NCBI GenBank assembly: GCA_963824495.1
Contig: CAWGPQ010000006.1
Location: forward strand, 32,001 to 96,000
Reading direction: 5' to 3'
Source: an uncultured bacterium
GTDB lineage: Bacteria > Babelota > Babeliae > Babelales > Babelaceae
Length of the DNA stretch: 64,000 nucleotides
In this document: positions 1-64,000 of the stretch, one piece after another
Position numbering within the stretch: position 1 is the stretch's first letter
How the letters are laid out: every line of letters begins with the position of its first letter
The notes under the pieces: generated by a model
What the model saw: only the letters and a program-made list of their open reading frames with translations
What the model was told of the DNA's origin: nothing
The model's database searches: none
Translations under genes and position numbers: made by a program

Positions 1-1105
1 CGGTAGCTACTGACCCTCGCCCTTTCTCCATGCGTGATTCAAGAACGTAGCCACGAGCTAATACTTCAGTGTGAGCAGTTAATTCCATAAGCTGTGACTG
101 CAAAATAATAAGATCAAGCAGTTCGTTAACACCTTGGCCAAGTTTAGCAGAAATAGGAACAACAACGGTTTGACCACCCCATTCTTCAGGTACAAGATCG
201 TATTGTACTAAACCTCGCTTTACTGCTTCAATTTGCTGCGCTGTGGCCTTGTCAATTTTATTGATAGCAACAATAATCGGTAGTCCAACTGCTTTTGCAT
301 GTTTAATAGCTTCTATTGTTTGTGGCATAATGCCATCATCGGCGGCAACAACAAGAATAGCTATATCAGCTACTCGTATGCCACGCTCTCGCATACGAGA
401 GAATGCTTCATGGCCTGGCGTATCGAGAAACACAAGATTACCGTGAGGTGTATAGGCTTCATAAGCACCCAAGTGCTGTGTTATGCCACCTTTTTCTTTA
501 GCTGCTACGCGCGTTTTTCGAATAAAATCAAGAAGTGTTGTTTTACCATGATCAACATGGCCGATAACTACAACAATAGGAAGTCGCGATTCTCGAGCTC
601 CTTGCTCTATTTGTGCATGAGTATGATGGCTCAATGCTTTTTTCACAGCAGGTTCACTCGTTTTAATACCGTAATGCTGGGCTATTTGGCTAACAATTTT
701 TTCTGATACTACCTGATTTTTATTGGCAGCAAAACCTTGGCGAAGAAGCATCAGAATGATTTCGCTAACAGGCTTACTTACGTGTGCTGCAAGGTCGGCT
801 ATGGTCATGGGTTCAAGCGGCATAGCCACAGGCTCTAAAGGCTTAGCTTGGGACCGTGATGCCTCAGGAGAGCGTGAAGACGGCTGTGATGGAGTTGCTG
901 TGACGGGAGCAGGCTCTTGAGCTGTGCTTATATGAGGAGTGCTAGGCTGATTGCTGTTCAGCTTTTTTTCAAGAAATGTTTGAGCATCTGGTGAGAGCAC
1001 AGACATATGACTTGCAATATCAAAGCCACCTTCTTGAAGTAGTTTGACAAGCTCTTTCGTGGGAAGCCCATATTTTTTAGAAAATTCGTATACGCGCATT
1101 GTCAT
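1..1105 (-). CDS. infB: Translation initiation factor IF-2, 5' part (runs off window)
   Basis: Not in the ORF track. Manual minus-strand translation from ATG 1105 (or 1099) gives [20 protein letters not shown]; GTPase motifs VIGHVDHGK (~570-541) and [10 protein letters not shown] (~430-401); directly downstream of nusA. Confidence 0.97.
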
Positions 1106-1153
1106 GTACGTTATGCCATTCGTGCTTTGTAGCAATAGCTCATTAATAGCTCA

Positions 1154-2248
1154 TTAAATTTGTTCGTTATGAGGCTGCTGGAGCTCTCCTGATTCTTCTA
1201 CTTCTTCTATTAGATCGAGTGGCTCATGTTTCATCAAATGAATGTTAAGCCCTGTTAACTGACAAGCAAGTGCTATATTTTGACCCATTTTACCTATGGC
1301 AAATGATCGTTGATCTTCATCAAGCCAGACTTCTACGTTTTTGTTATCGATCATTTCAACACGATTAATCTTTGCGGGTTTTAAAGCATCTCTTACTAAT
1401 TCTTCAATTGAGCTGCTAAATCTAATAATATCAATTTTTTCACCACCTAATTCACCAAGAATTGGCTGGATTCGGGTACCTCCAATGCCAACGCAGGCTC
1501 CTACAGGATCAATGTTCTTACCGTGTGATACTACCAAAACTTTTGATTTATATCCAGCCATACGGACAACTTTATTGATTTCGACGATTTTCTCGTAAAT
1601 TTCCGGGATCTCAAGCTTAAAAAGCTTTGCCAAGAATTCGGGGGACACTCGATCAAGAATGAGTTGATTTTCGTTACGTGGTTCAGGTAAAACTTCTTTA
1701 AGCAGAGCTCGAATAGTATATCCTACCGTGCACTTATCACCAGGTATAGTAAGCGACTTTGGCAAAAATGCAAGGGTATCACCAATTTTTACGGTAACTC
1801 CCATACGTTCGCATTTGTGTATAACACCTTGAACAATTTCGCCTTCTTGAGGTTTAAATTCGTTGTAGATAGCTGCAGCTTCAATGCTACGGATCTTTTG
1901 GGCAATGATCTGTTTTGCTTTTAAGATCTCGATACGACCGATGGGCCCCTCAAAAGGAACCTCGATGCTATCGCCAAGCTGGACATCTTCTTTTATCGAG
2001 CGAGCCTTACGCAGGCTGACTTCTTTGTCTTCATCAGTTACGCTGCTTACTACACTTTTTACAGCGAAAGTCTCAATTTCATCGGTTTTTTTGTTGTAAT
2101 GCACTGCAAACGTTATAGTGGGATATCTTTTTTCATAAGCAGCAAGCATGCCTTCGCACATGATGGTGCTTAATACAGCACGATCCAGGCCTTTCTCTTC
2201 AACGAGTTCTTCTATGACATTCGACAGTTTCACAACTTTTCCTAGCAA
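1154..2248 (-). CDS. nusA: Transcription termination/antitermination factor NusA (short form; likely start GTG 2233)
   Basis: GRIEILKAKQ, S1 domain, DPVGACVGIGG, EKIDII, AIGKMGQNI KH motifs; upstream of infB. Confidence 0.97.
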   Translation of the reverse strand: MLGKVVKLSNVIEELVEEKGLDRAVLSTIMCEGMLAAYEKRYPTITFAVHYNKKTDEIETFAVKSVVSSVTDEDKEVSLRKARSIKEDVQLGDSIEVPFEGPIGRIEILKAKQIIAQKIRSIEAAAIYNEFKPQEGEIVQGVIHKCERMGVTVKIGDTLAFLPKSLTIPGDKCTVGYTIRALLKEVLPEPRNENQLILDRVSPEFLAKLFKLEIPEIYEKIVEINKVVRMAGYKSKVLVVSHGKNIDPVGACVGIGGTRIQPILGELGGEKIDIIRFSSSIEELVRDALKPAKINRVEMIDNKNVEVWLDEDQRSFAIGKMGQNIALACQLTGLNIHLMKHEPLDLIEEVEESGELQQPHNEQI

Positions 2249-2379
2249 AATTAAGAATCATTTACACCAGCACGCTTAGATAGCATAACAAAAAAATGAG
2301 CAGATTGAAAGCCGGAGTATACACCTTTTGGGTAATCGTAAAAGTTGATAGTCCCAAAAAAGGTTTCAGTCTGTGTAAA

Positions 2380-2695
2380 CACCTACTATTACTTTATTAT
2401 TAATACCGATAGGTATAGTAGTAGTAGGTGAGGCACTTTTTTGTGGATAACTGGTCTAAAACGCACTCAATATATCGATTCAGTCGACCTTTGTTCATTT
2501 GTGGATAACTGGTGGATAACTGGTGGATAATTTGTGGATAACTTTTTTGACGTGCTGTAATCTAGCGCTATCAGCTTATTCTCGACATGTTTAATCTTGA
2601 GAAAATCGATAGCATCGATCAATGCTAAAAAAAAGAGCTTGACGTTTTTTGAGTTTTCCACATCGTTTCCACCAGTTATCCACCAGTTATCCACA
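2380..2695. promoter_or_regulatory. Candidate chromosomal replication origin (oriC): DnaA-box arrays, DnaA-trio-like tracts, AT-rich core
   Basis: TGTGGATAA at 2442, 2500, 2533; GGTGGATAA at 2511, 2522; opposite orientation TTTTCCACA 2654, GTTTCCACC 2665, TTATCCACC 2676, TTATCCACA 2687; (TAG)4 at 2416-2427; CTACTATTACT at 2383-2393. Confidence 0.8.
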
Positions 2696-2758
2696 TTTTG
2701 CACGTTTAAACTTTTTGTTTTTGTTTCAATGAGGGATTTTGTCTTTTTAAATACAAAC

Positions 2759-3394
2759 TTATATTTTTTTTAGGTGGTGAGTTATCGTCAAAAGATCGTG
2801 CTGAAAGTCTTTCTCAGCGGGTCGGTTACGTAGCACATAAGCAGGGTGATACGTGGGAATAAGCAGTATACCGTGATAATCAAGAGGCTTGCCTCGTACT
2901 TGAGTTATAGAAATGGGGCGTTCTAGTAATCCCTGAAGCGCTGATGAGCCTAGGGTGCATATAATCTTGGGTCGCACAATCTTAATTTCATCTAAAAGCA
3001 GCGGTTTATAGGCCTTTACTTCACTTGGTGTCGGTGTTCTATTCTCCGGAGGCCGACATTTAACAAGGTTAGTAATGAATACATCTTTCCTATCGAGATG
3101 AGCGTTCTTAAGAAGCTCAGTAAGAAGCTTGCCAGAGCGGCCAACAAAGGGTCTACCTTGTTCATCTTCATCTTTACCAGGGGCTTCTCCTATGAACATA
3201 ACCTCGGCATCAGCATTGCCTTCGCCTGTTACAAGCTGTGTGCACGCCAGAGTGTCGACTAGGCAATTCGGACAATGACGATAGGGTGCATAGAGCTCAT
3301 TGAGCAGCTTTTGCTTGAATTCTTTTTTATCCATTTTTACAATTTGAGTTAGGGTGTTGCTTTTGATAACTGTCATGGTGTTTAAGCTTACCAT
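2759..3394 (-). CDS. Uracil-DNA glycosylase family 4
   Basis: [34 protein letters not shown] motifs; true start may be the downstream MDKKEF. Confidence 0.95.
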
Positions 3395-3547
3395 TACGCA
3401 ACTGAAAAATACAGCTTACATAAGATTATTTTTGTATGTGCTTGTTGCTCGGTGCTAAGAATTAGGTATAAGCGCAACAGTATATGCAACAAGATATGCG
3501 ATAAGAATTTGTTGCGATTATAGTATAACTGAAAAAATAAAACAAGC

Positions 3548-4687
3548 CTAGCGCTTAGTATGATTAAGCCATGCAAGTCCAAAAGTAAGAACAAAACTTA
3601 ACTGGAAGTCGAGAAAGAAAAGTTGAAGGGGGTTAGTCAGAAGTATGCAGCAACATGCCAGGCACAAAACATGTAATGGATGAATGGCGATGTTAAGCAA
3701 CATACAAGTCTTATAGAGAGCATAGGTAAGCAAAGCGCGGATAAATGACACACTTGACCATGATAAAAGTGAATATATTGCCGTAAGAGCTATGATAAGA
3801 AGTTGCTTTATACTAAAATGGCAGGGTATATAGCTCATAATTATTCCACATATAAGTGCAAAGATGACCACATGTAGTCCCGATCGTGCAAGATAATGTG
3901 TTATGCCCCACGCTTGAAAGTATTTTCTCATGCTACTCATATTATTAAGAGAGTCAGGCTTTTTACCCAAAAATAACGGGCAAAATAACGTGTACGTTTG
4001 AGCTGACATTTTGTTTTTTAAGCTTTCTGCTACATGCATGCGATGAAAGGAGAGCCATCTCTTGATTAACTCCCTCAATGATTGTCCTCGTTTAAGCACG
4101 CTATAGCGTGGATTTTTCATAAAAACTGTTGCGGCATAACCTTCCTTAAAAAGATACTTTTGATATGAGGCGTTGGTACTTGGCCTAAAAAATATGTCTT
4201 TTACTTCAAGAGTATCGCCTACGTTAGCGCTCAAGGGCATCGGCGTGTACAGTTTAATTAACTTCCCCTGAGCGTTTTGACTGTTATGCCCCTTTATAGT
4301 TAGTCGATTAATTTTAAGAGTATGGGCATATGGTTGTTGTCTGTTACTTGTTTTTTCAGCATCTTCAAGCGTAGCTTGTATATCTGCTTTACAGAGGTTT
4401 AGTTGCTGCGTGAGCTCTTTATAAGAGCTCACTTGCTGATAATAACGCAAAGCTCCTGCAAAAAAGAATAAGAGAGCCAAGCATGCAAGCCGATAAACCT
4501 GGGCAAATAGTTCACGACTACTTATTAAGCCACTGATTGCCAGAGCAACTGCTACACCAACTATGAGCGGTAGTATAAGCAGGCTGTTAAAAGCTTGCCA
4601 GAGTATTCCTGCTATAAGAGAGAGCGTAAAAATAAGAAAGGGTGGAATATGAAACGGAAGAATTATGTACACTTGAAACTTATGCAA
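3548..4687 (-). CDS. comEC: ComEC/Rec2 competence membrane protein (no C-terminal metallo-beta-lactamase domain)
   Basis: GITHYLARSGLHV, SFIRA, NP...DFQLSF motifs; multiple TM segments. Confidence 0.85.
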   Translation of the reverse strand: MHKFQVYIILPFHIPPFLIFTLSLIAGILWQAFNSLLILPLIVGVAVALAISGLISSRELFAQVYRLACLALLFFFAGALRYYQQVSSYKELTQQLNLCKADIQATLEDAEKTSNRQQPYAHTLKINRLTIKGHNSQNAQGKLIKLYTPMPLSANVGDTLEVKDIFFRPSTNASYQKYLFKEGYAATVFMKNPRYSVLKRGQSLRELIKRWLSFHRMHVAESLKNKMSAQTYTLFCPLFLGKKPDSLNNMSSMRKYFQAWGITHYLARSGLHVVIFALICGIIMSYIPCHFSIKQLLIIALTAIYSLLSWSSVSFIRALLTYALYKTCMLLNIAIHPLHVLCLACCCILLTNPLQLFFLDFQLSFVLTFGLAWLNHTKR

Positions 4688-4777
4688 AATAAGAAATATA
4701 AGAAATTTTATAGCATAATTACTAGCATAATTAAATATATAAATGTGTCAAAGATTGCTCTATTTGATATAGCAGAA

Positions 4778-5542
4778 TTATTGCCAGATTTTTACCTCAT
4801 CTACATGCATATAAGGTGGTGGATTAACTGTTGTCTCCGCTCCTTTTTGAGCATTGACTGTTATGTAGCCTTTCCGTCCGCACATGTTTGCCAACCAATC
4901 AGGTTTTTGAATGGTGCAACTCATATAGTCATAGGTAACCGGATCTAGTAATTCGATGAGAAAATTACCGTTCTCCAGGACTTTGATATTCCAATAACGA
5001 TATATAGCTGGGTTCTTTAAGGCCTCTTCTACTTTGAAACAGTCACCCATAGCTTTGCAGGTACTTTCGCTATTAGGATCACCTGGCCATTGGCACCATT
5101 TTTGTGTTGGTTGGTTACAGTCACCACACAAATAAAAAAATCCTGTATAACTGTTCTCCGGAAATACCCAACCATATTCTCCACCGCCATTATAACATCG
5201 TTTTTCATGGAAAAATAGCGCAAATTCATTCTCACGTTTGCCAAGAACATTCTTATAAACCAATCCCTTGAAGGAGATACCCTTTACGTTGTAAAGCTTA
5301 TCACTTATCCAACGCTTACTCGTCATTCTATATTCACCTGAACAATCTGGTTCAGGAAACCAAGATTTACCCTCGGTGGGAAAGCGTGTCGAATAAACAT
5401 GTGTACTCAAGTTGCCACAAGGTGGATTTTTGCAGGGATAGATATACGTGTGAGGCAATGATATCTGATTCCAACTACCATTAGCACATGCTATTCCCGT
5501 TACAATAAAGGTCAAAATATAGCAGAAATAAGTTAATCTCAT
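4778..5542 (-). CDS. Secreted Cys/Trp-rich hypothetical protein, possible ConA/GH16-like beta-sandwich
   Basis: N-terminal signal peptide; many Cys; C-terminal YMHVDEVKIWQ resembles the last strand of GH16/ConA folds. Confidence 0.55.
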   Translation of the reverse strand: MRLTYFCYILTFIVTGIACANGSWNQISLPHTYIYPCKNPPCGNLSTHVYSTRFPTEGKSWFPEPDCSGEYRMTSKRWISDKLYNVKGISFKGLVYKNVLGKRENEFALFFHEKRCYNGGGEYGWVFPENSYTGFFYLCGDCNQPTQKWCQWPGDPNSESTCKAMGDCFKVEEALKNPAIYRYWNIKVLENGNFLIELLDPVTYDYMSCTIQKPDWLANMCGRKGYITVNAQKGAETTVNPPPYMHVDEVKIWQ

Positions 5543-5836
5543 ACATCGCCTCGTTAATTCAAACTAATTTAACAACTCAATTTAATTATATTATGCAATT
5601 ATTATAATCATATAAATAATTAATTACATTTGTCAATAGTTGATATGGCGATTCAGGTCAATCGCACGAACTAAGCCAACTTCGCCGAGGGCTACGACGG
5701 TCAAGGGCAGCAATAACAGAAAGAAAGCAGTCAACCGTTAGGCCATATGAGCACACAGGTGCAAAACGTGCTGGAAACGTTTAGTGGGATTAAACTTCGT
5801 GATGTCTGTCCCTAATTTCTTGAGGGTAATTTTGCC

Positions 5837-6652
5837 CTAATCCAAATATATAGAATAATATTTATTTAATAATTGTTTCAGTATATACAGTTCATTTTGA
5901 TACTCATGCTCTGGTCTACGTAGATCGTATAGAGCCTTAGCTCGAAAATGATAGGCATGTGCCGGTATCGCATCTTTTTTACTTTCGTACTCTTCACGTG
6001 TAAAAAAATCCACACGCTCTGCATTAATAATAGGTATATTTCTTTTCTGGAAAAATAAACCAATCAGAACATCATCAGGTAAATCAGAACTATATAGAAA
6101 GATATCTTCTTTTTCTTTTACCATCATTTCAACTAAATCAGGTGATACTATAATCCCCGCCCCTGAACCAAAATAAATCCTGCCAAACTTTGGACACGCG
6201 CTCTCGGGGATATACATAGAAATCGCACAGTAGCATTTTTGTTTTGGGAGCTTATTAAGAAATTTTAACAAGTTAGGGAAGTAATAAAATGAGGACAAAT
6301 TTGTTCGAATGACATAATCGAATTCTTTCAGCCTCGGCTGTATTGCTTCCATAGATAAAACTGTCTTATTGGCGATTCCGGGGCTATAATTTTCTGCTGC
6401 TTTAATAGTAATGGTATCGTTGCTGATCTCGTAATCTTTGGATAAATTTGGATCCCCTCTAATAAAATAAACTTCAAAGTGTTCCGGATCTCTATGCATG
6501 TAGGATTTCCATACCCTTTGGAGTTCGAGATAGGCTGGCACACCATCTGAAGCTATTATTAACACAAGTGTTTTCTTGGGTGGGACTTCATTTGCACCTA
6601 TACTATCTTGAAAGCACATTAATGTTAGCGAGAGCAGCAAAAATTTTTTCAT
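5837..6652 (-). CDS. Secreted GT-A-fold glycosyltransferase-like protein (GT31/Fringe-like)
   Basis: Signal peptide; FDYVIRTNLSS, FGSGAGIIVSPDLV, PDDVLIG motifs. Confidence 0.65.
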   Translation of the reverse strand: MKKFLLLSLTLMCFQDSIGANEVPPKKTLVLIIASDGVPAYLELQRVWKSYMHRDPEHFEVYFIRGDPNLSKDYEISNDTITIKAAENYSPGIANKTVLSMEAIQPRLKEFDYVIRTNLSSFYYFPNLLKFLNKLPKQKCYCAISMYIPESACPKFGRIYFGSGAGIIVSPDLVEMMVKEKEDIFLYSSDLPDDVLIGLFFQKRNIPIINAERVDFFTREEYESKKDAIPAHAYHFRAKALYDLRRPEHEYQNELYILKQLLNKYYSIYLD

Positions 6653-6844
6653 CTTTAAATTTCTTTAACCACGTTTACGCTTTCTCCTGCCCTTACTCAA
6701 GTAATGGGTTTGTGAAAGCACAATAATCTATTAAAGCTCAAGCATGTTCGCTTGTATGGTAGTCTGTTTATTCCGTGGTTATATTACCAAGAATGCGTGC
6801 TAAAGCAAGAGAATTTGTAAGGGTAGACGAAAATAGTTTATTAA

Positions 6845-7023
6845 GCTAAGCGGAAAACCCCATTGGCTTATCCGAGTCTGGGGATGAATGCTTATACCTG
6901 CGTGAGGTGTGACGGTTAGTAAAATTGGAGCCTAGTCAAGAGCAGTTTACTCTCTCTGCTGGCAATGACATGGGTCACCCTGTGCAGCAAGAACCCATGG
7001 CCTTTGGGCCATGTGAGCGTCAA
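6845..7023 (+). mobile_element. Non-autonomous IS200/IS605-derived mini-element with omegaRNA-like right end
   Basis: Left hairpin TAAGC..CCCCA..TGGGG..GCTTA (6847-6894); right hairpin CATGGCC-TTTG-GGCCATG (6996-7013) then TGAGCGTCAA ending 7023; ankyrin ORF similarity breaks at 7024; left boundary approximate. Confidence 0.7.
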
Positions 7024-7251
7024 TACAGCGATAGTTAATGGGGCTACGCCAGCTTCGTTCATAACATTAACGTTTGCACCTTGATTAAGTAAGCTCTCAG
7101 CCTCTAATGTGTCATCATTTTCGACAGCTTCAAGTAGAGCGTAACCAGGTGATTGTCGCTTGCTTGGTTGCAGTTGCTCAATACTATATGTGTTACAAGA
7201 TAGGCAGGTGACAAATAAGCTAAAAGTAGCGAAGCTTTTGCAAGATATCAT
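6916..7251 (-). pseudogene. Ankyrin-repeat protein truncated by the mini-element
   Basis: Signal peptide, ALLEAVEND..LLNQGANVNVMNEAGVAPLTIAV ankyrin consensus; residues after V76 are read from the element. Confidence 0.75.
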
Positions 7252-7283
7252 GAGTTAATTCCCCCAAGGGAGGTGAATTTAGT

Positions 7284-9143
7284 CTAACTATCTATAACGT
7301 CATTAAGGCCGCACGTGACTGCTTCTTTCTCATTAAGATATTCACGCACTTTGAATATCAATAACGAGAGTGCTGCAGGTGTCATGCCTTGAATAAGCGA
7401 TGCTTGCGCAATAGTAGTTGGTCGGTACTTCATGAGTTTTTGCTGTAACTCAATTGATAACCCTGGCATTCCAGTATAATCAAAGTCTATCGGTATTACC
7501 AACGATTGATAATGCTGCAATTTTTCGACTTCACGTTCTTCTCGCTTAAGGTATGGTCCATAGAGAAGTTCTGCATGAATCGATGCAAGAGCTCGCTCTG
7601 ATAATCTTGTAGTGCTTGCGTTAATAATCTTGTGTTTGACGGTACCGATATCACCCTGTGAGAGCAGGCGCATGAGCTCAACGCCCTCTTTGCCACTTTT
7701 AAGTTTTGCTGCAAGTTCCTCTATAAGCTTTTTTTCTTGTTGTATATCGTTATAGCATTGCTCGTTTATAAGACCTAACGTGTAAGCACGTTCGCCAAGT
7801 CTGCTAAATACGTTATCTTGACGCAGAAGCAGACGTCGTTCTGCTCGTGATGTAAACATACGGTATGGCTCATCGACACCGAGGCTGACCAGATCGTCTA
7901 TCATAATACCAATATACCCTTGGGTTCGATCTATAATAAAAGGTTCTTTGCCTGTGTGCTTAAGATGGGCATTAATACCAGCTATAATACCCTGGCCGGC
8001 AGCTTCTTCGTAACCGGTTGTACCATTAATCTGTCCAGCAAGAAATAAACCTGAAATGGCTTTGAGCTCAAGGGTAGGGTGTAACTGGTTTGGTGCTATA
8101 AAATCATACTCCACGGCGTAGCCAGGTCTGACGATTTGTGCACTCTCAAAGCCGGGAATTGTCTGTATAAATTCACGCTGTGCTTCAAGTGGTAGTGATG
8201 TTGAGAGCCCGTTTGGATAGATCTCTTCACTACTTGCGCTTTCAGGTTCAACAAAAACGTGATGGCTCGTTTTATCAGGAAAGCGTGAAATCTTATCTTC
8301 GATTGATGGGCAATAGCGTGGTGGCGTGCCCTTGATGTGCCCCGTAAATATAGGCGATAGATTAAAGTTTTTTTTGATAACATCATGAGTTTCTTGCGTC
8401 GTATGTGTTATATAGCAGGCCATCTTGTGCTCTACTTTATGGGGATAGAACTCAAAAAGATACTCAAGCTCATCTGAACCTTGCTCTTCCATTTTTGAAA
8501 AATCGAGACTTGATCGTAATAAGCGGGGTGGTGTGCCTGTTTTAAGGCGTCCCATGCTCAAGCCAAGGCTTTTGAGGAACCCGGAAAGGCTCGAAACTGC
8601 TTCTTCGCCCTGTCGGCCTGCAGCGTAATTGGTTTGTCCTACATGAATAAGACCGTTAAGAAATGTACCTGTTGTTAAAATAACGGTTGAAGCATTATAA
8701 CGTGCTCCTTCACGTGTCCGAACTCCACGAACTCTCTTGTGCTCATCAAGAATAACCTCATCAACCATGCCCATGCTGAGCGTCAAGTTGGGAGTTTTTT
8801 CTAATACTTGTTTGCTGATTTTATTATAGGCGTGCTTGTCTATCTGAAGTCGGAGTCCTTGAACTGCTGGTCCCTTACGCGTATTAAGCATACGTGCTTG
8901 TAAATAGGTTTTAGTACAGAGTTGAGGCATAAGCCCCCCCAGTGTGCTAATCTCAAAGACGATATGACCTTTGCCTATTCCGCCTACGGCCGGGTTACAG
9001 GGCATATGACCTATACGATCAACATTCAGGGTAATCATAAGTGTTCGTGAGCCCATGCGTGCGGCAGCGTAGGCTGCTTCTATTCCTGCATGTCCACCAC
9101 CGACAACAATAACATCAAAATCTTGCCAAACGTGAGAACTCAT
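7284..9143 (-). CDS. mnmG: tRNA uridine 5-carboxymethylaminomethyl modification enzyme MnmG (GidA)
   Basis: [62 protein letters not shown] at 9143. Confidence 0.98.
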
Positions 9144-9387
9144 AGCTATTAATAAAAAACCTGAAAATGAGTGATAAAGCAAAGCGTAACTACATTACAG
9201 TTTATTCAAAAAGATAATAAAAATCAATGGCGAATGGCGATATGAGCACAAGCCTTCAAAAGATCCTATGATCCCTAGCGGAATATAGTACGGCTTATGT
9301 ATACTTCTTTTTATCAATCACAAGCGAATTCAAGATTACGACTTGAGCAGCTCTGATTGAGTTTCGTGTTATGAGGAAGGGAAGTGC

Positions 9388-11246
9388 ATGACAAGTTATA
9401 CGAAGCTCGTATTATTAGGCATCGCAACCTATTTTTGTAGTATGGGCGGAATGGATAGTCCTAACACCGCGCGTACCCGAAAGCAGTTTGAAGACATGTT
9501 CGCAAATGACCAGGAACTTGAGGATTCGTCAAAGCCTAGCGCTCCAGTGTTCATTGAAACAGCTAATGATGAAGTGATTAAGGTGCCGAAAGAAGTTCTT
9601 CCCCTCTCGCAAACCTTATTGAAAGCACAAGAAGCATGGGGGCAGATTAGACAGGATCTATTTACTGGAGGCGTAATCAAGATAAAGAATATATCAAAAA
9701 ACATCTTAATCATCTCTTTGAACTTGCTCTAAATCTTCGAAACAAAACGGTGATTCAAGCGTACCAAGAGCTTAGGGAAATTCTTCCTGGAGACGCGTAC
9801 GAGCCTTCACATATTGAGGTCATTGAAGGCTTACTCTATGCTGCTCAAAAGCTTAGCTTGCAATCACTTGCCATAAACATAGCAATTATTGAAAAATACA
9901 GTATCTTAAATTCTCAATTTAAATATCGGCTTACTGAACCCATTACTGAACCTCATAATGATGATGAAATTAATACAGCGTTTATTCGAGAGACTATCAA
10001 GAATTTTAAACAGGTAACGGGACAGTCAGCTCAGCTCAATATAGGTCCCATTGATCAACAGCTTTGTGAAGGCAAACGCTTTGACGTTAAGCGTGATGGT
10101 GATAATGGTAAAAGTAAACTTGATTTAGCTAGATCAAATTATACGAGCTTACTAGGTATTCACAATGTTCCTGATATAGAACAAGTACAAAGTTTAGATG
10201 TATCCAATAATGCTCTGCCTAGTCTTACGCCTTATATTGAGAAACTTGGTCAGCTTGAGGAGCTTATTGCTTCCGATAACAACCTTCGGGAAGTGTGCCG
10301 TCAGATCGGTGCGTTGGTTACTCTAAAAAAGCTTGATCTTGCGCGCAATCAATTGGAGAAACTTCCTGAAGAGATCGGAAATTTAACCGAGCTAGAAGTA
10401 CTTAATGCTTCGGGAAATAAACTCAAGAATGTATTCTCATTGATAAAAAACTTAACTAAATTACGTGAACTTAATCTTACAACAAATAGGATTGAAACGA
10501 TTCCCCCAGAAATTGGCAGCTTGACAAATCTTCAAAGGCTTTTCATGTCAAACAATACAGTTAGTGGTGTTGCGGCCGAAGTAGCAGCATTATTTCAGCT
10601 TGAGTCACTCGATCTATTGGGTAATCGTATTAGTGCACTTTGTCCAGAAATTGGCAGCTTAACTAACTTACAAGAGCTTGATATAGCTGGCAATAAGCTT
10701 ACAGAGCTTTGTCCACAAATAGGTAACCTAGTTAATCTTGTTACGCTGCATGCTCAAGCTAACAAACTCAATATAATCTGTCCTGACATTAGAGGTCTTG
10801 TGAACCTTCAACACCTTAACATTTCGGGAAATAAGCTCAAAGAGCTTTGCCGGGAAATTAGTAATTTAGTCAATCTCAAATCGCTTGATATTTCAGGAAA
10901 TAAACTGGTAGGGTTGCCAGATAGTATACGTGGCTTAACAAGTCTCATTGAGCTTGACGCAAAAGATAATAGAATTATGAGCGTTTCTGCAGAAATTGGA
11001 AATCTTGTAAATCTTCAGAAAATTAATCTGGCGAGCAATAGCTTAGGCAGTATACCCATGGAATTTACTAGGCTGGAGCACCTTCAGCTGATAGACCTTT
11101 CGCATAACAGGCAGCTGAATACATTCCCCTTTCAGCTTCACAGTTTGCCTAATTTAAGAAGTGTTGTCTTGTTCAACAACAAAATAGTAAAGCCATTGCT
11201 AACTCCTCAACAAGAGCAAGAAAGAAAATATACTATTTATACGTGA
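9388..11246 (+). pseudogene. Signal peptide + Skp1/POZ-like domain + leucine-rich repeat protein, split by a frameshift at the A6 run 9696-9701 (ORFs 9388-9732 and 9750-11246)
   Basis: ~16 23-aa LRRs (LxxLDLxxNxLxxLPxEIGxL); adding one A joins ...IKNISK to KHLNHLFELALNLRNKTVIQ...; the LRR part could also be expressed alone. Confidence 0.75.
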
Positions 11247-11255
11247 TAAGTTGCG

Positions 11256-11852
11256 TTATCTCTCAACGAGGGCTTTGGTGCGGCGGTAGAGCTGAAAATA
11301 GCTTGTATTATTATAAAGATCTTTAATATCTTCAGGCAAACAATCAAAGTGTTTCCCCAGGGCCCTGCCAATAGTAAAGATATCTTTACTATCTTTAATC
11401 TCATGAATAGTTATACAAAAATTCCGATATTTTTCGTTATCTTTAAAGCACTCTAACATCTCTTCAGCATAACTCTTGAAATTTCGGGCAGGTGTTTCGA
11501 TGGTAAAGAGCTCTCGCATAAGATCGAGTCCTCTTTTTTCTTTATCGTAATTGTCTTTTGGTGCAGCTTGGTTGCTCTGGCTTATTTGAAAGGTATCCGT
11601 TGTAGGTATGTCTGTTAGAGGGATAACAGCTGCAAGAATAGGCTGAGTGGTAGCCTGAAGGGAGCATGTAAGGGAAGGCCCGTGCTGAACCACGTCAGGC
11701 TTTTGGAGACCTGACGTGGTTTGATGGTTGTACCAATAGGTTTGTGCTAAGCAGTAACCAAAAAAGCCTATCAAGCTTCCTATAATTATATATAAGCTTC
11801 TCCGTGTTATAAGCAATTTCATGGCTACCCAAGCACTACCTTTTGTTAGCAA
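11256..11852 (-). CDS. Hypothetical exported/membrane-anchored protein, paralog of 11902-12414
   Basis: N-terminal TM; C-terminal KYRNFC..KDIFTIGRALGKH..LP. Confidence 0.6.
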   Translation of the reverse strand: MLTKGSAWVAMKLLITRRSLYIIIGSLIGFFGYCLAQTYWYNHQTTSGLQKPDVVQHGPSLTCSLQATTQPILAAVIPLTDIPTTDTFQISQSNQAAPKDNYDKEKRGLDLMRELFTIETPARNFKSYAEEMLECFKDNEKYRNFCITIHEIKDSKDIFTIGRALGKHFDCLPEDIKDLYNNTSYFQLYRRTKALVER

Positions 11853-11901
11853 TTACGCTACGTTTTACGTATATATTATACACCAAATAAGGGGTATAAC
11901 G

Positions 11902-12414
11902 CTACTGTGAAAGCCGCTTCATTAAAAGGAGTGCTAATGGACCCGTTCCCATTTTGTCAATGAGTTCTTGGCTTTCTTTTGGCAAAATGCTTTTGTATTT
12001 TGCTAGAGCCTCGCCTACGGTCTTAGGTGATTTTGCGTTGCGAGTTTGTTTTAGTGCTTTGCAAAATTCGGCATATTTTGGCTGATCTGCTAGTGTTTTT
12101 GTTAGTTCGTCAACAAACTTTGGCCACTTAAAGTTTGCATCATCTCTGAACTTATGTAAAAGTTCATTTGCTTTCTTTATGGAAGCTTCTGAATGAGGCT
12201 TATGCACAGGCTTTTTTGTCGGCTCCTTGAGTTCAACCGGCTTTTTGTTCTGTGCATGCGCTGCTTGAAGGCATGTGTCCGAAAAAGCTAAGCCTACACA
12301 TAAGGCTGCAATTGAGAAATAGGTAACGAATGTGACATGATTATTTTTCATGTTTTTCCTTTGGTTAGAAGGTTGAATATATGAGTGCGGTATAGATGCA
12401 CCCATTTTGCCCAT
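11902..12414 (-). CDS. Hypothetical secreted protein, paralog of 11256-11852
   Basis: Signal peptide from MKNNH; KYAEFC..KSPKTVGEALAKY..LP. Confidence 0.65.
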   Translation of the reverse strand: MGKMGASIPHSYIQPSNQRKNMKNNHVTFVTYFSIAALCVGLAFSDTCLQAAHAQNKKPVELKEPTKKPVHKPHSEASIKKANELLHKFRDDANFKWPKFVDELTKTLADQPKYAEFCKALKQTRNAKSPKTVGEALAKYKSILPKESQELIDKMGTGPLALLLMKRLSQ

Positions 12415-12469
12415 ACGTGTTTGGTATAGGCATCACGCTAAGATTATTAACGATGAGCTTTAATACTTG

Positions 12470-12976
12470 TTACAAAGCATTAAGAACATCGCAGGTTCGT
12501 CTCAAGTACTTGAGCTTGAGCTTTGCCAGTTTTGGAACTAGCTTTAGGAATTTCTCATGATAATGTTTGGTTATTGAAGGAAGTTCATCTCGTGTTGCTT
12601 GAAGTAGCTCTTTGCCTACAAGCGGTGCTAGCGTTCGGTCCCTTTCAATTCGATTCAGCACGCCTTGGGCAACTTTTGCAAAGTTAGGATACTTCATAAG
12701 CAATTTGACTGTCTTGGTAATATCGGAACTTTTTACCTCAAGCACAGAGCACAAGGTTCTGCCATTACTTACCATGCCTTCAATGCCTGTTGCAGCATTT
12801 CCGGAGGTAATAATCTGGCGGGTTAGTCTATGAATTTGATCTACTGTTTGCCTCAAAATACCGGCATCTTTTTCATGTGACCCAGCATATGAGATAAAAC
12901 TAGAAGATGCTGATGCGAGCATAACCGCACTTAGTACAACGTAATATACGTTACTTTTCAAAGAGTAATGTGTCAT
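12470..12976 (-). CDS. Hypothetical secreted protein
   Basis: Signal peptide, AAGGG SD-like site upstream. Confidence 0.6.
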   Translation of the reverse strand: MTHYSLKSNVYYVVLSAVMLASASSSFISYAGSHEKDAGILRQTVDQIHRLTRQIITSGNAATGIEGMVSNGRTLCSVLEVKSSDITKTVKLLMKYPNFAKVAQGVLNRIERDRTLAPLVGKELLQATRDELPSITKHYHEKFLKLVPKLAKLKLKYLRRTCDVLNAL

Positions 12977-14135
12977 TTTTTACCCTTATTGTTGTAAGGT
13001 TAAAAATATTTTGTGCATAATGCGCACTTTGAAAACATTATTCAGTTTAAAGCACTTATACGTTATGTCAAAAGGGTATACTTAAGCGCTAAAACAATTT
13101 ATAAAATAATTTATAAAATTTAAAAAATACATAATTTCTACTAATTGATATTATTTTTATAAATTTAAGAATAAAACTACTTTATCAACAGGAATTACGA
13201 ATAAGTATGAAAGATTTGAGTGGATAGTGGATCACTATATTCTAATAAGATCGCGTGTATTAAAATGATCACTAAAGATGACAGCTTCAAGTCCGGCAAA
13301 AAATTCTTGCTCTAATGAGTTAAAGTTATCATGATTGCTAAGTACGAGGAGGCTTATATCATTTGATAAAAAATGTATGAGATAAGCTGTGAAACCACCA
13401 GTGCCACCCCCGTGACCCAATGTCATGTCTCTACTGTATGGAGCAGGAGTAAGCACCAGGCCATAACCATATGATGAATTCTCGCGTATTCCATCCCCCC
13501 AGTTTGCATTACACCTGTTCGCATAAGATTCACTAACTCAGCATTGAGCAATTTCCCAGTGTGTAACGCTTCATCAAATAGATAGAGATCTCCGACTGTA
13601 GAGCACACATTTCCAGCACCAACTGACCAAGACATTTCATAAGGCTCGGTTGGTGAAAACTGATCTAATTCGAGTGTATAGCCTATGGCTTGATGAGGTT
13701 TATTTGAGCCATCATCGACATAGCTATTTTGCATTCCCAATGCCTCAAAGATATATTTTTGAAGACATGCTGCGTAGCTCACTCCAGCAACTTTTTCTAG
13801 AATATAAGCAAGGAGAACAAAATTCGAATTGCTGTAGTTAAATTTTGCTCCGGGTTGACATTTCAGTTCCTCATGTTTTATTAAATCCACCAATTCAGTC
13901 AGTGCAATTGGCTTTATGGATAATCGGAGATATACATGTTTAACGTATTGTTTATCTGCAAGTTGCCTTGTTCTTGCTGTTTTAGAATAGCAATTGCAGT
14001 AAACATTTTAGTAACTGATGCAATTCTAAAAGTAGTATCTAATTGATTCGGCTTGCCCTTTTCCTGATTGGCATAACCGTAGCCCTTATGAAGCAATATT
14101 ATAGTGACCCCCTGCGTTAAGACACGAAAATAGAT

Positions 14136-15026
14136 TTATTTAGGAGTCATGTTAACCTCCAAAGGGTTAGACTGGTTTTGTAACTTAAATTGTGCAAATA
14201 ACTGTTGTCTTGTAGGCACAACTCTTAAAGCGAAAATGAGGTTTGGCGTGTGATAGTTAAGCGCCTGATGAGGTCGTTTTTGATTATAAAAATCAACATA
14301 GCTCCGCAAAGCTACTCGAGCCTGATCCACAGTATCAAAACTGTGCAGGTAAACGTTTTCGTACTTTATAGTACGCCATAATCGTTCGACATGAGCATTA
14401 TCAGCCCAGCGACCCTTGCCATCCATGCTCACCTTTATACCGTTTCCTTCTAATTGTACGATCCAAGAGGTACTGGTAAACTGGCATCCTTGGTCGCTAT
14501 TAATAATCTCCGGTATGCCATGCTTCAAGGCGTTTTCAAGTGCTTCAAGACATGATTGCGTATCAAGAAAAGTAGATAAGCTCCATCCCATAATTCTTCT
14601 GCTAAAGACATCGAGCAAGCACACTAAATAAACAAAGCCAAGTCGTACCTTTATATAGGTGATGTCAACGGTCCATACCTGATTAGGGCGATCAATGCTA
14701 AGTTCACGTAGAAGATAGGGGTATACTTTGTGTCCCCGATCTCGTATAGTTGTTTTCTTTGTAGGATAAACAGCTTTTATGCCTGCAAGAGCGAGCAATC
14801 CTTGTAACCTCTTGTGATTGATAACGAAGCCTCTTTGCCTCAGAGCAACAAGAATACGGCGATAGCCATAAAATGGTGTTTCTTGATAAATACTTCTAAC
14901 CTCATTCAATATAGTCGCATCGTTACTTTTTAACGGCCTCGGTTGATAATACATCATGCTTCTCGCAACACCCAAAAGTTCGCATTTTCTTTTTATACCT
15001 ATCGCTTCATTACCGTGCTCAATCAT
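14136..15026 (-). CDS. IS3-family transposase OrfB (DDE integrase core)
   Basis: PFYGYRRI, PNQVWTVDITYI, NSDQGCQF, DNAHVERLWRTIKYE. Confidence 0.95.
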   Translation of the reverse strand: MIEHGNEAIGIKRKCELLGVARSMMYYQPRPLKSNDATILNEVRSIYQETPFYGYRRILVALRQRGFVINHKRLQGLLALAGIKAVYPTKKTTIRDRGHKVYPYLLRELSIDRPNQVWTVDITYIKVRLGFVYLVCLLDVFSRRIMGWSLSTFLDTQSCLEALENALKHGIPEIINSDQGCQFTSTSWIVQLEGNGIKVSMDGKGRWADNAHVERLWRTIKYENVYLHSFDTVDQARVALRSYVDFYNQKRPHQALNYHTPNLIFALRVVPTRQQLFAQFKLQNQSNPLEVNMTPK

Positions 15027-15046
15027 CTCTTTGCGTTTTTCACTAC

Positions 15047-15322
15047 TTAACGTTTGAGCACATGTCCTAAAAAATCACGTTCCGCAGTTAATTGTCCAAT
15101 AACACGATGCAATCTATCTATTTCTGCTTTATGGTCTACTTCTCGCTTATCTTCAAAGATCTTATTGCTCTCTTCCTCCAGCTGCTTTTTCCATGCAAAT
15201 ATTTGACTTGCTGAAATGCTATACTCTTGGCATAATTCTGCAACTGTTTTCTTTTCTTTTAGGGCCTCTAGAGCTACCTTACTCTTAAATGAACTTCCAT
15301 GTTTCTTGTATATTCTTGCCAT
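15047..15322 (-). CDS. IS3-family transposase OrfA (HTH)
   Basis: FKSKVALEAL..TVAELCQEY..QIFAWKKQ; OrfB lies in the -1 frame. Confidence 0.93.
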   Translation of the reverse strand: MARIYKKHGSSFKSKVALEALKEKKTVAELCQEYSISASQIFAWKKQLEEESNKIFEDKREVDHKAEIDRLHRVIGQLTAERDFLGHVLKR

Positions 15323-15817
15323 GCTTTACCCCAGTAATAGTGATGATCTTTTTGCATCATTATACTCCCCAATTTCTCCAATTACACGTGTCTGATTTCT
15401 AGGGGTCATTATATATCGTACCTTTACGGGAAACAAGAACAGCACCAGAAAAATTGTGATTATTCGTCCATTCGATCAAAAAGGTATCAAGTTTTTCAGA
15501 AATCATCTTATCCACTATACGTACCCGATTCTTAATACCAATTTAAAATTTAAGATACTCTTTCACATGGGACATAATTCACGCCACTACAGATTACCTT
15601 AATAGCAATTGATAGCAATATATACTGGCGTTACGAACCAAGAATAGATACTGAACGGCACCAGCTTAAAAGCGGGATGATGTAGGGTTACCATCTATTT
15701 ATTTTTTTATAGCGATCAAGTGGAAAGGAAAATAATAGAAAGGGACAAATATTTGGCGTATTATAAATAACTGTTTGGTTTTCGTTATATCTACCAGTTA
15801 CTAAAATAGGCTTTTAC

Positions 15818-16882
15818 ATGATCTATCATCTTGCGCTGTATCTTAAACATCACATAAGCGGTTTGAATCTCGTTCATTATGTGAGTTTTCGGGCTATGGC
15901 ATCGTTATTAACAGCCTTAGTCTTATCATTTGTGCTTGGCCCTTGGTTTATCGCAACATCTCAAGCTTTTTTTAGGTCAGCCTCTCGTCCGCATACTCCT
16001 GCTTCACATAAAGTTAAAGATGGTATGCCAACTATGGGTGGCTTGTTTATTCTCATGGTTATTAGCATTACAACGCTTCTTTGGTCTAACTTACGTGTAG
16101 GGGACGTATGGATATTTCTTGTCTGCCTTATGCTGTTTGGACTAATTGGCCTATGGGATGACTGGTCCAAGATACGCTATCGTAAAGGAATTTCTGAGCG
16201 TACGAAGTTTCGAGCGCAAGTGTTGAGTGCTCTGTGTGTTATAAGTGCTTGGATGGTATGTTCTCAGCCGTCAACTGAACTGTGCTTGCCATTTTTTAAG
16301 AATTATGCCCCAGATTTAGGGTTACTTTTTATTCCTTGGGCTATCTTTCTCTTGGTAGCCACAAGTAATGCGGTTAATCTTATGGATGGTCTTGATGGTT
16401 TGGCTCTCACATCACTTATCCCTAATTTTGCAATGTTCTCATTAGTATGTTATGTAGCAGGTCATTATGCTTTTGCTTCGTATCTTCATGTGCCATTTGC
16501 TGGAACGGCAGAGATCGCTATTCTTGGATCGACATTAGTAGGAGCATGTCTTGGCTTCTTGTGGTACAACACTTATCCAGCACAGATTTTCATGGGTGAT
16601 GTTGGGTCGCTTGCCTTGGGCAGTGGCTTAGCGCTTATGGCGCTTATGGCCAAGCAAGAATTGTTGCTAGCTCTTTCAGGTGGTTTATTTGTTGTTGAAA
16701 CGCTTTCTGTTATTATTCAGGTTATCTCGTACAAAAAATGGGGTAGACGGATCTTTAAAATGGCTCCAGTCCATCACCACTTTGAGCTATTGGGTTGGCA
16801 AGAATCTAAAATTACCGTACGCTTTGGTATTATCTCGCTTATTCTGTGCTTGCTTGCGCTTATGACGCTTAAGATTCGTTAG
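15818..16882 (+). CDS. mraY: Phospho-N-acetylmuramoyl-pentapeptide transferase
   Basis: PTMGG, GLWDD, SNAVNLMDGLDGL, PAQIFMGDVGS, MAPVHHHFEL. Confidence 0.97.
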   Translation: MIYHLALYLKHHISGLNLVHYVSFRAMASLLTALVLSFVLGPWFIATSQAFFRSASRPHTPASHKVKDGMPTMGGLFILMVISITTLLWSNLRVGDVWIFLVCLMLFGLIGLWDDWSKIRYRKGISERTKFRAQVLSALCVISAWMVCSQPSTELCLPFFKNYAPDLGLLFIPWAIFLLVATSNAVNLMDGLDGLALTSLIPNFAMFSLVCYVAGHYAFASYLHVPFAGTAEIAILGSTLVGACLGFLWYNTYPAQIFMGDVGSLALGSGLALMALMAKQELLLALSGGLFVVETLSVIIQVISYKKWGRRIFKMAPVHHHFELLGWQESKITVRFGIISLILCLLALMTLKIR

Positions 16883-16897
16883 AGAGGGTTTACAAAA

Positions 16898-17298
16898 ATG
16901 AAAACTAAGATTCTGAAACAAGCTCAGGAAATATTTTTTTCGATCTTGGTGTTCCAAATCCAGAAGAAAGACTTGCCAAAGTCAAACTTGCTATACAAAT
17001 TAACCTTTTAATTAAGCAAAAAGGTCTTACGCAGGAAGCCGCAGCAGAACTTCTTGGTATCGATCAACCTAAGGTCTCGGCTCTTTATCAAGGTAGGCTT
17101 TCAGGGTTTTCCTTAGAAAGACTTTTTCGCTTTTTAAATCGCCTTGATCAAAATATTAAGATTGAGGTTACTCCTATTGAAAGCCCCAAAGAAAAGGCAA
17201 ATATTGTTGTGAGTTTCTCTGACTTGTTGCCAGAGCCAGTTGCTAGAAGCCGGGGTGACGCTACAGCTTTGGTTGTACAACCACGTAAACGCAGTTAG
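16898..17298 (+). pseudogene. XRE-family HTH antitoxin-like protein (HigA type), frameshift near the start, no cognate toxin
   Basis: Not in ORF track. Frame from 16915: ETSSGNIFFDLGVPNPEERLAKVKLA..GLTQEAAAELLGIDQPKVSAL..GRLSGFSLERLFRFL; ATG 16898 is out of frame by one base. Confidence 0.85.
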
Positions 17299-18599
17299 CC
17301 CTTACAAGCACAGCTACGATAAGATGTTGTGCTAAACATGGCTGAACCCAGGGTGAGTACCATAAGAAATACCACGATAGGTATACTTCCAAACGTGCTG
17401 ATATTACGTATAAGTGCTGCTATGAGAACTAAGCAGCTTGCGATGCTAAGTATTGAATTTACTGGTATGGTTTTAAGACTTTTAAAGCGCAAAGCAGCTA
17501 GAGCCAGAACGCTCAACGTATAGGTGATGGTCATGCCTGATGAGGAAATCTGTTGAAGCGGAATCTGGTTACCTTGAGCAAAAAGTGTATAGCCAATAGC
17601 AAAGAGTCCTTCCACTAAAACACACAGATAGGGGATATTATGTCTATTGAGCTTGGTCAATTGAGCTGCACCAAGAACATGCTTGCATTGAGCAAGCGTA
17701 AAGAGATTCCAAGCATTACTGTACATAATGCCGTAGGCAGCACCCAATGACGACGAAGCTATGCCAATATGCAAAAATGCCTCAAGCCAAGAACGTCCAT
17801 AGCTCTGTGTAGGCATAAGTTTTGATAAAAGGGCAGGAAAAGCCTGAAGATAGCTTGTCAGTGAGCTGAGCTCCGATCCGAGGCTGCCAAAGAACATAAT
17901 CTGATAGAGTATTGCAATAGTCAAGCCAAGAGCATATGAATAAAGTATAGCTCGAGGGCCGTCACGTTCAGGATTTTTAAGTGACCTGCTTAGAGAGCAG
18001 CTTGCTTCAAAGCCCGTAAACGCATAGAGCACAAAGGGAATGCTTGAGGTCATACCTGCCCAGTTTAATTTCCCCGTAGAAAAATGAGCACCAGAGAAGA
18101 GATAGAGCCCACTTATAATAGCAAAAATTATGGGGATAAGTTTAAGTGCCATAAACGAAAACTGAATTGATCTGCCAATACGTAAGTTAAGCATATTGAG
18201 CAATACAAAAAAACAGATAATACCACAATCGAGCGTCAGTGTGGGGATAGGCGCTAGCACTGAAAATATAGTCTTAAGAAGTGATGTAAAAACGTGAATA
18301 CCTAATGCGCAGGAAGCTAACTTTGCTGTAAAGTAGCTCCAGGTGCTTATAAAGCCAATAAAGGGGCTTATGGTAGAGCCATATTCGTAAAAATTTCCTC
18401 CCTGATGATGCTTGACTAGATCAGCTATTGCAAAAATCAGAGGAAGTAAGAGTACACCAACTAAAGCATAGGCGGCAGCACCTAATGCACCCGCACTTTG
18501 GGCGAGCAAAACGGTATTTATAAAGATACCTGCACCAAGCATAATATTAAGATTAATAAGAATGGCAGAAGCAAGAGAGAGTTTATGAGAAGTCGCCAT
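17295..18599 (-). CDS. APC-family amino acid permease
   Basis: MLGAGIF, YAFTGFE, KNPERD motifs; ~12 TM. Confidence 0.9.
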   Translation of the reverse strand: MATSHKLSLASAILINLNIMLGAGIFINTVLLAQSAGALGAAAYALVGVLLLPLIFAIADLVKHHQGGNFYEYGSTISPFIGFISTWSYFTAKLASCALGIHVFTSLLKTIFSVLAPIPTLTLDCGIICFFVLLNMLNLRIGRSIQFSFMALKLIPIIFAIISGLYLFSGAHFSTGKLNWAGMTSSIPFVLYAFTGFEASCSLSRSLKNPERDGPRAILYSYALGLTIAILYQIMFFGSLGSELSSLTSYLQAFPALLSKLMPTQSYGRSWLEAFLHIGIASSSLGAAYGIMYSNAWNLFTLAQCKHVLGAAQLTKLNRHNIPYLCVLVEGLFAIGYTLFAQGNQIPLQQISSSGMTITYTLSVLALAALRFKSLKTIPVNSILSIASCLVLIAALIRNISTFGSIPIVVFLMVLTLGSAMFSTTSYRSCACKG

Positions 18600-18677
18600 A
18601 CAGGTCTTTCTGAAATTTTATTTTTGTGTCTAACTAGATTATTTTATTACTAATTTTCAAAATTGTAAATTAGTATA

Positions 18678-19430
18678 TTAAAGCTTAACGAAAGCATAAT
18701 ACAGCGCAATAGAGCCAGCAATGGCAGCATTAAGGCTTTCGGTAGCGCCTTGCATAGGAAGCGTAAGGAACTCATCACACTGAGCAAGCCACTGATGAGG
18801 TATGCCATGAGCCTCGCTTCCAACAACAAGAAGTGTGTTTTCAAAAGTAAGTTCTTTGGGACTTTTACCTCCTGATACTACTAATGCACAAAGCTTGAGG
18901 TTGTGCTTATGAGCAACCAATTCTTCCCAGCTGAAAGTAAATATTTTTACAAAGGCATGACTCCCCGCGCTTGCTTGGACAACTTTGGGGCTCCAGGGAT
19001 CACAACCGTCAACTATAACAACTGATAAACTGCCGCAAGCTGCTGCTGTACGAATTAGTGTCCCCATATTACCCGGATCGCTTACCTGTGCAAGTACAAG
19101 ACCTGACCCTAACGCTTCAGGTGATGGTGAAAGTGGTATATGAAATACACCAAGAATACCGCTGGGTGTATGAGCAGTGCTTAACTTTTTCATAAGCTCA
19201 TGACTAACAATTGTTATATAGTGCTCATGCTCTGCTAAAAAACTTTTATTGTGCTGATATGCTTCTTGCGTAAGATAGAGTTGATAGAGCACGTAATGGG
19301 CTTTTAAAAAGGTCATACACGTACGCAACCCTTCAGCTATAAAAAGCTGATGCTTTGTGCGACCTTTGGAAAATTTAAGCTCATTAATAAGCTTTACCTG
19401 TGGATTATCCGGCGAAGTGATATGCTTCAT
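18678..19430 (-). CDS. TrmH/SpoU-family RNA methyltransferase
   Basis: DPGNMGTLIRTA, GSEAHG, ESLNAAIA SPOUT motifs. Confidence 0.93.
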   Translation of the reverse strand: MKHITSPDNPQVKLINELKFSKGRTKHQLFIAEGLRTCMTFLKAHYVLYQLYLTQEAYQHNKSFLAEHEHYITIVSHELMKKLSTAHTPSGILGVFHIPLSPSPEALGSGLVLAQVSDPGNMGTLIRTAAACGSLSVVIVDGCDPWSPKVVQASAGSHAFVKIFTFSWEELVAHKHNLKLCALVVSGGKSPKELTFENTLLVVGSEAHGIPHQWLAQCDEFLTLPMQGATESLNAAIAGSIALYYAFVKL

Positions 19431-19539
19431 ATGAATTCTCGTTTTTGGTGCTGATTAATAGAAATAGTATTGATTAGTATGTTAGTATAAAGCTAGCATA
19501 GATTTTGTTATAGCACGGCTTATATCCGGGACTTTTAAG

Positions 19540-20502
19540 ATGAGGCTTAATTCTGTATTAGTGGTTGATCATTTAACAAAAATATTTACCCAACGCTCGG
19601 GTTTTTTAGGTATGCGTAAAACAAGTTTTACTGCCGTTGATAACCTTTCATTTACTCTTGAGCGTGGAGAGATAGTCGGTATACTCGGTGCCAACGGGGC
19701 AGGCAAGACTACAACGATTCAAATGCTTTTAAGTACGCTTAAGCCTACATCTGGGAGTATAAGCTATTTTGGTAAAAATTTTTTTACACATCGTTCAGAA
19801 ACTCTACAGCACATTGCTTTTGCAAGCACGTATATAAAGCTGCCTAATACTTTGACCGTTGAGCAAAATCTTGATGTTTACGGTAGGCTCTACGGTCTAT
19901 CTAGGCGTCAACGATTAGACGCTACAAAAAAGTTTTTGACGCATTTTGGCATGTGGGATTTACGTAGTAGATTGCTCTCTGAGCTTTCTGCTGGACAGAT
20001 TACACGGGTTATGCTTGCAAAAGCATTTCTTGCAAACCCACGCCTTGTATTACTTGATGAGCCGACAGCAAGCCTTGATCCTGATATCGCATTAGAAGTT
20101 CGTCAATTTATTCTCGAGCAACGGCGTAATCATAATGTTTCGTTTTTGCTTACGTCCCATAATATGGATGAAGTTACTGAAACGTGTGATAGGGTATTAG
20201 TTTTGCATAAGGGCAAACTTATTGCGAGTGATACTCCAGCTCAACTTGCCGCTCGTGTTCGCCAAGCAACTGTTGAGTTTATTATAGTAGCTGGTATAGA
20301 ACATGCTCTTGCTTATCTTAACAAACATAATTATCACTATACACAACAAGATGCTATCATAAAAGTACATGTTGATAGTCAGGCTATTGCGAAATTTTTG
20401 CAAGAAATTACGCATATTGGTATCGAGTACTCTCAAATCGCTATTGAGAAGCCAACGCTTGAAGATTATTTCTTAACAGTTTTACACAAATCACGAGTGT
20501 GA
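19540..20502 (+). CDS. ABC-2 exporter ATP-binding protein
   Basis: GANGAGKTT, LSAGQ, LLDEPT, SH motif. Confidence 0.93.
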   Translation: MRLNSVLVVDHLTKIFTQRSGFLGMRKTSFTAVDNLSFTLERGEIVGILGANGAGKTTTIQMLLSTLKPTSGSISYFGKNFFTHRSETLQHIAFASTYIKLPNTLTVEQNLDVYGRLYGLSRRQRLDATKKFLTHFGMWDLRSRLLSELSAGQITRVMLAKAFLANPRLVLLDEPTASLDPDIALEVRQFILEQRRNHNVSFLLTSHNMDEVTETCDRVLVLHKGKLIASDTPAQLAARVRQATVEFIIVAGIEHALAYLNKHNYHYTQQDAIIKVHVDSQAIAKFLQEITHIGIEYSQIAIEKPTLEDYFLTVLHKSRV

Positions 20503-21284
20503 TAATGCGATTCTATCGAATTAAGGCGGTTATGCTGCGTCATCTCTTGCTCTATATAAATGGCTATGGTCGTTTCATTGAGCTGTTATATTGGCCCTTG
20601 CGCGATATTATTATGTGGGGTTTGACAAGCTTGTGGATATCTTCTAGCACGAGCGTAATGCCCAACGTGATGCTCATTATGCTTTCTGGTATTGTTATTT
20701 GGCAAGTGGTGCTCAGGTCACTATATATCTCAGGATTAAGTATTTTTGAAGAGCTGATTGCGCATAACTTGGTAAATTTGGTCTCATCACCGCTTACGTT
20801 AGGGGAATGGGTAGTAGGCATCATGGGTACAAGTGTTATCCTGTCGTTTATAGCTGTAGTTTTTGGCATGATTGGTGCAAAGCTTATATACGGCGTTTCT
20901 ATCTGGTCGCTTGGTATATTACTTGTTCCAAGTGCTCTTTTATCACTTATGTTTGGTTGGACACTAGGATTTATAGGCGCCTCGTTTACGGTGCTCTGGG
21001 GTATAAAAGCATATTCATACGTGTCAATCTTATCATGGCTCTTTGCGCCTTTTCTTGGTATTTTCACACCGATAACTCTATTGCCAGCGTGGGCAATAAC
21101 ATTTTCACGCTTTTTGCCAGCCAGCTATGTTTTTAGCGAGATACGGAATTTTATTACGAACGGTTATATTGAGTGGCCTATGTTCTTGATCAGTTTTGCG
21201 CTTAATGCTGTCTACCTTACGGTATCGCTTATTCTTTTTGCCACTGCTTTTGATATAAAAAGAGCTCGGGGGTTACCGCTCTAA
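20499..21284 (+). CDS. ABC-2 exporter permease
   Basis: 6 TM, PITLLPAW..LPASY; overlaps the ATPase stop. Confidence 0.88.
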   Translation: MIMRFYRIKAVMLRHLLLYINGYGRFIELLYWPLRDIIMWGLTSLWISSSTSVMPNVMLIMLSGIVIWQVVLRSLYISGLSIFEELIAHNLVNLVSSPLTLGEWVVGIMGTSVILSFIAVVFGMIGAKLIYGVSIWSLGILLVPSALLSLMFGWTLGFIGASFTVLWGIKAYSYVSILSWLFAPFLGIFTPITLLPAWAITFSRFLPASYVFSEIRNFITNGYIEWPMFLISFALNAVYLTVSLILFATAFDIKRARGLPL

Positions 21285-21302
21285 TTTTTTATACAGTACT
21301 TG

Positions 21303-22436
21303 TTATAGCTGACCATCTAAAATCTTGAGCCGATAGTCACGCATAAGCGCTACCATGAAATGAAGATTATGAATACTTGCAAGCGTGAGTCCAACTATTT
21401 CATGAGCTTTAAAGAGATGGTGCAGGTAGGCTCGTGTATACTGTTGGCAGGTAATGCACGTACAAGATTCATCTACAGGTCGAAAGATAGTTTTGTTTTC
21501 TGATCGGTTAATTTTAATCATGCCCTGCGAGGTAAACAAAAGCCCATGACGTGCACATTTTGTTGGATATGAGCTATCGAAAGTATCGATACCTAAGGGT
21601 ATACAATCATGCAGAGATGGCAGGTCGCCAATACCTAACAAGTGATTTGGTTTGTCTTCTGGTAGAGACGGCATGAGAGATATGAGCATAGTGACCATTT
21701 CTGCTCGCGTTTTACCCAAGCTACCGCCAATAGCAAAACCATCAAAGGGTAAGCGTGTAAGAAATTCAACACTTATCGTGCGCAATTGGGGATCAACGCC
21801 ACCGTGAATCACAGCATACATAGCTTGCTCTTGAGCATTTTTAAGATGTTCGTTAAGTGAACGTTCTTCCCAGCGATGTGTTCGATCGAGTGATTTTTTG
21901 AGTGTGGCATAATCCGTATGATAAGGAGGTAGTTCATCGAGAGGTATAATAATATCGGCACCCAAAGCTTTTTGTGCCTGCACCGATGATTCTGGTGTAA
22001 GTACTACACGACTGCCATCACGATATGAACGGAAGATGATTCCCTCTTCACTAATTTTCAAAACAGAGCCATCATGCTTTTTTTGACCCTTACTTTTGAG
22101 TTCTTCTGTCACACTGCCGTAGGTAAGGCTAAATACCTGAAAACCACCCGAATCGGTAATGATAGGGGCTGGTCTATTCATAAACGTATGTAAACCGCCT
22201 GCTTGCTGTATGACATCAGGTCCTGGATGTAAAAGCAAGTGATAGGTATTGCAAAACATAAGCTGTACGTCGAGTGTATTAACGACGGTATTATCAACAG
22301 CTTTGATGGTAGCATTTGTTGCTACGGGCACAAAATTCGGCGTATCTATTATCCCATGAGGCGTATATATACGACCAACACGTGCACGAGATTTTTTTGA
22401 GGAGTAAAGTAGTTCAAAAGAAAAAAAGGGCTGCAT
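21303..22436 (-). CDS. tgt: tRNA-guanine transglycosylase
   Basis: NTYHL, TDSGGFQVFSL, HLLGIG, DTFDS, C-x-C-x-x-C Zn site, IHNL. Confidence 0.97.
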   Translation of the reverse strand: MQPFFSFELLYSSKKSRARVGRIYTPHGIIDTPNFVPVATNATIKAVDNTVVNTLDVQLMFCNTYHLLLHPGPDVIQQAGGLHTFMNRPAPIITDSGGFQVFSLTYGSVTEELKSKGQKKHDGSVLKISEEGIIFRSYRDGSRVVLTPESSVQAQKALGADIIIPLDELPPYHTDYATLKKSLDRTHRWEERSLNEHLKNAQEQAMYAVIHGGVDPQLRTISVEFLTRLPFDGFAIGGSLGKTRAEMVTMLISLMPSLPEDKPNHLLGIGDLPSLHDCIPLGIDTFDSSYPTKCARHGLLFTSQGMIKINRSENKTIFRPVDESCTCITCQQYTRAYLHHLFKAHEIVGLTLASIHNLHFMVALMRDYRLKILDGQL

Positions 22437-22437
22437 A

Positions 22438-23112
22438 TTATAACTGTTCGCGTGTCGGTGCTATAAGCTTTTTCGAAAGCGCGAGAAATGGTGTGCTTAG
22501 TGCAATAGTTACAAGCTTAATAGTATAACTAACAATAATAATTTCTCCAAGATTGCTGACAATACCATAGAGTCCTAAGAAGCTAAAAAGTATGGTATCA
22601 AGAAGCTGCGTAATGCTCAATGATACGTAATTACGAATAACAAAATAATCTGTACCAAGCCGCCATTTTAAAAATCCATACATAAGCACTTCTAATTGTT
22701 GCGTAATGACATATGAAATAAGCGAAGCGATTATAATGCGTGGCATGGGTGACATAAGCGCCCTATAATATATATTGCTTGTGTCAGCAGAACTGGGTAT
22801 ATAAAGAAGCTGTAACAAAGAAAATATTCCATAGACAACCATACCAAAAAAGCTGATCCAAATTGTTTTTTGAGCAATCTTGCGCCCATAAAATTCTTGT
22901 AAAAGATTAAGCGAGAGCGTAGCGCCAATGGCAAGAGCATCAGATGCAGTTGCAGCAAGACCGAAGAGCGTAATTTGTTTAAGAACAAATAAATTGGCTA
23001 GAATCCATTCAATACTTATGAGTGCTACAAGCGCTTCTTTGCCTAGAGCGAGAGCACAAAGTGCAGCAACACTTACGGTAATGCAGTATATAAAAAATAT
23101 AAGCTCATTCAT
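22438..23112 (-). CDS. yhhQ: Queuosine precursor transporter (YhhQ/QPTR, Vut_1)
   Basis: ANLFVLK, LQEFYG, RIIIASLISY, RN..S..QLLDT; adjacent to tgt. Confidence 0.9.
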   Translation of the reverse strand: MNELIFFIYCITVSVAALCALALGKEALVALISIEWILANLFVLKQITLFGLAATASDALAIGATLSLNLLQEFYGRKIAQKTIWISFFGMVVYGIFSLLQLLYIPSSADTSNIYYRALMSPMPRIIIASLISYVITQQLEVLMYGFLKWRLGTDYFVIRNYVSLSITQLLDTILFSFLGLYGIVSNLGEIIIVSYTIKLVTIALSTPFLALSKKLIAPTREQL

Positions 23113-23460
23113 ACTATCACATCCGATGTGCAGAAATGATTAAGCTACAGGCTAATGGAAAAAAATAACGAAAAGTAATTATAGCAAATTTTGCCATGTT
23201 TATGTCCCGATAGCGCATGTTAAGTACATAGAAAATTTTGATGTTATTATTTTTTTTGTCAACAAAGAAAATTCCTGTTATCTATACGAAAGTACCCTCA
23301 ATGGTTCTGCCAAAGGCTATTAATATTAATTTCAATTAATAAAAATAAAATAGTAAAAGCCCTTTTTACAAAACAATAAAATAACGTTAAAGTTGACTAT
23401 ATAAAAGCATCAAGCAAACAAATTACACTGTACTCATGAAATAATCAGAAGGCTAAGCTT

Positions 23461-24882
23461 ATGAAAAAACTTCTTTTCCTGCTCATAGGTGTGCTTGTTA
23501 TTTTGACTGTCCCGAATAAGAATTTAGTAGCTTCTGCTTATATTGACGATATTAGTCGCTTGAACAAGACACGTGTTGCCGGTGTGGTGCGACCTAAAAG
23601 TCTTAAAGATCTTCAAACTCTTGTTACTTATGCAAAACAGCATATCTACAAAATTGCTATTGCCGGTAAACGATATAGTCAAGGTGGGCAAACACTTTGC
23701 AAGAATTGCATTATTATCGATACGCAGTGCTTGAACAACGTTATCGCGCTCGATATGGTGAGAAAAACTATTACGGTGCAGCCGGGTATAACATGGAAGC
23801 GTTTACAGGAATATGTTAGTCCTCATGGTCTATCTGTTAAAGCTATGCAGTCATACAATGACTTTACGGTCGGTGGGTCTCTAAGCGTTAATGTTCATGG
23901 CCAGGATATTACTGGAGGATCACTCATAAGCACTGTGCTAGAACTTAAAATTCTCTTGGCAGATGGATCTATCGTATCTGCAAGCACGTCAGAAAATACT
24001 GAGTTGTTTCGTTTGGTTATTGGTGGCTATGGCTTGTTTGGTATTATTGTAGAGGTTACCTTATTGCTTACCGATGACATAATGCTCAATAAAAAAGTAA
24101 CGTCCATTGATACCCATGAGTACTATAGGTTTTTTCATAAGCGGATAAAAAATAACCCTCGCGTAGCATTACATTCTGCCCGGCTTTCCGTAGATCCAGA
24201 TGCTCTCTTTAACAAAACACTGGCAATAACGTACTATAAAACTGGTGACTATATACCTGGAGGTTATGAGCTTAAGCCCACAAGACATGATGGCAATGTT
24301 CAAAAAGTTGGCTTTAATCTTTTGCGACATTTTGATATAGCTAAAAAATTACGTTTTTTTATAGAAAGTAACTTTATCGAAAAACCTGAAATAATTTCAC
24401 GCAACAATGCCATGAGATATTCAGTAAAAGATCTCGATTTTGGTGATGGTACATCAACAAATATTCTTCAAGAGTATTTTGTGCCTACAGAAAAGTTAGA
24501 AGCTTTTCTTACTAAGCTTAGAGAAAGTATTAAGCGTTATAATATTAATCTTTTAAACGTTACGATTCGTTATGTTCCTCGCGATAAAAAATCATTTTTG
24601 CCTTATGCTCGAACAGACTCTTTTGCGCTTGTGCTGTATATTAATCACAAGATTAAGCAGTCAGATATTTATACCATTGCAAGCTGGACACGCCATATAA
24701 TTAATGCAGTGCTTGCATGTAATGGTACATTTTATCTTCCCTATCAGCTTTATGCTACTCATAAGCAATTAAAAAAAGCGTATCCCATGATACACGAGTT
24801 CTTTGAGCTCAAGAAAAAATATGATTCTCAAGAACTCTTTAGTAATGCATTATATATCCGTTATTCTTCATTGGGCATATAA
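23461..24882 (+). CDS. FAD-binding oxidoreductase (FAD_binding_4, VAO/ALO-like) with signal peptide
   Basis: AGKRYSQGGQ, TVGGSLSVNVHG, GGYGLFGII, LQEYFVP, GTFYLPY. Confidence 0.88.
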   Translation: MKKLLFLLIGVLVILTVPNKNLVASAYIDDISRLNKTRVAGVVRPKSLKDLQTLVTYAKQHIYKIAIAGKRYSQGGQTLCKNCIIIDTQCLNNVIALDMVRKTITVQPGITWKRLQEYVSPHGLSVKAMQSYNDFTVGGSLSVNVHGQDITGGSLISTVLELKILLADGSIVSASTSENTELFRLVIGGYGLFGIIVEVTLLLTDDIMLNKKVTSIDTHEYYRFFHKRIKNNPRVALHSARLSVDPDALFNKTLAITYYKTGDYIPGGYELKPTRHDGNVQKVGFNLLRHFDIAKKLRFFIESNFIEKPEIISRNNAMRYSVKDLDFGDGTSTNILQEYFVPTEKLEAFLTKLRESIKRYNINLLNVTIRYVPRDKKSFLPYARTDSFALVLYINHKIKQSDIYTIASWTRHIINAVLACNGTFYLPYQLYATHKQLKKAYPMIHEFFELKKKYDSQELFSNALYIRYSSLGI

Positions 24883-24989
24883 ATGTGGTATAAGGCAGGT
24901 AGCAGGACTGCTTCTTGCGATGATAGAAGAATTTGTGCTGCTTTAAGGTCCCTATCAGCGTGCTCAAGCCATTCTTTATGCTCTTGCAT
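24861..24989 (-). pseudogene. Truncated HEPN-domain toxin remnant
   Basis: Manual translation MQEHKEWLEHADRDLKAAQILL..ALYH matches the HEPN N-terminus, then runs into the end of the oxidoreductase gene; overlaps the MNT stop. Confidence 0.75.
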
Positions 24990-25308
24990 AAATTTTCTTT
25001 CCTTGTCGCTTAATTTTGTAGTGTAAAGATGAGGTCCTTTCTGATGCTTGCTCGAACTCTTTTTGGCTTAGCAACAAAATATCTTTAGGAACTGGAAGCC
25101 CAACAAGAGCACGGTGACCTTCAACAAACGCTCGGTAGCGATCTTTAACTTCTGTATCAACTACGACAAGAAGGTCAAGATTGCTTTCTCCATCTGGGCA
25201 GCCCCAGGCATAAGAACCAAATATGTAAATTGCAAGAGGATTGTACGTTTTAATTAACTTATCTCGAGCGTCATTTACTATTTTTTCAAGTGATTGCTTA
25301 TTAATCAT
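24976..25308 (-). CDS. Minimal nucleotidyltransferase (MNT antitoxin-like)
   Basis: IYIFGSYAWG..SNLDLLVV (first catalytic Asp appears as Asn). Confidence 0.88.
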   Translation of the reverse strand: MINKQSLEKIVNDARDKLIKTYNPLAIYIFGSYAWGCPDGESNLDLLVVVDTEVKDRYRAFVEGHRALVGLPVPKDILLLSQKEFEQASERTSSLHYKIKRQGKKIYARA

Positions 25309-25511
25309 AATGTGCTCCCTTGATTCTATGAGACCATGATTTTAGTATACCAAAATATACTGCTGCTATTAATTGTATGATCCTAAGAACATAGCAAAAA
25401 CATGACGATTCGGGCTTTTTTACAAGTAAAAGGGACAATTCTTTAAAATCGGAGCTTACTTTTAGTATGAGCTAATATAACACAGAATATTATCTTTTAT
25501 AACTGGCCCAT

Positions 25512-27599
25512 ATGAGCACTACTACCAAATATATAGAATTTTTTCTTATTCTAGCAATCTCGTTTTGTTCAACACGGTTACTTAAAGCTGAAAGCTCGAG
25601 TAGCTTGCCATTTCAATTTCCAAGAGCAGGGTACAAACTTGATTATGACTTTGGAGACGACCAGAGCTTTTGCGCTCCATTAAATAATTTCTCTTACGAT
25701 ACGCCTGATTATTCATGCAAAGATATTTACCCATATCAAGAGTTTTCGTATTTCCAACAAGAACCAACCCTAGCCAGATCGCTATCCTCTACGCCATCTG
25801 CTGCTTATGACATGTATCAACATATACGTACTATACGTATGCGCCGAGACCGTCCTTTAACACGACGAGAAGAGCGGATAGCTGAGAGTATACGTCAGGA
25901 ACTTAATCAGCAACGTGAGTATGAAGAACAACAAGAGAAAGAGCGTATATTTCGACGTAATCTTAAAGATTACACAAAGAAGATTTCACCAACGCTACCG
26001 ACACCAATAAAGCACTGCTTAAAAAAGGATAATCGATTTGTTGATAATTACCGTGAACTGGTAGAAACAAATTTTTCATCTAACCAACACTATCTTACTG
26101 AAAAAGCTAAGAAATGGAAAGCACTTCTTGATTGTCGTGGTGATGACCTAAGACCACATGAATATAAATGCTATAGTCGCCGCCTGGAAGCTCTGGACCA
26201 ACTGAAACAGAATAATGTAGCCTGGGAATCACATAACTACACAATATCGCCAGAGATTGATCATGTACTACAGCATTACGGTATTGATCAACGACTTTAC
26301 ACTCAATGTGTGGGCAATACTCTACAGCACGTACTGCATCAAGAAATACTCGAAACTCTTGATGGCTTTTCGCAGCTTGATACACGCAAGTACACCGACC
26401 CTTTATTATATCGCCTTTCCGATACTGCAGTTTATAGTGCAGAATTGGGCCGCTTCTGTAATAGTGTTGGTTGTATGGAGCAAGGCTTTGATAGTAGCGA
26501 TTTTGCTTGGAGTATTGTTGATTTCTTAGGTACCTATGGCTACGCAATAAAAGATGGTTTCTCGGCAGAATGCTCTCGATTCTTCAGCTCTTTCTTTCAC
26601 CCAATTGATACTGCTCGTGATCTTATTCATGCTACCTATGAGGTTAGCAAGCTTCTGGGCAAGCTTGTTTATAAACGAATTTATTGGAAGTATTTAAGCT
26701 ATACCAATAGGGAGCTCTTACTAGAGGAATGCATTCGTACTTACGAAGATGCTCTCATGGTTATTGAAGCTGTTGAAAGTCATATTAAAAGCACACCTCC
26801 TCCTGAGCTTGTTAAAAATGCAACAGCATTTCTCACAAGCTGGTTTATTCCTGGTGCTTCGATCAAGGTAGTCAAATCGCTTTTAAAAGCAAGTCGTGGT
26901 GTAGATTGTCTTGCTCTGGCTAAACGTTTTAGAACGTTAACTCAAGCAGCAAAGGCAAGGGTAATTATACAAAACCCTGGAACTGTACTTCTTGCTAACG
27001 CTTTTGAAACTCTTGAAGAGCTTGTTGAAATTGGCAAAGATACCGCAAAAAGAGCTTGTGGTGCTGTCTGCAATACTAAGCACCTTATAAAACTTAAAGC
27101 TCTTGAGCATATTTTGCTAAATAATGAAGAGATCGAGAAGTTAGCTTGTATGTATAATAATGTGCTTGAGGGATTCGCTCAAATCAATTTTAAATCAATT
27201 ATTATTAACTCTGCGCATATACTTGGGCCAGAAATTAGATGTGTAAAGAAAGGTCTGGAATTATCTGGGTTTCATCATGATTTTATGGGCTTTATACAAA
27301 AGGCTGGCATAATACTATTTGATTGTATTAAAGAAGAAGCACATGGTATCTATAGTGCCAACTGGTATTACAATGGTATAAAAAAGCAATCAACATTTTT
27401 CCCAAAAGCATGGGATAGAGCTAAAGTAATAGAAAAGATTATAGAAGCATATAAAAATCAAGAATTTCGCGAGTTAACATCTCAAGGCAAATGGAGAGTT
27501 AGGGGCATGACCAATGAAGGAATAAAAATAGAAATAATCATAAACAAACTGGGTGAAATGACTTCGGCATATCCAATAATTTCCTTGAGAAAATTATGA
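25512..27599 (+). CDS. Polymorphic toxin-like protein: signal peptide, helical trunk, C-terminal bacterial EndoU nuclease
   Basis: HILG..SGFHH..KQSTFFPKAW..IIEAY..G..EGIKIE..TSAYP EndoU pattern; FHPIDT linker motif. Confidence 0.85.
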   Translation: MSTTTKYIEFFLILAISFCSTRLLKAESSSSLPFQFPRAGYKLDYDFGDDQSFCAPLNNFSYDTPDYSCKDIYPYQEFSYFQQEPTLARSLSSTPSAAYDMYQHIRTIRMRRDRPLTRREERIAESIRQELNQQREYEEQQEKERIFRRNLKDYTKKISPTLPTPIKHCLKKDNRFVDNYRELVETNFSSNQHYLTEKAKKWKALLDCRGDDLRPHEYKCYSRRLEALDQLKQNNVAWESHNYTISPEIDHVLQHYGIDQRLYTQCVGNTLQHVLHQEILETLDGFSQLDTRKYTDPLLYRLSDTAVYSAELGRFCNSVGCMEQGFDSSDFAWSIVDFLGTYGYAIKDGFSAECSRFFSSFFHPIDTARDLIHATYEVSKLLGKLVYKRIYWKYLSYTNRELLLEECIRTYEDALMVIEAVESHIKSTPPPELVKNATAFLTSWFIPGASIKVVKSLLKASRGVDCLALAKRFRTLTQAAKARVIIQNPGTVLLANAFETLEELVEIGKDTAKRACGAVCNTKHLIKLKALEHILLNNEEIEKLACMYNNVLEGFAQINFKSIIINSAHILGPEIRCVKKGLELSGFHHDFMGFIQKAGIILFDCIKEEAHGIYSANWYYNGIKKQSTFFPKAWDRAKVIEKIIEAYKNQEFRELTSQGKWRVRGMTNEGIKIEIIINKLGEMTSAYPIISLRKL

Positions 27600-28033
27600 A
27601 TTACATAATATTAAAAAGAATTGATAAAAATGATTATTGGCCCATCAAGAAAAATAAAATAAGCAATTTATATAATTTGTGGTCACTTTTTAATAGTACC
27701 GCATCACCAGAGATCCTTCTTAAAGAGTGGATACTAGATCCATCACAAGAAGTTTTAAGCACAAATAATTGTTATCTTCGCAAAGAGGGGAACAACGTGG
27801 TTGTGAGTGAATTATGTGGTTCTGATGATGAAAACGATGCTTATGCTATAACAGTACCGAATCAACAACTGTGTGCTTTAGTAGATGAATGGTATAAGCT
27901 ATGCCAAGCAGATGTAGAAAAGATTATCATATGGTCTGTTGGCGATGACTTTACAATTTCTGAATATCTTGAGCCGGAAGAGTTATCCACAAATAATGAC
28001 CCAAGGAAAAATAGCTACTCTAGCATATCGTAA
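27596..28033 (+). CDS. Putative immunity protein 1
   Basis: ATGA overlap with toxin stop; small, acidic; paralog of 28115-28510. Confidence 0.7.
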   Translation: MNYIILKRIDKNDYWPIKKNKISNLYNLWSLFNSTASPEILLKEWILDPSQEVLSTNNCYLRKEGNNVVVSELCGSDDENDAYAITVPNQQLCALVDEWYKLCQADVEKIIIWSVGDDFTISEYLEPEELSTNNDPRKNSYSSIS

Positions 28034-28034
28034 A

Positions 28035-28118
28035 ATGATAAATTTCGTAACAATCTGCAAGGGTTTGCGTATAGGTGAAGTGATTTCAGCATATCCTCTA
28101 ATCAAAAGTGCATTATGA
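28035..28118 (+). pseudogene. Vestigial toxin C-terminal tip (27-aa mini-ORF)
   Basis: MINFVTICKGLRIGEVISAYPLIKSAL* matches toxin end LGEMTSAYPIISLRKL*; ATGA overlap with the next gene. Confidence 0.7.
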
Positions 28119-28510
28119 ATTACAGAATATTAAGAAAGATTGGTAAAAATGATTACTTTCCTATAAATGATATAACAAGCGATGTGGATATATTATGGTT
28201 ACTTTTAAATGGCACACCAACACTTGATCTCTTTCTTAAGGACTGGATAGTAGATCCCCTTCAAGGAGTTTTAAGTACAAATAACTGTCTCCTATGGAAA
28301 GGAGGTGATAAGGTAACCATAAGCTTTTTATATGCTGAAGTTGACCCCGAAGATGATCCTAATGCACTCTTAATAACAAAGCAACAACTTTGCGATTTGG
28401 TAGACCGATGGGATAAGCTCTGTGAAGCAGATGTGGAAAAGATTATTATATGCGGTATTGGTGGCGATTTTACAGTTTCTGAATATCTTGAGCAGGAGCG
28501 ATCACTATGA
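28115..28510 (+). CDS. Putative immunity protein 2 (orphan paralog)
   Basis: Shares MNY.IL..I.KNDY.PI, LK.WI.DP.Q.VLSTNNC.L, QQLC.LVD.W.KLC.ADVEKIII, DFT.SEYLE with 27596-28033. Confidence 0.75.
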   Translation: MNYRILRKIGKNDYFPINDITSDVDILWLLLNGTPTLDLFLKDWIVDPLQGVLSTNNCLLWKGGDKVTISFLYAEVDPEDDPNALLITKQQLCDLVDRWDKLCEADVEKIIICGIGGDFTVSEYLEQERSL

Positions 28511-29155
28511 AGAATTACTGTATTATTAATGGGGGGAAGTAAAAATTGGCGTATTTATAGGTGAAAATTTAAATAACAAAATGACTTCTGAAGAAATTGC
28601 GATTCTTAGGCAACAAGCAGAAGAAGATATATATAAAAAGTACACACTTGAGAATATTACTTCTATACCAAAAATAACAGATTGGCGTGAGGCATATCGC
28701 TCCTTTGGATGTAAACCGTCAGAGTATAGAAGCTCTATAGAAGCATTACTGAGAAGGGTCTTACAGGGCAAACAACTACCTTTGATCAATGCCATTGTTG
28801 ACATTTATAACCTTATTTCTATCAAGCACGTGCTTCCTGCCGGTGGTGGAGATCTTGATAAGATTAAGGGAACAATTAATTTAACAATCTCCGAGGGAAC
28901 AGAGCACTTTGTAATGCTCGGATCCTCGAATTCGGTATCAATAAAATCTGGTGAAGTGATTTATTCTGATGATAGCCAAGTGCTATGTCGTGCTTGGAAT
29001 TATCGGGAATCTGATAAAACTAAAATCACTGAAGATACAAAAATGTTTACCTTCTCCTGGAAGGCCTAAAAAATACATCCGATGAAGAAATAACTGACGC
29101 GCTTTCTGAACTAGCCGCACTAATTTCTTTTACCAACCGTGTTCCGAGTAGTTAA
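28507..29155 (+). pseudogene. B3/B4 (PheT-like) tRNA-editing domain protein with frameshifts at both ends (core ORF 28581-29069)
   Basis: WREAYRSFG.KPS.YRSSIEALLRR, INAIVDIYN, D.DKI.G, CRAWNYRES; one extra A at 29039-29043 restores TKNVYLLLEGL. Confidence 0.8.
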
Positions 29156-29553
29156 TGTTTTGCTGAACGCATTTAATAACTTGTTGGTGAGCAGGAATAG
29201 TATGTTCTGGAAGTTGATCTATTCTAAAAAACCGCCATGTCATCATGTTTTTCTGGTTCATTGTTACGTGGTGCCTGCATATTCGTAATGTCCACTTTAA
29301 AACAAAGAGCAACCAATTCAGTTTCAGTTCCTTTGCGATGTAACGTGTGTACCAACTCGAATGCGGGCTCAGGTATTTCAAGTGCTGTTTCTTCACATAC
29401 TTCACGCTTGATAGCCTTCCTGGCCGTTTCACCCTGTTCTACTTTGCCCCCTATTAAACTGTATAATCTATCACCAAAAGTTGCATTACAACGACGAGCC
29501 AACAAGACCGTGTCACCAGTACATAAGAATGCCAGAGCAAACAGGTTAATCAT
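29130..29553 (-). pseudogene. NUDIX hydrolase with a frameshift near 29235
   Basis: GGKVEQGETARKAIKREVCEETAL Nudix box; NNEPEKHDD continues as FFRIDQLP in another frame. Confidence 0.85.
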
Positions 29554-29590
29554 ATGAGTGTGCTCGTCAGTTTTTGGATAAGCAGATTAT

Positions 29591-30292
29591 TCATTTGTAT
29601 GCCGATCGGTCAGGTAGATTGCTCATGGCATAAAGTACTTTATCTTCTTTAAGCGCAAATCTACCTTGTATATATTGAGCAAAATTTTGCTTTTTTAGCA
29701 CAAGACTATCATAGCCTGTTTTGAGCAGCCTGAGGGTGAGCCCAGCAAGAATGTGCTCCATAGTTTGGGTAATATTATCCAGAGAATTGATATTCTCAGT
29801 CATGAGCTCGATTTCTAAAAAGGTACCAAGATCTACAACTTCGTCTATATAAATAGTGAATATTCCACTGGTATAAGAAGATCTCATTTTGTCGACAATG
29901 CGATGATTAATAAGTTGATTATCCCGCATGAACAGCTGTACATCTGGCGATGCTAAGTGCCTTAGTCCAAGAAGTGGAGCTAGATCGTTAAGTGCTGTAA
30001 GATTTTCTTGGCGCAAGGGTAATGCAAAGCTATATTCTTCACAATAAGGTTGAAGATCAAGATCTGGGTTATATAAGCATTCACGATTGAACTTGATGTC
30101 CATTTTTTTGTTATTTCGTATGCGAATATAGATACCCTTTTTAAGAAAGTCAGCATCTGTGGTATCAAGATAGCTGTCAACTACTCGCTTATGCTCTCGT
30201 GGATTTAAACGTGCTAGAAATGCTGGTAATTGTGTGATATCAACTACTTCGTAGCGCAATTCTATCTCTATATTATTCGTGTTTTTGTTCAT
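29591..30292 (-). CDS. CYTH-domain protein (class IV adenylate cyclase/triphosphate tunnel family)
   Basis: EIELRY, IRIR, K.R, DEV..LGTFLEIE. Confidence 0.88.
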   Translation of the reverse strand: MNKNTNNIEIELRYEVVDITQLPAFLARLNPREHKRVVDSYLDTTDADFLKKGIYIRIRNNKKMDIKFNRECLYNPDLDLQPYCEEYSFALPLRQENLTALNDLAPLLGLRHLASPDVQLFMRDNQLINHRIVDKMRSSYTSGIFTIYIDEVVDLGTFLEIELMTENINSLDNITQTMEHILAGLTLRLLKTGYDSLVLKKQNFAQYIQGRFALKEDKVLYAMSNLPDRSAYK

Positions 30293-30438
30293 GTTTTTCA
30301 GCCCGTAAAGAAGCGATGGTCAGAAGTTTAGCTACTCATGTAATGCAAGCTTAAGAAAGCAGCTTAAGATCAATTAACTAAAATTTAACAGACAATAGCA
30401 CATGCGTCAAAAGAGTGATAAGTAATATGTTGTGCTTG

Positions 30439-32997
30439 CTATACTAAAACGATTTGATCACCGAGCATCTCTACAGTAATTGCTTTTTTGTCGGGATTAC
30501 GTAGTAAAAGCTGTGATACTGGCACGCTAATATACTGCTGTATTGCACGCTTAAGGGGACGTGCACCGAATTCTGGTTCATAGCCGAGTCGGGCAAGAGT
30601 ATCGAGTACTTTTGGCTCAACTTTGAGGGTAATAAAGCGTTCAGCTAAACGTTGAATAAGACGGTCAATTTGCAAGCGAGCTATAGCAATGATATCATCA
30701 TGCGTGAGCATGTTAAATATAACAATGGCATCGATACGGTTAAGAAATTCTGGCTTAAATGTACGTCGTACGACTTCGTTAATTGCAGCTCTGACACGGT
30801 CATTTACCTCTTGAGCTTTAAGAATAATATCTGAGCCTAAATTTGATGTCATGATAATAATGGTATTTTTAAATGAGACTGTGCGGCCTTGGCTGTCAGT
30901 CAAATGACCTTCATCAAGAACTTGTAAAAAAATATTAAATACATCCGGATGAGCTTTTTCTATCTCATCAAAGAGCACAACACTGTACGGATGTCGTCGA
31001 ACTGCTTCAGTAAGTTGGCCACCTTCTTCATAGCCAACATAGCCGGGAGGCGCACCGATAAGACGTGCAACGCTATGTTTCTCCATATATTCAGACATAT
31101 CAATACGGATAAGTCGCTTGGGGTCGTTAAACAAAAACTCCGCTAAGCTACGTGCAGCTTCGGTTTTGCCAACACCGGTGGGACCTAAAAATAAAAATGA
31201 GCCAATCGGTCTGTTCGGTTCGGCAAGCCCTGTTCTATGTAACTGAATAGCATGGGCAATCTCGCTGATGGCTTGATCTTGCCCGATAACATGCTCACGT
31301 AAAATTTGTTCCATTGCGAGAAGTTTTTGTGTTTCGCTTGCTTGAAGCTTCTCGGCTGGAATACCCGTCCAGCGTGAAAGAATCGCAGCGATATCACTTT
31401 CGTCAACCTCTTCTTTAATGAGCGTTGTGCCAAGAGCTTTAATTTTTTCGTTTTCTTGCTTAAGCTCTTTTTCTAATTTCATGAGCCGGCCATACTTAAT
31501 TTCTGAAGCTCGAGCAAAGTCACCTTCACGCTCTGCTTGTTGAAACAAGTTCTGCGTGACCTCTATGTCTGTTTTAATTTTATTGACAAGCTCAAGTGGC
31601 GCTTTTTCAGCTTTCCATTTATTGAGCAGTGTGTAAAATTCTTCACGAAGTTTAGCCAATTCGCTTTCTAAGTCGGTTAATCGTTTTACTGATTCATCAC
31701 TTTTTTCTTTAAGCAGTGCTACTTTTTCAATTTCAAGCTGTCGTATACGGCGATCAAGTTGATCTATTGCTTCCGGTTGTGATTCGATAGACATCTTTAC
31801 CATAGCTGCAGCTTCGTCAACAAGATCTATGGCTTTATCGGGAAGGAATCGTTCGGGTATATTGCGTGCGGATAATAGGACAGCATCGACGAGAGCCTGA
31901 TCTTTAATACGAATACCATGATGCAGCTCATAGCGTTCTTTAAGGCCGCGTAAAATAGAGATAGCATCTTCAATTGAAGGCTCTTCAACAAGAACTTGCT
32001 GAAAGCGCCGTTCAAGTGCTGCATCTTTTTCTATATATTTTTTGTATTCACGAAGTGTGGTTGCGCCTACACAATGAAGTAAGCCCCGAGCAAGCGCAGG
32101 CTTGAGCATGTTAGAGGCATCCATACCACCTCCAGCAGCACCAGCACCCACGAGCATGTGTAACTCGTCAATAAAAAGAATGATATGATCGGTAGATGAT
32201 TCGATCTCTTTTAAGACGCCCTTAAGACGCTCTTCAAATTCACCCTGATATTTAGCCCCTGCTATAAGCAATCCAAGATCAAGTGCATAAATAGTGCTTC
32301 CCTTGAGGCTTTCAGGGATATCATTATTAACGATGCGTTGTGCGATGCCTTCAACGATAGCTGTTTTGCCAACACCAGGTTCACCAATTAAGACTGGATT
32401 GTTTTTTGTACGGCGAGAAAGAATTTGAATAACACGCCTAATCTCTTCATGACGTCCTATAACAGGATCAAGTCTACCCTCACGTGCCTGATTAGTAATA
32501 TTTTGGCAATATTTTTCCAGCATCTGGTACTGGTTCTCGGCATTCTTATCAGTTACGATTTTACCCTTACGCACTGTTTGCATATGAGCTAAAATTGTTT
32601 GCCGATTAAACTGAGTTTTTTTAAAATAATCCCGTATTTCTTTTGGTAGGTCATGTGTTTCAGATAAACCGATAAGAATGTGCTCGAGGCTGATATAGCG
32701 GTCATTAAGTTTGTCTGCTTCTTTTTTACAAAGGTTAAAAAAATCTTCAAGCGTATAATCTACTGCTAGACGTCCGCCTTCTACATGCGGCATAGCTTCA
32801 AATTCTTTACGTACCATATCTTTGACGATAGTGATGTTTACGTTAAGCACGGTATAAAAAGAGCGGCAAAATTCGTTTTCAAGAGTTGCGGCCAATAGAT
32901 GAATTGGCTTGACTGTTGGATGTTTATAGTCTGATGCTATTTCTACCGCTTTATTAAGAAGCTCCTGTGTCGATGTAGTAAAGTTTTCTGGCGTCAT
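30439..32997 (-). CDS. clpB: ATP-dependent chaperone ClpB
   Basis: Two AAA+ modules ([16 protein letters not shown]), coiled-coil middle domain, GARPLKR. Confidence 0.97.
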
Positions 32998-33109
32998 AGC
33001 GTACGTACCTCTTGTTGCATTATGTGTATATACGGGCTTATACTATATTGCAAGATTGTTATCAATAATTAGCATAAAGGCAATCATAGAAATATGAAAG
33101 AGGACTCTT

Positions 33110-33781
33110 ATGAAGTATTTGGTTAAAAGCTTTTTATTGCTGTCTTTGGCTGCTCAGTATTCACTCGTGGCACGGGATTTGCGTAACGATTTTTCTGTAT
33201 GGAAATCTAGAGAAAAATCTCGAGTAACACAAGATCAAGATTACTATGAGCCATTTGCACCGGAAGTTGAGCAGCAAGAAATACTTGAGAACCAAACCCG
33301 TGAGCTTCGTGAACTACTAAGTCTGGACGATAACGAATACGAAGAAATAACAGGTCCTGCTATTTTGACAGCTGAACCCTATCGATCGCTCGTACCACAA
33401 GATATGCAGGATGATCTACAGCACCAGCTTTTAACAGAAAGCATGCGAAGTTCTAGCCCTGATGAGCTCGGTGCTATTGCGCGTAACTTTGAAGAAAACT
33501 TGCAAAAAGAGTTTAACCTAAGCTGGCAAGGTGACCGAGACTACGAGATATGGCTTGCTGATCTTGACAGTTATTTTCAATTCGTAGATAACCCTGACCG
33601 AGATGTATATAGAGCTTTAAGAGACGATTTTGATGAAAGCGTTCGTAATGCTGCTGTACTTCACTGTGCAAAGCTTATTCAGGTAAATCGAAGAATGCTT
33701 GATATTTTAAAAAAGCATGAAATTGCTCTTAAAGAGCACGTGCGTCAACTATGTTTTAAGAAGTCCTATACGTTACGATAA
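33110..33781 (+). CDS. Hypothetical secreted acidic helical protein
   Basis: Signal peptide, GAGGA SD. Confidence 0.65.
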   Translation: MKYLVKSFLLLSLAAQYSLVARDLRNDFSVWKSREKSRVTQDQDYYEPFAPEVEQQEILENQTRELRELLSLDDNEYEEITGPAILTAEPYRSLVPQDMQDDLQHQLLTESMRSSSPDELGAIARNFEENLQKEFNLSWQGDRDYEIWLADLDSYFQFVDNPDRDVYRALRDDFDESVRNAAVLHCAKLIQVNRRMLDILKKHEIALKEHVRQLCFKKSYTLR

Positions 33782-33925
33782 GCTTCTGTTTGTCAAAAGT
33801 GTAAATTTGACACGCCCTATAGTGTTCTTGTTGTTTTTAAATTTTGATGCTAAAATTTCATCTTGTATAATTAAAAGAGCGACACGTATAAATTAGGCAA
33901 GAGCATAACTATTAAAAGCACAACT

Positions 33926-34726
33926 ATGATGTATAAATTTTTGAACGCAGTGATATTGATAGCAGTATGCTTAATGTATAGCACGTATGCTCTTACACTT
34001 CAAGGTACTATTCGAGAGCTTGATCAAATATGGGTGCTATCAGAATATCTTGAAGATCTACATATATTTGAGCACATGTCTGCCAAGCAAGAAGAACAGA
34101 TATATGATCAGCATCAGCAATTATTAGGGTTGCTTCCGCTCTATCTAGAAAAATGTGGTGATGCATGTATTAGCTATGATCATGAAAAGCACGCATCGAT
34201 TTTAAACTCACCTGCATTATTACTTAAAATTGTACAATCTGTTAAGATATCCGCTCGCGTATATGATGAAAAAACTTTTGGTGATCTATCTATCCGTGAT
34301 CTTATGAGGCATGCATCGATTTTAAAATCGCCTGAATTATTACTTAAAATTGTACAATATGTTAAGATGTCCGCCCGTGTATATGATGACGAAACTTCGT
34401 CTATAGCTTTTGATGATGTACTTATTCGTGATTTTAGACACCTTATGCGTCTAAAATACACTATGACAGGTATTAAGTCGGTTATCGAAAACCAAGCAGA
34501 TACTGTGCAAGCACGTTTGAAGTTATGGCCATCCTTGCTCAGCTATATACAGCATCATGCTGCTTGGTTTATAACGTATGCTCAAGATAGTTATGCTCGA
34601 TTATTTGATAAGTATCAAGAACTTGAGGCACAAGTTGCATCGAGTATTATTGACTCCATGATCAAAAGTGACCAAATCTTTATTGATGACCTTACATGCG
34701 TAATGCATGAAGATATCTTAAAATAG
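33926..34726 (+). CDS. Hypothetical secreted protein with internal 40-aa duplication
   Basis: Signal peptide; HASIL.SP.LLLKIVQ.VK.SARVYD occurs twice. Confidence 0.7.
   Translation: MMYKFLNAVILIAVCLMYSTYALTLQGTIRELDQIWVLSEYLEDLHIFEHMSAKQEEQIYDQHQQLLGLLPLYLEKCGDACISYDHEKHASILNSPALLLKIVQSVKISARVYDEKTFGDLSIRDLMRHASILKSPELLLKIVQYVKMSARVYDDETSSIAFDDVLIRDFRHLMRLKYTMTGIKSVIENQADTVQARLKLWPSLLSYIQHHAAWFITYAQDSYARLFDKYQELEAQVASSIIDSMIKSDQIFIDDLTCVMHEDILK
34189..34449 (+). repeat. Imperfect tandem duplication, 120-bp offset
   Basis: GCACGCATCGATTTTAAACTCACCTG at 34189 vs GCATGCATCGATTTTAAAATCGCCTG at 34309. Confidence 0.9.
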
Positions 34727-34733
34727 CTTGGGT

Positions 34734-35051
34734 CTAAAATTGTACAATCCACCGGCAGAGAAATCCAAGCTTATGCTTATAGCCGATTCCTAGGTTGCCA
34801 TCTCCAATATGCGCCACAATGGGCATACCCTGTATGGTTTTTAACAACTTTTGAGAAGCTGCTTTAACAGGTAGGGCAGGTTTATCCAAGAATATCAAAT
34901 GCGCTTGCTGATTAATAAGCTTTTTGTCGAGCATATATAGTGTTACGTGCTCTGCATACAGTGGTTTGGCAAGAGTTAAAGAGAGCAGTATGCCTAAAGC
35001 CTGTGCTCCCTGCGCTCTATAAGACGTAAGCTTCACCGTAAAACACTCCAT
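34734..35051 (-). CDS. Hypothetical protein
   Basis: ORF with signal-like hydrophobic segment only. Confidence 0.4.
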   Translation of the reverse strand: MECFTVKLTSYRAQGAQALGILLSLTLAKPLYAEHVTLYMLDKKLINQQAHLIFLDKPALPVKAASQKLLKTIQGMPIVAHIGDGNLGIGYKHKLGFLCRWIVQF

Positions 35052-35131
35052 ATAATGAGCTAGGCGTTGTGGAATATCACTTAGTTATTTTAGCACAAAG
35101 AGACAAAGCTTTCCAAGAGCTTATATCAAGC

Positions 35132-35206
35132 AAAAAAGAGGCCCATCCTCTCAAGCGGCGCAGTAAGTAGGGTCTTTTATGCAGTTTTACCGCTTGAAAA
35201 GATGGG
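35132..35206 (-). terminator. Long hairpin plus U-tract downstream of 35225-35614
   Basis: 17-bp arms 35142-35158 / 35190-35206 whose two mismatches become G-U pairs on the minus strand; followed by TTTTTT on minus. Confidence 0.55.
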
Positions 35207-35224
35207 TTTATTTATACATGCCTA

Positions 35225-35614
35225 TTAGCAAAATATGCATCCCATAAGAGCAAACTTTGCCGCTGCAAATGCGCTTCCTGCAACTACAAGGCCAAGTCCT
35301 ACGACACTGCCGCAAATGCAAGCTGTTAGTGCCAATGGCCCCATGCCAGTGCTTGGTCGCGCTCTAGGGACATCTTGCTGCCGGTCGTATTGAGCATCGA
35401 AGTCCTGACTAACAGGAACCTGCTTTCTTTGAGCATGTGTATGGCGTTGAGTATGATATGATTGTGGTCTATTTTCTTGTCTTCCAGTATTTCGGGCATT
35501 AAGGGGAAGCATAAGCCCTGATAAAGATATGACTGCCAATGCCAATGCTTTGTATGATGTTAGATTCATAGAAAATCCTTTCTTGTTTATGGCAGATGTC
35601 ACAATACTCGACAT
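35225..35614 (-). CDS. Hypothetical protein with signal peptide and C-terminal hydrophobic segment
   Basis: Likely start MNLTSY after AAAGGA SD. Confidence 0.6.
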   Translation of the reverse strand: MSSIVTSAINKKGFSMNLTSYKALALAVISLSGLMLPLNARNTGRQENRPQSYHTQRHTHAQRKQVPVSQDFDAQYDRQQDVPRARPSTGMGPLALTACICGSVVGLGLVVAGSAFAAAKFALMGCIFC

Positions 35615-35776
35615 GTATTAGTCTAGACACTTTGACAGAAATATCAAAAGGCTCTATTTATTGGCATACTATATATAAAAATCATAACAGTGTATTACGT
35701 TATGAGCACGTTATGCTTCGGTTAAAATAGTTCATGATATAGTGTAGCACAGCTGCACTGCACCATATCCATAAGC

Positions 35777-36598
35777 CTATCGTGAAAAAACCATGCTGTT
35801 GATAGAAGAAAAAAGAATGCCAGTACTCGGTAAAGCTAGCGCTTGCGTGCTTTTAGACAACATAATAGCACCTGCAATACCAAGTAAGCTTGATAAAACT
35901 TTTGAGCACGTAGTATTAAAGATGTGCACGTATGACTTTAAAAATACGTGAGCAATAATAACGCCACATAGTAGGAAGATCACAGGTAACGCATGGGGGC
36001 GATGGGCAGAGGGCTAGTAAAAAAAGAATAAGAGCTGCATGAAAAGCTAATTGATGCAATTTTGAGTAAGCCTGCACGTGCTTTTCTATATGAGTGAAGG
36101 AAAGGTTATAGCTTGCCAAGATTATCGTGCCCAGTATATATCCACCGAGAACATCTGAAGGGAAATGAGCCCCTAGATAAATTCGTGTTGTTCCTATTAG
36201 TAGTATTAATATAATAGGGCATATTCTTAATAAAAAATTTTTTGACTTAAGCAAAGAAAAGATAAACCCTAAACATATCACTGCCGCATTTGCTGCTCAA
36301 CTGGGAAAGCCATAGCCAGTAGTACCTAAGATCTTCAGAGATAACATCACATCATATGGTCTAGGCTGAGCAAAAAAGCCTTTAGTGTTTTATGTAAGAT
36401 TCCTCCAAAAGTCAAAAGATACAGCAGGTGAAAGGCACTTTTTTCACTTTTAAAATTCCTGACCACTATGACAATGATCATATAGGTCAAGTCACTATCA
36501 AAAATATTAAGTGTCAAAAAGATTTGATCTATCCAAGCACTACGTATAGACTGAAGCGCTTTAATCAGAGTAAGTTCCGCAAGATGTAGCTCATTCAT
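35777..36598 (-). pseudogene. PAP2-family phosphatase pseudogene
   Basis: K....PRP split by frameshift, GFPS followed by in-frame TGA, TRIYLGAHFPSDVLGG; three fragments. Confidence 0.85.
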
Positions 36599-36780
36599 TA
36601 AAGCTTTCCCCTGACGACGCCAGTTTGGACAATTTGTTGAAAGGCATGATAGCACAAAAACAAAAAAAGGCTTAGGTATAGAGCAGGAGGAACTACCTGT
36701 GCACTGTTCAATTGTTACAAAAATGTTTACAAAAGAGTAGTTTTTCTGATATATTTATTCTGTAAAGACTGGAGGAAAGC

Positions 36781-37026
36781 ATGAGTAAGATAATTAGGAT
36801 TAGCGAAGAAGCTTATATCAAGCTCAGCGAGCTGGCGGAAGCGTTGGGCGCACCAAGAACGAGAGTAGTAGAAAAAGCTCTTGATAAATTAGCAGGTGAG
36901 CAACTTCTGAAAAGAGCTAATAGAGCTTATGAAGAGCTCATGAAAGATCCCCAAGCTTGGCAAGAAGAGCTTGAGGAGAGAAAAGACTGGGAAGCAACTC
37001 TAGGAGATGGCTTAGAAAGCTTATGA
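36781..37026 (+). CDS. Antitoxin (RHH-like) of a MazEF-type module
   Basis: IRISEEAY..L..LA, acidic C-terminus WEATLGDGL; GGAGG SD; overlaps toxin start. Confidence 0.85.
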   Translation: MSKIIRISEEAYIKLSELAEALGAPRTRVVEKALDKLAGEQLLKRANRAYEELMKDPQAWQEELEERKDWEATLGDGLESL

Positions 37027-37385
37027 GCACTCAAGTTAAACGACCTCTTCGTGGAGAAATCTGGTTGGTAAGCCTTGATCCTACGATTGGAAGAGAGCAA
37101 GCTAAAACTAGACCATGCGTTGTAGTATCGGCCGATGGCTTTAATAAGGGTCCTTTCGGCTTGTTTATAGTTATCCCTTTGACATCTAAAGATAAAAGAA
37201 ACCCCTTGCATATCCCTATCGATCCCCCTGAAGGTGGGCTTTTGGTCAAATCATTTGCTTTAACAGAGCATATACGATCTACGTCATATGAGCGTTTTTC
37301 TCATCGATCAATGGGAAGAGTGCATGATACTACGCTCAAAGCTATAGAGCATAGGCTCAAAATACTTCTAGGCTTTGATTTCTAA
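37023..37385 (+). CDS. mazF: PemK/MazF-family endoribonuclease toxin
   Basis: RGEIWLVSLDPTIGREQAKTRPCVVVS..FN, IPLTS. Confidence 0.93.
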   Translation: MSTQVKRPLRGEIWLVSLDPTIGREQAKTRPCVVVSADGFNKGPFGLFIVIPLTSKDKRNPLHIPIDPPEGGLLVKSFALTEHIRSTSYERFSHRSMGRVHDTTLKAIEHRLKILLGFDF

Positions 37386-37583
37386 GCAAAAATCGCAATA
37401 AACAAGATTGCTCATACCGACAAGAAGAGAACCCCCAGTACGTGGATTTGGTACGTAAAGTTATTGCTTTTGTACAAACTAATATTTTCGTGCAATTCTA
37501 AATAGTCTTATAATTCAATATATGATGATCTATAGAAACTGAGTGTACGTTAAGCAGTTGATATTATTGATGATGTCAGCTGC

Positions 37584-38891
37584 TTAAAATTCTCTACTGT
37601 CAAAATAAGAAAGATTCTCGTTTTTGCTGGTGCGCAGAGCTTTGTTGCGTAATTTTTTATGGTAACTGATAGCAAAATGGTGTGCGTAATCACGCAAGGC
37701 TATAAGCAGTTGACCTAGATCGGTAGCAAGATCAAGCTTGATTCCGTTGGGGGGTAAATTATGAGCAAAAAGCTGCTCTTCCCGTTTTGCAAGGCTTATG
37801 CATAGAGCAGAAGGAACTATCTGTTTGACTGCGCTTAGTTGGCCTTTGCCTCCATCAATTACTATAATGTCGGGCAGATCGTCATCATGTTTGTAGCGTC
37901 GCGAGACAATTTCTTGTAATGCAGCGTAGTCATTTTGTTCTTTAAGAGATCTAATGAGAAAACGTCGAAACTTATTCTTATCAGGCTGACCATCAGTAAA
38001 TCTGATACAGGAGCCTACAATATGAGTGCTCTGAAAATGCGAAATATCAAAGCAATCAAGGGTACGCGGTAGGTTAGGTAATTGTAAGAGTTTCTGGAGC
38101 TCGAGCAATGCGAAAGAGAATGCAGAAGCTGGACGACGGAGAAGGGTAGCATGCTCAATTTCTTTTGCGTACTTTTGTTCTGAAAAGCGTGTTTTAAGTG
38201 TTTCAAAAATAGTAGCAAAGTTTTTTTGATATTCGCTTAAATGCTTTGATTTCTCAAAATCTAAGTTTTTATTATGATACATGATCTGTTCTTCTAGTAA
38301 CGCTAGAAATTGCTCGTGGTTGCCCTTGAGTGCTTCATGAGCGAGCTTGACATGCAATCGATACTCATCGGGGTTAAATGTCGTCGTACAATTTCCAGCG
38401 CATCGGTCAAGATGATAATCAAGGCACCCTTCTTTAATAGAACTTTTACAGAGCTTAAGGCGAAACGTACGTACCAAATAATCGTAGCCATTACGTACAT
38501 CATGTTTACTCATGAATGGGCCGAAATAGATACCCTTCTCTTGTTGTACTCGGACAAGCTTAAATTCGGGTAACTCAGCATCAGTGATCAACACATACAT
38601 AAATGGATTGCCACTTTTAAGTAAAACATTATATTTTGGCTGATAATCGCGGATAAGTTGAGCTTCTAGGAGTAATGCTTCTGTCTCGTTTTTGGTCACG
38701 ATATAGTCGACCGTAGCATGTTCTTTGATAAGCTCGTTAATTTTCCAATCAGTGTATCGCTTGGCAAAATATGATGCAACTCGCTTATATAATGACTTGG
38801 CTTTGCCAATATAAATAATCGTATGAGCACTATCTTTAAATAGATAGACGCCAGGTAATGTAGGTATATTTTTGAGTAGAGGAGTGCTCAT
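37584..38891 (-). CDS. uvrC: Excinuclease UvrC, short form lacking the C-terminal HhH domain
   Basis: PGVYLF..IYIGKAKSL (GIY-YIG), CFDISH, PDIIVIDGGKGQL, RDYAHHFAI. Confidence 0.92.
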   Translation of the reverse strand: MSTPLLKNIPTLPGVYLFKDSAHTIIYIGKAKSLYKRVASYFAKRYTDWKINELIKEHATVDYIVTKNETEALLLEAQLIRDYQPKYNVLLKSGNPFMYVLITDAELPEFKLVRVQQEKGIYFGPFMSKHDVRNGYDYLVRTFRLKLCKSSIKEGCLDYHLDRCAGNCTTTFNPDEYRLHVKLAHEALKGNHEQFLALLEEQIMYHNKNLDFEKSKHLSEYQKNFATIFETLKTRFSEQKYAKEIEHATLLRRPASAFSFALLELQKLLQLPNLPRTLDCFDISHFQSTHIVGSCIRFTDGQPDKNKFRRFLIRSLKEQNDYAALQEIVSRRYKHDDDLPDIIVIDGGKGQLSAVKQIVPSALCISLAKREEQLFAHNLPPNGIKLDLATDLGQLLIALRDYAHHFAISYHKKLRNKALRTSKNENLSYFDSREF

Positions 38892-38984
38892 TGCTAAAGA
38901 TTTCCCTTGTACTAGTAAGATATACTAAAAGTATAGCTTATATTAAAAGTTTGTAAATAAAATATCGTTGAACGGCCTCTAAAA

Positions 38985-39653
38985 TTAGCCCTTGAAAACG
39001 CCCTCAAATACGCATCCTGAAAGTGGCATGCGATGAGAAGGAAATTCGCGCTTACGTAAGTACTCAGGTAGATCTTTGGGATTGCCCTGTCTTCCAATAG
39101 CAACCATTGCCTCTACTTTATAGTTGGCTGGTATCTTGAGTTCTTTGGCTGCTTGATCGTAATCAAAACCACCAATGCCATGGATGACAAGGCGGGGGAT
39201 ATCTGCCCCTTGGAGCGCAAGATTTTCCCAGGCAGCACCTGTATCAAACGAATGGGTAGTTGAATTCTTGTTCGAAATAATCACAATAAGCGCTCCAGCT
39301 TTGTCTGCCCATTTTTTATTTCCTGGAGCAAGTAGGTTAAAAAAGCGATCCCAATCATCTGTGCCGGCCAAAGCATAAATAAACCCCCACGGCTGCTTAT
39401 TATCTGATGAGGGAGCCCATCGTGCTGCTTCAAAAAGCTGCATAAGCTCGTCACGTGTCACGGGCTCGCCGGACATAGCATAGGATGACCATCGTTTAAG
39501 AAAAAGTTCATTGATAGGATGACTTGCTTGGCGTTTGAACTTCTTTTCTTGCAGAGCTGTTTTGTGTGCTATTGCGTATGTCATACATGGCAACAAAAAT
39601 AAAAATACATAATATAGCATGTTTTTTATACTCATCTTATCTCTCCTTATCAT
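38985..39653 (-). CDS. Nitroreductase family protein with signal-like N-terminus
   Basis: KRWS, AARWAPSS.NKQPW, FDTGAA, GGFD, AIG. Confidence 0.92.
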   Translation of the reverse strand: MIRRDKMSIKNMLYYVFLFLLPCMTYAIAHKTALQEKKFKRQASHPINELFLKRWSSYAMSGEPVTRDELMQLFEAARWAPSSDNKQPWGFIYALAGTDDWDRFFNLLAPGNKKWADKAGALIVIISNKNSTTHSFDTGAAWENLALQGADIPRLVIHGIGGFDYDQAAKELKIPANYKVEAMVAIGRQGNPKDLPEYLRKREFPSHRMPLSGCVFEGVFKG

Positions 39654-39954
39654 ATGGGCTCCTGTTTTTAACTATACCCTTTTGTGAGTACTTTCTGCAA
39701 TACTTGAAAGTGCTTTTATTAAGATCTAGAGCTATTAATAAGCACTGTGTTATCGATAATGGTGCTCTGGTGGAGGCTATTATGAGTGATCATCTATTTA
39801 AGCAGGCTCCACGTAAGGTTTAATACACATATTATTAATTTGCATAAATTTTTTATAAATTATAAACTATTGAATTTTATATTGGAAATTTTATATAGTA
39901 AATAGTAGTAGGGCCAAAACTATTGAATAATATTAAAAAATAGGTCAAATTATC

Positions 39955-40671
39955 ATGTTTTTAAGTGATGTAAAAGTTGCGCTTATACTACTTATCGTCT
40001 TATATAGCGTGCAACTGAAGGCACCCGATGGCTTACCCTCTGGCATACCGCCGGAAATGGCGGATTGGCTTGAATTTGGGCTAAGACCTCCGCAAATAGA
40101 AGCCCTCTTGGAAGCTGAACAGAGACGGCTTGAGCGAGCCCTAGCTCGAGAGCAGTTAACCGAGGCTGAGATCGAAGAGTTAGAGAAAGCTGGGGCTTTT
40201 ACCTCACGTTCCACTGCTCAAGATGTAGAAAAAAATCTGCTTGATTTTAATGAGAAATTAAAAAATGACTTCCATAACTACTATCAAGGGCATGTTATTA
40301 CCGTTAAGCAGTTCAATGCTTTGCTGAACCGTATGAAAGAAATTAGAAAATCTGAGGCTGGCAAAACTTTAGAAGAACTTACAAAGTTACGCCAAGATCT
40401 GAATCCTGAATTGAAGATTCTTTATAATGAGGGCCTTAAAATAAGGCAAGACCTTGATGCCCAGATAATTCAAGTTAAAAACATAATTTCTTCTGCTGAA
40501 GAATTCTTTAGAAGTATCCCACCTTATCCTGAATTAGGTGATGTTCGTAGTCAAGCTCGGACGATGCTTGATTATATACGTAATTTTTATAGCTCAGAGT
40601 TTTCTCAAGAAAGGTTAAAAGTAATCAATGGCATACTTGATACTATAACTAAAAGTCTTGAACAATTTTGA
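39955..40671 (+). CDS. Tandem secreted paralog P1
   Basis: Signal peptide-KAPDG; PPE..WL..GL.P.Q; LEAE.RRLERALA; IPPYPELGD. Confidence 0.85.
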   Translation: MFLSDVKVALILLIVLYSVQLKAPDGLPSGIPPEMADWLEFGLRPPQIEALLEAEQRRLERALAREQLTEAEIEELEKAGAFTSRSTAQDVEKNLLDFNEKLKNDFHNYYQGHVITVKQFNALLNRMKEIRKSEAGKTLEELTKLRQDLNPELKILYNEGLKIRQDLDAQIIQVKNIISSAEEFFRSIPPYPELGDVRSQARTMLDYIRNFYSSEFSQERLKVINGILDTITKSLEQF

Positions 40672-40686
40672 AGAATAAGGAGAAAA

Positions 40687-41415
40687 ATGAATAATTACAA
40701 AATATTAAATAGCCCGATAGTAATAACTGTCTTACTTGTTATAGGGCTCAGCGTTAGAATCAAAGCACCGGATGGTTCATTTTCTGGAATCCCACCGGAG
40801 GTGGCAGTATGGCTTCAATCTGGGTTGACGCCTGAGCAACAAGCGACCCTGTTTGAAGCCGAAAAGAGACGACTTGAGCGGGCTCTGGCTCAAGAGCAGT
40901 TAACGGAAGCTGAGATTAAAGAATTAGAACTCAGTGGAGCATTTCAAGCACGTCCTACTGAGCAAGATATAGCTGAAAAACTGTTTGCCTTTTCTGAGCG
41001 CTTAAACAAGGACATCCATGACTATTATGAAGCTAATCGGATTACTGGTGCTCGACTTGCAGACTTGCTGGATTGGATGGTAAATATGGCCGAAGCAGAA
41101 ATGTATAAAATAACTCCGAAAGCACTTAAGGAATTCAGGGAAAGCTTACGTGCTCAATTGCTGGGAGTCTATGAGGAGGCTGGTGCCGTCGGCAAGGAAC
41201 TTGAAATGGAGCGAAAATGGGTTGAAGACATAATGCTTAATGCTCAAGACTTTCTGCACGCTATTCCTCCTTATCCTGAACTTACTGATATTCGTGGTGA
41301 GGCTCAGGAATTAGTTGATCGAGTGCATAAGCTGTATAAGACGGCGTCTTTTGATGCGAGAGCAAAAAGGATCAAAGGGATACAGGAAGATGTAGCACAA
41401 AGGTTTAGTCCCTGA
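40687..41415 (+). CDS. Tandem secreted paralog P2
   Basis: Same motifs; AAGGAG SD. Confidence 0.85.
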   Translation: MNNYKILNSPIVITVLLVIGLSVRIKAPDGSFSGIPPEVAVWLQSGLTPEQQATLFEAEKRRLERALAQEQLTEAEIKELELSGAFQARPTEQDIAEKLFAFSERLNKDIHDYYEANRITGARLADLLDWMVNMAEAEMYKITPKALKEFRESLRAQLLGVYEEAGAVGKELEMERKWVEDIMLNAQDFLHAIPPYPELTDIRGEAQELVDRVHKLYKTASFDARAKRIKGIQEDVAQRFSP

Positions 41416-41432
41416 GGTAAAGGGTAAAAAAT

Positions 41433-42152
41433 ATGAGAATATATGCCACGTTAAAAAATAGCCTTGCACAAGTAACCATCTTACTTAGTATTCTAACGAA
41501 TTTTAACATTAAAGCACCTGATGGTTTATCTTCTTATACTGTACCACCAGAGATAGCAGTTTGGCTGTCAACTGGCTTGAGCCCCGAGCAGCAGGCAGTT
41601 CTCTTAGAAGCTGAAAAGAGACGATTTGAGCGTGCTCTAGCTCAAGAGCAGCTAACTGAGGCTGAGATCAAAGAATTAGAGAAAAGTGGAGCGTTTCAGG
41701 CACGCCCTACCATTCAAGATCTTACTAACGCTTTAGATATTATTAAAAAGTGGGCTTGGCAGGTTCTGAAGAGTCAGCTGCAACTCCTGAATCTCATGAG
41801 TGCTAGAGGAAAAGAGCTTCTATATTTGCTTCAAAAAATAGCGAAATCTAAAGAACTTGAAGAATCTAAAGCAAATCTACAGCGAGAACTTGAACTTATT
41901 TCTAATGAAGCTACTCAGCACATAAAAAACCTTAGCGAAATGTATGAGGAGCGTAAGGCTCTCGTAGCAGAAGTACAAGATTTTATACGTACTATTCCGC
42001 CTTACCCCGAGCTGGCCCAAGTTCGCGATGAAGCTCGCAACATAGAGGAAAGTCTTGCATTAACAATAGGGTCTAAAAAAATTGCTAGCCTTATGCAGGA
42101 TATGAATCGCATACAACATGAAGCAGACGAATTGAGTAGTATATTATTTTGA
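41433..42152 (+). CDS. Tandem secreted paralog P3
   Basis: Same motifs. Confidence 0.85.
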   Translation: MRIYATLKNSLAQVTILLSILTNFNIKAPDGLSSYTVPPEIAVWLSTGLSPEQQAVLLEAEKRRFERALAQEQLTEAEIKELEKSGAFQARPTIQDLTNALDIIKKWAWQVLKSQLQLLNLMSARGKELLYLLQKIAKSKELEESKANLQRELELISNEATQHIKNLSEMYEERKALVAEVQDFIRTIPPYPELAQVRDEARNIEESLALTIGSKKIASLMQDMNRIQHEADELSSILF

Positions 42153-42176
42153 TTTTTGATTAAGAAAGAAAAAGAC

Positions 42177-42914
42177 ATGAGCAAGCAATTCTTTTTAATA
42201 GCAGCAAAAAGCAATCTAGCACAGGTAATTGTTGTACTTATTGTCCTGATAAATTTTAGCATCAAAGCACCTAACGGGGTACCGCGTTCTGGCATACCAC
42301 CAGAAATAGCAGCATGGCTTGCAACTGGCTTGAGCCCCGAGCAACAGGCAGCTCTGCTTGAAGCCGAAAAGAGGCGGCTTGAGCGGGCTATGGCTCAAGC
42401 GCAGTTAACTAAAGCCGAGATTAAAGAATTAGAGAAAACTGGGGCTTTTACAACGCGCCCTACTGTTCAAGATATCGAGCAAAGATGGGCTAATTTTGTT
42501 GAAGAAATGCAACAGAACGTCAATAACTATAATCAAGCTCATACTGCGACTGTTGATCAACTCAACAACTTGTTGGAGCGCTTGATAAAAATTGACAAAG
42601 CAGAGGCTTCCCAAACTCCAGAACAACTTAAGAAGATGCGTCATGACTTACATGATGAATTTCAGCAACTTGATAACCAGGCTCGTGCGGTAAGAGATGA
42701 GCTTGAAGTACAGCTCAGGCAATTTGAAAACATGATCGTTGCTGCGGAAGACTTTTTGCAGGCCATTCCTCCTTACCCTGACTTAGGTGATACACGTCAG
42801 CGTGCTCGGCAGTTACTTAACCAGTTACATGTATTTTATCGTCCAGATACTTTTAATTCAAGAATGAACGCCATCAAAAATGTGCGAAAAACTTTAGCAC
42901 AAAAGCTTGGCTGA
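42177..42914 (+). CDS. Tandem secreted paralog P4
   Basis: Same motifs; ATG 42177 preferred over TTG 42156. Confidence 0.85.
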   Translation: MSKQFFLIAAKSNLAQVIVVLIVLINFSIKAPNGVPRSGIPPEIAAWLATGLSPEQQAALLEAEKRRLERAMAQAQLTKAEIKELEKTGAFTTRPTVQDIEQRWANFVEEMQQNVNNYNQAHTATVDQLNNLLERLIKIDKAEASQTPEQLKKMRHDLHDEFQQLDNQARAVRDELEVQLRQFENMIVAAEDFLQAIPPYPDLGDTRQRARQLLNQLHVFYRPDTFNSRMNAIKNVRKTLAQKLG

Positions 42915-42928
42915 TAGGGGTAACTCAT

Positions 42929-43614
42929 ATGAAGGTGAAGACATATGCTATATGGGTAGTTATTCTGGGTGTTTGTGCTATAAGCTTCGATAGTAAGTGC
43001 CCTAACGGTTTACCTTCCAGTATATCTCATAGTACGCCGCCAGATATAGCTGCATGGCTTGAAACTGGATTGAGACCTGAGCAAAGGGCAGCTTTACTAG
43101 AAGCTGAAGAAAGAAGGCTTTCGCGGGCTCTATTTGGAGAGATACAATTATCCGACGCAGAGATTGAAGCGTTAGAGAAAAGTGGCGCGCTTCCATCAAC
43201 CATTCAAAGAGGTGGTGAGCTAGACCTAACAAGATATGATATTCTGTTCTGGAACTTAGTGAATAGGGTAGATATTTTTCAACAAACTCTTAAAATCTTA
43301 CAGATCAAGTTGTGCTCTTGCTTAAGCAGGTTAAAGAAATTACGCCTGCAGAGGCTCAAGAATTATTAAGAGATAGTACGCGTCGCGTGACAAGGTTTTC
43401 CAACAGGCTCACTATTATTTTTAGCGAGCGCAAGGCGCTTATTGGAGATCTTGAAGAGCTTATATATGAAATGCCTCCTTATCCAGGCCTTGCTGATAGG
43501 CGAGACCAAGTTAGGCAGTTGCTCGGTACGGTTAATAACAGCTATCAGGTTATTGATGAGCTCAAGCGCGATATTGAAGGAGTCCGTGTATTTGTAAACA
43601 AACAACTTATATAG
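42929..43614 (+). pseudogene. Tandem secreted paralog P5, frameshift at ~43292-43295
   Basis: N-terminal motifs in 42929-43369 and MPPYPGL in 43312-43614; one extra A in the A4 run joins them. Confidence 0.8.
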
Positions 43615-43629
43615 AAATAGAAAGAGGAA

Positions 43630-44361
43630 ATGTCTATGTACGAATTTTTAAAAAATAGACCGGCACTGGTAATTATTTTGCTAAGTGCAGCGATAAGTTT
43701 TACAAGTAAAGCCCCCAATGGCTTAGCCTCTCTGCGGCCACCAGAGATAGCAGCCTGGCTTGCAACTGGCTTGAGCCCCGAGCAACAGGCAGCTTTGCTT
43801 GAAGCCGAAAAAAGACGGCTTGAGCAAGCTCTAGCTCAACAACAGTTAACTAAAGCCGAGATTAAAGCATTAGAGAAAACTGGGGCTTTTGCGACACGCC
43901 CTACTGCTCAAGAATTAGAAGAAAGATTAGACGAATTACGTGCTCTATTAAAAGGAGATCTCGATGATTATGGTCAAGCTCGCGATGTTACTCTTCATCA
44001 GTTTCAAAATTTACTGAATCGAATGACAGAGATTATAAAAGCAGAGACTAATAGAACTCCAGGAGAAGTTCAAAAAATTCGCCAAGCATTAAGACCCGAG
44101 TTACAAACTATATACGATCAGGTTTTAAAAATAAAAGATGATTTTGAAGAACAACAAGACCTGCTTGAAACTATAATTTTAGATGCTGAAGAATTTCTAC
44201 AAACAATCCCGCCCTACCCTGAATTAGGTGATGTGCGTGGACGTGCTCGGGAAACGCTTGATAGCATACGTCAACTTTATAATCCAGGGTTTCTCGAGAA
44301 TAAGTTAAAGCACATAAAAATTATACAGGAAATTATCAATAAGATGCTTGAAAATGCTTGA
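43630..44361 (+). CDS. Tandem secreted paralog P6
   Basis: Same motifs; GAGG SD. Confidence 0.85.
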   Translation: MSMYEFLKNRPALVIILLSAAISFTSKAPNGLASLRPPEIAAWLATGLSPEQQAALLEAEKRRLEQALAQQQLTKAEIKALEKTGAFATRPTAQELEERLDELRALLKGDLDDYGQARDVTLHQFQNLLNRMTEIIKAETNRTPGEVQKIRQALRPELQTIYDQVLKIKDDFEEQQDLLETIILDAEEFLQTIPPYPELGDVRGRARETLDSIRQLYNPGFLENKLKHIKIIQEIINKMLENA

Positions 44362-44428
44362 AAAAAATTATTAGAAGACCTGAAGACGAGGCCTCTCTTC
44401 CGAAAACTTTTATGAATTTATTTTTTTA

Positions 44429-44519
44429 AAATATTGCATATTTGATTTATTTCATGATAACCTGGTAAATAGTAAAGTGTATGTTGTCTTTTGCTGTATG
44501 GCAAACTGTGACTATTCTT
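44429..44519 (+). promoter_or_regulatory. Duplicated promoter/leader segment, copy A (upstream of P7)
   Basis: AAATATTGCATATTTGATTTATTTCATGATAACCTGGTAAATAGT..GCTGTATGGCAAACTGTGACTATTCTT, closely similar to 45327-45421; TTGCAT -35 and TG-GATAAC -10-like. Confidence 0.65.
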
Positions 44520-44543
44520 AAGAAGAATAATGGGGGTATAGCG

Positions 44544-45263
44544 ATGTATAAATTTTTAAAAAATAGCCCAATACTGGTAATTATTTTGATAAGTGCAGCA
44601 ATAAGTTTTACAAGTAAAGCACCCGACGGTTTAGCTTCTCTGCGGCCACCAGAAATGGCAGCTTGGCTTGAATTTGGGCTCAGGCCTGCGCAAACAGAAG
44701 CACTGTTAGAAGCTGAAAAGAAACGGCTTGAGCGAGCTCTAGCTGAACAACAGCAGTTATCTGAGGCTGAAATTAAAGAATTAGAGAAAATGGGGGCCTT
44801 TGCGGCACGCCCGACTCTTCAAGAACTAGAAGAAAGGTCAGAGAAATTAAGCGCTCTATTAAAAGGTGCTCTAGATAATTATGAGCAAGCTCATGATGCT
44901 ACGGTTAATCAGCTCCGAGATTTGGTGAATCGAACGGGAAACATTATCAAGCTAGAGGCTCATCGAAGTCCAGAAGAAGTTCAAAAAATTCGCCAAGCAT
45001 TAAGACCCGAGTTACAAACTCTATATGATCAGGCTTTGAAGATAAAAGATGATCTTGAAAAACAACAAGAGCTACTTAAAACTATACTTGCAGATGCTGA
45101 AGAATTTTTACAGGCAATCCCACCTTACCCTGAATTAGGTGATATTCGTGGTGAAGCTCGAGAAATGCTCGATGGCATGCATAAATTTTATGATCAAGCA
45201 TCTCTCGATAAGGCGAAGTTTATACAAATTATAGAGAAAATTATCAATAAGGTATCGGGCTAA
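44544..45263 (+). CDS. Tandem secreted paralog P7
   Basis: Same motifs; ATG 44544 (MYKFLKN aligns with P6 MYEFLKN). Confidence 0.85.
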   Translation: MYKFLKNSPILVIILISAAISFTSKAPDGLASLRPPEMAAWLEFGLRPAQTEALLEAEKKRLERALAEQQQLSEAEIKELEKMGAFAARPTLQELEERSEKLSALLKGALDNYEQAHDATVNQLRDLVNRTGNIIKLEAHRSPEEVQKIRQALRPELQTLYDQALKIKDDLEKQQELLKTILADAEEFLQAIPPYPELGDIRGEAREMLDGMHKFYDQASLDKAKFIQIIEKIINKVSG

Positions 45264-45326
45264 GATTATTAGAAAATTCAGGTGTAACTCAGCGCAAAGT
45301 TCTATTTTTAAGAAATAAAATTTATA

Positions 45327-45421
45327 AAATATTGCATATTGAATTTATTATATGATAATCTAGTAAGTAGTGGGTGGATAGGTCGCATTTTTCGGCTGTA
45401 TGTCAAAATGTAACTATTCTT
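45327..45421 (+). promoter_or_regulatory. Duplicated promoter/leader segment, copy B (upstream of small peptide ORF)
   Basis: AAATATTGCATATTGAATTTATTATATGATAATCTAGTAAGTAGT..GCTGTATGTCAAAATGTAACTATTCTT. Confidence 0.65.
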
Positions 45422-45453
45422 TTGTTTTAATAAAAAACTAGAGGAGAGTAATC

Positions 45454-45585
45454 ATGATTAAGAAGTTTTTAGCACTTACTTTATTAGCACTATCTATTAC
45501 CACCGGTTTATTTGGCTGGGGTTGTCGCCGATGCTGTAATGGCGGTGATTGGTGGAATGTAAGTGAAATGTCCTCGTCACGTTAA
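45454..45585 (+). CDS. Unannotated 43-aa secreted Cys/Trp-rich peptide
   Basis: GAGGAG SD at 45441; MIKKFLALTLLALSITTGLFGWGCRRCCNGGDWWNVSEMSSSR*. Confidence 0.65.
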   Translation: MIKKFLALTLLALSITTGLFGWGCRRCCNGGDWWNVSEMSSSR

Positions 45586-45632
45586 AATCTTGTACTACAT
45601 ATCTATATACCACATGAAGAGAATAAGTAATG

Positions 45633-45657
45633 AGGAGAGCTTTTAAGCTCTCCTTTC
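45633..45657. terminator. Hairpin between convergent transcription units
   Basis: AGGAGAGC-TTTTAA-GCTCTCCT followed by TT. Confidence 0.6.
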
Positions 45658-45677
45658 GTGTAATTTTATATGCAATG

Positions 45678-48600
45678 TTACCAACCGCCTTCATTGTCGC
45701 TTGCGTTTACTTGGCGTTGGGAAATACTTTGTGCCGGAGGTGGTGGAGGTGGAACATTAATTATAGTTGATGGTGGTGCTTGAGGAGTGCTTATATTTTG
45801 CTCATTTGTCGATATGGGCGGTGGAGCAAGGGGAGCAGAAGGTTTTGTTGCTGCAGGATGTTGGGTGGCTTGCTGTGTTTTTTGATAAGCTGCTTGGGCT
45901 GTTTCAATCGCATCAACTAACTCTTTTCTTAATGGGCCATAGACTTGTTGATACGTACTGAGCTGGTCCGTATAGCCACTTTCGATAGGTTGAGTGCTGG
46001 CTTTGCTGTATAAAAGACCACTTACGAGACTTACCATACCCGTAATAGATGGATTATAAGGCACACCGGTACCGGGAGAGCGTGCTATGGTGTTATCTGG
46101 GTTAAGGGGAGCCATAAGAACATAGTCTTTGGGTACTGCTGATGTGGTTGTTGTATAGATAAAATTGCCCTGTTGTATATCTTCTATACCTGTTGCTGAG
46201 AGGGTAAACGAATCGAATTTATAAGGGCCCAGGAGGGCTTGGGCATGGGTAGTTTGTGCAGTGTTTATTTGATGAATATTAGCAGTACTTATGGTTGGAC
46301 GCGCATTTTTATAGATATTCCATACATTACCGAGATGTAAGGGCAATTGGGTGCCCGATGCATCAAATACATCCCCAGATATAAGGCTTATGAGGCCCGT
46401 TGGTGAGGCTGAGGGACTTGCTCCAAGATCGGTAACGGTAGGTGGGGTAGTTTGATTGACATTACCAAATATAACGTAATCCTGAGGTAATTTGCCAGCC
46501 ATTTGCTGAGCGAGAGGCGTAGCACGGGTTGTATAGATATAGTTTTCTTTAAGAAGTTCATTGGTATCAAGGGCAGTGGGGGAAAATGATCCAAACTCGG
46601 GATGTTGCATCGAGCTAAAGGTTGCCTGTGCTGTTTTTTCACGGTTTACTTCTAATGCTCCTTGATAGGGCGGGTATACGTTATCAATTACCTGATAGGT
46701 TTTTTGGTCATTTGGTGTTAATATCTCGCCTTCAAGTGATGCTCCCGTAAAAATAATGCCCATAGTTTTCTGAGACGTTGGCGTAATTGATAGGGTTACT
46801 GGCGGCGGCAGGGGATCTCCCTCGCGCCATACTTGTACCGTTAGGTTGCGAGCGTTAAGCGTGGCTCGTATGTGATACCAGGTGCCTATATTAAAAGGAG
46901 GTACGGTAAAATTATTAGGTATCCAACCCTGAGTAGCTTGATACGTATCACTTTCATGTTCATATATACCTAATGAGACAGGGAGCGTAGCTGATTCTTT
47001 TTTAAACACAATCATTTTTGCTAAATGCGCACGATCAGGATCTGCTTGTCGTGTTGTCATAAGGGCAGCTTGGTTAAGGGGATTGCCACCAAGATATAAC
47101 CCAGCATAAAAAGACTGTAAAAGATAGATTGGTTTAAATCGCAGTTCAACCGATAGAGGTTGATCGATATTCTGATCGAGATCTTTAGTACTATTTTGAA
47201 GAAACCAGAACCGTGAAGCTTGCCCTCCAGGCACCGTGACACTTGCTGGACTGACAGCAATCTCTTGAGATATCTTTTGACGTGAAGGTGCGTATATGGC
47301 AAATCCTTGCGAAGGGTTAAGGTTAAGCCAGCCGGTACGGTAACCATACAGTGAGCCGATATCCCCCGGTGTCATCGTAACAGGTTGCACAGCACCGACA
47401 GGCTGTTGAGCATAGGGTTGAGGTGTCAAAAGAGCTGCCTGATACGAGCCTAAGAGAGAGCTTTTTTGAGAAAGAAGACCATTGAATGTGCTATTTAAGA
47501 AATTTTCATAAAAGCCGAGCATGCGCTCACGATTGGATAGTTCTGCCTCAAATTTTTTATTAAGCTCAGTACTTATAGCAGTTTGTTGATAGGTTGTTAT
47601 TGCTTCTTTATTCTGAGTCCAAACTCTAAAATTTTGGACATATTCATGTGTTTCTTGTTTAAGCTGCTCTACCTGTATATCTTCTTGAGCACCGCTTGTG
47701 ATCATAAGACTACCAAAACCGAGTGCTAAGACAAGCCCGGGTATAAGTTCTACCCCAGTGCCTCCCGTAGCAACCGTAAGCCCTACAATAAGCCCTGTAG
47801 TGATAACTTGAGCGATAAGGCGGCGGTGAGTCCCTATTTGAGTTTGTGCTTGAGCATAATAGGTAGCAAAGTTTAAACCCGAGCCACCGAGTTTATAAGC
47901 AACATAATCTATTGACGCTTCTACACCGGCACCGATATCGATAACAAGATCGGTAAGTAACTTAATTAAATAGCCACAGGTTTGAATAAGGCTTGTAATA
48001 GCTTCAGCTGCTTTGGCACCAATAAACGTAATTTCTGATAACACCGAGCTTAGAATACTGAGCCCAAGTTGTCGAAAGCCAGGCCCCAATGTTTGGGGAC
48101 CGCTTAATCCTAATACAACGTTACTTATGAGCGATATTGCTTGAATGCTCAGCCTACATTCATTTTGAAAGACTAATCCACCAATCTCAAAAGGGGCAGC
48201 TATAACATCGGCTACCGTGTCAATTAATGAGCTCCACAGCATGTTGACGTCAGTGCTGAGTTTGGGATCATGCAAAATATTCGTGCCAATAGCCTGCATA
48301 ACGAGGTAAAGACCTCCATAGCCATAAGGCGTGAGAATTACTGCGTTCGTAATAATAGTTTTAATAGCAGCTTGAAAGCTTGAAAAATCAGCACGTGCTG
48401 CGTCTTGATATGCTTGAGCTAACTGTTGAGCAGTCTGGGGTGGTAGGCTTTGAATGCGTTGTGCAAGACCAGAAGAGTAATAGAGCGTAAGTGTTTCATC
48501 TTTGGTTATTTCTGCTACATCTTGAGCACTTGCATAGAGAGCTTCCCCTGTTTGCTGGATTTTTCGCCAAACGTCAGACCCTGTTGCTTTTACCCAATTT

Positions 48601-49913
48601 AAAGTAGCTTGTTGTACTACAGCAGTGGCAGGAGCAGTAGTAAGAGCAGTGGACTGTGCTGCTGGTAATACCGTTTGTTGAACCGTTTGTACTTGACCCG
48701 TGCTTGCTTGAGGTAGTTGACGTAGTGTTGTAGCACTATCACGTATATCGAGAAGATAATTGTAATCGTTAGGTGTATAAGGTAAAAAAGAGGGTGATGG
48801 TTGTTGCTTGGCCACACGTAAGATGCGCATGGTGGCATCAAGTGCATTGCCTTGAAAAAGATCAGCCGTGAGCGCTTGAAGCGTAAGGAGCATACTTAAG
48901 CAGGTTACTTGCTCTGCTGTAGGTGATGGTACAGGGATATTTTTAAAAGTTATAGTTTTGTTATCGGCATCAAGCTGAAAGGGGCTTGTGGCACCTCGAG
49001 AGGTGATGTCGCTCAATGTTGCGGCGGTGGTATAAAAAGGGGTAGCAGTAAAAGCAGCAATAGCCTTAAGAAGTTGGTTTGCGTTGCTTATGCCCCGCCA
49101 ATCGGTGCATTGGGCAAGCATACGATTGCGTGTGTGCTCACTTACAATTAACGAAGCTTGAGTAATTTGCGAGGATAATCGTAATTGCGTAAAATCTGGA
49201 TTAAAGTAGGCAACTTCAATAGTGGGCAAATACTTAAAAAGAGAGCGTTCGTTCTCGTAGCGTGCTACTAAGAGTCCTTGATCGAGATCAATAGTTTTTT
49301 TAATAATAAACTTTGCGTAATTCTGCCAAAAAGAAGAATTTACTATATCAGACGTAGTTACCGTAAGAGCTGTCCAAAACGAAGTATCGATAAGAGTGTC
49401 CCAGGATTTGTGTTCTTGAGTGTAGGAAAGTCTTAGTGCGCTATCAAGAAGGTCCCAGCTTGATGCACTTGGAAGAGGGAGTTGAGCCTGAGCTTGTGAT
49501 GCTACAAGTTTGCCCCAGTCATATGTTACTACACCGTTAGTAATCGTGGCGAGTAATGCCGGGAATGCTTTTCCTGACTGTTGAGCAAGCGTGATGAGTT
49601 GTGCTGCGCGCTCACGCTTAACGACATATTCTAAATAAAAATAAAAGTAATTGATATACGTTAGAAGCTGTGGCTGAACGTTAAGTCCCGAGGGGCCAAA
49701 GAGTGACGTTATCGCTTCAGTATGTATGGATGTAATTGATTGTCCTGGTGCTGGAGTTAACAGTTTTTGTGCTACGTGACTGATAGCAGCAGCCTGTTGT
49801 TTGTTTTGTTGCTCAGCAAGAGCAATTTCTGTTGTAAGTTGTTCCTGCGTATATGCATAATCTGCTAGGGCTGCGAGAGTAAAAAGAACTATAATTTTTA
49901 TATATGGTATCAT
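45678..49913 (-). CDS. Large secreted hypothetical protein (1411 aa): central hydrophobic helices, coiled coil, ConA-like beta-sandwich, two C-terminal repeats, Pro-rich tail
   Basis: Signal peptide; IAQVITTGLIVGLTVATGGTG..LVLALGFGSL; FNIGTWYHIRATL..LTVQVW; two YTT..DYV..SL.SG repeats. Confidence 0.8.
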   Translation of the reverse strand: MIPYIKIIVLFTLAALADYAYTQEQLTTEIALAEQQNKQQAAAISHVAQKLLTPAPGQSITSIHTEAITSLFGPSGLNVQPQLLTYINYFYFYLEYVVKRERAAQLITLAQQSGKAFPALLATITNGVVTYDWGKLVASQAQAQLPLPSASSWDLLDSALRLSYTQEHKSWDTLIDTSFWTALTVTTSDIVNSSFWQNYAKFIIKKTIDLDQGLLVARYENERSLFKYLPTIEVAYFNPDFTQLRLSSQITQASLIVSEHTRNRMLAQCTDWRGISNANQLLKAIAAFTATPFYTTAATLSDITSRGATSPFQLDADNKTITFKNIPVPSPTAEQVTCLSMLLTLQALTADLFQGNALDATMRILRVAKQQPSPSFLPYTPNDYNYLLDIRDSATTLRQLPQASTGQVQTVQQTVLPAAQSTALTTAPATAVVQQATLNWVKATGSDVWRKIQQTGEALYASAQDVAEITKDETLTLYYSSGLAQRIQSLPPQTAQQLAQAYQDAARADFSSFQAAIKTIITNAVILTPYGYGGLYLVMQAIGTNILHDPKLSTDVNMLWSSLIDTVADVIAAPFEIGGLVFQNECRLSIQAISLISNVVLGLSGPQTLGPGFRQLGLSILSSVLSEITFIGAKAAEAITSLIQTCGYLIKLLTDLVIDIGAGVEASIDYVAYKLGGSGLNFATYYAQAQTQIGTHRRLIAQVITTGLIVGLTVATGGTGVELIPGLVLALGFGSLMITSGAQEDIQVEQLKQETHEYVQNFRVWTQNKEAITTYQQTAISTELNKKFEAELSNRERMLGFYENFLNSTFNGLLSQKSSLLGSYQAALLTPQPYAQQPVGAVQPVTMTPGDIGSLYGYRTGWLNLNPSQGFAIYAPSRQKISQEIAVSPASVTVPGGQASRFWFLQNSTKDLDQNIDQPLSVELRFKPIYLLQSFYAGLYLGGNPLNQAALMTTRQADPDRAHLAKMIVFKKESATLPVSLGIYEHESDTYQATQGWIPNNFTVPPFNIGTWYHIRATLNARNLTVQVWREGDPLPPPVTLSITPTSQKTMGIIFTGASLEGEILTPNDQKTYQVIDNVYPPYQGALEVNREKTAQATFSSMQHPEFGSFSPTALDTNELLKENYIYTTRATPLAQQMAGKLPQDYVIFGNVNQTTPPTVTDLGASPSASPTGLISLISGDVFDASGTQLPLHLGNVWNIYKNARPTISTANIHQINTAQTTHAQALLGPYKFDSFTLSATGIEDIQQGNFIYTTTTSAVPKDYVLMAPLNPDNTIARSPGTGVPYNPSITGMVSLVSGLLYSKASTQPIESGYTDQLSTYQQVYGPLRKELVDAIETAQAAYQKTQQATQHPAATKPSAPLAPPPISTNEQNISTPQAPPSTIINVPPPPPPAQSISQRQVNASDNEGGW

Positions 49914-49921
49914 GGCTGTGC

Positions 49922-51730
49922 TCAGGGACTAGCTAATGATTTTTGGAAATTTTCACGTTGCTGCTCTGTATAGGTTAATGCTGCCGGCTGGATAATCTTA
50001 AACGACGCTTGGCAACCAGGTGCCATAAATCCTATGCCATGATACCAAAAGAGCATCTGGCTTTGATGAGGGTCCATAGTAGTCACTTGTGTGGTATAGA
50101 GCTGTTGCAGCTCATTGTCTATACGCTGAGCAAAAATAATTCCTATGGTCAGCAGATCATTAGTAATGGTAATGACAAATGACAAGGGATCTTTTCCAAG
50201 AGCCTGTAGTGTTTTTGGGTTAAGCATATAAAGTGCTTGCGTGGTGGGGTTTATAATAGTTGCTAATGCTGGTGTTACGGTCACGGTACCCTGTGCAGTT
50301 GTTATAGAACTCTGGCCAAATTTCAGCTCAACGCTTCTGTTGTTTTCAGTTCCAGAACCATACAAGCCTAAGAGTCGGTATTGGTACATGCGCTCAGAGC
50401 TTCCTGAAAGCCAACGTGCTTTATTGAAGAGTATTCCAGCAAAAAAAGATGGATTGGCGCTAATCAATGTAAGCTCTATTTCTATAGTATACGGATGAGT
50501 GCCTGTAATAAATTCAGTAAATATCGAATTTTGCATACCACGATAAAGAGCATCGGCAGTTGTGGCAGCTTCCCAGGGGATACGTTTACGTTGCACAAAG
50601 CTACCTGTTGCCGCATCATATTCCCAATCGCCTGGACCTTGATAAAGATTATACCACGTAAAAGGTGACGCTGGTGTCAGCATAGACGATGCTTTGAAGA
50701 CTTGATCATATATAACAGGATTGCTTACATAGGTGCTTTGAGGCAGATCAAGATTAATAGAACGAGAAAGATACGTAATTTCTTGATTAAGTTGTGTAGT
50801 TGCTGCGGTTATCTGTGAACTGAGATACTGAAGCTTTTGTAAATAGGCCGTGCTTTGCGTAGTAATAAGCACTTTGCTGCTTTGGGCAAGTTGAGTTTGG
50901 AATGTGCTAAAGCTTTGTTGGAGTGATATCAGATCTTGCTTAATTTGATTATACTCTTTTTTGTCTTCTGCACTAAAAAGTGACTCTGCAAAGCTTTCGC
51001 CGGTAAATACTGACATTTGAAGTGCTAGGTCTACCAGTGTTTCTAAGAATTGGATACGAGGGCGCTGAGTTGCCAGCTGAGCGTAACTCAGCACATGTTG
51101 TTGCTCTACTGGGTCACGCCATGTTGCCATAAGTTCAGGTAATGGTGTGATAGTTTGGGCGATAAAAAATGTACGTGCTTGTGCGTAATCAGTAAGTATA
51201 TCTGATTGCTCAATCTCATAATACTCGAGGAGAAGATGTGCTAAAGCAGATACTCTGTGAGCACGTGAAGCTGGAAGCTGAATCTTTTGTAAAAAGCTCA
51301 AGTGTCGTTGAGCAGTACGAGCACAAAATTGTCTTAGATATTTTCTATAATGGTCAAGTAGTTCTTTCTTATAAACGTGCTCTAAACTTTGGAGGGTGTG
51401 CTGCTCCGTTTTGCGCTCCAACTCATGTGTCATAGCAGCGTGCTTTTGATTAATCGCACGGTAAACAGCTTGAGCAGCTCGACACTGTTCTTGGTCAGAG
51501 CTTGTCAAAAGAAGATATATAAGCTCTTGTATTGTTGTAAGGCTAGTTGCTGATACATGAAGGCCTGATTGCTCAAAGATTTTTATTGTTTGGGCTTGAG
51601 CTTGAAGTTCAAGTTTTTTATCATATTTTTTATCATATTTTTTATCATGAGCTGGCGCCCCCCGAAGATCAATAATAATGGTTATTATAACCATAACACA
51701 AGGGGATATATACGTTATAGCGTAGTTCAT
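49922..51730 (-). CDS. Secreted hypothetical protein (602 aa): coiled coil plus beta-rich C-terminal domain
   Basis: Hydrophobic N-terminus; Gln-rich heptads; GDWEYD, FFAGILFN, GIGF. Confidence 0.8.
   Translation of the reverse strand: MNYAITYISPCVMVIITIIIDLRGAPAHDKKYDKKYDKKLELQAQAQTIKIFEQSGLHVSATSLTTIQELIYLLLTSSDQEQCRAAQAVYRAINQKHAAMTHELERKTEQHTLQSLEHVYKKELLDHYRKYLRQFCARTAQRHLSFLQKIQLPASRAHRVSALAHLLLEYYEIEQSDILTDYAQARTFFIAQTITPLPELMATWRDPVEQQHVLSYAQLATQRPRIQFLETLVDLALQMSVFTGESFAESLFSAEDKKEYNQIKQDLISLQQSFSTFQTQLAQSSKVLITTQSTAYLQKLQYLSSQITAATTQLNQEITYLSRSINLDLPQSTYVSNPVIYDQVFKASSMLTPASPFTWYNLYQGPGDWEYDAATGSFVQRKRIPWEAATTADALYRGMQNSIFTEFITGTHPYTIEIELTLISANPSFFAGILFNKARWLSGSSERMYQYRLLGLYGSGTENNRSVELKFGQSSITTAQGTVTVTPALATIINPTTQALYMLNPKTLQALGKDPLSFVITITNDLLTIGIIFAQRIDNELQQLYTTQVTTMDPHQSQMLFWYHGIGFMAPGCQASFKIIQPAALTYTEQQRENFQKSLASP
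51614..51649 (+). repeat. In-frame 12-bp tandem repeat x3 (DKKY)
   Basis: TTTTTTATCATA x2 + TTTTTTATCATG. Confidence 0.9.
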
Positions 51731-53340
51731 GGTGTAGTACTAGGTTGGTTTTCAAGTTGCTCAAGTGCTTGTTGTTCTTGAAATTGATCGGGCTCCAATT
51801 GTGGCTGACTAGCAGCTAAAGGCTGTACGGGCTGTTGCTGAAATAGATTGTTATCTTGAACAAATTCTTGCTGTGCTTGCTTAATTAAAGCAGTATAATC
51901 ACTGCATTGTTGAGAGCTTAGTGTGCCAATTTTGCTTCCCGTAACTTGAGTAATAAGATTTTCAAGACAAGGATCTAGGATGCCAAGACCTAGTATTTGA
52001 GTAAAATCTCCTAAGCATGCTCGTAAGATTTGTAGTATGCCTGCTCGTGTATTGAGCCAATCAGGTTGCACGGCAACCTCTTGCTCATAGAGATTGTTAT
52101 GAGTAGGAATATTAACGCAGAGCTTTACAGCTTGTGCTTGATTTTGTGTTATGGAGCCCTGAGCATCTTTAAAATAAGCGATAGGGTAGCCTAGTGAAGC
52201 ATGTTGTTTAGTTACCGCTTGTGTGCCTGCTTGAGCAAGTTTGATAAGATGGGCAGGCCAGCCAATTGATCGTACCCCCTTTGGCAACTCCGTGGCCGCT
52301 TGAAGTATACTATTCAGTGCCTGTAAGCTTTCTGGCGTATAAGAAAAGAGTGATGGGGTAACCCGCTTGTAGCCTCGTAATTGACTAACGGCAGTTTGTA
52401 TGTCTTCCAGGGTCTTTGGTGGCTGTTGTGCTAAAGCTTGCGATCGCTTAATGCTCGGATTGTTTGCCAGTACCCGAGCAACAGATTGTGCATAGGTGGC
52501 GAACTGGCTTTGACCAGGAATTTGACTAGCACTATCAAGATAGCTTGTATACGCAGAAAAGAAAGTAAGATATGCCTGAAGTGCAGAACGATATGTTGTC
52601 TGAGCTGCTTGAACTACTTTATGTATAGTTTGTTGCTCTGGAGTAGCTGGTGTGTCACCCGAGAAAAATTGTTCTTCTTGGTTTTCAAGCAAGAAATTAA
52701 TATCAGCGCCATAATCGTGGCTTATAAGAATATTACCGGTAGAAAGTGTTAGCTGAGGTGGTAATAGAGGAAAATAGGTTTGAATTGCTTGATGTAATTG
52801 TGCTTGAACAATGGTTAAAAGGTGCTGAAGTATATATGCTTTTTTATTAAGAGCATACATGGCTTCAGTTTCTAAATGGGCCAGAGGCGTATCGGTATGT
52901 GTCAGATTAAATGTGGTGTAAATGCTTACCAAGTAATAAAAAAGATCATGGAGAGCAAAAAACTGTACTTTACGCACATAAGCAACTGCTTGAGGGGCTT
53001 TTTGTAGGCTTGCCAAGAGTCCATTGAAACTTGCGGCAAGGGCAGCATTATCGAAAAGCTCGCTTCCCGATGGATGATTGACATAGAGATGGGAGTTCAG
53101 TGTAAAGCTTACGGTAGCTCGTTGAGTTCCTAAATTCCAAGCAAAAGGCATACGGTTTTTATTATGAGCATTAGGCTTTATGAGTCGTGAGCCATCGGGG
53201 GTTACATAGCGTACTGCATATTGCGCAGGCGTTAAGTTGAGCGCTGGGGCTACAGATGCTTGCTGGCTTACTGCTTGGCCTATGATAAGATGTGTGATAA
53301 GACTGAAACTAACTAAGCTGCTCCTTTGTACCCACCGCAT
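51727..53340 (-). CDS. Secreted hypothetical protein (537 aa), first gene of the three-gene operon
   Basis: Signal peptide, AAGGAA SD; ATGA overlap with the next gene. Confidence 0.8.
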   Translation of the reverse strand: MRWVQRSSLVSFSLITHLIIGQAVSQQASVAPALNLTPAQYAVRYVTPDGSRLIKPNAHNKNRMPFAWNLGTQRATVSFTLNSHLYVNHPSGSELFDNAALAASFNGLLASLQKAPQAVAYVRKVQFFALHDLFYYLVSIYTTFNLTHTDTPLAHLETEAMYALNKKAYILQHLLTIVQAQLHQAIQTYFPLLPPQLTLSTGNILISHDYGADINFLLENQEEQFFSGDTPATPEQQTIHKVVQAAQTTYRSALQAYLTFFSAYTSYLDSASQIPGQSQFATYAQSVARVLANNPSIKRSQALAQQPPKTLEDIQTAVSQLRGYKRVTPSLFSYTPESLQALNSILQAATELPKGVRSIGWPAHLIKLAQAGTQAVTKQHASLGYPIAYFKDAQGSITQNQAQAVKLCVNIPTHNNLYEQEVAVQPDWLNTRAGILQILRACLGDFTQILGLGILDPCLENLITQVTGSKIGTLSSQQCSDYTALIKQAQQEFVQDNNLFQQQPVQPLAASQPQLEPDQFQEQQALEQLENQPSTTP

Positions 53341-53350
53341 ACTGTTCCTT

Positions 53351-53402
53351 ATATCGTACTGGTTGACACACGCGAGACAAGACTCATGTACCAGTACGAT
53401 AT
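53351..53402 (-). promoter_or_regulatory. Perfect 13-bp inverted repeat abutting the SD of the operon
   Basis: ATATCGTACTGGT (53351-53363) / ACCAGTACGATAT (53390-53402), 26-nt spacer. Confidence 0.7.
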
Positions 53403-53531
53403 GATGTTGATTAAGAGAAAATCAAGAGTTTTGTGAAACTCACATGGGTTAAGCTATAGAAAAAATTTACGATATTCTTAAAAAACGGTATAGTTTCTTT
53501 AATCACATTAAAAACAACAATTTTTAAGTAT

Positions 53532-54749
53532 ATGAGAGTGCGCATGCTTTTTCGTTCTAAATTACTTTTGGCAATCCCTCTTTTCGGCATTTTTCTTTGG
53601 TTTGGTCTTACGGCATACACCTTCTTTTTTGATACTGATAGTCCTGACCTGGCTATTCTGGGAATCGGGGATAATGGATGTTATGCAGGTGAGGTTCAGT
53701 GTAAAGTGACAGGCAGTGATAACTATAAAGTTGCCTCTATATCGATCTCGCTTGATGACACACCATTGGTAACTCGTTATAAAATTAATCACAGCACTTT
53801 TGAGCACGCATTTCCTCTTGTTACTCATGCACTTGCGCATGGCAACCACATTCTTAAAATAAGTGCGCGCGATGCCTCATGGCGTAAAAATGAAAGAGTA
53901 ACGACGTTACATTTTGCTGTCGATAACGTTCCTTTACAAGCTGCCTTTGTTAAAGCTGACGGTGACAGTAAAGTTTTTCAAGGCCGTACGGTGCATCTTC
54001 AATTTCAGGTTAATAAAGATATAGAAAAAGCTGAAGTTAAAGTTCTCTCAACGACTTACAGGGCGGTACCAGAAGCACCTGACTCGCTTATCTATGAGTG
54101 CTTTATTCCTGTAAAATGCGATGAGATACCTAATGAGTATCCTGTAACCATCGACATTGTTGATCGTGTTGGGACACGGGTAACACTTGATACTAAACTC
54201 CATGTAGTTATGTATCCCTTCAAGAAGCAAAGCTTAGTGTTAAATAAAGAAAAAATTAAAGCAGAAAATGAGCTCGGTTTACCTGAGCGAGCGTTGGAGC
54301 AGGCTATACAGGAAGCAACACAGAAATCACCCCCTACTAAATTATGGCAAGGGTATTTTTATGTGCCTCTTGACATGAAAGGAATATCAACTGAATTCGG
54401 TACTATACGCACAACGCAAGAACGGGGAAGGTACCCACATAATGCGCTTGATCTTATAGCAGCACCTCATAGTGTTGTTTGGGCTCCACAAAATGGCATA
54501 ATTGTTATTAAAGAGCGTTACGCTCATAGTGGCCTTACTATCGGTATCGATCACGGTTTGGGTGTCATTACTCTATTCTTCCATCTAGAGAGTTTTGCTG
54601 ATATTAATGTGGGTGATCTGGTTAAAAAGGGCAATCCTGTAGGAAATATGGGCAGCACAGGATATGCAAGTGGCGATCACTTGCATTGGGAGATGCGTGT
54701 TAATACACTACAAGTAGATCCTATGCAATGGACTAAGCAGGACTTTTAA
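53532..54749 (+). CDS. M23-family metallopeptidase (peptidoglycan hydrolase) with N-terminal TM and Ig-like domains
   Basis: HNALD (HxxxD), GDLVKKG..G.MGSTG, HLH. Confidence 0.92.
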   Translation: MRVRMLFRSKLLLAIPLFGIFLWFGLTAYTFFFDTDSPDLAILGIGDNGCYAGEVQCKVTGSDNYKVASISISLDDTPLVTRYKINHSTFEHAFPLVTHALAHGNHILKISARDASWRKNERVTTLHFAVDNVPLQAAFVKADGDSKVFQGRTVHLQFQVNKDIEKAEVKVLSTTYRAVPEAPDSLIYECFIPVKCDEIPNEYPVTIDIVDRVGTRVTLDTKLHVVMYPFKKQSLVLNKEKIKAENELGLPERALEQAIQEATQKSPPTKLWQGYFYVPLDMKGISTEFGTIRTTQERGRYPHNALDLIAAPHSVVWAPQNGIIVIKERYAHSGLTIGIDHGLGVITLFFHLESFADINVGDLVKKGNPVGNMGSTGYASGDHLHWEMRVNTLQVDPMQWTKQDF

Positions 54750-54766
54750 TACAGGATTTTTGATAT

Positions 54767-55345
54767 ATGAATTATTTTATACCACGAGGTAGCAAGACGT
54801 ATTATCGCCTTATACAATGGTCTGCGGTTGCACGCTATGGCCTGACACTCTGTATCGTGGTATGTCTTATCGTTAGTTGGCGGTTTTTGTGCTACGGGAC
54901 AGTCCAGCAGTATATCGGTACCTATCAAAAAAATAATAATGAAACCGAACTTCTTAAAAAACTAACAGATACTAAAAAAGCAGCATGTGAACGTGAGCTT
55001 CAGCACTATCAGAGCACTATTAATGAACTTATGCGTGAGCTGAATCAGCTTCATAGTCAATCGGCTTCTAGTAAGCTTGATTTTTTAAAAAGTATAGTAT
55101 CGCTTATTGCTACGGCAGGGCTAAAGCTCGAGTATTATGGTATTGAGCAAGAAGATACAAAGAAAACACATATACGGCTATCGCTACGTATAGCATGTAC
55201 GGGAAGCTTTGAGGCCATCATGACGTTTTTTGCCGCCTTGACTAAAAGCACCTGCTTACTTGCCTGGCGCCAGTATGAATTGACACGTGTGGATGATACG
55301 CTTGTCGCCTGTGCTGGCCTTCTTGATGTTTTTGTACTTAAGTAA
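54767..55345 (+). CDS. PilO/GspM-like protein
   Basis: N-terminal TM, coiled coil, then ferredoxin-like pattern TGSFEAIMTFF. Confidence 0.55.
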   Translation: MNYFIPRGSKTYYRLIQWSAVARYGLTLCIVVCLIVSWRFLCYGTVQQYIGTYQKNNNETELLKKLTDTKKAACERELQHYQSTINELMRELNQLHSQSASSKLDFLKSIVSLIATAGLKLEYYGIEQEDTKKTHIRLSLRIACTGSFEAIMTFFAALTKSTCLLAWRQYELTRVDDTLVACAGLLDVFVLK

Positions 55346-55358
55346 GAGAGGTGCCTCT

Positions 55359-55592
55359 ATGCTCTATGTTCCTCTTATACTTTTCTGCTCATGTGCTTTT
55401 TTTGAGGTTGCAGCTTTGCGTAACCCCTTTTGCTATAATTACGATCATTACGATTATGATGCTGTACTTGCCACGGGCAGGATACTTGATGCAGATCTCT
55501 GCATTAATCTTGTACGTACAGGAAATAAAACCAAAGTTATTACAGAAAAAAAGGCCCTTCAACTTAAAAAAGCTGAAGGGTTAGGGGGGTGA
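55359..55592 (+). CDS. Small exported protein, PilP-like RNPF motif
   Basis: GAGG SD, MLYVPLILFCSC..LRNPF; follows the PilO-like gene. Confidence 0.4.
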   Translation: MLYVPLILFCSCAFFEVAALRNPFCYNYDHYDYDAVLATGRILDADLCINLVRTGNKTKVITEKKALQLKKAEGLGG

Positions 55593-55760
55593 ACAATACA
55601 TGAACGTATTGTTCGTTTAGGGACGATTTTGCTTAATGCTTGTGATGCATCCTATCAGTCAAAGTAGTGCTTGTCAAGCACACCGATGCCTATGGTACTA
55701 ATGACAAATACTGGTATACTTAAAGTTATTAACATATTGTTCTTATGAGCTACTATACTG

Positions 55761-57377
55761 ATGCTTTATCTTTCTATTATTGTTACTATTATCTTATCAT
55801 TGTGCTCAACCGCTATACTCAGTTATATTTCTCTTGCAGTTCCTATTGGGCCATGGATAGAACCCACCATTGTTCTTATTGCCATGCTTATGCTTGGTCT
55901 TTTAATGCGTAATGTTTCCCTGCATGCTCGTTCACATGCTTTAACCCTTGTTACCGCTGGTGCATCGATTGGTGGTATCTTAGCAACAGGCTGTGGGTTT
56001 GCGTTTCCTACCCTTTACTTTCTTGATCAAGAATTCTTTACCAAATGGCTACAGTCGCCCTTATATTTTATGTCGATTATGACCGGTATTTCATTGACAG
56101 CTGGATCATTGGGACTTGTATTAGCAAACGCCTGCGAACATTATCTGCTTGACTCACAGGGCATGTCGTTTCCTATAGGACAACTTGCTCACAAAATGAT
56201 AGGTGCTCAAAATCAGCTCCGTAAGTCGCGCGAATTGGCTTTAGGCTTTATCGTGAGCGCTGCCTATAGTGTGCTTCAGGCCATAAGTGGTTTTATTCCT
56301 GCATCGATTACGATGGGCACCACTCATTCATGGGGTCTCATTACGATTCCCTCTCTTAAGCTACCACTAGCATATATTCCCATGCTGTGGTCAATAGGTT
56401 TTGTTACAGGTCATGTTATAGCGATTCCCTTAGCGGTAGGAATATTCTCAAAGCTTGTGATAATTAACCCTTTAAGCACAGCGTATTTTTCTCATATAAA
56501 GCCTGAAGAGTTTTTATTAGCATTTTGTAGTGGCTTGATTGCGTATGGCGCACTCTTAAGTTTCTTTGAGCTACCAAAATTTCTTATAGCTTTTATTAAA
56601 AATAAGAGCAAACAGGGAACTGATTATTCGCTCAAGAATCTCCAAAGTCGATTACCTACTTCTTTTGTATTTCTAGAATGGCTGTTAGTGCTAACCAGTA
56701 CCTGTGCCGTTCTTTATTATTTTAACTTCAGTGTCATTGCTCAGCTGTATATCATTATTTTTACCCTTATCTGTGCGTATCAATTACTGGTTATTGGCGG
56801 CAAGATTGGTTTGGCTCCCATGGGCAAGTTTGCTACATTCGTTATGCTTCCTGGCATTTTCTTATTTGGCTTTAATGCTGTTCAGGCAACATTTGTTGCA
56901 ACGTTTGTTGAAATTTGCGGTGGCGTGGCGGTTGATGTTCTTTTTGGCCGCAAAATGGCGCGCTTAGCAGGGGTAGAGCCTACTACCGTAATGCTCTTTC
57001 AGTGGCTTGGGGTTTTTATAAGCTCGTTGGCCGTAGGAGGCATCTTTTGGATCTTGATAACTCATTTTGGGCTTGGCTCTGAGCATTTGGTTGCACAACG
57101 TGCTCAAAGTCGGGCTTTATTGATTAATGCACAATCATTTGATTTTTTTGCTGTGCTTGCAGGAGCTCTCTTCGGAGCTCTATTAAAAGATCTACACGTT
57201 AACCCCATGCTGGTTTTAGGTGGCGTCTTAATGCCGCTTGAATGGTCGCTTATCTTAATGCTGAGTGGTCTATCAACCTATCTCGTTAACGATAGAGAAA
57301 GCCAGTATCCGTTATGGTCAGGTGTATTTGCTGCTAATTCTCTTTGGATGCTTGTTAAAGCACTGCTTAAGTATTAG
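55761..57377 (+). CDS. OPT-family (oligopeptide transporter-like) membrane protein
   Basis: Many TMs; FAFPTL, FPIG, APMG..AT, AQ.A.SRA patterns. Confidence 0.7.
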   Translation: MLYLSIIVTIILSLCSTAILSYISLAVPIGPWIEPTIVLIAMLMLGLLMRNVSLHARSHALTLVTAGASIGGILATGCGFAFPTLYFLDQEFFTKWLQSPLYFMSIMTGISLTAGSLGLVLANACEHYLLDSQGMSFPIGQLAHKMIGAQNQLRKSRELALGFIVSAAYSVLQAISGFIPASITMGTTHSWGLITIPSLKLPLAYIPMLWSIGFVTGHVIAIPLAVGIFSKLVIINPLSTAYFSHIKPEEFLLAFCSGLIAYGALLSFFELPKFLIAFIKNKSKQGTDYSLKNLQSRLPTSFVFLEWLLVLTSTCAVLYYFNFSVIAQLYIIIFTLICAYQLLVIGGKIGLAPMGKFATFVMLPGIFLFGFNAVQATFVATFVEICGGVAVDVLFGRKMARLAGVEPTTVMLFQWLGVFISSLAVGGIFWILITHFGLGSEHLVAQRAQSRALLINAQSFDFFAVLAGALFGALLKDLHVNPMLVLGGVLMPLEWSLILMLSGLSTYLVNDRESQYPLWSGVFAANSLWMLVKALLKY

Positions 57378-57398
57378 TTACTTAAAGCTTATGTGCTA

Positions 57399-58007
57399 TC
57401 ACTCACTATGCGATGTTCTGTTGTGCTCGAGCAAGAGCTCCGCTATATCTGACTGTTCAATACTTAAAGCTAAAGCACGAGCATCTTGGTTATTTCTATT
57501 TCTTACATCTGTTCGAGCCCCTGGGCGGAGCAGAAACTCAACAGCAGTTGCTTGATCAAAACGAGCTGCAATCATCAACGCTGTATTACCATGTTCATCT
57601 TCAGCGTTAATATTTATCCCTTCAGCAAGCAGAGCTTGTAGCGCTTCGATATTGCCCTCTGACGCTCGTATAATAAAATTACGTTCTTTGGCTTGTTTCT
57701 CTTGTTTCTCTTGGTTTAGGCATGACTCAGGGTCTTGTGACTGCTCAAGGGCATGTTGCTTGGTAACTTTGGCGAGTGCTTGAGCTTGTAAGCTAGCAAC
57801 AGAATAGAACGTAGTAATACCAGTATTATTATTATTGTTATTATCAGCATTCATAGCGTGCAAAGTGCTACCAGAATATAATACTATGCATGTAAAAGAA
57901 GAAAGAATATTTTTAACCACTATCCTAACGCCCTTGGGTTGGCTGTAATTAACCAGGTTTAATTGTAAGCACATAATGTATAGTACGTTTTTTAGTAGTA
58001 ATATCAA
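57399..58007 (-). CDS. Ankyrin-repeat protein with signal peptide and poly-Asn tract (true start probably ~57920)
   Basis: ASEGNIEALQALLAEGININAEDEHGNTALMIAA..VEFLL..GA; LHAMNADNNNNNN. Confidence 0.88.
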   Translation of the reverse strand: MILLLKNVLYIMCLQLNLVNYSQPKGVRIVVKNILSSFTCIVLYSGSTLHAMNADNNNNNNTGITTFYSVASLQAQALAKVTKQHALEQSQDPESCLNQEKQEKQAKERNFIIRASEGNIEALQALLAEGININAEDEHGNTALMIAARFDQATAVEFLLRPGARTDVRNRNNQDARALALSIEQSDIAELLLEHNRTSHSE

Positions 58008-58081
58008 GCAGATACGTATAGAGTACTCAAGTACTTCTATGCTATACTTTATTGAAGTGGTTAAAATGTAGGCGCTGCTAA

Positions 58082-59026
58082 TTGTCTGTGCTTAAATATG
58101 AGCTATCAAGTAGGTGTAGCGTGAATCAACCTTTTTCTCTTCATGAGCTGCAGGATTTACCAAGGGTGACCCAAAAACCCTCATATGTTAAAGCAATCGA
58201 TGGGATTAATCTTGCCTATTACTCGTTCATGCCCGAATCCATATCGCCTTCTGCACTCGTAATTTTGTATCATGGCGGAGGCCTTTACGGCAACAACGCA
58301 TATCAATGGATTGGTTCTGCATTAAGGGCATATGCTATTGGCACCTATGTAGTTGACATACGTGGACATGGAAATTCGGAGGGCCTTGCTCGTGGTGACG
58401 CTCCAAGCGTTGAGCACGTATGGCGTGACATAGATACACTACTTAAACTGGTTGCAGATAAGCATCCTGGCGTACCGGTATATCTTGTTGGCCATTCTTC
58501 CGGTGCTGGATTGCTTGTTAATTATAACGCATGGAAGAAAGAAGTGCATGTACATGGCTATATTTTTCTTGCACCTTATTTTGGACCACTCTCTGAAACA
58601 TTACAGCAACACACTGATCCTCAACGAAACTTTGTGAAAAAGGTCAAAACGTGGATATTTATTCTGAATGCCATTACCAGTAAAAGCTTGTTTACGCATA
58701 TACCCGCAGTATTTTTTAATCATCCCAATAATCTTGTTTGTTCTGATCCATTAGTCGTGCCTTATTATACTTACACGATGTCATGCGCAGTGACGCCGTA
58801 TCGTGCTCGAGAGCTCTTCGCGCAGCTTAGCCGACCCTTTGCGCTCTATATCGGTGATAAAGATGAACAATTTGTACTTGAGAAAGTTATAGCATTTAAA
58901 GAGTGTGCCACGAAAGTACGTGATTGCTCTATGGCTGAAATTGTACCTGACGCACAACATCTTTCTATTTTGCTGAATTCTCCACAACTTATTGCTAAGG
59001 CTATCGATCAGATAAAAATACTTTAA
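58082..59026 (+). CDS. Alpha/beta hydrolase (lysophospholipase-like)
   Basis: YHGGG, DIRGHGNS, GHSSG nucleophile elbow, GDKDE, H. Confidence 0.9.
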   Translation: MSVLKYELSSRCSVNQPFSLHELQDLPRVTQKPSYVKAIDGINLAYYSFMPESISPSALVILYHGGGLYGNNAYQWIGSALRAYAIGTYVVDIRGHGNSEGLARGDAPSVEHVWRDIDTLLKLVADKHPGVPVYLVGHSSGAGLLVNYNAWKKEVHVHGYIFLAPYFGPLSETLQQHTDPQRNFVKKVKTWIFILNAITSKSLFTHIPAVFFNHPNNLVCSDPLVVPYYTYTMSCAVTPYRARELFAQLSRPFALYIGDKDEQFVLEKVIAFKECATKVRDCSMAEIVPDAQHLSILLNSPQLIAKAIDQIKIL

Positions 59027-59071
59027 GCACGAGCTTATTTGTTCTCGCCTAAAGCTGCGTCGACACACGTG

Positions 59072-59441
59072 TCAAATAATTTGGCTTAAAGATTGACCTT
59101 GTTTTTGTGCTTGTCGGGCAAGAGTGTAGTGTCTTCTGCTAAAAAATTTGTGTATTTTATGCTTAAACGCCCTCTCTAAGTATGGCCTGATACATTCCGG
59201 AGGGACTCTATTAACGTCGACGAGATCAATTTTTTGTGACATTGGTAGTGCATCAAGGAGTAGTGCGGGAAGCTGAAGCTCTTGAAGGGTAAGACGGCGT
59301 CCAGCATCGATTGGCAATATCAATATCGGATCCAGGTTTATTAGTGCCACGGGCATAAGAGCCAAAGAGATAGACTTTTGCATGAGGAAAAAATATCTCA
59401 ATAATCTTTATCATGCCATCTTTATACTTTATTTCATCCAT
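59072..59441 (-). pseudogene. Minimal nucleotidyltransferase (MNT) with frameshift, no HEPN partner
   Basis: VYLFGSYARG..SDIDIA then one extra base; continues IDAG..KIDLVD in another frame. Confidence 0.85.
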
Positions 59442-59651
59442 AGTGTCTATTCCTGATTGAACGTGTCTATATTAATTTATACTAGTATAACAAAATATTC
59501 ACTGTTAGTGTATGGTTGGTTTTTGGCGGAGAGACAAGAGGTTGGTGTGTCCGGGGCCTATAACAAACTATTTACTAAGCTGGCACAATTGGCTCAGAAT
59601 AGATTATATCTCCTGTCTTGGGTGAATATAGTTCTAAACAAGGGCAATCAA

Positions 59652-60557
59652 ATGATAGTATCTACTAAATCGTATATTATTGCACTTTCTTGTATAGTTT
59701 TGGCAGAATGTACACTCGTGAGTAAAGTTGTTATCTTCGATTTGGGAGGTGTTCTTACCGAGCTCAGCTATAATCGCATGGCTCAATCTTTGTTTGGGCG
59801 TAATACGCTTGCTTATGTTGCATGGGATTGGCAGAATCCTCTTAAAATTAAAGATCGCGCTTTACAGCTGTTAGGGATGTGGCGTAAGGAGAATACGCTG
59901 GCACATAAAGATCGAGGTCGTATGCCTAATGGCACACCTATGCCGACCCTTCTTTGCTTATGGCAATCGGGCCTTATATCACATCCTGAAATAATAAAAG
60001 AAATTGAACTACTTCTTAAAGATCTTGATAATTCTGGTCACTTTAAAAATCAGCGTGAAAAAGCTATTATTTCTGACGTTTTAGCTGCTATGTTTAACCC
60101 TACTCTTTTAGCTGATAACATTACTCCTATTGCACAAGCTGTTCAGCTTCTTGCCCGTGTAGCACGAACGCCGGATAGAGATGGTAAAAGGAATGAGCTT
60201 TTTATTTTATCTAATTGGGATCTGCATTCATTTGCTCTTTTTCGTCATACTGACCGAGGGCGTTCTATTTTTGATTATTTTAACCCTGAAAACATTGTCA
60301 TTTCAGGCCATATCGGTGCGCTTAAGCCATCTCCTGCGTGCTTTAAAGCTTTTTTCTCAAAACATAAACAGATAAAGCCTGCTGACTGTATTTTTATTGA
60401 TGACCAACCGGAAAATATCCAAGCAGCAATCGATCATGGTATACTACACGGTATCTTGCTTGAAGATTCTTATATATTTGGCTTTATGCGTTACGGTAAG
60501 GACTATGGAAAGCTTCGCAAAAAACTTCACGCGCTAGGAGTTTTTGGCAAAGCTTAA
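59652..60557 (+). CDS. HAD-family phosphatase with signal-like N-terminus (paralog 1)
   Basis: VIFDLGGVL, LSNW, KP, FIDDQPEN; ATG 59652. Confidence 0.88.
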   Translation: MIVSTKSYIIALSCIVLAECTLVSKVVIFDLGGVLTELSYNRMAQSLFGRNTLAYVAWDWQNPLKIKDRALQLLGMWRKENTLAHKDRGRMPNGTPMPTLLCLWQSGLISHPEIIKEIELLLKDLDNSGHFKNQREKAIISDVLAAMFNPTLLADNITPIAQAVQLLARVARTPDRDGKRNELFILSNWDLHSFALFRHTDRGRSIFDYFNPENIVISGHIGALKPSPACFKAFFSKHKQIKPADCIFIDDQPENIQAAIDHGILHGILLEDSYIFGFMRYGKDYGKLRKKLHALGVFGKA

Positions 60558-60635
60558 GCCGCATTTGTGCCTCTAATAGATTAGTGATAAGCTAGAAAAG
60601 CTTTATCTTGTGATATTTTTATAGTAGGGGTTACG

Positions 60636-61559
60636 GTGCTCATATTTAAAAGACATATTATGAGCATGCTTATGCTTTTTGCATCTTGCAATGCTTATGG
60701 CAAAGTTATTATTTGGGACCTTGGAGATGTTCTGGTTAGCTTATCCAAACTGGGAATGGCTCGACCTTTAATTGGGCATAACGTAATAACCTATACGATA
60801 TGGGATTGGCAAAATCCCCTAAGTCTTCACGATCGCGCCTTAGAATCATTAAAATATTGGCACGGCGAAAGTAAGCTCGAGCTTAAGGATCGTAGCTATT
60901 TATGTAATCGTATCCCTATGCCAGCCCTACTGTGCTTATGGCAAGCAGGCAAGATCTGTCAGGCTGATGTGCAAAAAGAAGTTACTCTACTTTTAGAGGA
61001 TCTTGATCATGCCAAATTTTTTAAAAATCAACGTGAAAAAGCACTTATCTCAGATATTCTAATTAGCACCATGTTTAATCCTGATCTTTTTGCTGCCAAT
61101 GTTGCGCCTGTACGTCGAGCTATAAAGCTTTTAGGTGATGTTGCTAAAGCTCACGATGAACACGGCAACAGGAATGAGCTTTTTATCTTATCTAACTGGG
61201 ATCCTTATTCATTTGAGATTTTCCGTAATTCAAAGCGAGGACGATTTATTCGTCGTTACTTTAAGCCTGAAAATATTGTTATTTCTGGGAATCTTAAAGC
61301 TCTTAAGCCATCTTCTGATTGCTTTAAAGCTTTTTTCTCAAAGTACCCAAAGTTACATCCAGCTGACTGTATTTTTATCGATGATCAGCCAGAAAATATC
61401 GATGCTGCAGTCAAATATGGCATACAGGGTGTCTTGCTTGAAGATTCATATGTGCTTGGGTTTATCCGGCATGGTAAAGATTACGGAAGACTTCGCAAGC
61501 AACTTCAAGAACTTGGTGTCTTTGGTACGTATAGACCTAAAGCGAGCTTAGTGAATTAG
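60636..61559 (+). CDS. HAD-family phosphatase with signal peptide (paralog 2)
   Basis: IIWDLGDVL, LSNW, KP, FIDDQPEN. Confidence 0.88.
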   Translation: MLIFKRHIMSMLMLFASCNAYGKVIIWDLGDVLVSLSKLGMARPLIGHNVITYTIWDWQNPLSLHDRALESLKYWHGESKLELKDRSYLCNRIPMPALLCLWQAGKICQADVQKEVTLLLEDLDHAKFFKNQREKALISDILISTMFNPDLFAANVAPVRRAIKLLGDVAKAHDEHGNRNELFILSNWDPYSFEIFRNSKRGRFIRRYFKPENIVISGNLKALKPSSDCFKAFFSKYPKLHPADCIFIDDQPENIDAAVKYGIQGVLLEDSYVLGFIRHGKDYGRLRKQLQELGVFGTYRPKASLVN

Positions 61560-61694
61560 GTAAAAGTATACAATCCATTTTTCTTACCGACACAACATCG
61601 GTATCCATACTAGCTCTTACTAACAAGTTTTTTATTAATTTTTTATAACTGTTATGCTTGCACTAACTGATTAATAAAAACCCAGGAGGTCATC

Positions 61695-62153
61695 TTGAAT
61701 TTGGTTGTTAAAATGCTTTATATGCATATATTTTTTATTGGTTTATCTCTCGTGGGGATGGCACTGCCAAATCAAGCATTAATAGATCGTGTTATGAACG
61801 AGAGAAAGCTTGAAGAAGCTTCACCTGCGCTGCAAGCTCTTGCTCAAGAGGTACTATCTGCTTGTGGTATTACTGAGCCTGTTGTGATTTTAGAAGACCC
61901 CGCTATGCCTAGAGATGTTGATGGCTTGAGCTTTAGGCGGGAGGGACAGCCTTTTATGGTATTCCCGCCAACGCCAGAGCTCACTGAAGATATAGCCCGG
62001 GGAAGAACGTGGGTTGCCTATCATGAGACAGGCCATATATATTACAATCACGCTGGTCTTACTAAACCTCTCGCTCAACGTATGATATACGGAGGCTTAG
62101 CGATAGGGACAGTGTATTTTTGTTTTTCTCTATTGTTAAGGCAATCTTATTGA
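61695..62153 (+). CDS. HExxH zinc metalloprotease-like (M48-like) protein, probably truncated
   Basis: GGAGG SD, signal peptide, VAYHETGH; ends soon after with no third-ligand region. Confidence 0.55.
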   Translation: MNLVVKMLYMHIFFIGLSLVGMALPNQALIDRVMNERKLEEASPALQALAQEVLSACGITEPVVILEDPAMPRDVDGLSFRREGQPFMVFPPTPELTEDIARGRTWVAYHETGHIYYNHAGLTKPLAQRMIYGGLAIGTVYFCFSLLLRQSY

Positions 62154-62235
62154 TGATGGGTGTACCACATGCAACACCGCAAGAGCAATCAGCATATCTG
62201 AGGGATTGCCTAAGTAAGCATGAAATTAAAGATAG

Positions 62236-62967
62236 TTAAGTAATTTCTTGGCGCTTTTTACCCTGGACAAACTGTTGTATACGTGGATAACGATCGGGGT
62301 GAGCCCAGAAGTCTTTTGATTCAGCGGTTTCAACGATAGTGCCATGACCCATAAGATAGATGGTACATGGTAATTGCTCAATAAGCTTTGTATCATGTGA
62401 TGCTACAAGCACGATATACTTTTCGCGGGCAAGTTCTTCAATAGATTGCGCTACATAGGAAGTTAAAAGAGGATCAAGCGCTGAAGTCGGTTCATCCATA
62501 CAAATAACCTTTGGCTTAAGAGCAAGGGTGCGTGCAATGGCAAGTCGTTGCTTTTGGCCACCGGAAAGTTGTGATGCGTACACTTTGGCTTTATCTTCAA
62601 GATGATATTTTTTAAGAAGCTGATGAGCCTGCTGATGTGCAGTATGGGGGCTCAGGCCCATAGCTTTTTCAAGAGGAAATGTAATATTCTGCTCGACGGT
62701 CATATGCTCAAACAGATTAAACTGCTGAAATACCATGCCTATAGTATGCGTAGTGGTAATAGCTTGTAAATTAAGTTCTTTGTTATCAAGCGTTACCGTA
62801 CCGCTATCAGGAGTTTCTAAGCCATTAAGAACACGCAAGAGTGTTGATTTGCCCACACCTGACGGCCCTAAGAGCACCGCTATATGTCCCTGTCCTACAG
62901 CAAGAGATATGTTATGCAAAATATACGTGCTGTTAAATTTTTTAGAAAGATTGGTTATGCTGAGCAT
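62236..62967 (-). CDS. Polar amino acid ABC transporter ATP-binding protein (GlnQ-like)
   Basis: GPSGVGKST, MVFQQFNLF, LSGGQKQR, DEPTSALDP. Confidence 0.95.
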   Translation of the reverse strand: MLSITNLSKKFNSTYILHNISLAVGQGHIAVLLGPSGVGKSTLLRVLNGLETPDSGTVTLDNKELNLQAITTTHTIGMVFQQFNLFEHMTVEQNITFPLEKAMGLSPHTAHQQAHQLLKKYHLEDKAKVYASQLSGGQKQRLAIARTLALKPKVICMDEPTSALDPLLTSYVAQSIEELAREKYIVLVASHDTKLIEQLPCTIYLMGHGTIVETAESKDFWAHPDRYPRIQQFVQGKKRQEIT

Positions 62968-63613
62968 GACGGTTAAGTCGCTTTTCGAGTAATGTGACGC
63001 CATATGATAACGGTGTTGTCATAAGTAAATAGAGTGCTGCAACAGCACAGTAGACAGTAAGCGCATCATAGGTAACACTAATTATAGTTTGACCCTCTTT
63101 GTAGAGTTCCACTACGCCAATCCATGAGGCTAAGCTTGAGTCTTTGATGAGCGTTATCGCTTCGTTGCCCAATGCTGGAACTACCACCCTAAACGCTTGA
63201 GGTAGGACTATATAGCGCATCAGATCCCACTGGTTAATACCCAGCGTTCGTGCAGCCTCAATTTGACCTTTGCTTACCGAGCTAATACCAGCTCGTATTA
63301 TTTGGCTTATATAAGCACCACTATTAAGGCCTATAGCAAGTACTGCTGCCATAAATGTCGATAAGTGAAGGCCGCTTAATGAAAGTACATAATACAGAAA
63401 AACGATCTGTATAAGCATGGGGGTTCCCCGTATTACTGCAGTATAAGCAGTAATAATAGACCGTACCAGAGAATTCTTGCCGCTTTGCAGTACCCCCAAA
63501 AGTGTTCCACTAACAAAACCAAGTGCTAACGATAATCCCGCTATTTTTAGACTTACCAGTGCGCCATGGAGGAGCTGTGGTAGTGATGCTGAAATGAGCT
63601 CGAAATTAATCAT
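62942..63613 (-). CDS. Polar amino acid ABC transporter permease (GlnP/HisM-like)
   Basis: RGTPMLIQ, GQIEAARTLG (EAA loop), LIKDSSL. Confidence 0.95.
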   Translation of the reverse strand: MINFELISASLPQLLHGALVSLKIAGLSLALGFVSGTLLGVLQSGKNSLVRSIITAYTAVIRGTPMLIQIVFLYYVLSLSGLHLSTFMAAVLAIGLNSGAYISQIIRAGISSVSKGQIEAARTLGINQWDLMRYIVLPQAFRVVVPALGNEAITLIKDSSLASWIGVVELYKEGQTIISVTYDALTVYCAVAALYLLMTTPLSYGVTLLEKRLNRHAQHNQSF

Positions 63614-64000
63614 ATGACATGCCACTTTTCCTTAAGTGAAGCAAGGGTACCATCAGATACAAGCTGTGTAATAATCTGATCGATGTGCTGTGCAAGCTCT
63701 GGATAGCGGCGCGAGATTGCTAGAGCAGTGCTTTCTTGCGTACCATCAATAGTAAACGTATTGAATGCTGCTTTACTATAGTGTTCAAAGAATGGCTTAA
63801 TAGTATTGGATGCCGTAACAAAAGCATAAGCCCGTCCACTGGTAAGAGCAAGAAGAGCGTCAGCAACGCTTGGCAAGCGCTTAAGTAGGGGACCCTGACG
63901 CCCCGACATATAGCTGTCAGCCGTATAGCCCTGATTGACTATTACTTCTTTGCCATCAAGATCGCTTATATTCATAAGAGGCGGATTTTGTGCTTGGGTA
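63610..64000 (-). CDS. Polar amino acid ABC transporter substrate-binding protein, 3' part
   Basis: DLDGKEVIVNQGYT, LALTSGR, DGTL..L.EKW; runs off window. Confidence 0.9.
   Translation of the reverse strand, partial: TQAQNPPLMNISDLDGKEVIVNQGYTADSYMSGRQGPLLKRLPSVADALLALTSGRAYAFVTASNTIKPFFEHYSKAAFNTFTIDGTQESTALAISRRYPELAQHIDQIITQLVSDGTLASLKEKWHVI

What the first reader, a model, noticed from the sequence alone, without database searches (positions are those of the whole stretch)
2442..2695. Mirror-symmetric, helically phased DnaA-box arrays: candidate oriC away from dnaA
Seen: four boxes at exact 11-bp spacing (2500, 2511, 2522, 2533) and four in the opposite orientation, also 11-bp phased (2654, 2665, 2676, 2687). 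They include a perfect 28-bp inverted repeat (2500-2527 / 2668-2695). A ninth box is at 2442. Known: TTATCCACA is the DnaA box, phased arrays template DnaA oligomers, and gidA/mnmG (4.6 kb away) is often origin-linked. Inference: this is oriC, placed between nusA and udg rather than beside dnaA, with unusually strict two-fold symmetry.
Basis: partly seen in the sequence, partly recalled or inferred. Interest (0 to 1): 0.8.

Follow-up and report, generated by a model that had tools for sequence, protein, structure and literature searches.

The report
Mirror-built Babeliales chromosome replication origin
This 400-base gap beside nusA is very likely where an uncultured Dependentiae (Babeliales) bacterium starts copying its chromosome, far from its dnaA gene, and its likely melting zone carries predicted initiator-binding repeats in mirror image on both strands, which would give a simple way to launch both replication forks.

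Summary
The arrays and the 28-bp inverted repeat are real; the site at 2665 has three mismatches. This is very probably oriC (0.93). It is the genome's best DnaA-box cluster (8 boxes against 3 for the next), and the contig's GC-skew minimum lies at window 2273. In five near-complete relatives the skew flips at the same element, with dnaA 0.38-0.44 of the chromosome away. The layout recurs upstream of nusA in 47 of 55 Babeliales regions. This scan has reported the same origin in seven other Dependentiae genomes, and opposed 11-bp arrays are the E. coli plan, so neither location nor arrays are new. Not found in my searches: (1) a second trio tract on the opposite strand, in 17 of 24 Babeliales against 0 of 23 Bacillota box-trio sites; (2) three lineages with Asn for Asp in the DnaA recognition helix have no canonical boxes; (3) no relative tested has dnaA at the skew switch, unlike the published placement for Babela. 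No binding or unwinding was tested.

The parts
1154..2248 (-). nusA, transcribed away from the unwinding element (true start probably the GTG at 2233); conserved flanking gene
   Evidence: ORF, Pfam; linkage in relatives
2364..2373 (-). Unexplained 10-bp motif CAGACTGAAA just beyond the second trio tract (a second copy at 2301-2310, plus strand)
   Evidence: motif defined after seeing the data; 31 copies in 23 of 53 origin regions against about 2 expected
2380..2396 (+). Second (distal) trio tract, CACCTACTATTACTTTA, the mirror image of the proximal tract; its 3'-GAT-5' repeats lie on the minus strand
   Evidence: inverted repeat I8; shuffle p 0.004 and 0.006
2383..2423 (.). Predicted DNA unwinding element, among the weakest 0.8% of 40-bp duplexes in the window
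   Evidence: nearest-neighbour energies typed from recall
2416..2427 (-). Proximal DnaA-trios, (CTA)4 on the minus strand, 3'-GAT-5' repeats on the plus strand, 14 bp from the lone box
   Evidence: sequence; criteria from PMC8287927
2428..2441 (-). Spacer with GC cluster between lone box and trios
   Evidence: sequence; positional base frequencies over 40 genera
2442..2450 (-). Lone perfect DnaA box (R1-like anchor)
   Evidence: conserved in relatives
2451..2499 (.). 49-bp linker that keeps the lone box in helical phase with the array; likely bent by HU or IHF
   Evidence: start-to-start 54-58 or 65-69 bp in 42 of 48 genomes; IHF consensus not enriched
2500..2541 (-). Proximal array: four boxes at 11-bp pitch, same orientation as the lone box
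2542..2653 (.). 112-bp spacer between the arrays; sequence not visibly conserved
2654..2695 (+). Distal array: four sites at 11-bp pitch in the opposite orientation (2665 degenerate)
2759..3394 (-). udg (uracil-DNA glycosylase), transcribed toward the distal array
   Evidence: present in 38 of 55 regions

Best explanation
This is very likely the single DnaA-dependent chromosomal origin (oriC) of a Babeliales bacterium, in which DnaA would bind the lone box at 2442 and the two opposed 11-bp arrays and would melt the AT-rich tract at 2383-2423 by growing a filament onto the adjacent DnaA-trios. Shown here: the boxes, their phase, the trios, the weak duplex, the skew switch at this site and conservation across the order. 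Inferred from E. coli and B. subtilis work: ATP-DnaA oligomerises head to tail on each array; the 49-bp linker bends (two HU/IHF-family genes are present) so that the proximal array joins the lone box; the filament stretches the trio strand and opens the duplex; helicase is then loaded, probably with DciA (present). The arrays are likely enhancers and the lone box, trios and AT tract the core, because some relatives keep only the core. dnaA sits in the terminus half of the chromosome and acts in trans.
For: Best box cluster in the genome, 8 against 3. Cumulative GC-skew minimum of the contig at C6:34,273 = window 2273. Five near-complete relatives sampled at 20 stretches each: raw skew positive in 46 of 49 stretches right of the element and negative in 44 of 46 left of it; local minimum 0.15-1.1 kb from the arrays. 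Three more relatives flip around nusA/udg on 4-5 samples each. 31 of 37 tRNA genes lie on the locally G-rich strand, so G-rich is taken as leading and the switch as origin, not terminus. Two opposed arrays plus lone box in 47 of 55 regions. No cluster at dnaA: 0 boxes within one mismatch in 3.5 kb around it here, 0-4 in 30 dnaA loci. Three of three testable genomes with Asn at the position matching E. coli Asp433 have no box with canonical CC at positions 5-6 (0/8, 0/10, 0/9), while 43 of 44 Asp genomes have at least one. Box, spacer of at most 16 bp and three or more trios meet the published definition.
Against: No binding, unwinding, autonomous replication or coverage gradient was measured. 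The skew minimum in this genome is shallow (-697 against -662 at 48 kb), its third-position minimum is about 5 kb away, and the assembly has 21 contigs. ORF orientation bias is weak: 49-58% point away from the element. PMC4378268 places the Babela massiliensis origin 152 nt upstream of dnaA. The IHF consensus is not enriched in the linker, 7 against 4.9 expected. Three Asp-bearing genomes also have mostly variant boxes, so the residue is not the only determinant. Relatives are not independent samples.
Confidence: 0.93

Rival explanations
1. A datA- or DARS-like DnaA titration or nucleotide-exchange site lying near, but not at, the origin.
For: Most boxes are near-consensus and tightly packed, as expected for a DnaA sink; the skew minimum in this genome is shallow.
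Against: No second cluster exists in the assembly; local skew minima fall within 1.1 kb of the element in 5 of 5 relatives; trios and an AT tract are attached and outlast the arrays in G029 and G057.
Confidence: 0.04
2. The origin is at dnaA, as published for Babela massiliensis, and this element is a DnaA-controlled regulatory region for the nusA-infB operon.
For: PMC4378268 predicts the origin 152 nt upstream of dnaA; the element is always directly upstream of nusA.
Against: In 17 of 17 genomes with both on one contig, dnaA lies at least 433 kb away and inside a replichore in the five sampled; no box cluster at dnaA; in G029 and G057 another gene lies between the element and nusA. I did not test the Babela genome by name.
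Confidence: 0.02
3. Sub-question, given oriC: the mirror symmetry, including the second trio tract, is a by-product of concerted evolution between inverted repeats or serves hairpin/cruciform extrusion, and DnaA uses only the proximal trios.
For: Arms within a genome resemble each other more than arms of other genomes: arrays 26.5 against 23.0 of 31, DUE arms 10.6 against 10.0 of 16. The tract folds into a hairpin of about -12 kcal/mol. In this genome no DnaA box anchors the second tract. The tract is absent or weak in 27 of 53 relatives.
Against: The distal tract keeps the trio register and a C/G edge across many genera while the AT core between varies; five genomes carry a complete box-spacer-trio module on both strands. 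Shared box variants in both arrays are also expected if both follow one DnaA's specificity.
Confidence: 0.5

Closest known systems
Escherichia coli oriC (DUE, R1, IHF region, Left and Right DnaA-oligomerisation regions)
   Same: Unwinding element at one end; a strong box next to it; a gap of 46 bp (E. coli) or 49 bp (here) to the first array; two oppositely oriented arrays of four sites 2 bp apart; flanking transcription away from the DUE (PMC6727663 passages; PMC13643167 introduction).
   Different: Array sites here are mostly consensus or one-mismatch, not low-affinity; no central R2-like box in this genome; no enriched IHF consensus; no conserved gidA link; trios on both strands.
Bacillus subtilis basal unwinding system (DnaA box, spacer, DnaA-trios, AT-rich tract)
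   Same: Box, spacer of at most 16 bp with a GC cluster, then repeated 3'-GAT-5' trios and an AT tract (PMC8287927 passages).
   Different: Single anchor box in most genomes; not next to dnaA-dnaN; a second tract on the opposite strand, seen in 0 of 23 Bacillota box-trio sites. B. subtilis is proposed to mark the second strand with DnaD bound opposite the trios (PMC10201434).
[quoted passage not shown]
   Same: Five Babeliales relatives have an inverted box on the far side of the AT tract.
   Different: There it is one box with its own trios, not a cluster, and this genome lacks it. I read only the introduction and first part of the discussion of PMC13643167; they do not describe mirrored trios.
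Published origin predictions for Babeliales isolates
   Same: PMC6561590 predicts an origin for Chromulinavorax destructans at 651,641-652,233 from GC skew and a TTATCCACA box, so a box-marked origin in this order is probably already in print.
   Different: The passages seen name no flanking genes or architecture. PMC4378268 puts the Babela origin at dnaA, which no relative tested here fits.

Membership tests
DnaA-dependent bacterial oriC | Intergenic cluster of DnaA boxes, the best in the genome | tested here: met
   8 boxes within one mismatch in 300 bp, next best 3
DnaA-dependent bacterial oriC | Lies at the negative-to-positive GC-skew switch | tested here: met
   (shallow here); in 5 of 5 near-complete relatives
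DnaA-dependent bacterial oriC | AT-rich unwinding element about two turns from a DUE-proximal box | tested here: met
   weakest 0.8% of the window, 18 bp from box 2442; no superhelical (SIDD) calculation run
DnaA-dependent bacterial oriC | Intact cognate DnaA whose specificity fits the boxes | tested here: met
   (split in this assembly, intact frame in contigs of two runs from two studies); covariation
DnaA-dependent bacterial oriC | DnaA binding, ATP-dependent opening and initiation shown experimentally | not testable with these tools
   needs biochemistry or replication profiling
Basal unwinding system (BUS) | At least three trios within 16 bp of a DnaA box | tested here: met
   four CTA repeats 14 bp from box 2442; criterion
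Basal unwinding system (BUS) | Strand separation that needs box, trios and ATP | not testable with these tools
   strand-separation assay required
E. coli-type DUE / Left-DOR / Right-DOR layout | R1-like box, bendable gap, two opposed arrays at 11-bp pitch | tested here: met
   (11 bp in 202 of 257 steps; the box filter favours 10-12 and 21-23 bp)
E. coli-type DUE / Left-DOR / Right-DOR layout | Specific IHF site in the gap | tested here: inconclusive
   one-mismatch site here, but 7 of 34 against 4.9 expected
E. coli-type DUE / Left-DOR / Right-DOR layout | Arrays of low-affinity sites between strong R1, R2, R4 | tested here: not met
   7 of 8 array sites are within one mismatch of consensus and no central box within one mismatch lies between the arrays; affinities not measured
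datA / DARS regulatory loci | Box cluster apart from the origin, without an unwinding module (definition recalled) | tested here: not met
   sits at the skew switch with trios and AT tract

The most novel reading that the evidence does not exclude
Babeliales origins have a two-fold symmetric unwinding element: two converging DnaA-trio tracts on opposite strands each take a DnaA filament (fed by the two opposed arrays, or by a second inverted box where present), so that DnaA alone marks both strands and loads the two helicases symmetrically, with no strand-specific partner such as DnaD.
Probability: 0.33. Interest if true: 0.72.

Novelty: new variant of a known kind. Interest (0 to 1): 0.42.

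Why it matters
As an origin call it is ordinary and already repeated within this scan. Its value is as a clean natural test case. How the second helicase is directed to the other strand is described as unresolved in PMC10201434; mirrored trio tracts give a direct prediction that can be tested with one purified DnaA and synthetic DNA. The Asp-to-Asn lineages with altered boxes offer natural pairs for the DnaA recognition code. For Dependentiae genomics, chromosomes should likely be oriented at nusA-udg and not at dnaA, which matters for growth-rate estimates from coverage.

Tried and rejected
Rfam on 1-10,000: no family. mnmG linkage: 0 of 20 loci in relatives, some of which overlap. IHF consensus enrichment: none. 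Sigma-70 promoter scan 2200-2800: 4 weak hits against 2.2 expected, uninformative. ParB N-terminal family: no match in this 96.9% complete genome, so parS could not be used as a second origin marker. A true dnaA pseudogene: rejected, since contigs of runs X1 and X3 restore the frame at the A-tract (depth under 3, one contig each) and only 3 of 220 tested genes show frame changes. Out-of-sample test of the Asn rule in G051 and G015: no tandem boxes found; their origin regions seem unassembled, so untested. A second outgroup (phylum of G262) gave only 2 hits in 101 genomes and was not analysed. No RNA holder listed. Reads over the arrays: tool unavailable. Literature: seven searches; none showed a paper on Babeliales oriC architecture or on mirrored trios. 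The one supplement file held for PMC8287927 does not name Babela, TM6, Dependentiae or Chromulinavorax; that file may be cut or lack the table. DoriC could not be queried, bioRxiv supplements are closed and most subscription papers are missing, so absence from print is not shown.

Full report
OBSERVATION. The intergenic stretch 2249-2758 lies between nusA and udg, both on the minus strand. Eight of the nine sites named are within one mismatch of TTATCCACA; 2665 has three. Both arrays have an exact 11-bp pitch, and 2500-2527 pairs perfectly with 2668-2695. In the 1.33-Mb, 21-contig genome (96.85% complete) this is the best cluster, 8 boxes in 300 bp against 3, and it holds 4 of the 12 perfect boxes.

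ORGANISM. The closest nusA relatives with taxonomic titles are Candidatus Babeliales / Dependentiae (TM6) records.

Read on the minus strand, box 2442 is followed by a 14-bp spacer with a GC cluster, four CTA repeats (2427-2416) and an AT-rich tract that is among the weakest 0.8% of 40-bp duplexes in the window. This meets the published definition of a basal unwinding system: at least three trios within 16 bp of a box (PMC8287927, passages). The far end of the tract carries the same repeats in mirror image (2380-2396 against 2414-2430). The full order is nusA, mirrored trios, AT core, trios, spacer, lone box, 49-bp linker, four boxes, 112 bp, four inverted boxes, udg.

POSITION ON THE CHROMOSOME. 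Cumulative GC skew of contig C6 is lowest at 34,273 (window 2273), but the trough is shallow and the third-position minimum is at 29,351. I therefore sampled five relatives (G002, G004, G026, G027 single-contig; G045 main contig; all treated as circular) at 20 stretches of up to 20 kb each. Raw skew is positive in 46 of 49 stretches on one side of the element and negative in 44 of 46 on the other, and the local minimum lies 0.15-1.1 kb from the arrays. G052, G054 and G029 flip in the same place on 4-5 samples each. In this genome 31 of 37 tRNA genes are on the G-rich strand, which supports reading the switch as origin; ORF bias is weak (53%). dnaA is on contig C11 with no box within one mismatch in 3.5 kb. 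In all 17 genomes that have dnaA and the element or nusA on one contig they are at least 433 kb apart; in the nine single-contig genomes this is 0.37-0.48 of the circle. Thirty dnaA loci hold 0-4 scattered boxes.

CONSERVATION. A three-box phased pattern matched 40 of 61 genomes, control 0. Anchoring on nusA instead, I obtained 55 regions from the 61 genomes (left out: G013, G016, G020, G051 with no nusA hit; G021, G023 with the element and nusA on different contigs; G035 was kept from its pattern locus). 47 of 55 have two opposed arrays and a lone box. Of the eight others, G015 ends at the contig edge, G010 has visible variant arrays that my filter missed, and G011, G032, G034, G036, G029, G057 have decayed arrays with box, trios and AT tract retained. 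The pitch is 11 bp in 202 of 257 steps (the filter keeps only steps of 10-12 or 21-23 bp), and the lone box is 54-58 or 65-69 bp from the array in 42 of 48 genomes, a whole-turn difference. udg flanks 38 of 55 regions; mnmG was in none of 20 loci.

THE BOXES FOLLOW DnaA. Residues 432-435 of E. coli DnaA make base-specific contacts (PMC5043019, passages). Of 47 genomes with both a domain IV and an origin region, three, from three families, have Asn for the Asp; none of their boxes has the canonical CC at positions 5-6 (0/8, 0/10, 0/9). Among 44 Asp genomes, 43 have at least one CC box and 40 a majority; G041, G042 and G049 mostly use TTATCAACA and G032 is degenerate. Two more Asn genomes could not be tested. 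Three cases are suggestive, and I built no tree.

SYMMETRY. The 28-bp perfect repeat ranks 17 of 47 in the group, so it is not unusual there. Arms within a genome match better than arms across genomes (arrays 26.5 against 23.0 of 31, higher in 30 of 34; unwinding-element arms 10.6 against 10.0 of 16, higher in 26 of 40), which fits shared selection or concerted evolution equally. Opposite-strand trios in the distal half beat shuffles of that half in 26 of 53 genomes (19 of 40 genera); a same-strand distal tract scored in 1 of 53 (the anchor choice used proximal trios, so only the distal count is unbiased). With one strict entry pattern, 17 of 24 Babeliales sites (14 of 21 genera) but 0 of 23 sites from a 151-genome sample of a Clostridia MAG's phylum have them. 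A strict box-trio-AT-inverted-trio pattern hit 28 of 261 phylum genomes, control 0, 15 of them among the 40 other members of this genome's family; G006, G022, G025, G028 and G151 match on both strands, meaning a second inverted box. Against function: about half the relatives lack the tract, this genome has no box anchoring it, and it can fold as a hairpin.

MECHANISM. Inferred, not shown: ATP-DnaA oligomerises on both arrays; the linker bends with HU or IHF (two genes; consensus not enriched); the lone box nucleates a filament on the trios and opens the AT tract; helicase loads with DciA. The dnaA split in this assembly is likely an error. The bolder reading is that the second tract takes a second filament on the other strand, giving symmetric helicase loading (probability about one in three).

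COMPARISON. The plan is that of E. coli oriC: R1, a 46-bp gap, two opposed arrays of four sites 2 bp apart (PMC6727663, passages; PMC13643167, abstract, introduction and first part of discussion), joined to a B. subtilis-type trio module. It differs in near-consensus array sites, mirrored trios and a dnaA in the terminus half. PMC6561590 (passages) predicts a box-marked origin in Chromulinavorax without describing it; PMC4378268 (passages) places the Babela origin at dnaA, which fits none of the relatives tested, though I did not test that genome by name. The preprint 10.1101/2025.08.05.668638 (passages) gives prediction criteria that this site meets by sequence, SIDD untested. PMC10201434 (abstract and passages) treats second-helicase loading as open. 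This scan reported the same origin in seven other genomes and once on this stretch; I saw these notes after forming my reading. A look-up for twin trios found no note, and the notes are shown only in brief.

VERDICT. A real and very probable oriC of a known kind, with one variant feature, the mirrored trio tract, that is statistically supported and functionally untested. Interest 0.42.

Noticed in passing
L001:974-2382 (G000:C11, about 170.0-171.4 kb): dnaA is split into 317-aa and 140-aa frames at an A-tract in this assembly; contigs from two runs of two studies have the open frame, so likely an assembly error.
   Followed up: yes
window 2364-2373 (minus) and 2301-2310 (plus): A 10-bp motif CA[AGC]A[TC][AT]GAAA recurs just outside the unwinding element or the distal array in 23 of 53 origin regions (31 copies, about 2 expected; motif defined after the fact). 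Possibly a site for an unknown origin-binding protein.
   Followed up: partly
L201:2388-2824 (G057): A gene resembling only DnaA domain IV, in two frames, lies between the origin core and nusA; the full dnaA is on another contig, and the arrays there have decayed.
   Followed up: partly
L225:4170-4250 (G029); L186, L190-L192 (genus g12): Genus g12 has shrunken or degenerate arrays but keeps box, trios and AT tract; in G029 an ankyrin-like gene separates the core from nusA.
   Followed up: partly
L193 (G038), L194 (G043), L199 (G054): Whole-origin shifts of the box sequence (TTATGAACA, TTATCGACA, TTATGCACC/TTATCAACC) go with Asn in place of Asp in the DnaA recognition helix.
   Followed up: yes
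L030 (G007 C3 and C16): The array and nusA appear twice in G007; it is 7% contaminated, so probably a binning duplicate.
   Followed up: no
window 9750-11246 (plus): 498-aa leucine-rich-repeat protein, of the host-directed type common in protist parasites (recalled).
   Followed up: no
window 14136-15322 (minus): Two ORFs that look like an IS3-family transposase pair (judged from the translation, no family search).
   Followed up: no
G000 whole genome: No ParB N-terminal domain found; DciA and two HU/IHF-family genes are present. No rimP-sized ORF (80 aa or more) lies directly upstream of nusA.
   Followed up: partly

Follow-up and report, generated by a model that had tools for sequence, protein, structure and literature searches.

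A predicted Sec-exported EndoU toxin and its likely immunity genes, built on an unclassified trunk domain widespread in the Babelota

The general scheme of a signal peptide, a lineage-specific domain and a polymorphic C-terminus has been described for MAFB-N, Microscilla-N and Amoebophilus APD1/APD2 proteins, and further toxins with lineage-specific N-terminal domains have been predicted (PMC3482391). The MafB/MafI systems of Neisseria are the closest to the locus presented here: they share with it a signal peptide, a lineage-restricted, non-repetitive domain, a variable tip that can be EndoU, a downstream immunity gene, orphan tip cassettes and a locus without a dedicated secretion gene (PMC4287609, in part). 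The same portion of that source reports uridylate-specific RNase activity for the MafB EndoU tip and leaves open by what means a toxin of this kind, exported by Sec and free of repeats, gains entry to the target cell. Another bacterial EndoU toxin, CdiA-CT STECO31, cleaves tRNA-Glu with a His-His-Lys triad (PMC9086364, in part). As for intracellular bacteria, their toxins have generally been reported to lack accompanying immunity genes, which suggests that conflict among kin is rare in them (PMC3482391, in part).

We analysed a 64,000-nucleotide stretch of Babelota DNA (the window) that contains a locus which, from its architecture, is almost certainly a polymorphic toxin-immunity system. The toxin open reading frame (25512-27599, forward strand as are all features below; 695 aa, protein P0001) encodes a hydrophobic leader, a helical trunk and an EndoU tip. 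Its flanks are unrelated genes according to Pfam, a nucleotidyltransferase gene upstream on the other strand and a B3/4-domain gene downstream. The predicted Sec signal peptide occupies aa 1-26 (25512..25589), as called by a hydrophobicity heuristic, with cleavage guessed after L24-K25-A26 and no lipobox. It is followed by a variable N-terminal region (aa 27-177, 25590..26042), consisting of a low-confidence segment and then a long charged helix; by a conserved, unclassified trunk domain (aa ~178-515, 26043..27056), delimited with a family profile and AlphaFold models; by a linker from the end of the trunk profile to the EndoU fold (aa 516-560, 27057..27191); and by a bacterial EndoU RNase tip (27192..27599). 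A sequence-only reading of this DNA had proposed a helical trunk of ~550 aa: the helical core is indeed there, whereas the single unit gives way to the variable region, domain and linker just described.

The EndoU motif set noticed in that reading was confirmed by a match to PF14436 (EndoU_bacteria) at aa 607-689, with E 4.9e-14 and 53.2 bits against a cut-off of 25.3. The tip carries the motifs H569, G586-F-H588-H-D, S627-T-F-F-P631 and S685-A-Y-P, and the columns of His569 (27216-27218) and His588 (27273-27275) hold His in 30/33 and 29/33 aligned EndoU tips, respectively. A sequence search of the PDB with the tip returned nothing significant, and the best Foldseek row for the whole model, XendoU 2c1w, reached a non-significant E of 0.055. 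From its sequence, the window protein is likely to be a secreted RNA-cutting toxin. Against this reading, Ser627 (column assigned by alignment and motif) stands where the STECO31 triad has Lys; this position is Lys in 20/33 tips, though 9/33 relatives share Ser. The tip and the genes after it had also been described as more AT-rich than the trunk. This is true of overall GC, which is 39.8% over aa 26-550, 32.9% in the tip and 33.8% and 35.9% in the two immunity genes, and a GC of 33.5% or less is found in just 0.5% of 1482 same-length chunks of the genome's ORFs. Yet GC3 barely differs (29.9% over aa 26-550, 26.2% in the tip, 29.7% and 27.5% in the small genes), so the AT-richness is largely a matter of amino-acid composition and is weak evidence of foreign origin.

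The start of a small gene (27596..28033, 145 aa) overlaps the toxin stop codon by 4 nt (ATGA), and its acidic product, which has no leader, is likely the cognate immunity protein. The coupling had been recognized from the sequence, but a second, extra paralogue at 28115..28510 (131 aa) had been missed; it is 55% identical to the first product and 64% identical to the product of a gene that follows an orphan tip at G000:C14:133669. The net charges of the two immunity proteins are -10 and -11, against +6 for the tip, and neither protein has a leader. The family is present in 64/261 genomes of the phylum, often in runs. In 29 other genomes we looked at where the best copy of this family sits: in 26 it is found no more than 400 nt downstream of an EndoU tip (3 of the 29 loci helped to train the profile, and 23/26 still fit without them). 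Of 44 trunk hits whose tip is of another kind or absent, a few of them truncated or seen twice, not one is followed by a member of the family. More widely, a gene starts at -30 to +60 nt of 45/46 intact toxin ORFs with downstream room, with the 4-nt overlap in 18, counts that carry no chance control. Known immunity families, CdiI_ImmP and CdiI_N, are found after other tips. Orphan tip-plus-immunity cassettes and immunity arrays also occur, at G000:C14:133067-134052 (a stop-interrupted EndoU tip with an immunity gene) and at L057, L070, L073 and L078. As had been surmised, the window's small genes belong to no recognized family in so far as they gave no Pfam match above cut-off and no PDB sequence match; a weak lead nevertheless exists in DUF5376 (PF17346), which scores 0.92 in the Atlas with 215/256 features shared, of low recognition value. 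A Pfam match to DUF5376 was found in 1/50 members of the immunity family (E 0.061) and none in the genome at E 1, and our literature search found no paper on this domain.

To define the trunk family we ran phmmer against 1.84 billion representatives, obtaining 207 matches at E <=0.001, and used the best 150 of the 207. The family profile reveals a conserved domain of ~340 aa directly before the tip and a freely variable region N-terminal to it, measuring from <100 to ~1000 aa among relatives. It had been asked whether trunk homologues carry different C-termini; many unrelated tips were found, and the homologues do not all end alike. Among the matches listed, the tip is at least 50 aa long in 128/152 family proteins (median tip 118 aa), and these 128 tips form 29 single-linkage BLAST clusters, including at least two singletons that look truncated. 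Again among the matches listed, Pfam names a toxin tip in 43/149 proteins (EndoU 27, one of them just below cut-off; Ntox21 6; Ntox35 6; Ntox17 2; Cytotoxic 1; Ribonuclease 1) and most of the 29 clusters have no Pfam name. The classes thus named include colicin-E3-like and barnase-like RNases beside EndoU, Ntox17, Ntox21 and Ntox35; one family protein also has a PT-HINT domain, and one six-member cluster looks like a restriction-endonuclease fold.

Closely related trunks can end in entirely different tips. Over 274 aa the trunks of P0083 and P0117 share 94.5% identity, and yet their tips are unrelated; the same was seen in two more near-identical trunk pairs (80.6% and 80.5%). In tandem arrays of four (G244), three (G017) and two (G019) copies, the distal trunk is 76-100% identical between members and the tip drops to ~5-35% in most pairs, with one pair each in G244 and G017 keeping related tips. 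Within the window's own genome, P0001 and P0004 are 92-96% identical at aa 251-350, falling to 52% at aa 651-695; the identity between the two immunity genes is 50%. When each trunk is compared with its nearest neighbour, the tip class is the same in 31/102 cases among the matches listed, a figure biased low because the library was clustered at 50%, which favours different tips among nearest neighbours. On a quick trunk tree, weakened by long branches, we counted 50 tip-class changes against a shuffled mean of 63.5 and a minimum of 10; tip swapping is therefore frequent but not random, being somewhat clustered on the tree. These comparisons show a constant trunk with tips swapped at a junction near aa 490-520, each tip with its own downstream gene. 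A motif at the trunk end, T-P/A-E/D-G (N488-P-G-T491 in the window; G in 95/138), may mark a recombination or processing junction.

In the trunk, residues R224, G268, Q272, H276, E278, N317, G320, D330, G349 and P364 are near-invariant, and H363 is also conserved. In the AlphaFold model the helical core at aa ~190-345 is predicted with confidence and the helices after it with less certainty; a helix spans aa 118-161, and pLDDT is <50 at aa 21-91. A G/A/S-rich, mildly hydrophobic helical stretch covers aa ~320-390 (family-average KD at most 0.84); in the window protein the best 19-residue hydrophobicity window after the leader is 1.18, and there is no second strongly hydrophobic segment. The predicted G/A/S-rich helices and their fixed place before the tip fit an entry region, and we consider the chances of a delivery role for the trunk to be about even. 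What speaks for that role is position and mild hydrophobicity, in a trunk that has no known homologue. The trunk could instead be a surface anchor, a vesicle-loading tag or a chaperone within the same kind of toxin-immunity system, the toxin entering via its linker or an unlinked machine. Anchoring or clustering has been proposed for lineage-specific N-terminal domains (PMC3482391), the confident core is modelled as a small helical bundle whose invariant polar residues would suit a binding site, and a copy elsewhere in this genome (P0006 on C9, 498 aa) is a trunk without a tip. We nonetheless regard this as rather unlikely, given that a lipobox-like pattern appears in 1/178 sequences, that no similar pair, and so no conserved partner, was found among 25 upstream ORFs, and that the trunk always abuts the tip while the N-terminal region varies freely, as for a pre-toxin entry region.

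The leader proposed from the sequence is present, with a hydrophobic run at aa 8-19 (IEFFLILAISFC; best 10-residue Kyte-Doolittle mean 2.85), and is slightly atypical because E9 and R22 lie within it; the Sec call is heuristic. Among the matches listed, a hydrophobic N-terminus is found in 92/113 full-length-looking relatives, against 205/497 long ORFs of the genome and 1/113 internal controls. Since leaders are this common in the genome, the leader reveals little of the route across the outer membrane. The genome (1.33 Mb, ~41% GC, 96.85% complete) encodes two secretins and two GspF/PilC-family genes as export genes; VipB was not found in it, with a positive control, and VirB4 had no match. 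A FHIPEP match that could have signified type III/flagellar export was rejected: it belongs to the tail of C11, at about 173.9-190.6 kb, which looks like foreign DNA because its ~55-69% GC is joined to a contig of 39-44% GC. In the literature, type II secretion is the sole system reported for Babela (PMC4378268, in part), it is conserved in TM6 genomes with two gspD copies (PMC4776705, in part), and Chromulinavorax apparently sheds vesicles in food vacuoles (PMC6561590, in part). The secretins and GspF/PilC-family genes, the lack of VipB and VirB4 matches and these published observations make it likely that export proceeds through Sec and then by type II secretion or in vesicles.

With these elements the following mechanism can be proposed. 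The leader would pass the toxin through Sec, and a secretin system of type II kind or outer-membrane vesicles would release it. The trunk would bind the target cell, its G/A-rich helices helping the tip across the target's inner membrane, and His569 and His588 would then cleave tRNA or other RNA, as expected from EndoU biochemistry, and halt translation. The coupled gene would shield the producing cell and its relatives, and further paralogues would guard against the EndoU variants of other strains; the likely arena would be a protist that both parties inhabit, in its food vacuole or its cytoplasm. We give a probability of roughly 70% to the reading as a whole, namely a phylum-wide toxin-immunity system with a Sec leader, an EndoU tip that cuts the RNA of rivals and two predicted cytoplasmic antidotes.

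That the target is bacterial is itself probable, because the toxins of other strains are the only thing against which extra and orphan immunity genes would be of use, and the immunity arrays speak for bacteria rather than the host. An effector directed at the host, whose tips would strike cytosolic or mitochondrial RNA of the protist and whose small gene would only prevent self-poisoning during synthesis, is improbable. Such an effector would suit a strictly intracellular phylum (PMC12172432, in part) whose member Chromulinavorax multiplies up against the mitochondrion of its host and releases numerous effectors with signal peptides (PMC6561590, in part); effectors would be expected to leave by type II secretion (PMC4378268, in part), and mitochondrial RNA could be a substrate of bacterial-type RNases. 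But host-directed effectors of amoebal symbionts usually come without immunity genes (PMC3482391, in part), diverged extra immunity paralogues and orphan cassettes would be useless against a host, and the tips and immunity families that can be recognized belong to interbacterial systems.

Returning to the trunk of the proposed interbacterial toxin, searches of Pfam, NCBIfam and PDB sequences gave no match, nor did the families listed by Pfam for 32 trunks, so the possibility that it matches a known system, raised earlier, found no support in these databases. The absence of Rhs, FHA, LXG, PAAR and MafB signatures was likewise upheld, none being listed by Pfam at E up to 1; beside EndoU, the toxin ORF had at that threshold just a weak Imm47 match, at 12.7 bits against a cut-off of 27.2. 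Foldseek with the trunk model gave nothing at E 0.001 or better, returning generic helical bundles and designed proteins, and the best VIA-align result (Z 8.9, rmsd 2.2, 81 residues) is a generic three-helix bundle. We judge it quite improbable that the trunk belongs, as a very remote member, to an already known family of pre-toxin domains, either MafB/DUF1020 or a PT-TG-like one. When aa 180-515 were compared by language model, look-alikes did come up, among them one MafB cluster (score 0.86), one PT-TG cluster (0.84) and two short, unnamed clusters from Bacillota (0.93) and Campylobacterota (0.90). Yet the MafB and PT-TG clusters stay below 0.9 with just 103 and 77 of 256 features in common, there is no MafB or PT-TG Pfam match in P0001, in 149 relatives or in the families listed for the 32 trunks, and PF06255 matches nothing in the genome at E 1.

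A 32-sequence profile (E up to 1e-5) found the trunk in 126/261 genomes of the phylum, a set comprising one order and 21 families; ~30 of the 126 supplied training rows and weak matches were counted uninspected. Carriers include 90/189 good-quality genomes and 17/21 families. Of 68 trunk relatives, the four that have a taxon in their name are all Dependentiae or Babeliales, and one record labelled Pseudomonadota was read as a mislabel because its 84% identity and contig-end truncation match G186, of the same order. This suggests that the trunk, as far as sequence searches go, is confined to Babelota. A single trunk query matched nothing in 72,556 plasmids, 50,697 phages or one E. coli chromosome. 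Word-based searches with the window trunk and a broad profile returned copies from this genome only and a pattern scan of contigs returned nothing; these are too insensitive, and HMMER-based searches recovered the family.

Six trunk copies are present in the window's genome. Three close ones on C14 share 75-78% identity; in two, transposase-like genes, possibly of IS3 type, interrupt the copy or lie beside it. A distant copy of 952 aa on the same contig has its own immunity-family gene. It is highly improbable that the loci are selfish addiction modules of toxin-antitoxin kind that insertion sequences disperse and that play no part in competition. In favour of this are the transposase-like genes beside or inside several of the C14 copies and a gene, read from its sequence as integrase-like, that adjoins the G244 array. 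Against it, addiction would require neither a leader for secretion nor a conserved trunk of 340 aa, the trunk is unmatched in the plasmids and phages above (one query), and no transposase is adjacent to the window copy.

The locus had been called a possibly undescribed delivery class. For the trunk family this stands; for the general scheme 'undescribed' is too strong, because the combination of a signal peptide, a lineage-specific domain and a variable tip is an already described category (PMC3482391). Our literature search, which covered neither supplements nor subscription papers, found no paper linking Dependentiae or Babelota to polymorphic toxins; the word 'toxin' was not found in PMC4776705, PMC6561590 or PMC12172432, and PMC4378268 mentions two toxin-antitoxin pairs only. 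That about half of a strictly intracellular, genome-reduced phylum keeps a toxin-immunity arsenal, often in multiple copies, suggests frequent co-infection and conflict within protists, and it is likely that these intracellular parasites poison rival bacteria inside the host. With odds slightly short of even, the trunk would be an undescribed, self-contained delivery module for phylum-wide interbacterial conflict in protists, for which Sec and type II secretion or vesicles suffice, fitted with dozens of interchangeable nuclease tips, a number of them outside any known family, and accompanied by one or more new immunity families. The trunk profile also serves as a hook for discovery, leading to tip clusters mostly unnamed in Pfam, each with a candidate immunity gene, and the family provides a second, independent case, after MafB, of a Sec-exported non-repetitive toxin that poses the entry question.

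The locus was also compared with the major delivery systems. CdiA two-partner secretion differs in that here no FHA-type Pfam match and no adjacent gene of CdiB size are found; Rhs/PAAR and type VI effectors differ in that there is no Rhs or PAAR Pfam match and VipB was not found in the genome; and LXG/WXG (type VII) and PT-TG toxins differ in that no such domain matches and a predicted Sec-type leader is present. With the EndoU toxins CdiA-CT STECO31 and MafB MGI-1 NEM8013 the tip shares a PF14436 match above cut-off and the two conserved histidines, but it has Ser in place of the STECO31 triad Lys, and for its immunity family neither Pfam nor PDB sequences gave a match. APD1/APD2, compared by description (PMC3482391), have a lipobox and are presented as host-directed, whereas the proteins studied here lack a lipobox and come with likely immunity genes, and their conserved domain is adjacent to the tip instead of the leader. 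The system works like Neisseria MafB, but with a different, unclassified trunk: there is no DUF1020/PF06255 match, no mafA-like lipoprotein gene lies upstream (mafA being frequent, not universal, in Neisseria), the variable region sits between leader and conserved domain, and the carriers are protist-dwelling members of 17/21 families of a phylum, while MafB belongs to one genus. As for lifestyle, Odyssella thessalonicensis is an amoebal endosymbiont with toxins and immunity genes, an exception among intracellular bacteria (PMC3482391, in part); that exception concerns one organism, whereas here about half of the genomes of an intracellular phylum carry such a system on a trunk of their own.

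The trunk profile, built from relatives of the window toxin, gave no match to a second toxin-like body, which is encoded at G000:C14:110521-113064 (L006:2522-5065, minus strand) in the window's own genome, with further copies at G000:C15:140-2776 and at loci L071, L081 and L083. From reading of its sequence, we take the tip of the C14 copy to be restriction-endonuclease-like; a tandem gene pair (261 and 284 aa) lies downstream of it. Outside this genome, the body occurs with EndoU tips and with the immunity family of the window's small gene 27596-28033. This body may thus represent another toxin family of the Babelota, the second one. At L063, L066, L069 and L079, EndoU tips accompanied by that immunity family sit on a trunk that may be a third one or a highly diverged one; it has LNPVTQ at the position of HPIET in the main family.

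Long members of the main family (P0018, P0064, P0072, P0078 and P0079) reach 1074-1575 aa. Since the search query matched P0018, P0072, P0078 and P0079 in two stretches each, a duplication of the trunk domain is suggested in these four. Near-identical transposase-like insertions (L001:7171-8061, L001:12838-14024 and L003:10750-11936) lie beside or inside toxin copies, and one of them splits the first 39 codons of the copy at C14:106118 from the remainder.

On the same contig, a GspC-like gene and a secretin gene (L002:9586-13674, G000:C14:~135585-139673) lie ~1.5 kb away from an orphan EndoU/immunity cassette, a nearness that may be coincidence. The tail of contig C11 (G000:C11:~173900-190653) has ~55-69% GC, against ~41% for the rest, and contains an FHIPEP match as well as ORFs that presumably resemble FliI and CtrA; it is probably misassembled or contaminating DNA.

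Flanking the toxin locus in the window, a B3/4-domain gene (28581-29069) matches positions 2-120 of 174 of PF03483, its 3' end apparently shortened or frameshifted. A small nucleotidyltransferase gene (24976-25308, minus strand; Polbeta/NTP_transf_2) may encode the antitoxin partner in an MNT-HEPN pair.

Follow-up and report, generated by a model that had tools for sequence, protein, structure and literature searches.

What a tandem row of leader-bearing paralogs of no recognised family does for a bacterium, and how such a row comes into being, are the questions raised by a locus in a 64,000-nucleotide stretch of DNA (the window) from an uncultured soil bacterium. The genome is a metagenome-assembled one of the Babeliales (Babelota/Dependentiae), a group of protist parasites; it is 1.33 Mb long and 96.85% complete, and its NusA is 64–72% identical to the closest matches, several of which are labelled Babeliaceae or Babeliales. 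It is rich in ankyrin arrays and holds 29 tandem paralog clusters of at least three genes. Recent horizontal transfer was considered for the array and rejected, since its GC3 and codon usage do not depart from those of the genome (z −1.1 to +0.2).

The array lies on the forward strand at positions 39955–45263 of the window and comprises seven neighbouring paralogous units, P1 to P7, of which six are intact (238–245 aa) and P5 is frameshifted. P1 (39955–40671; 238 aa), the member whose structure was modelled, has its K-A-P at 40018 and its PPYP at 40519–40530, and is followed by P2 (40687–41415; 242 aa) and by P3 (41433–42152; 239 aa), in which the helical bundle is strongly diverged. P4 (42177–42914) encodes 245 aa from an ATG at 42177, and its conserved block (42300–42449) is almost the same as the one in P6 (43630–44361; 241–243 aa, from an ATG at 43630 or 43636). 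P6 is the sister of P7 (44544–45263; 239 aa from an ATG at 44544), the block of which has a P1-like start. The original prediction had described seven genes of about 230–250 aa; the seven units are borne out, but P5 (42929–43614) is made of two open reading frames, 42929–43369 (146 aa) and 43312–43614 (100 aa), which lie in different frames. The tight spacing of 14–24 bp reported for P1–P6 agrees with the gaps measured (15, 17, 24, 14 and 15 bp), and P6 is separated from P7 by 182 bp.

Both P5 pieces belong to the family, scoring far beyond chance (E 1e-30 and 5e-9) against a profile built without P5, and their frames differ by a shift of one base located at 43292 or just behind it. Contigs of sequencing runs X1 (43218–43418) and X2 (43261–43569) span this site gap-free and with the same letters, though X1 may be the source sample; a contig of a third run, X3, begins 12 bases ahead of it. 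P5 is probably a recent pseudogene. Programmed frameshifting is not favoured, as P5 offers no in-frame heptamer of the X-XXY-YYZ type and only a run of four As. The gap before P7 holds an AT-rich spacer (44400–44525) with a promoter-like TTGCAT..TGnTAAnnT, and a second, likewise promoter-like copy (45300–45425) lies about 900 bp further on and marks where the P6/P7 duplication unit ends. Behind this second copy is a 43-codon reading frame (45454–45585, forward strand) with a leader and three cysteines, which is not a paralog and was probably the original client of the spacer promoter. A sigma-70 scan gave 19 sites against 14.2 ± 4.1 in shuffled sequences, which is no excess, Rfam gave 0 matches over 38500–46500, and no RNA run is listed among the sequencing runs that carry the array.

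Each copy opens with a leader and the invariant motif K-[AC]-P-[DN]-G, followed by a conserved block of about 65 aa and a predicted four-helix bundle with a PPYP turn. The leader with its K[AC]P[DN]G, which had been claimed for every gene, is indeed found in 7/7 copies, and in no other of the 1108 called reading frames of at least 100 aa in the genome. The N-terminal block is conserved as had been described (28/76 columns invariant; 69% mean identity between pairs), except that its end motif is degenerate in P1 (GAF..RST) and P5 (GAL.PST). Identity falls to 27% in the middle (1/91 columns invariant) and rises to 57% in an island around PPYP (6/22 columns), the PPYP itself being invariant in all copies, as had been noted. 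The picture of constant ends therefore holds for the N-terminal block, together with the internal PPYP island, but fails at the C-terminus, where the last 37 or so residues are the most variable part of the protein (23% identity, 0/38 columns invariant). The only invariant lysine is that of the KAP motif and the only invariant tyrosine that of PPYP. In the structure model, residues 88–236 are predicted to fold into a soluble bundle of four amphipathic helices, two long and two short, in which PPYP would be the turn joining the second long helix to the first short one; pLDDT per ten-residue block is mostly 78–93 in the bundle and about 55 in the N-terminal block. Pore-forming α-helical toxins of the ClyA/Hbl type have a mature chain with a hydrophobic segment that inserts into membranes, and a toxin of this kind was rejected because the mature parts have no hydrophobic segment, their highest 19-residue KD hydropathy being only 0.46–0.87; they also lack a conserved cysteine.

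The view that this family was unrecognised withstood every search of protein collections, genomes and metagenomes, all of which were blank outside the array. A profile search found no further member in the genome itself, and in a protein collection clustered at 90% neither the whole profile, nor the block profile, nor a search among longer proteins gave a match outside the array. Among 1.84 billion representatives there were 9 matches, of which 5 were the array itself and 4 were repeat or coiled-coil proteins covering only bundle positions. Contigs from metagenomes, genomes and viruses, scanned with patterns, gave nothing outside the array, 40 relatives yielded no homologue and 260 other genomes of the phylum no credible match. 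The weak matches in the phylum (10 genomes each) were rejected as homologues: none of the 19 loci inspected has KAPxG or PPYP, one of them being without a scorable reading frame; some are what we take to be GyrA-like and ribosomal-protein-like sequences, and the remainder are unrelated leader-bearing helical proteins. The corresponding slot in the related genome G045, and the flank of a shared neighbour gene in another, G019, hold other leader-bearing genes; the proteins of the syntenic slots of G019, G045 and G007 were not accepted as remote homologues (hhalign probability 0.04–5.5%). Pfam, NCBIfam and PHROGs gave nothing consistent across the members, all Pfam scores displayed with a cut-off falling below it, and no eukaryote-like domain was found in the block. 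The best matches of a PDB sequence search were designed bundles, the ESM Atlas offered one lead of 0.76 for the whole protein and none for the block, and the fold searches brought up no specific family among the matches listed, which does not exclude one. No paper on the family was found in open-access text.

The leaders are of 21–29 aa, with a basic n-region and an uncharged run of 14–20 residues in 7/7 copies by heuristic criteria, and the products are likely to be exported via Sec, judging from these leaders. The block had been offered as a shared export signal, but it occurs in the seven array genes and in no further protein of the genome, and we therefore do not regard it as a general one. 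In 7/7 copies the best-fitting signal-peptidase site, with [LIS]-K-[AC] providing small residues at −3 and −1, is followed directly by proline. The original prediction called this proline atypical for SPase I, and in two studies proline after a (−3,−1) site is described as blocking the E. coli enzyme (PMC10269814, PMC2638155). The site itself is only an apparent one and could not be fixed; the proline stands at +1 of the sole cleavage site common to all copies, but upstream alternatives score equal or better in each copy. By a site matrix trained on the genome, which encodes one SPase I and two secretin-domain genes, all seven leaders stay below threshold (best 1.2–3.7 against 4.4). In many leaders of this genome methionine is the residue next after the cleavage site.

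A proline that blocks SPase I of E. coli and leaders that score below threshold together imply that the proteins may stay anchored in the membrane. On a fuller version of this idea, which is possible if unlikely, they would be uncleaved signal anchors, tethered in the inner membrane or in vesicles with the N-terminus inside and the C-terminus outside, and oligomerised by the block into periplasm-facing helical assemblies with a role in the envelope. The proline after a small residue in every copy, the long uncharged runs passing into a Pro/Gly-rich linker and the weak resemblance to the cleavage sites that are usual in this genome all speak for it. The (−3,−1) pattern is nonetheless kept throughout, even in P5, where alanine has become cysteine, as expected of a peptidase site, and several copies have alternative sites upstream; moreover, envelope proteins are usually conserved in relatives, whereas this family is absent from the 260 other genomes searched.

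The block also figures in an improbable reading, the second idea of the original prediction, in which it polymerises into a hetero-oligomeric filament or ring, with the bundles decorating the outside. It is predicted to form three extended helices without a compact fold (modelled alone, pTM 0.36; best fold-search Z 3.8), and its invariant residues lie on one side of the long helix. Such a conserved face on a block that appears to have no compact monomer fold would suit a polymer, as would the operon-like spacing and an exchange of blocks by gene conversion that would keep subunits compatible. Below threshold, five of the seven blocks resemble a SAM-type Pfam model over its final two helices (best E 0.003; for the first member, 17.5 bits against a cut-off of 27). 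The SAM domain is a compact domain of five helices; the match covers positions 37–65 only, and no SAM chain is among the fold-search matches listed. Against the idea, comparisons with pilin, flagellin, needle and ESCRT-III/PspA families gave nothing above noise, P5 was lost with no visible effect on its neighbours, and the array has no assembly or secretion genes beside it.

The latest duplication copied P6 with its downstream spacer to give P7 (a 908-bp unit), and diversification of a leader-bearing family by tandem duplication, as first proposed, is supported. Over alignment codons 47–94 P6 resembles P4 and not its sister P7 (0/100000 permutations), this P4-like conversion tract at about 43741–43890 being P7-like on both sides, and over codons 49–73 P7 resembles P1 (1/100000 permutations). 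In AU tests the block tree was rejected by the bundle data (p 5e-5), and the bundle tree was only nearly rejected by the block data (p 0.054). Conversion is strongest in the constant block and not in the variable part. Purifying selection acts throughout, the values of ω being 0.27 in the block, 0.49 in the middle, 0.37 in the bundle, 0.21 in the PPYP island and 0.69 at the C-terminus. The block is kept by purifying selection together with gene conversion (P4 with P6, P1 with P7), and conversion is part of the reason for its constancy.

A profile of dN/dS along the gene had been suggested as a check on the idea that a hypervariable middle is driven to set specificity, and the idea found no support in it: ω is below 1 in every part, significantly so in the middle (p 2e-4), and model M2a is no better than M1a for the middle (p 0.59) or the whole bundle (p 1), with power limited by saturation and by the use of seven diverged paralogs. 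The only M2a signal, in the block, comes from two gap-adjacent columns in the N-terminal linker and vanishes in the PPE–GAF core. We accordingly consider it quite improbable that the array is a diversifying set of adhesins, or of variable antigens, whose middle is positively selected for new host specificities. Identities of only 23–27% between copies in the middle and C-terminus would suit such a set, as would the M1a neutral class, which takes about half of the bundle codons; the lack of a positively selected class in these parts, the linker origin of the sole signal, the concentration of conversion in the constant block and the absence of silent cassettes, invertible repeats or a recombinase all tell against it. 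That the bundle is an SPX-like or spectrin-like host mimic of eukaryotic origin is extremely improbable, for although SPX domains make up 7 of the best 17 fold-search rows (Z 9.7–12.1, rmsd 2.9–3.9, 131–142 residues, with the low-confidence N-terminal block outside nearly all aligned ranges) and the order of two long and two short helices fits, a designed bundle ranks first (Z 12.2), the tool counts Z below about 13 as common helical arrangements, Foldseek gave nothing at E 0.001 or better, no SPX Pfam match appeared at E up to 1, there is no invariant Tyr/Lys cluster, and codon usage matches the genome.

The reading that we prefer, at a probability of about 0.5, is that this family, found only in this genome, consists of exported, non-enzymatic binding proteins of the host interface that evolve by birth-and-death duplication. 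The products would likely leave via Sec and function extracellularly, where the bacterium meets a protist host. P1–P6 would be read as a single transcript, P7 having captured its promoter during duplication, and copies would be gained through unequal recombination and lost through frameshift. The block could serve as a shared docking or self-association module, as the one-sided placement of its invariant residues suggests, and the bundle as a scaffold whose surface may drift under relaxed constraint. The weakest step is release past the outer membrane, perhaps by a secretin-based system or by vesicles, along with the host target. Host-facing families are often under positive selection, and the failure to find any in the bundle counts against this explanation, as does the lack of a eukaryote-like domain in the block. 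A bolder proposal, and an improbable one, is that K-[AC]-P-[DN]-G and the three-helix block form a new interchangeable assembly module. It would survive a signal peptidase step that is either Pro-blocked or Pro-tolerant and polymerise six different bundle subunits into a mixed polymer facing the surface or the vacuole, and gene conversion would preserve the compatibility of the modules as the bundles diverged.

The reach of these results is limited to one genome of an uncultured organism for which no relatives of the family were found. Within it, the family is a clean example of gene origin and turnover, in which copies arise by duplication with capture of a promoter, undergo conversion of their constant part and are lost through frameshift, in a phylum that spends a large share of its small genomes on exported proteins of unknown function. 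The invariant proline bears on whether the signal peptidase of Babelota differs from that of E. coli, or whether some of their 'secreted' proteins are anchored.

Among known systems, the Spy/CpxP/ZraP type (Pfam PF13801, Metal_resist) shares with the array a leader and helices opened by L[ST]xxQ/E-like caps; two of the eight array reading frames scanned, P2 (E 0.007) and P4 (E 0.03), score weakly against this model (16.9 bits against a cut-off of 29.2), and the array protein is longer, with an extra bundle. No paper was found in open-access text that mentions Spy, CpxP and LTXXQ together. The two-long-two-short bundle superimposes on SPX structures (PDB 5ijj, 8i6v, 7e40) at Z 11–12, which is no better than on designed bundles. 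It differs from SPX (Pfam PF03105) in having an exported leader and neither a Pfam or sequence match nor the conserved Tyr/Lys ligand site, and lysines do not cluster where its second long helix ends. The SPX domain is a three-helix bundle with an N-terminal helical hairpin, and carries a conserved Tyr/Lys site for inositol pyrophosphate (PMC8749416).

Two other cases can be compared with the array. The lpl cluster of S. aureus (Tsuru and Kobayashi 2008, PMC2568036) is likewise a tandem row of exported paralogs, and these share an internal block that is conserved and at which, as reported there, the copies recombine homologously. The array proteins are neither lipoproteins nor homologous to those of lpl and are known from one strain only, and their tracts look like conversions inside the block rather than single crossovers that keep 3'-spacer-5' units together. 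Nearer at hand are the secreted ORFan and ankyrin families of Chromulinavorax destructans, in which signal peptides are reported on 44% of CDS with enrichment in ORFans (PMC6561590), and of Babela massiliensis, in which secreted families are reported to be specific to the species (PMC4378268). Those families and the array are alike in having signal peptides, expansion in a single lineage, no recognisable catalytic domain and a small genome, dependent on a host, that encodes Sec and secretins; the array differs from them in its lack of ankyrin, LRR or other eukaryote-like domains and of sequence relationship to a described family, and in the proline that follows the best-fitting cleavage site. 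The family is new, but its expansion is of a kind common in Babeliales.

Seven paralogous units (P1-P7) lie in tandem on the forward strand at positions 39955-45263 of the window, separated by gaps of 15, 17, 24, 14, 15 and 182 bp. The original prediction of seven genes holds for the units, but only six are intact (P1, 238 aa; P2, 242 aa; P3, 239 aa; P4, 245 aa; P6, 241-243 aa; P7, 239 aa); in P5 a single-base frameshift, at 43292 or just beyond it, leaves two ORFs of 146 and 100 aa. Both pieces were recovered by a profile made without P5 (E 1e-30 and 5e-9), and the frameshift site is bridged gaplessly, with the same letters, by contigs of two sequencing runs, X1 and X2, of which X1 may be the source sample; the contig of a third run, X3, starts just 12 bases ahead of it. 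The runs containing this DNA are soil metagenomes, and codon usage of the intact genes is ordinary for the MAG. With the P5 break entered as X, the leader has a mean pairwise amino acid identity of 38%, the N-terminal block of 69% (28/76 columns invariant), the middle of 27% (1/91), the stretch around the PPYP turn of 57% (6/22) and the C-terminal part of 23% (0/38). The motifs first read in the block and at PPYP were thus correct, while the C-terminal end is not constant as supposed.

Array profiles retrieved nothing but the array's own proteins from a 90%-cluster protein collection, and nine matches among 1.84 billion representatives: five from the array and four repeat/coiled-coil proteins, whose match was confined to bundle positions. 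None of the candidate stretches that pattern scans picked out in metagenome, genome and viral contigs was confirmed (0/598, 0/502, 0/601 and 0/554). Weak matches to the block (E 0.017-0.059) and to the whole profile (E 6.5e-4 to 0.008) each occurred in 10 of 260 other phylum genomes; PPYP and KAPxG (the K-[AC]-P-[DN]-G following the leader) were absent from all 19 loci inspected. No homologue was found in any of these sources. The array is real and represents a new orphan family, whose two-part helical proteins are likely exported; host-facing binding is their most likely role, with a probability of about one half.

The leaders are 21-29 aa long and include 14-20 consecutive uncharged residues, and the mature parts, acidic to neutral (pI 4.9-6.5), contain neither a hydrophobic segment nor a conserved Cys. 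Just one (-3,-1) site, [LIS]-K-[AC], is common to all copies, and the next residue is Pro in 7/7; SPase I substrates, according to the cited excerpts, avoid Pro at P1' (PMC10269814, PMC2638155). The MAG has a single SPase I gene and two genes with secretin domains. A cleavage-site matrix, a crude heuristic derived from 70 Met+1 sites of the MAG, scored every site in the P1-P7 leaders under its threshold, favoured upstream sites differing from copy to copy, and placed Pro at +1 in 5/193 other candidates. A Pro-tolerant peptidase, upstream cleavage or an uncleaved anchor could each account for the proline, and an uncleaved, membrane-anchored envelope protein is a possible, if unlikely, alternative to host-facing binding. 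A small residue with Pro directly behind it also occurs at the apparent cleavage site of other Babeliaceae leaders (L054:8660 and L056:43 in relatives; contigs C17:4827-6959 and C8:9386 of the MAG), a hint that the lineage may tolerate a +1 Pro. The block was proposed as an export signal; within the MAG it is confined to the seven array genes, and hence is not a general one.

The AlphaFold2 model of P1 (six input sequences; mean pLDDT 73.5, pTM 0.55) predicts with high confidence two long helices (88-134, 139-187) and, beyond the PPYP turn, two short ones (192-211, 214-236); block helices 33-41, 45-67 and 70-78 have confidence of about 55. The long bundle helices show strong amphipathicity at 100-102 degrees, consistent with a soluble bundle. 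Modelled alone, the block forms three extended helices (pTM 0.36, best Z 3.8). Its invariant residues (Q, L, A, E, R and A) occupy the 180-280 degree sector of its long helix, which suggests packing of the block onto a partner or onto the helices that flank it. A mixed polymer of the paralogs seems an improbable alternative to host-facing binding.

One-ratio omega is below 1 in the block (0.27, p 7e-16), middle (0.49, p 2e-4) and whole bundle (0.37, p 9e-13); IQ-TREE gave 0.29 for the block, about 0.55 for the middle, 0.21 for the PPYP island and 0.69 for the C-terminus. In the middle and bundle M2a was no better than M1a, with or without P5, though many pairs are near saturation and weak site-specific selection could therefore escape the test. 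An apparent M2a signal in the block was due to two gap-adjacent columns and vanished in the PPE-GAF core. These values speak against a middle driven to vary; a diversifying adhesin set is improbable. In the fold search with the P1 model, the top row was a designed bundle (Z 12.2, rmsd 2.4, 140 residues), followed by SPX domains, gp41 mimics, CorA, BAG and spectrin repeats; Foldseek gave no match at E 0.001, and the bundle is a common arrangement whose matches assign no family. An SPX-like mimic, weighed because SPX fills 7 of the top 17 rows, is very improbable, as the Tyr/Lys ligand site by which the cited excerpt defines this domain (PMC8749416) lacks a counterpart in the array proteins.

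The family evolves through duplication, gene conversion and loss. In the bundle tree P6 and P7 group as sisters (98% bootstrap); they form a 908-bp duplication, of which the downstream spacer is also part. This spacer bears a TTGCAT..TGnTAAnnT site, a pattern with nine occurrences in the MAG (seven intergenic), and its second copy precedes a 43-codon leader-bearing ORF, so that P7 may have captured that gene's predicted promoter. In the block, P6 agrees with P4 rather than P7 at 19 consecutive informative sites (0 of 100000 permutations); on third positions, too, this tract ranks first among 107 triplets. P7 in turn agrees with P1 (1 of 100000). Together with its low omega, these tracts show that the block is both under selection and exchanged between copies. 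The 43-codon ORF (45454-45585, forward) has a promoter-like spacer of its own in front, and its product consists of a leader, the residues GWGCRRCC and a short tail; four further short leader-plus-Cys ORFs of the MAG (C11:21545, C11:21825, C12:48914, C17:88641) possibly belong with it to a group of short exported Cys-containing peptides that gene callers overlook.

Three large leader-bearing genes without Pfam match (1411, 602 and 537 aa; 45678-53340, reverse) converge on the array; the first has orthologues in 4/40 family genomes (23-40% identity). In relative G045 the slot from uvrC to this orthologue holds other leader-bearing genes, and in G019 three such genes adjoin the orthologue; none aligned with the array (hhalign probability <=5.5%). 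Exported genes thus seem to come and go in this slot. Two small leader-bearing helical families other than that of the array adjoin the orthologue in these genomes (L054:946-3673, L055:12318-14477, L056:43-1281), one found in just 3/261 genomes (G019, G045, G007). Elsewhere in the window are a nitroreductase-family gene with an extra leader-like N-terminus (38985-39653, reverse; two more paralogs on contigs C1 and C19); an 81-aa then a 120-aa ORF (36781-37385, forward), which from their appearance we take to be antitoxin-like and PemK/MazF-like; a 695-aa leader-bearing ORF whose C-terminal tail is nuclease-toxin-like and, behind it, a pair of small paralogous ORFs (145 and 131 aa) resembling immunity genes (25512-28510; appearance only); and a 266-aa leader-bearing ORF with a near-perfect internal repeat of ~40 residues (33926-34726, forward). 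Three G+C-looking, proteobacteria-like IS5-type transposase ORFs at a contig end (C11:187607-190268) are possibly binning contamination.

The MAG (1.33 Mb, 96.85% complete) has a NusA 64-72% identical to its closest matches, several labelled Babeliaceae or Babeliales. By rough gene calls, about 280-330 of its 1108 ORFs of at least 100 aa have a leader-like start, and it holds 29 tandem paralog clusters of at least three genes and 10 of at least four, P1-P7 being joint largest. Published Babelota genomes, as far as the cited excerpts go, resemble it: Chromulinavorax has a signal peptide on 44% of CDS, enriched in ORFans (PMC6561590), Babela has lineage-specific secreted families (PMC4378268), and the phylum core includes type II secretion components (PMC4776705). 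Exchange of the array block is much like that in the S. aureus lpl cluster, where, by the excerpt cited, a conserved block serves recombination (PMC2568036). The family itself is new; the kind of system is already known, and common in Babelota.

Follow-up and report, generated by a model that had tools for sequence, protein, structure and literature searches.

An unannotated four-gene Babelota system of secreted-type proteins with a testable membrane-insertion hypothesis

A three-gene operon at a conserved slot

We analysed a 64,000-nucleotide stretch of DNA from an uncultured Babelota (Dependentiae) bacterium, referred to here as the window, in which three coupled genes, A, B and C, lie head-to-head with an M23 peptidase gene:

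51727..53340, minus strand: gene A, 537 aa (ORF call)
49922..51730, minus strand: gene B, 602 aa (ORF call)
45678..49913, minus strand: gene C, 1411 aa (ORF call), with a signal peptide
45633..45654, minus strand: stem-loop with a 9-bp stem directly 3' of C, terminator-like with a weak T tail
53532..54749, plus strand: M23 peptidase gene, head-to-head with A, marking the conserved slot

A and B overlap by 4 bp (ATGA), B and C are separated by 8 bp, and the GC content of all three is like that of the rest of the window. These ORF coordinates reproduce the gene lengths, overlap and spacing given in a preliminary description of the DNA. Terminator-like stem-loops showed no enrichment, and promoters no excess, over shuffled sequence.

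Searches with A, B and C against NCBIfam, Pfam, PHROGs and PDB sequences returned no family match, in line with the earlier suggestion that the families are undescribed. No enzyme or S-layer family, either of which had been named as telling against the initial interpretation, was found for any of the three proteins, nor any phage structural family, apart from one phrog tail-fibre match (E 6e-4) on a low-complexity insert. Pfam searches with the homolog sets of A (43 sequences), B (46) and C (46) gave scattered single-member matches only, and the same sets had no Pfam or PDB sequence match to ClyA/HBL-type families. The SseC profile (PF04888) matched one of 46 C cores (E 0.001); a search of the genome itself with SseC was blank, as were its controls. 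Neither sequence nor fold ties the proteins to a pore-forming family, an observation against membrane insertion, and literature searches turned up no paper describing genes A–D.

Domain architecture of C, B and A

C is the largest of the three proteins and divides into six regions:

48684..49766, minus strand: C50-410, conserved N-terminal domain
47844..48596, minus strand: C440-690, amphipathic helices, acidic and rich in Gly and Ala; model confidence low
47688..47825, minus strand: C697-742, hydrophobic hairpin of two helices joined by a Gly turn; conserved
47424..47681, minus strand: C745-830, long helices (in the model) running to the beta domain
46704..47366, minus strand: C850-1070, predicted ConA-like lectin/CBM66-type beta-sandwich
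45864..46601, minus strand: C1105-1350, two copies of an alpha/beta repeat of about 120 aa, common to D

C430-1360 was modelled from 46 sequences with a mean pLDDT of 70, mostly 80-97 from about residue 810. Over most of C430-777 it is below 50, and this membrane-relevant part of the model is unreliable, which weighs against membrane insertion. The long Gly/Ala-rich stretch first described as hydrophobic turned out to be acidic and amphipathic, with Asp and Glu making up 10-14% of C440-690 and a period of 3.6 that none of 200 shuffles reached; only the hairpin is uncharged (2.5% Asp plus Glu). The hairpin itself had been proposed correctly and is conserved among homologs. Its Gly turn reads TGG in 24 and TDG in 8 of 46 homologs, 13 of which carry a large charged insert of about 100-500 residues at the tip, and helix 2 often contains Pro, Gln or Asn. 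On a crude insertion scale, on which the best helices of five control membrane proteins score from -1.5 to 2.4, the medians are 1.7 and 3.8 for the two hairpin helices, 6.1 for the helix of B and 3.2 for that of D; helix 1 of C falls inside the control range of true transmembrane helices, another observation against the membrane-insertion reading discussed below. The coiled coil originally assigned to C stands in part: long helices are predicted at C745-830, but significant periodicity is missing, 141 of 200 shuffles reaching the same value.

The nearest folds to C860-1069 are the thrombospondin C-terminal domain, CBM66 and L-type lectins, with best superpositions on 2rhp (Z 12.9, rmsd 3.5, 173 aligned) and on the CBM66 4b1m (Z 12.4, rmsd 3.5, 160 aligned); viral fold matches include several LamG/ConA-like proteins. 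In the model, the beta domain of C is a ConA-like lectin jelly-roll fold, and the W-Y-H-I motif (C1012-1015), which the preliminary description had placed in a beta-sandwich of ConA type, lies within it. ConA folds occur also in enzymes and structural proteins, a point against a glycan-binding reading. An ESM Atlas search with C430-1080 gave leads at 0.79-0.80 only.

In B, a leader and an N-terminal region precede two helices, the first weakly hydrophobic and the second amphipathic, with a beta domain after them:

50756..51049, minus strand: B228-325, weakly hydrophobic helix, then an amphipathic coiled-coil-like helix
49961..50698, minus strand: B345-590, beta domain, putatively ConA-like by profile similarity to C

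The N-terminal region is missing from some homologs, with many B proteins of family f5 starting almost straight at the weakly hydrophobic helix, and family f12 homologs have inserts near it. A coiled coil had also been assigned to B, where it holds: B255-325 has a period of 3.65, reached by none of 200 shuffles. The core of B aligns with the long helix and beta domain of C over 277 columns at an hhalign probability of 89.8 (E 1.8e-6), up from 75.5 before the alignments were deepened, whereas the N-termini share only a 33-column resemblance (probability 12). B is thus probably a shorter paralog of the C core, and by this profile similarity we infer its beta domain to be ConA-like. An exhaustive HMMER search over 1.84 billion representatives returned 165 matches to B at E <= 0.001; among the 150 listed, all appear to be the B family itself or fragments of it, and the 30 representatives whose names were obtained are called 'hypothetical protein', some from Dependentiae or Babeliaceae.

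A has a leader and then a compact domain, made largely of helices and with a small beta-sheet; some of its polar residues are invariant across the family, and it has no hydrophobic helix. Its model is confident (pLDDT 86.6, pTM 0.85), but Foldseek found nothing below E 0.3 with the 513-residue query, a length at which a domain-level match could escape. The best VIA Z is 6.7, a weak structural match to DH domains reaches about 5.5, these matches being at background level, and the ESM Atlas held no usable match. The modelled fold of A, without a clear structural counterpart, may be new. Paralogy of A with B or C was rejected (profile comparison probability < 1), and an apparent natural A-B fusion at locus L058 is an artefact in which an N-run joins both genes.

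A fourth, unlinked member

The C profile also led to gene D, elsewhere in the genome:

G000:C11, locus L084, 7804-13766, minus strand, outside the window: gene D, with 2-4 copies of the C repeat

D is a secreted-type protein of about 2000 aa (about 1800-2700 aa across genomes) with an acidic, Ala/Gly-rich N-terminus of 183-558 residues and one hydrophobic helix. The repeat held in common with C aligns at an hhalign probability of 99.3 (E 2e-20), has no listed family and may likewise be a new fold; D, like A, B and C, has no known relative. The neighbours of D are mostly housekeeping genes, such as those for thioredoxin reductase and an aminopeptidase. In this assembly D is split into two ORFs; we rejected a pseudogene, as short-read contigs from three of three runs (two studies) differ by a single-base indel at the split, which is most likely an assembly error; the best-matching run may be the source sample itself. 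With the same distribution as A, B and C, D is a fourth, previously unnoticed member of their system.

Distribution, synteny and descent

Profile searches of 261 phylum genomes found A in 48, B in 49 and D in 50 (with a profile of the D region outside the repeats). The C profile matched 55, 50 of them at E < 1e-100, a count that leaves out four weak matches to the low-complexity start and one true D. Of the 52 genomes that have at least one of the four genes, 47 have the full set, although kin are non-independent and this count overstates the support. The incomplete sets are in G121 (64% complete), G069 (81%), G111 (78%), G076 (90%), which has D alone, and G023 (94%), with a fragment of C on a contig of 2.5 kb. 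By family, B is present in f5 (14/14), f12 (14/16), f10 (8/10), f15 (5/5) and f2 (2/4), in three of 40 f1 genomes besides this one, and absent from f19 (0/80), f11 (0/35) and f6 (0/12).

The phylum-wide check of co-conservation and synteny proposed at the outset came out in favour of a single unit. A, B and C are contiguous and in the same order in 44 of 53 mapped loci, which are all the loci with all three visible, the other nine being broken by contig ends. The M23 peptidase gene lies directly head-to-head with A in 42 of 45 loci with a visible flank; the gene after it is pilO-like in 14 loci and codes for a secretin in L022, and uvrC comes after the operon in 31 loci. As the M23 gene is present in 56 of 61 relatives and is near-universal in the order, it is not specific to the A-D system. 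None of 20 operon-negative genomes has a remnant of A, B or C at the slot, where uvrC lies within two ORFs of the M23 gene in 12 of the 20 and is adjacent in 7; this clean absence indicates a system that can be dispensed with and that works as a single unit.

In trees from 35 loci, A, B and C each have 23 strongly supported splits in common with the M23 tree, of 24-27, and operon-negative and operon-positive genomes are interleaved in the M23 tree. From these single-gene, midpoint-rooted trees we infer vertical descent with repeated loss of the whole module.

The slot between C and uvrC holds, in this genome, a convergent paralog array with which the operon had been suggested to work. That suggestion did not survive: the array family has strong matches in one of 261 genomes, this one, with one more at E 6e-4, and adjoins none of the 52 other operon loci. 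The array has expanded recently and in this genome alone, and is thus not a conserved partner.

Export signals

By a crude signal-peptide rule, met by one of 53 UvrC/ClpB controls and by 1-6% of internal windows, leaders are present in 40 of 44 A, 29 of 42 B, 35 of 45 C and 17 of 19 D proteins, which extends to most homologs the leaders noted initially on all three operon products and implies Sec export. In the window copies, the leader of A is weakly hydrophobic and that of B is without a basic N-region. A motif scan found a lipobox in one of 45-50 sequences per family; HExxH is not conserved (1-2 of 45-50 per family), GGxGxD, the repeat motif of RTX proteins, occurs in none of 160 sequences, and no conserved aromatic C-terminus was found in the A, B or D families.

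The genome has type II secretion genes (GspC, GspD and PilM/GspL-like), as is reported for all seven TM6 genomes (PMC4776705). The type III export gene, searched for as FHIPEP over cut-off, is absent from 260 of 261 phylum genomes. The one match, in this genome, was rejected as evidence of a type III system: it is a contaminant on a chimeric contig end of alphaproteobacterial DNA (59-67% GC).

Likeness to known systems

The Gly turn of the C hairpin presumably resembles the IpaB/SipB hairpin, and the type III translocators (IpaB/SipB, SseC family, working with a minor translocator) combine a helical stalk with a hydrophobic hairpin, as at C697-742. Unlike them, most homologs of the A-D proteins carry Sec-type leaders, and the injectisome export gene is missing from nearly all searched genomes. 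The IpaB/colicin design likewise sets a hydrophobic hairpin upon a helical stalk (PMC4746235).

The tripartite alpha-pore-forming toxins of the ClyA family (AhlABC, SmhABC, NheABC, Hbl) are likewise encoded by three genes in one operon. Their subunits are reported to be unequally hydrophobic, one with a hairpin, one with a short hydrophobic helix and one with neither (PMC6602965, PMC7979752), and this division of membrane roles is presented as the tripartite design (PMC7979752). C (hairpin), B (one weak helix) and A (none) show the same split. In contrast to these toxins, however, there is no sequence match, the model of A fails to match Hbl-B (Foldseek E 0.68, TM 0.12-0.16), C is far larger and bears a ConA-like head, as B putatively does, and a fourth partner, D, is unlinked.

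Clostridial neurotoxin and NTNH are paralogous neighbours in which a helical region precedes a ConA-like domain, and B and C are similar in architecture only. BoNT/NTNH chains rank high in the Foldseek list for C (E about 1e-5), but the alignments have an rmsd of 27-40 A and a TM of about 0.1, none is in the VIA top 50, and none of the families has a conserved HExxH. CBM66, thrombospondin C-terminal and L-type lectin domains have the same fold as C860-1069 (Z 12-13), at 10-15% identity, although here it is one domain of a large helical protein. In its working, the system would be akin to alpha-pore formers or translocons; membership in either family failed on sequence and export route.

A membrane-insertion hypothesis and its alternatives

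We propose, at about even confidence, that A, B, C and D are exported by Sec and form a complex that targets glycans and inserts into membranes of the host. The established part of this reading comprises co-inheritance, domains in common, the hairpin and C's ConA fold. Paralogs of unequal hydrophobicity that disappear as a set, and that between them provide a lectin head, a long stalk and a hydrophobic tip, agree with a membrane-inserting complex of several components. Sec would carry A-D to the periplasm, where the helices would be too weakly hydrophobic to halt; their marginal hydrophobicity suggests that they pass Sec and insert later, although the scale is crude and helix 1 of C overlaps the controls. 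Exit could follow by the type II secretion system of the genome or by outer-membrane vesicles; C. destructans appears to shed vesicles (PMC6561590). Docking on the host membrane would then fall to the ConA domains of B and C together with the repeats of C and D. The hairpin and amphipathic helices of C would insert and oligomerise along with the one helix each of B and D, and A, without a hydrophobic helix, might be a scaffold, chaperone or trigger. The purpose would most likely be to breach the food vacuole. Babelota isolates are reported to infect protists (PMC12172432), and C. destructans to move from the food vacuole to the cytoplasm by 3 h (PMC6561590), which would give such a complex a job. 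With about 80% of searched genomes lacking the system and parasitism thought to be phylum-wide, it would not be a universal entry route.

A surface adhesin or invasin complex is the foremost alternative, somewhat unlikely in our estimation, with the hairpin as its anchor in the bacterium's own outer membrane or on a pilus-like structure of the type II/type IV kind. The host would be selected by the ConA domains and repeats, and its membrane would be left unpierced. The ConA fold of C, the large, repeat-rich D and a patchy distribution that suits host range all speak for it, as does the position of the operon facing the M23 gene and then the pilO-like gene or secretin, but the M23 neighbour is there regardless of the operon. 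The scarcity of lipoboxes and the lack of a conserved aromatic C-terminus count against an anchor, which would also need less than a hairpin and 250 residues of amphipathic helix.

The hairpin-tip inserts of C would fit easily in the cytoplasm if C were instead a two-pass protein of an inner-membrane-anchored periplasmic machine. They would form a variable loop on the cytoplasmic side, with A, B and D as periplasmic partners in envelope remodelling or as a transport scaffold. We consider this decidedly unlikely. Helix 1 scores as a transmembrane helix and the place beside a peptidoglycan peptidase gene is fixed; however, helix 2, with its frequent Pro, Gln or Asn, scores poorly, the B and D helices are weaker still, and most genomes are without the system and have nothing replacing it at the slot.

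More improbable again is that the infectious form builds a structural layer or particle, as a periplasmic or surface coat, from paralogous helical-stalk subunits. Paralogous subunits with repeats in common, and the dark periplasmic material reported in C. destructans particles (PMC6561590), would suit a coat, which however leaves the hairpin unexplained and finds no S-layer or phage structural family match beyond the low-complexity tail-fibre one. Independent secreted effectors or glycan-active enzymes merely gathered in one operon are very improbable: ConA folds do include GH16/PL7-type enzymes, and A has its invariant polar residues and weak DH-domain matches, but four genes at two loci are lost jointly, the top fold matches are non-catalytic modules and those of A are at background level.

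A bolder form of the membrane-insertion hypothesis, which we think unlikely as it stands, is a needle-free translocon, exported by Sec and type II secretion and ancestral to much of Babeliales, that opens the vacuole through B, C and D. These would self-assemble on the host vacuole through their lectin heads, variable acidic segments (at the hairpin tip of C, in the pre-helix insert of B and at the N-terminus of D) would cross the membrane on insertion, and the pore would let the bacterium, or the many effectors with signal peptides that it makes, out into the cytosol of the protist.

Implications for Babelota biology

Like the Chlamydiota, Babelota are described as parasitic throughout the phylum (PMC12172432), and secreted proteins are reported to make up 44% of the CDS of C. 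destructans (PMC6561590). Many proteins are secreted in Babelota, yet the searched genomes have no type III export gene. A-D are a real, unannotated four-gene Babelota system with a testable membrane-insertion hypothesis: four specific, co-inherited genes, one of which, D, is invisible to synteny alone, can now be put to experiment. Their family-level presence and absence predicts differences in lifestyle or host range and, if the needle-free translocon were true, they would be the first candidate host-entry machine for Babelota.

Neighbourhood of the operon and its variants among relatives

The M23 peptidase gene, the conserved head-to-head neighbour of operon gene A, belongs to a conserved envelope/pilus cluster, which a secretin gene joins in locus L022 and in several other genomes.

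53532–55592 of the window; also 12765–16913 of L022: M23 peptidase gene, then a pilO-like gene and a small open reading frame

The M23-A-B region occurs twice on one contig of a relative (L026 and L027, G007:C1), in opposite orientation and with several frameshifts, in a bin with 7% contamination. In genome family f12 (L025, L060, L072–L081), inserts of several hundred residues bring the A proteins to about 1170–1390 aa in total and the B proteins reach lengths of 780–1050 aa, with the cores of both conserved.

Downstream of the operon lies an array of secreted paralogs that share 37–69% pairwise identity and invariant KAPxG..PPE and IPPYP motifs, and one of which is broken into two frames. 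Across the 261 phylum genomes searched, strong matches were confined to the source genome.

39955–45263 of the window: tandem array of seven secreted paralogs, about 240 aa each

Gene D and a chimeric contig end

Gene D, whose distribution matches that of the operon, is split in the source assembly, probably by an indel error.

7804–13766 of L084 (G000:C11): gene D
About 173600–190653 of G000:C11 (L107): contig end of alphaproteobacterial DNA, 59–67% GC

This contig end carries a response regulator and FliI-, FliJ- and FlhA-like genes, together with repeated IS copies and numerous frameshifts. It is joined to DNA of about 41% GC, and the apparent type III system was rejected as mimicry by this assembly chimera.

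Other genes in the window

25512–29069: protein of 695 aa that ends in a bacterial EndoU nuclease domain, then three small genes
9750–11246: leucine-rich-repeat protein
14136–15026: IS-type integrase
57399–58007: ankyrin protein

The EndoU protein and the small genes look like a polymorphic toxin with its immunity genes. The leucine-rich-repeat protein, integrase and ankyrin protein are of kinds typical for parasites of protists.
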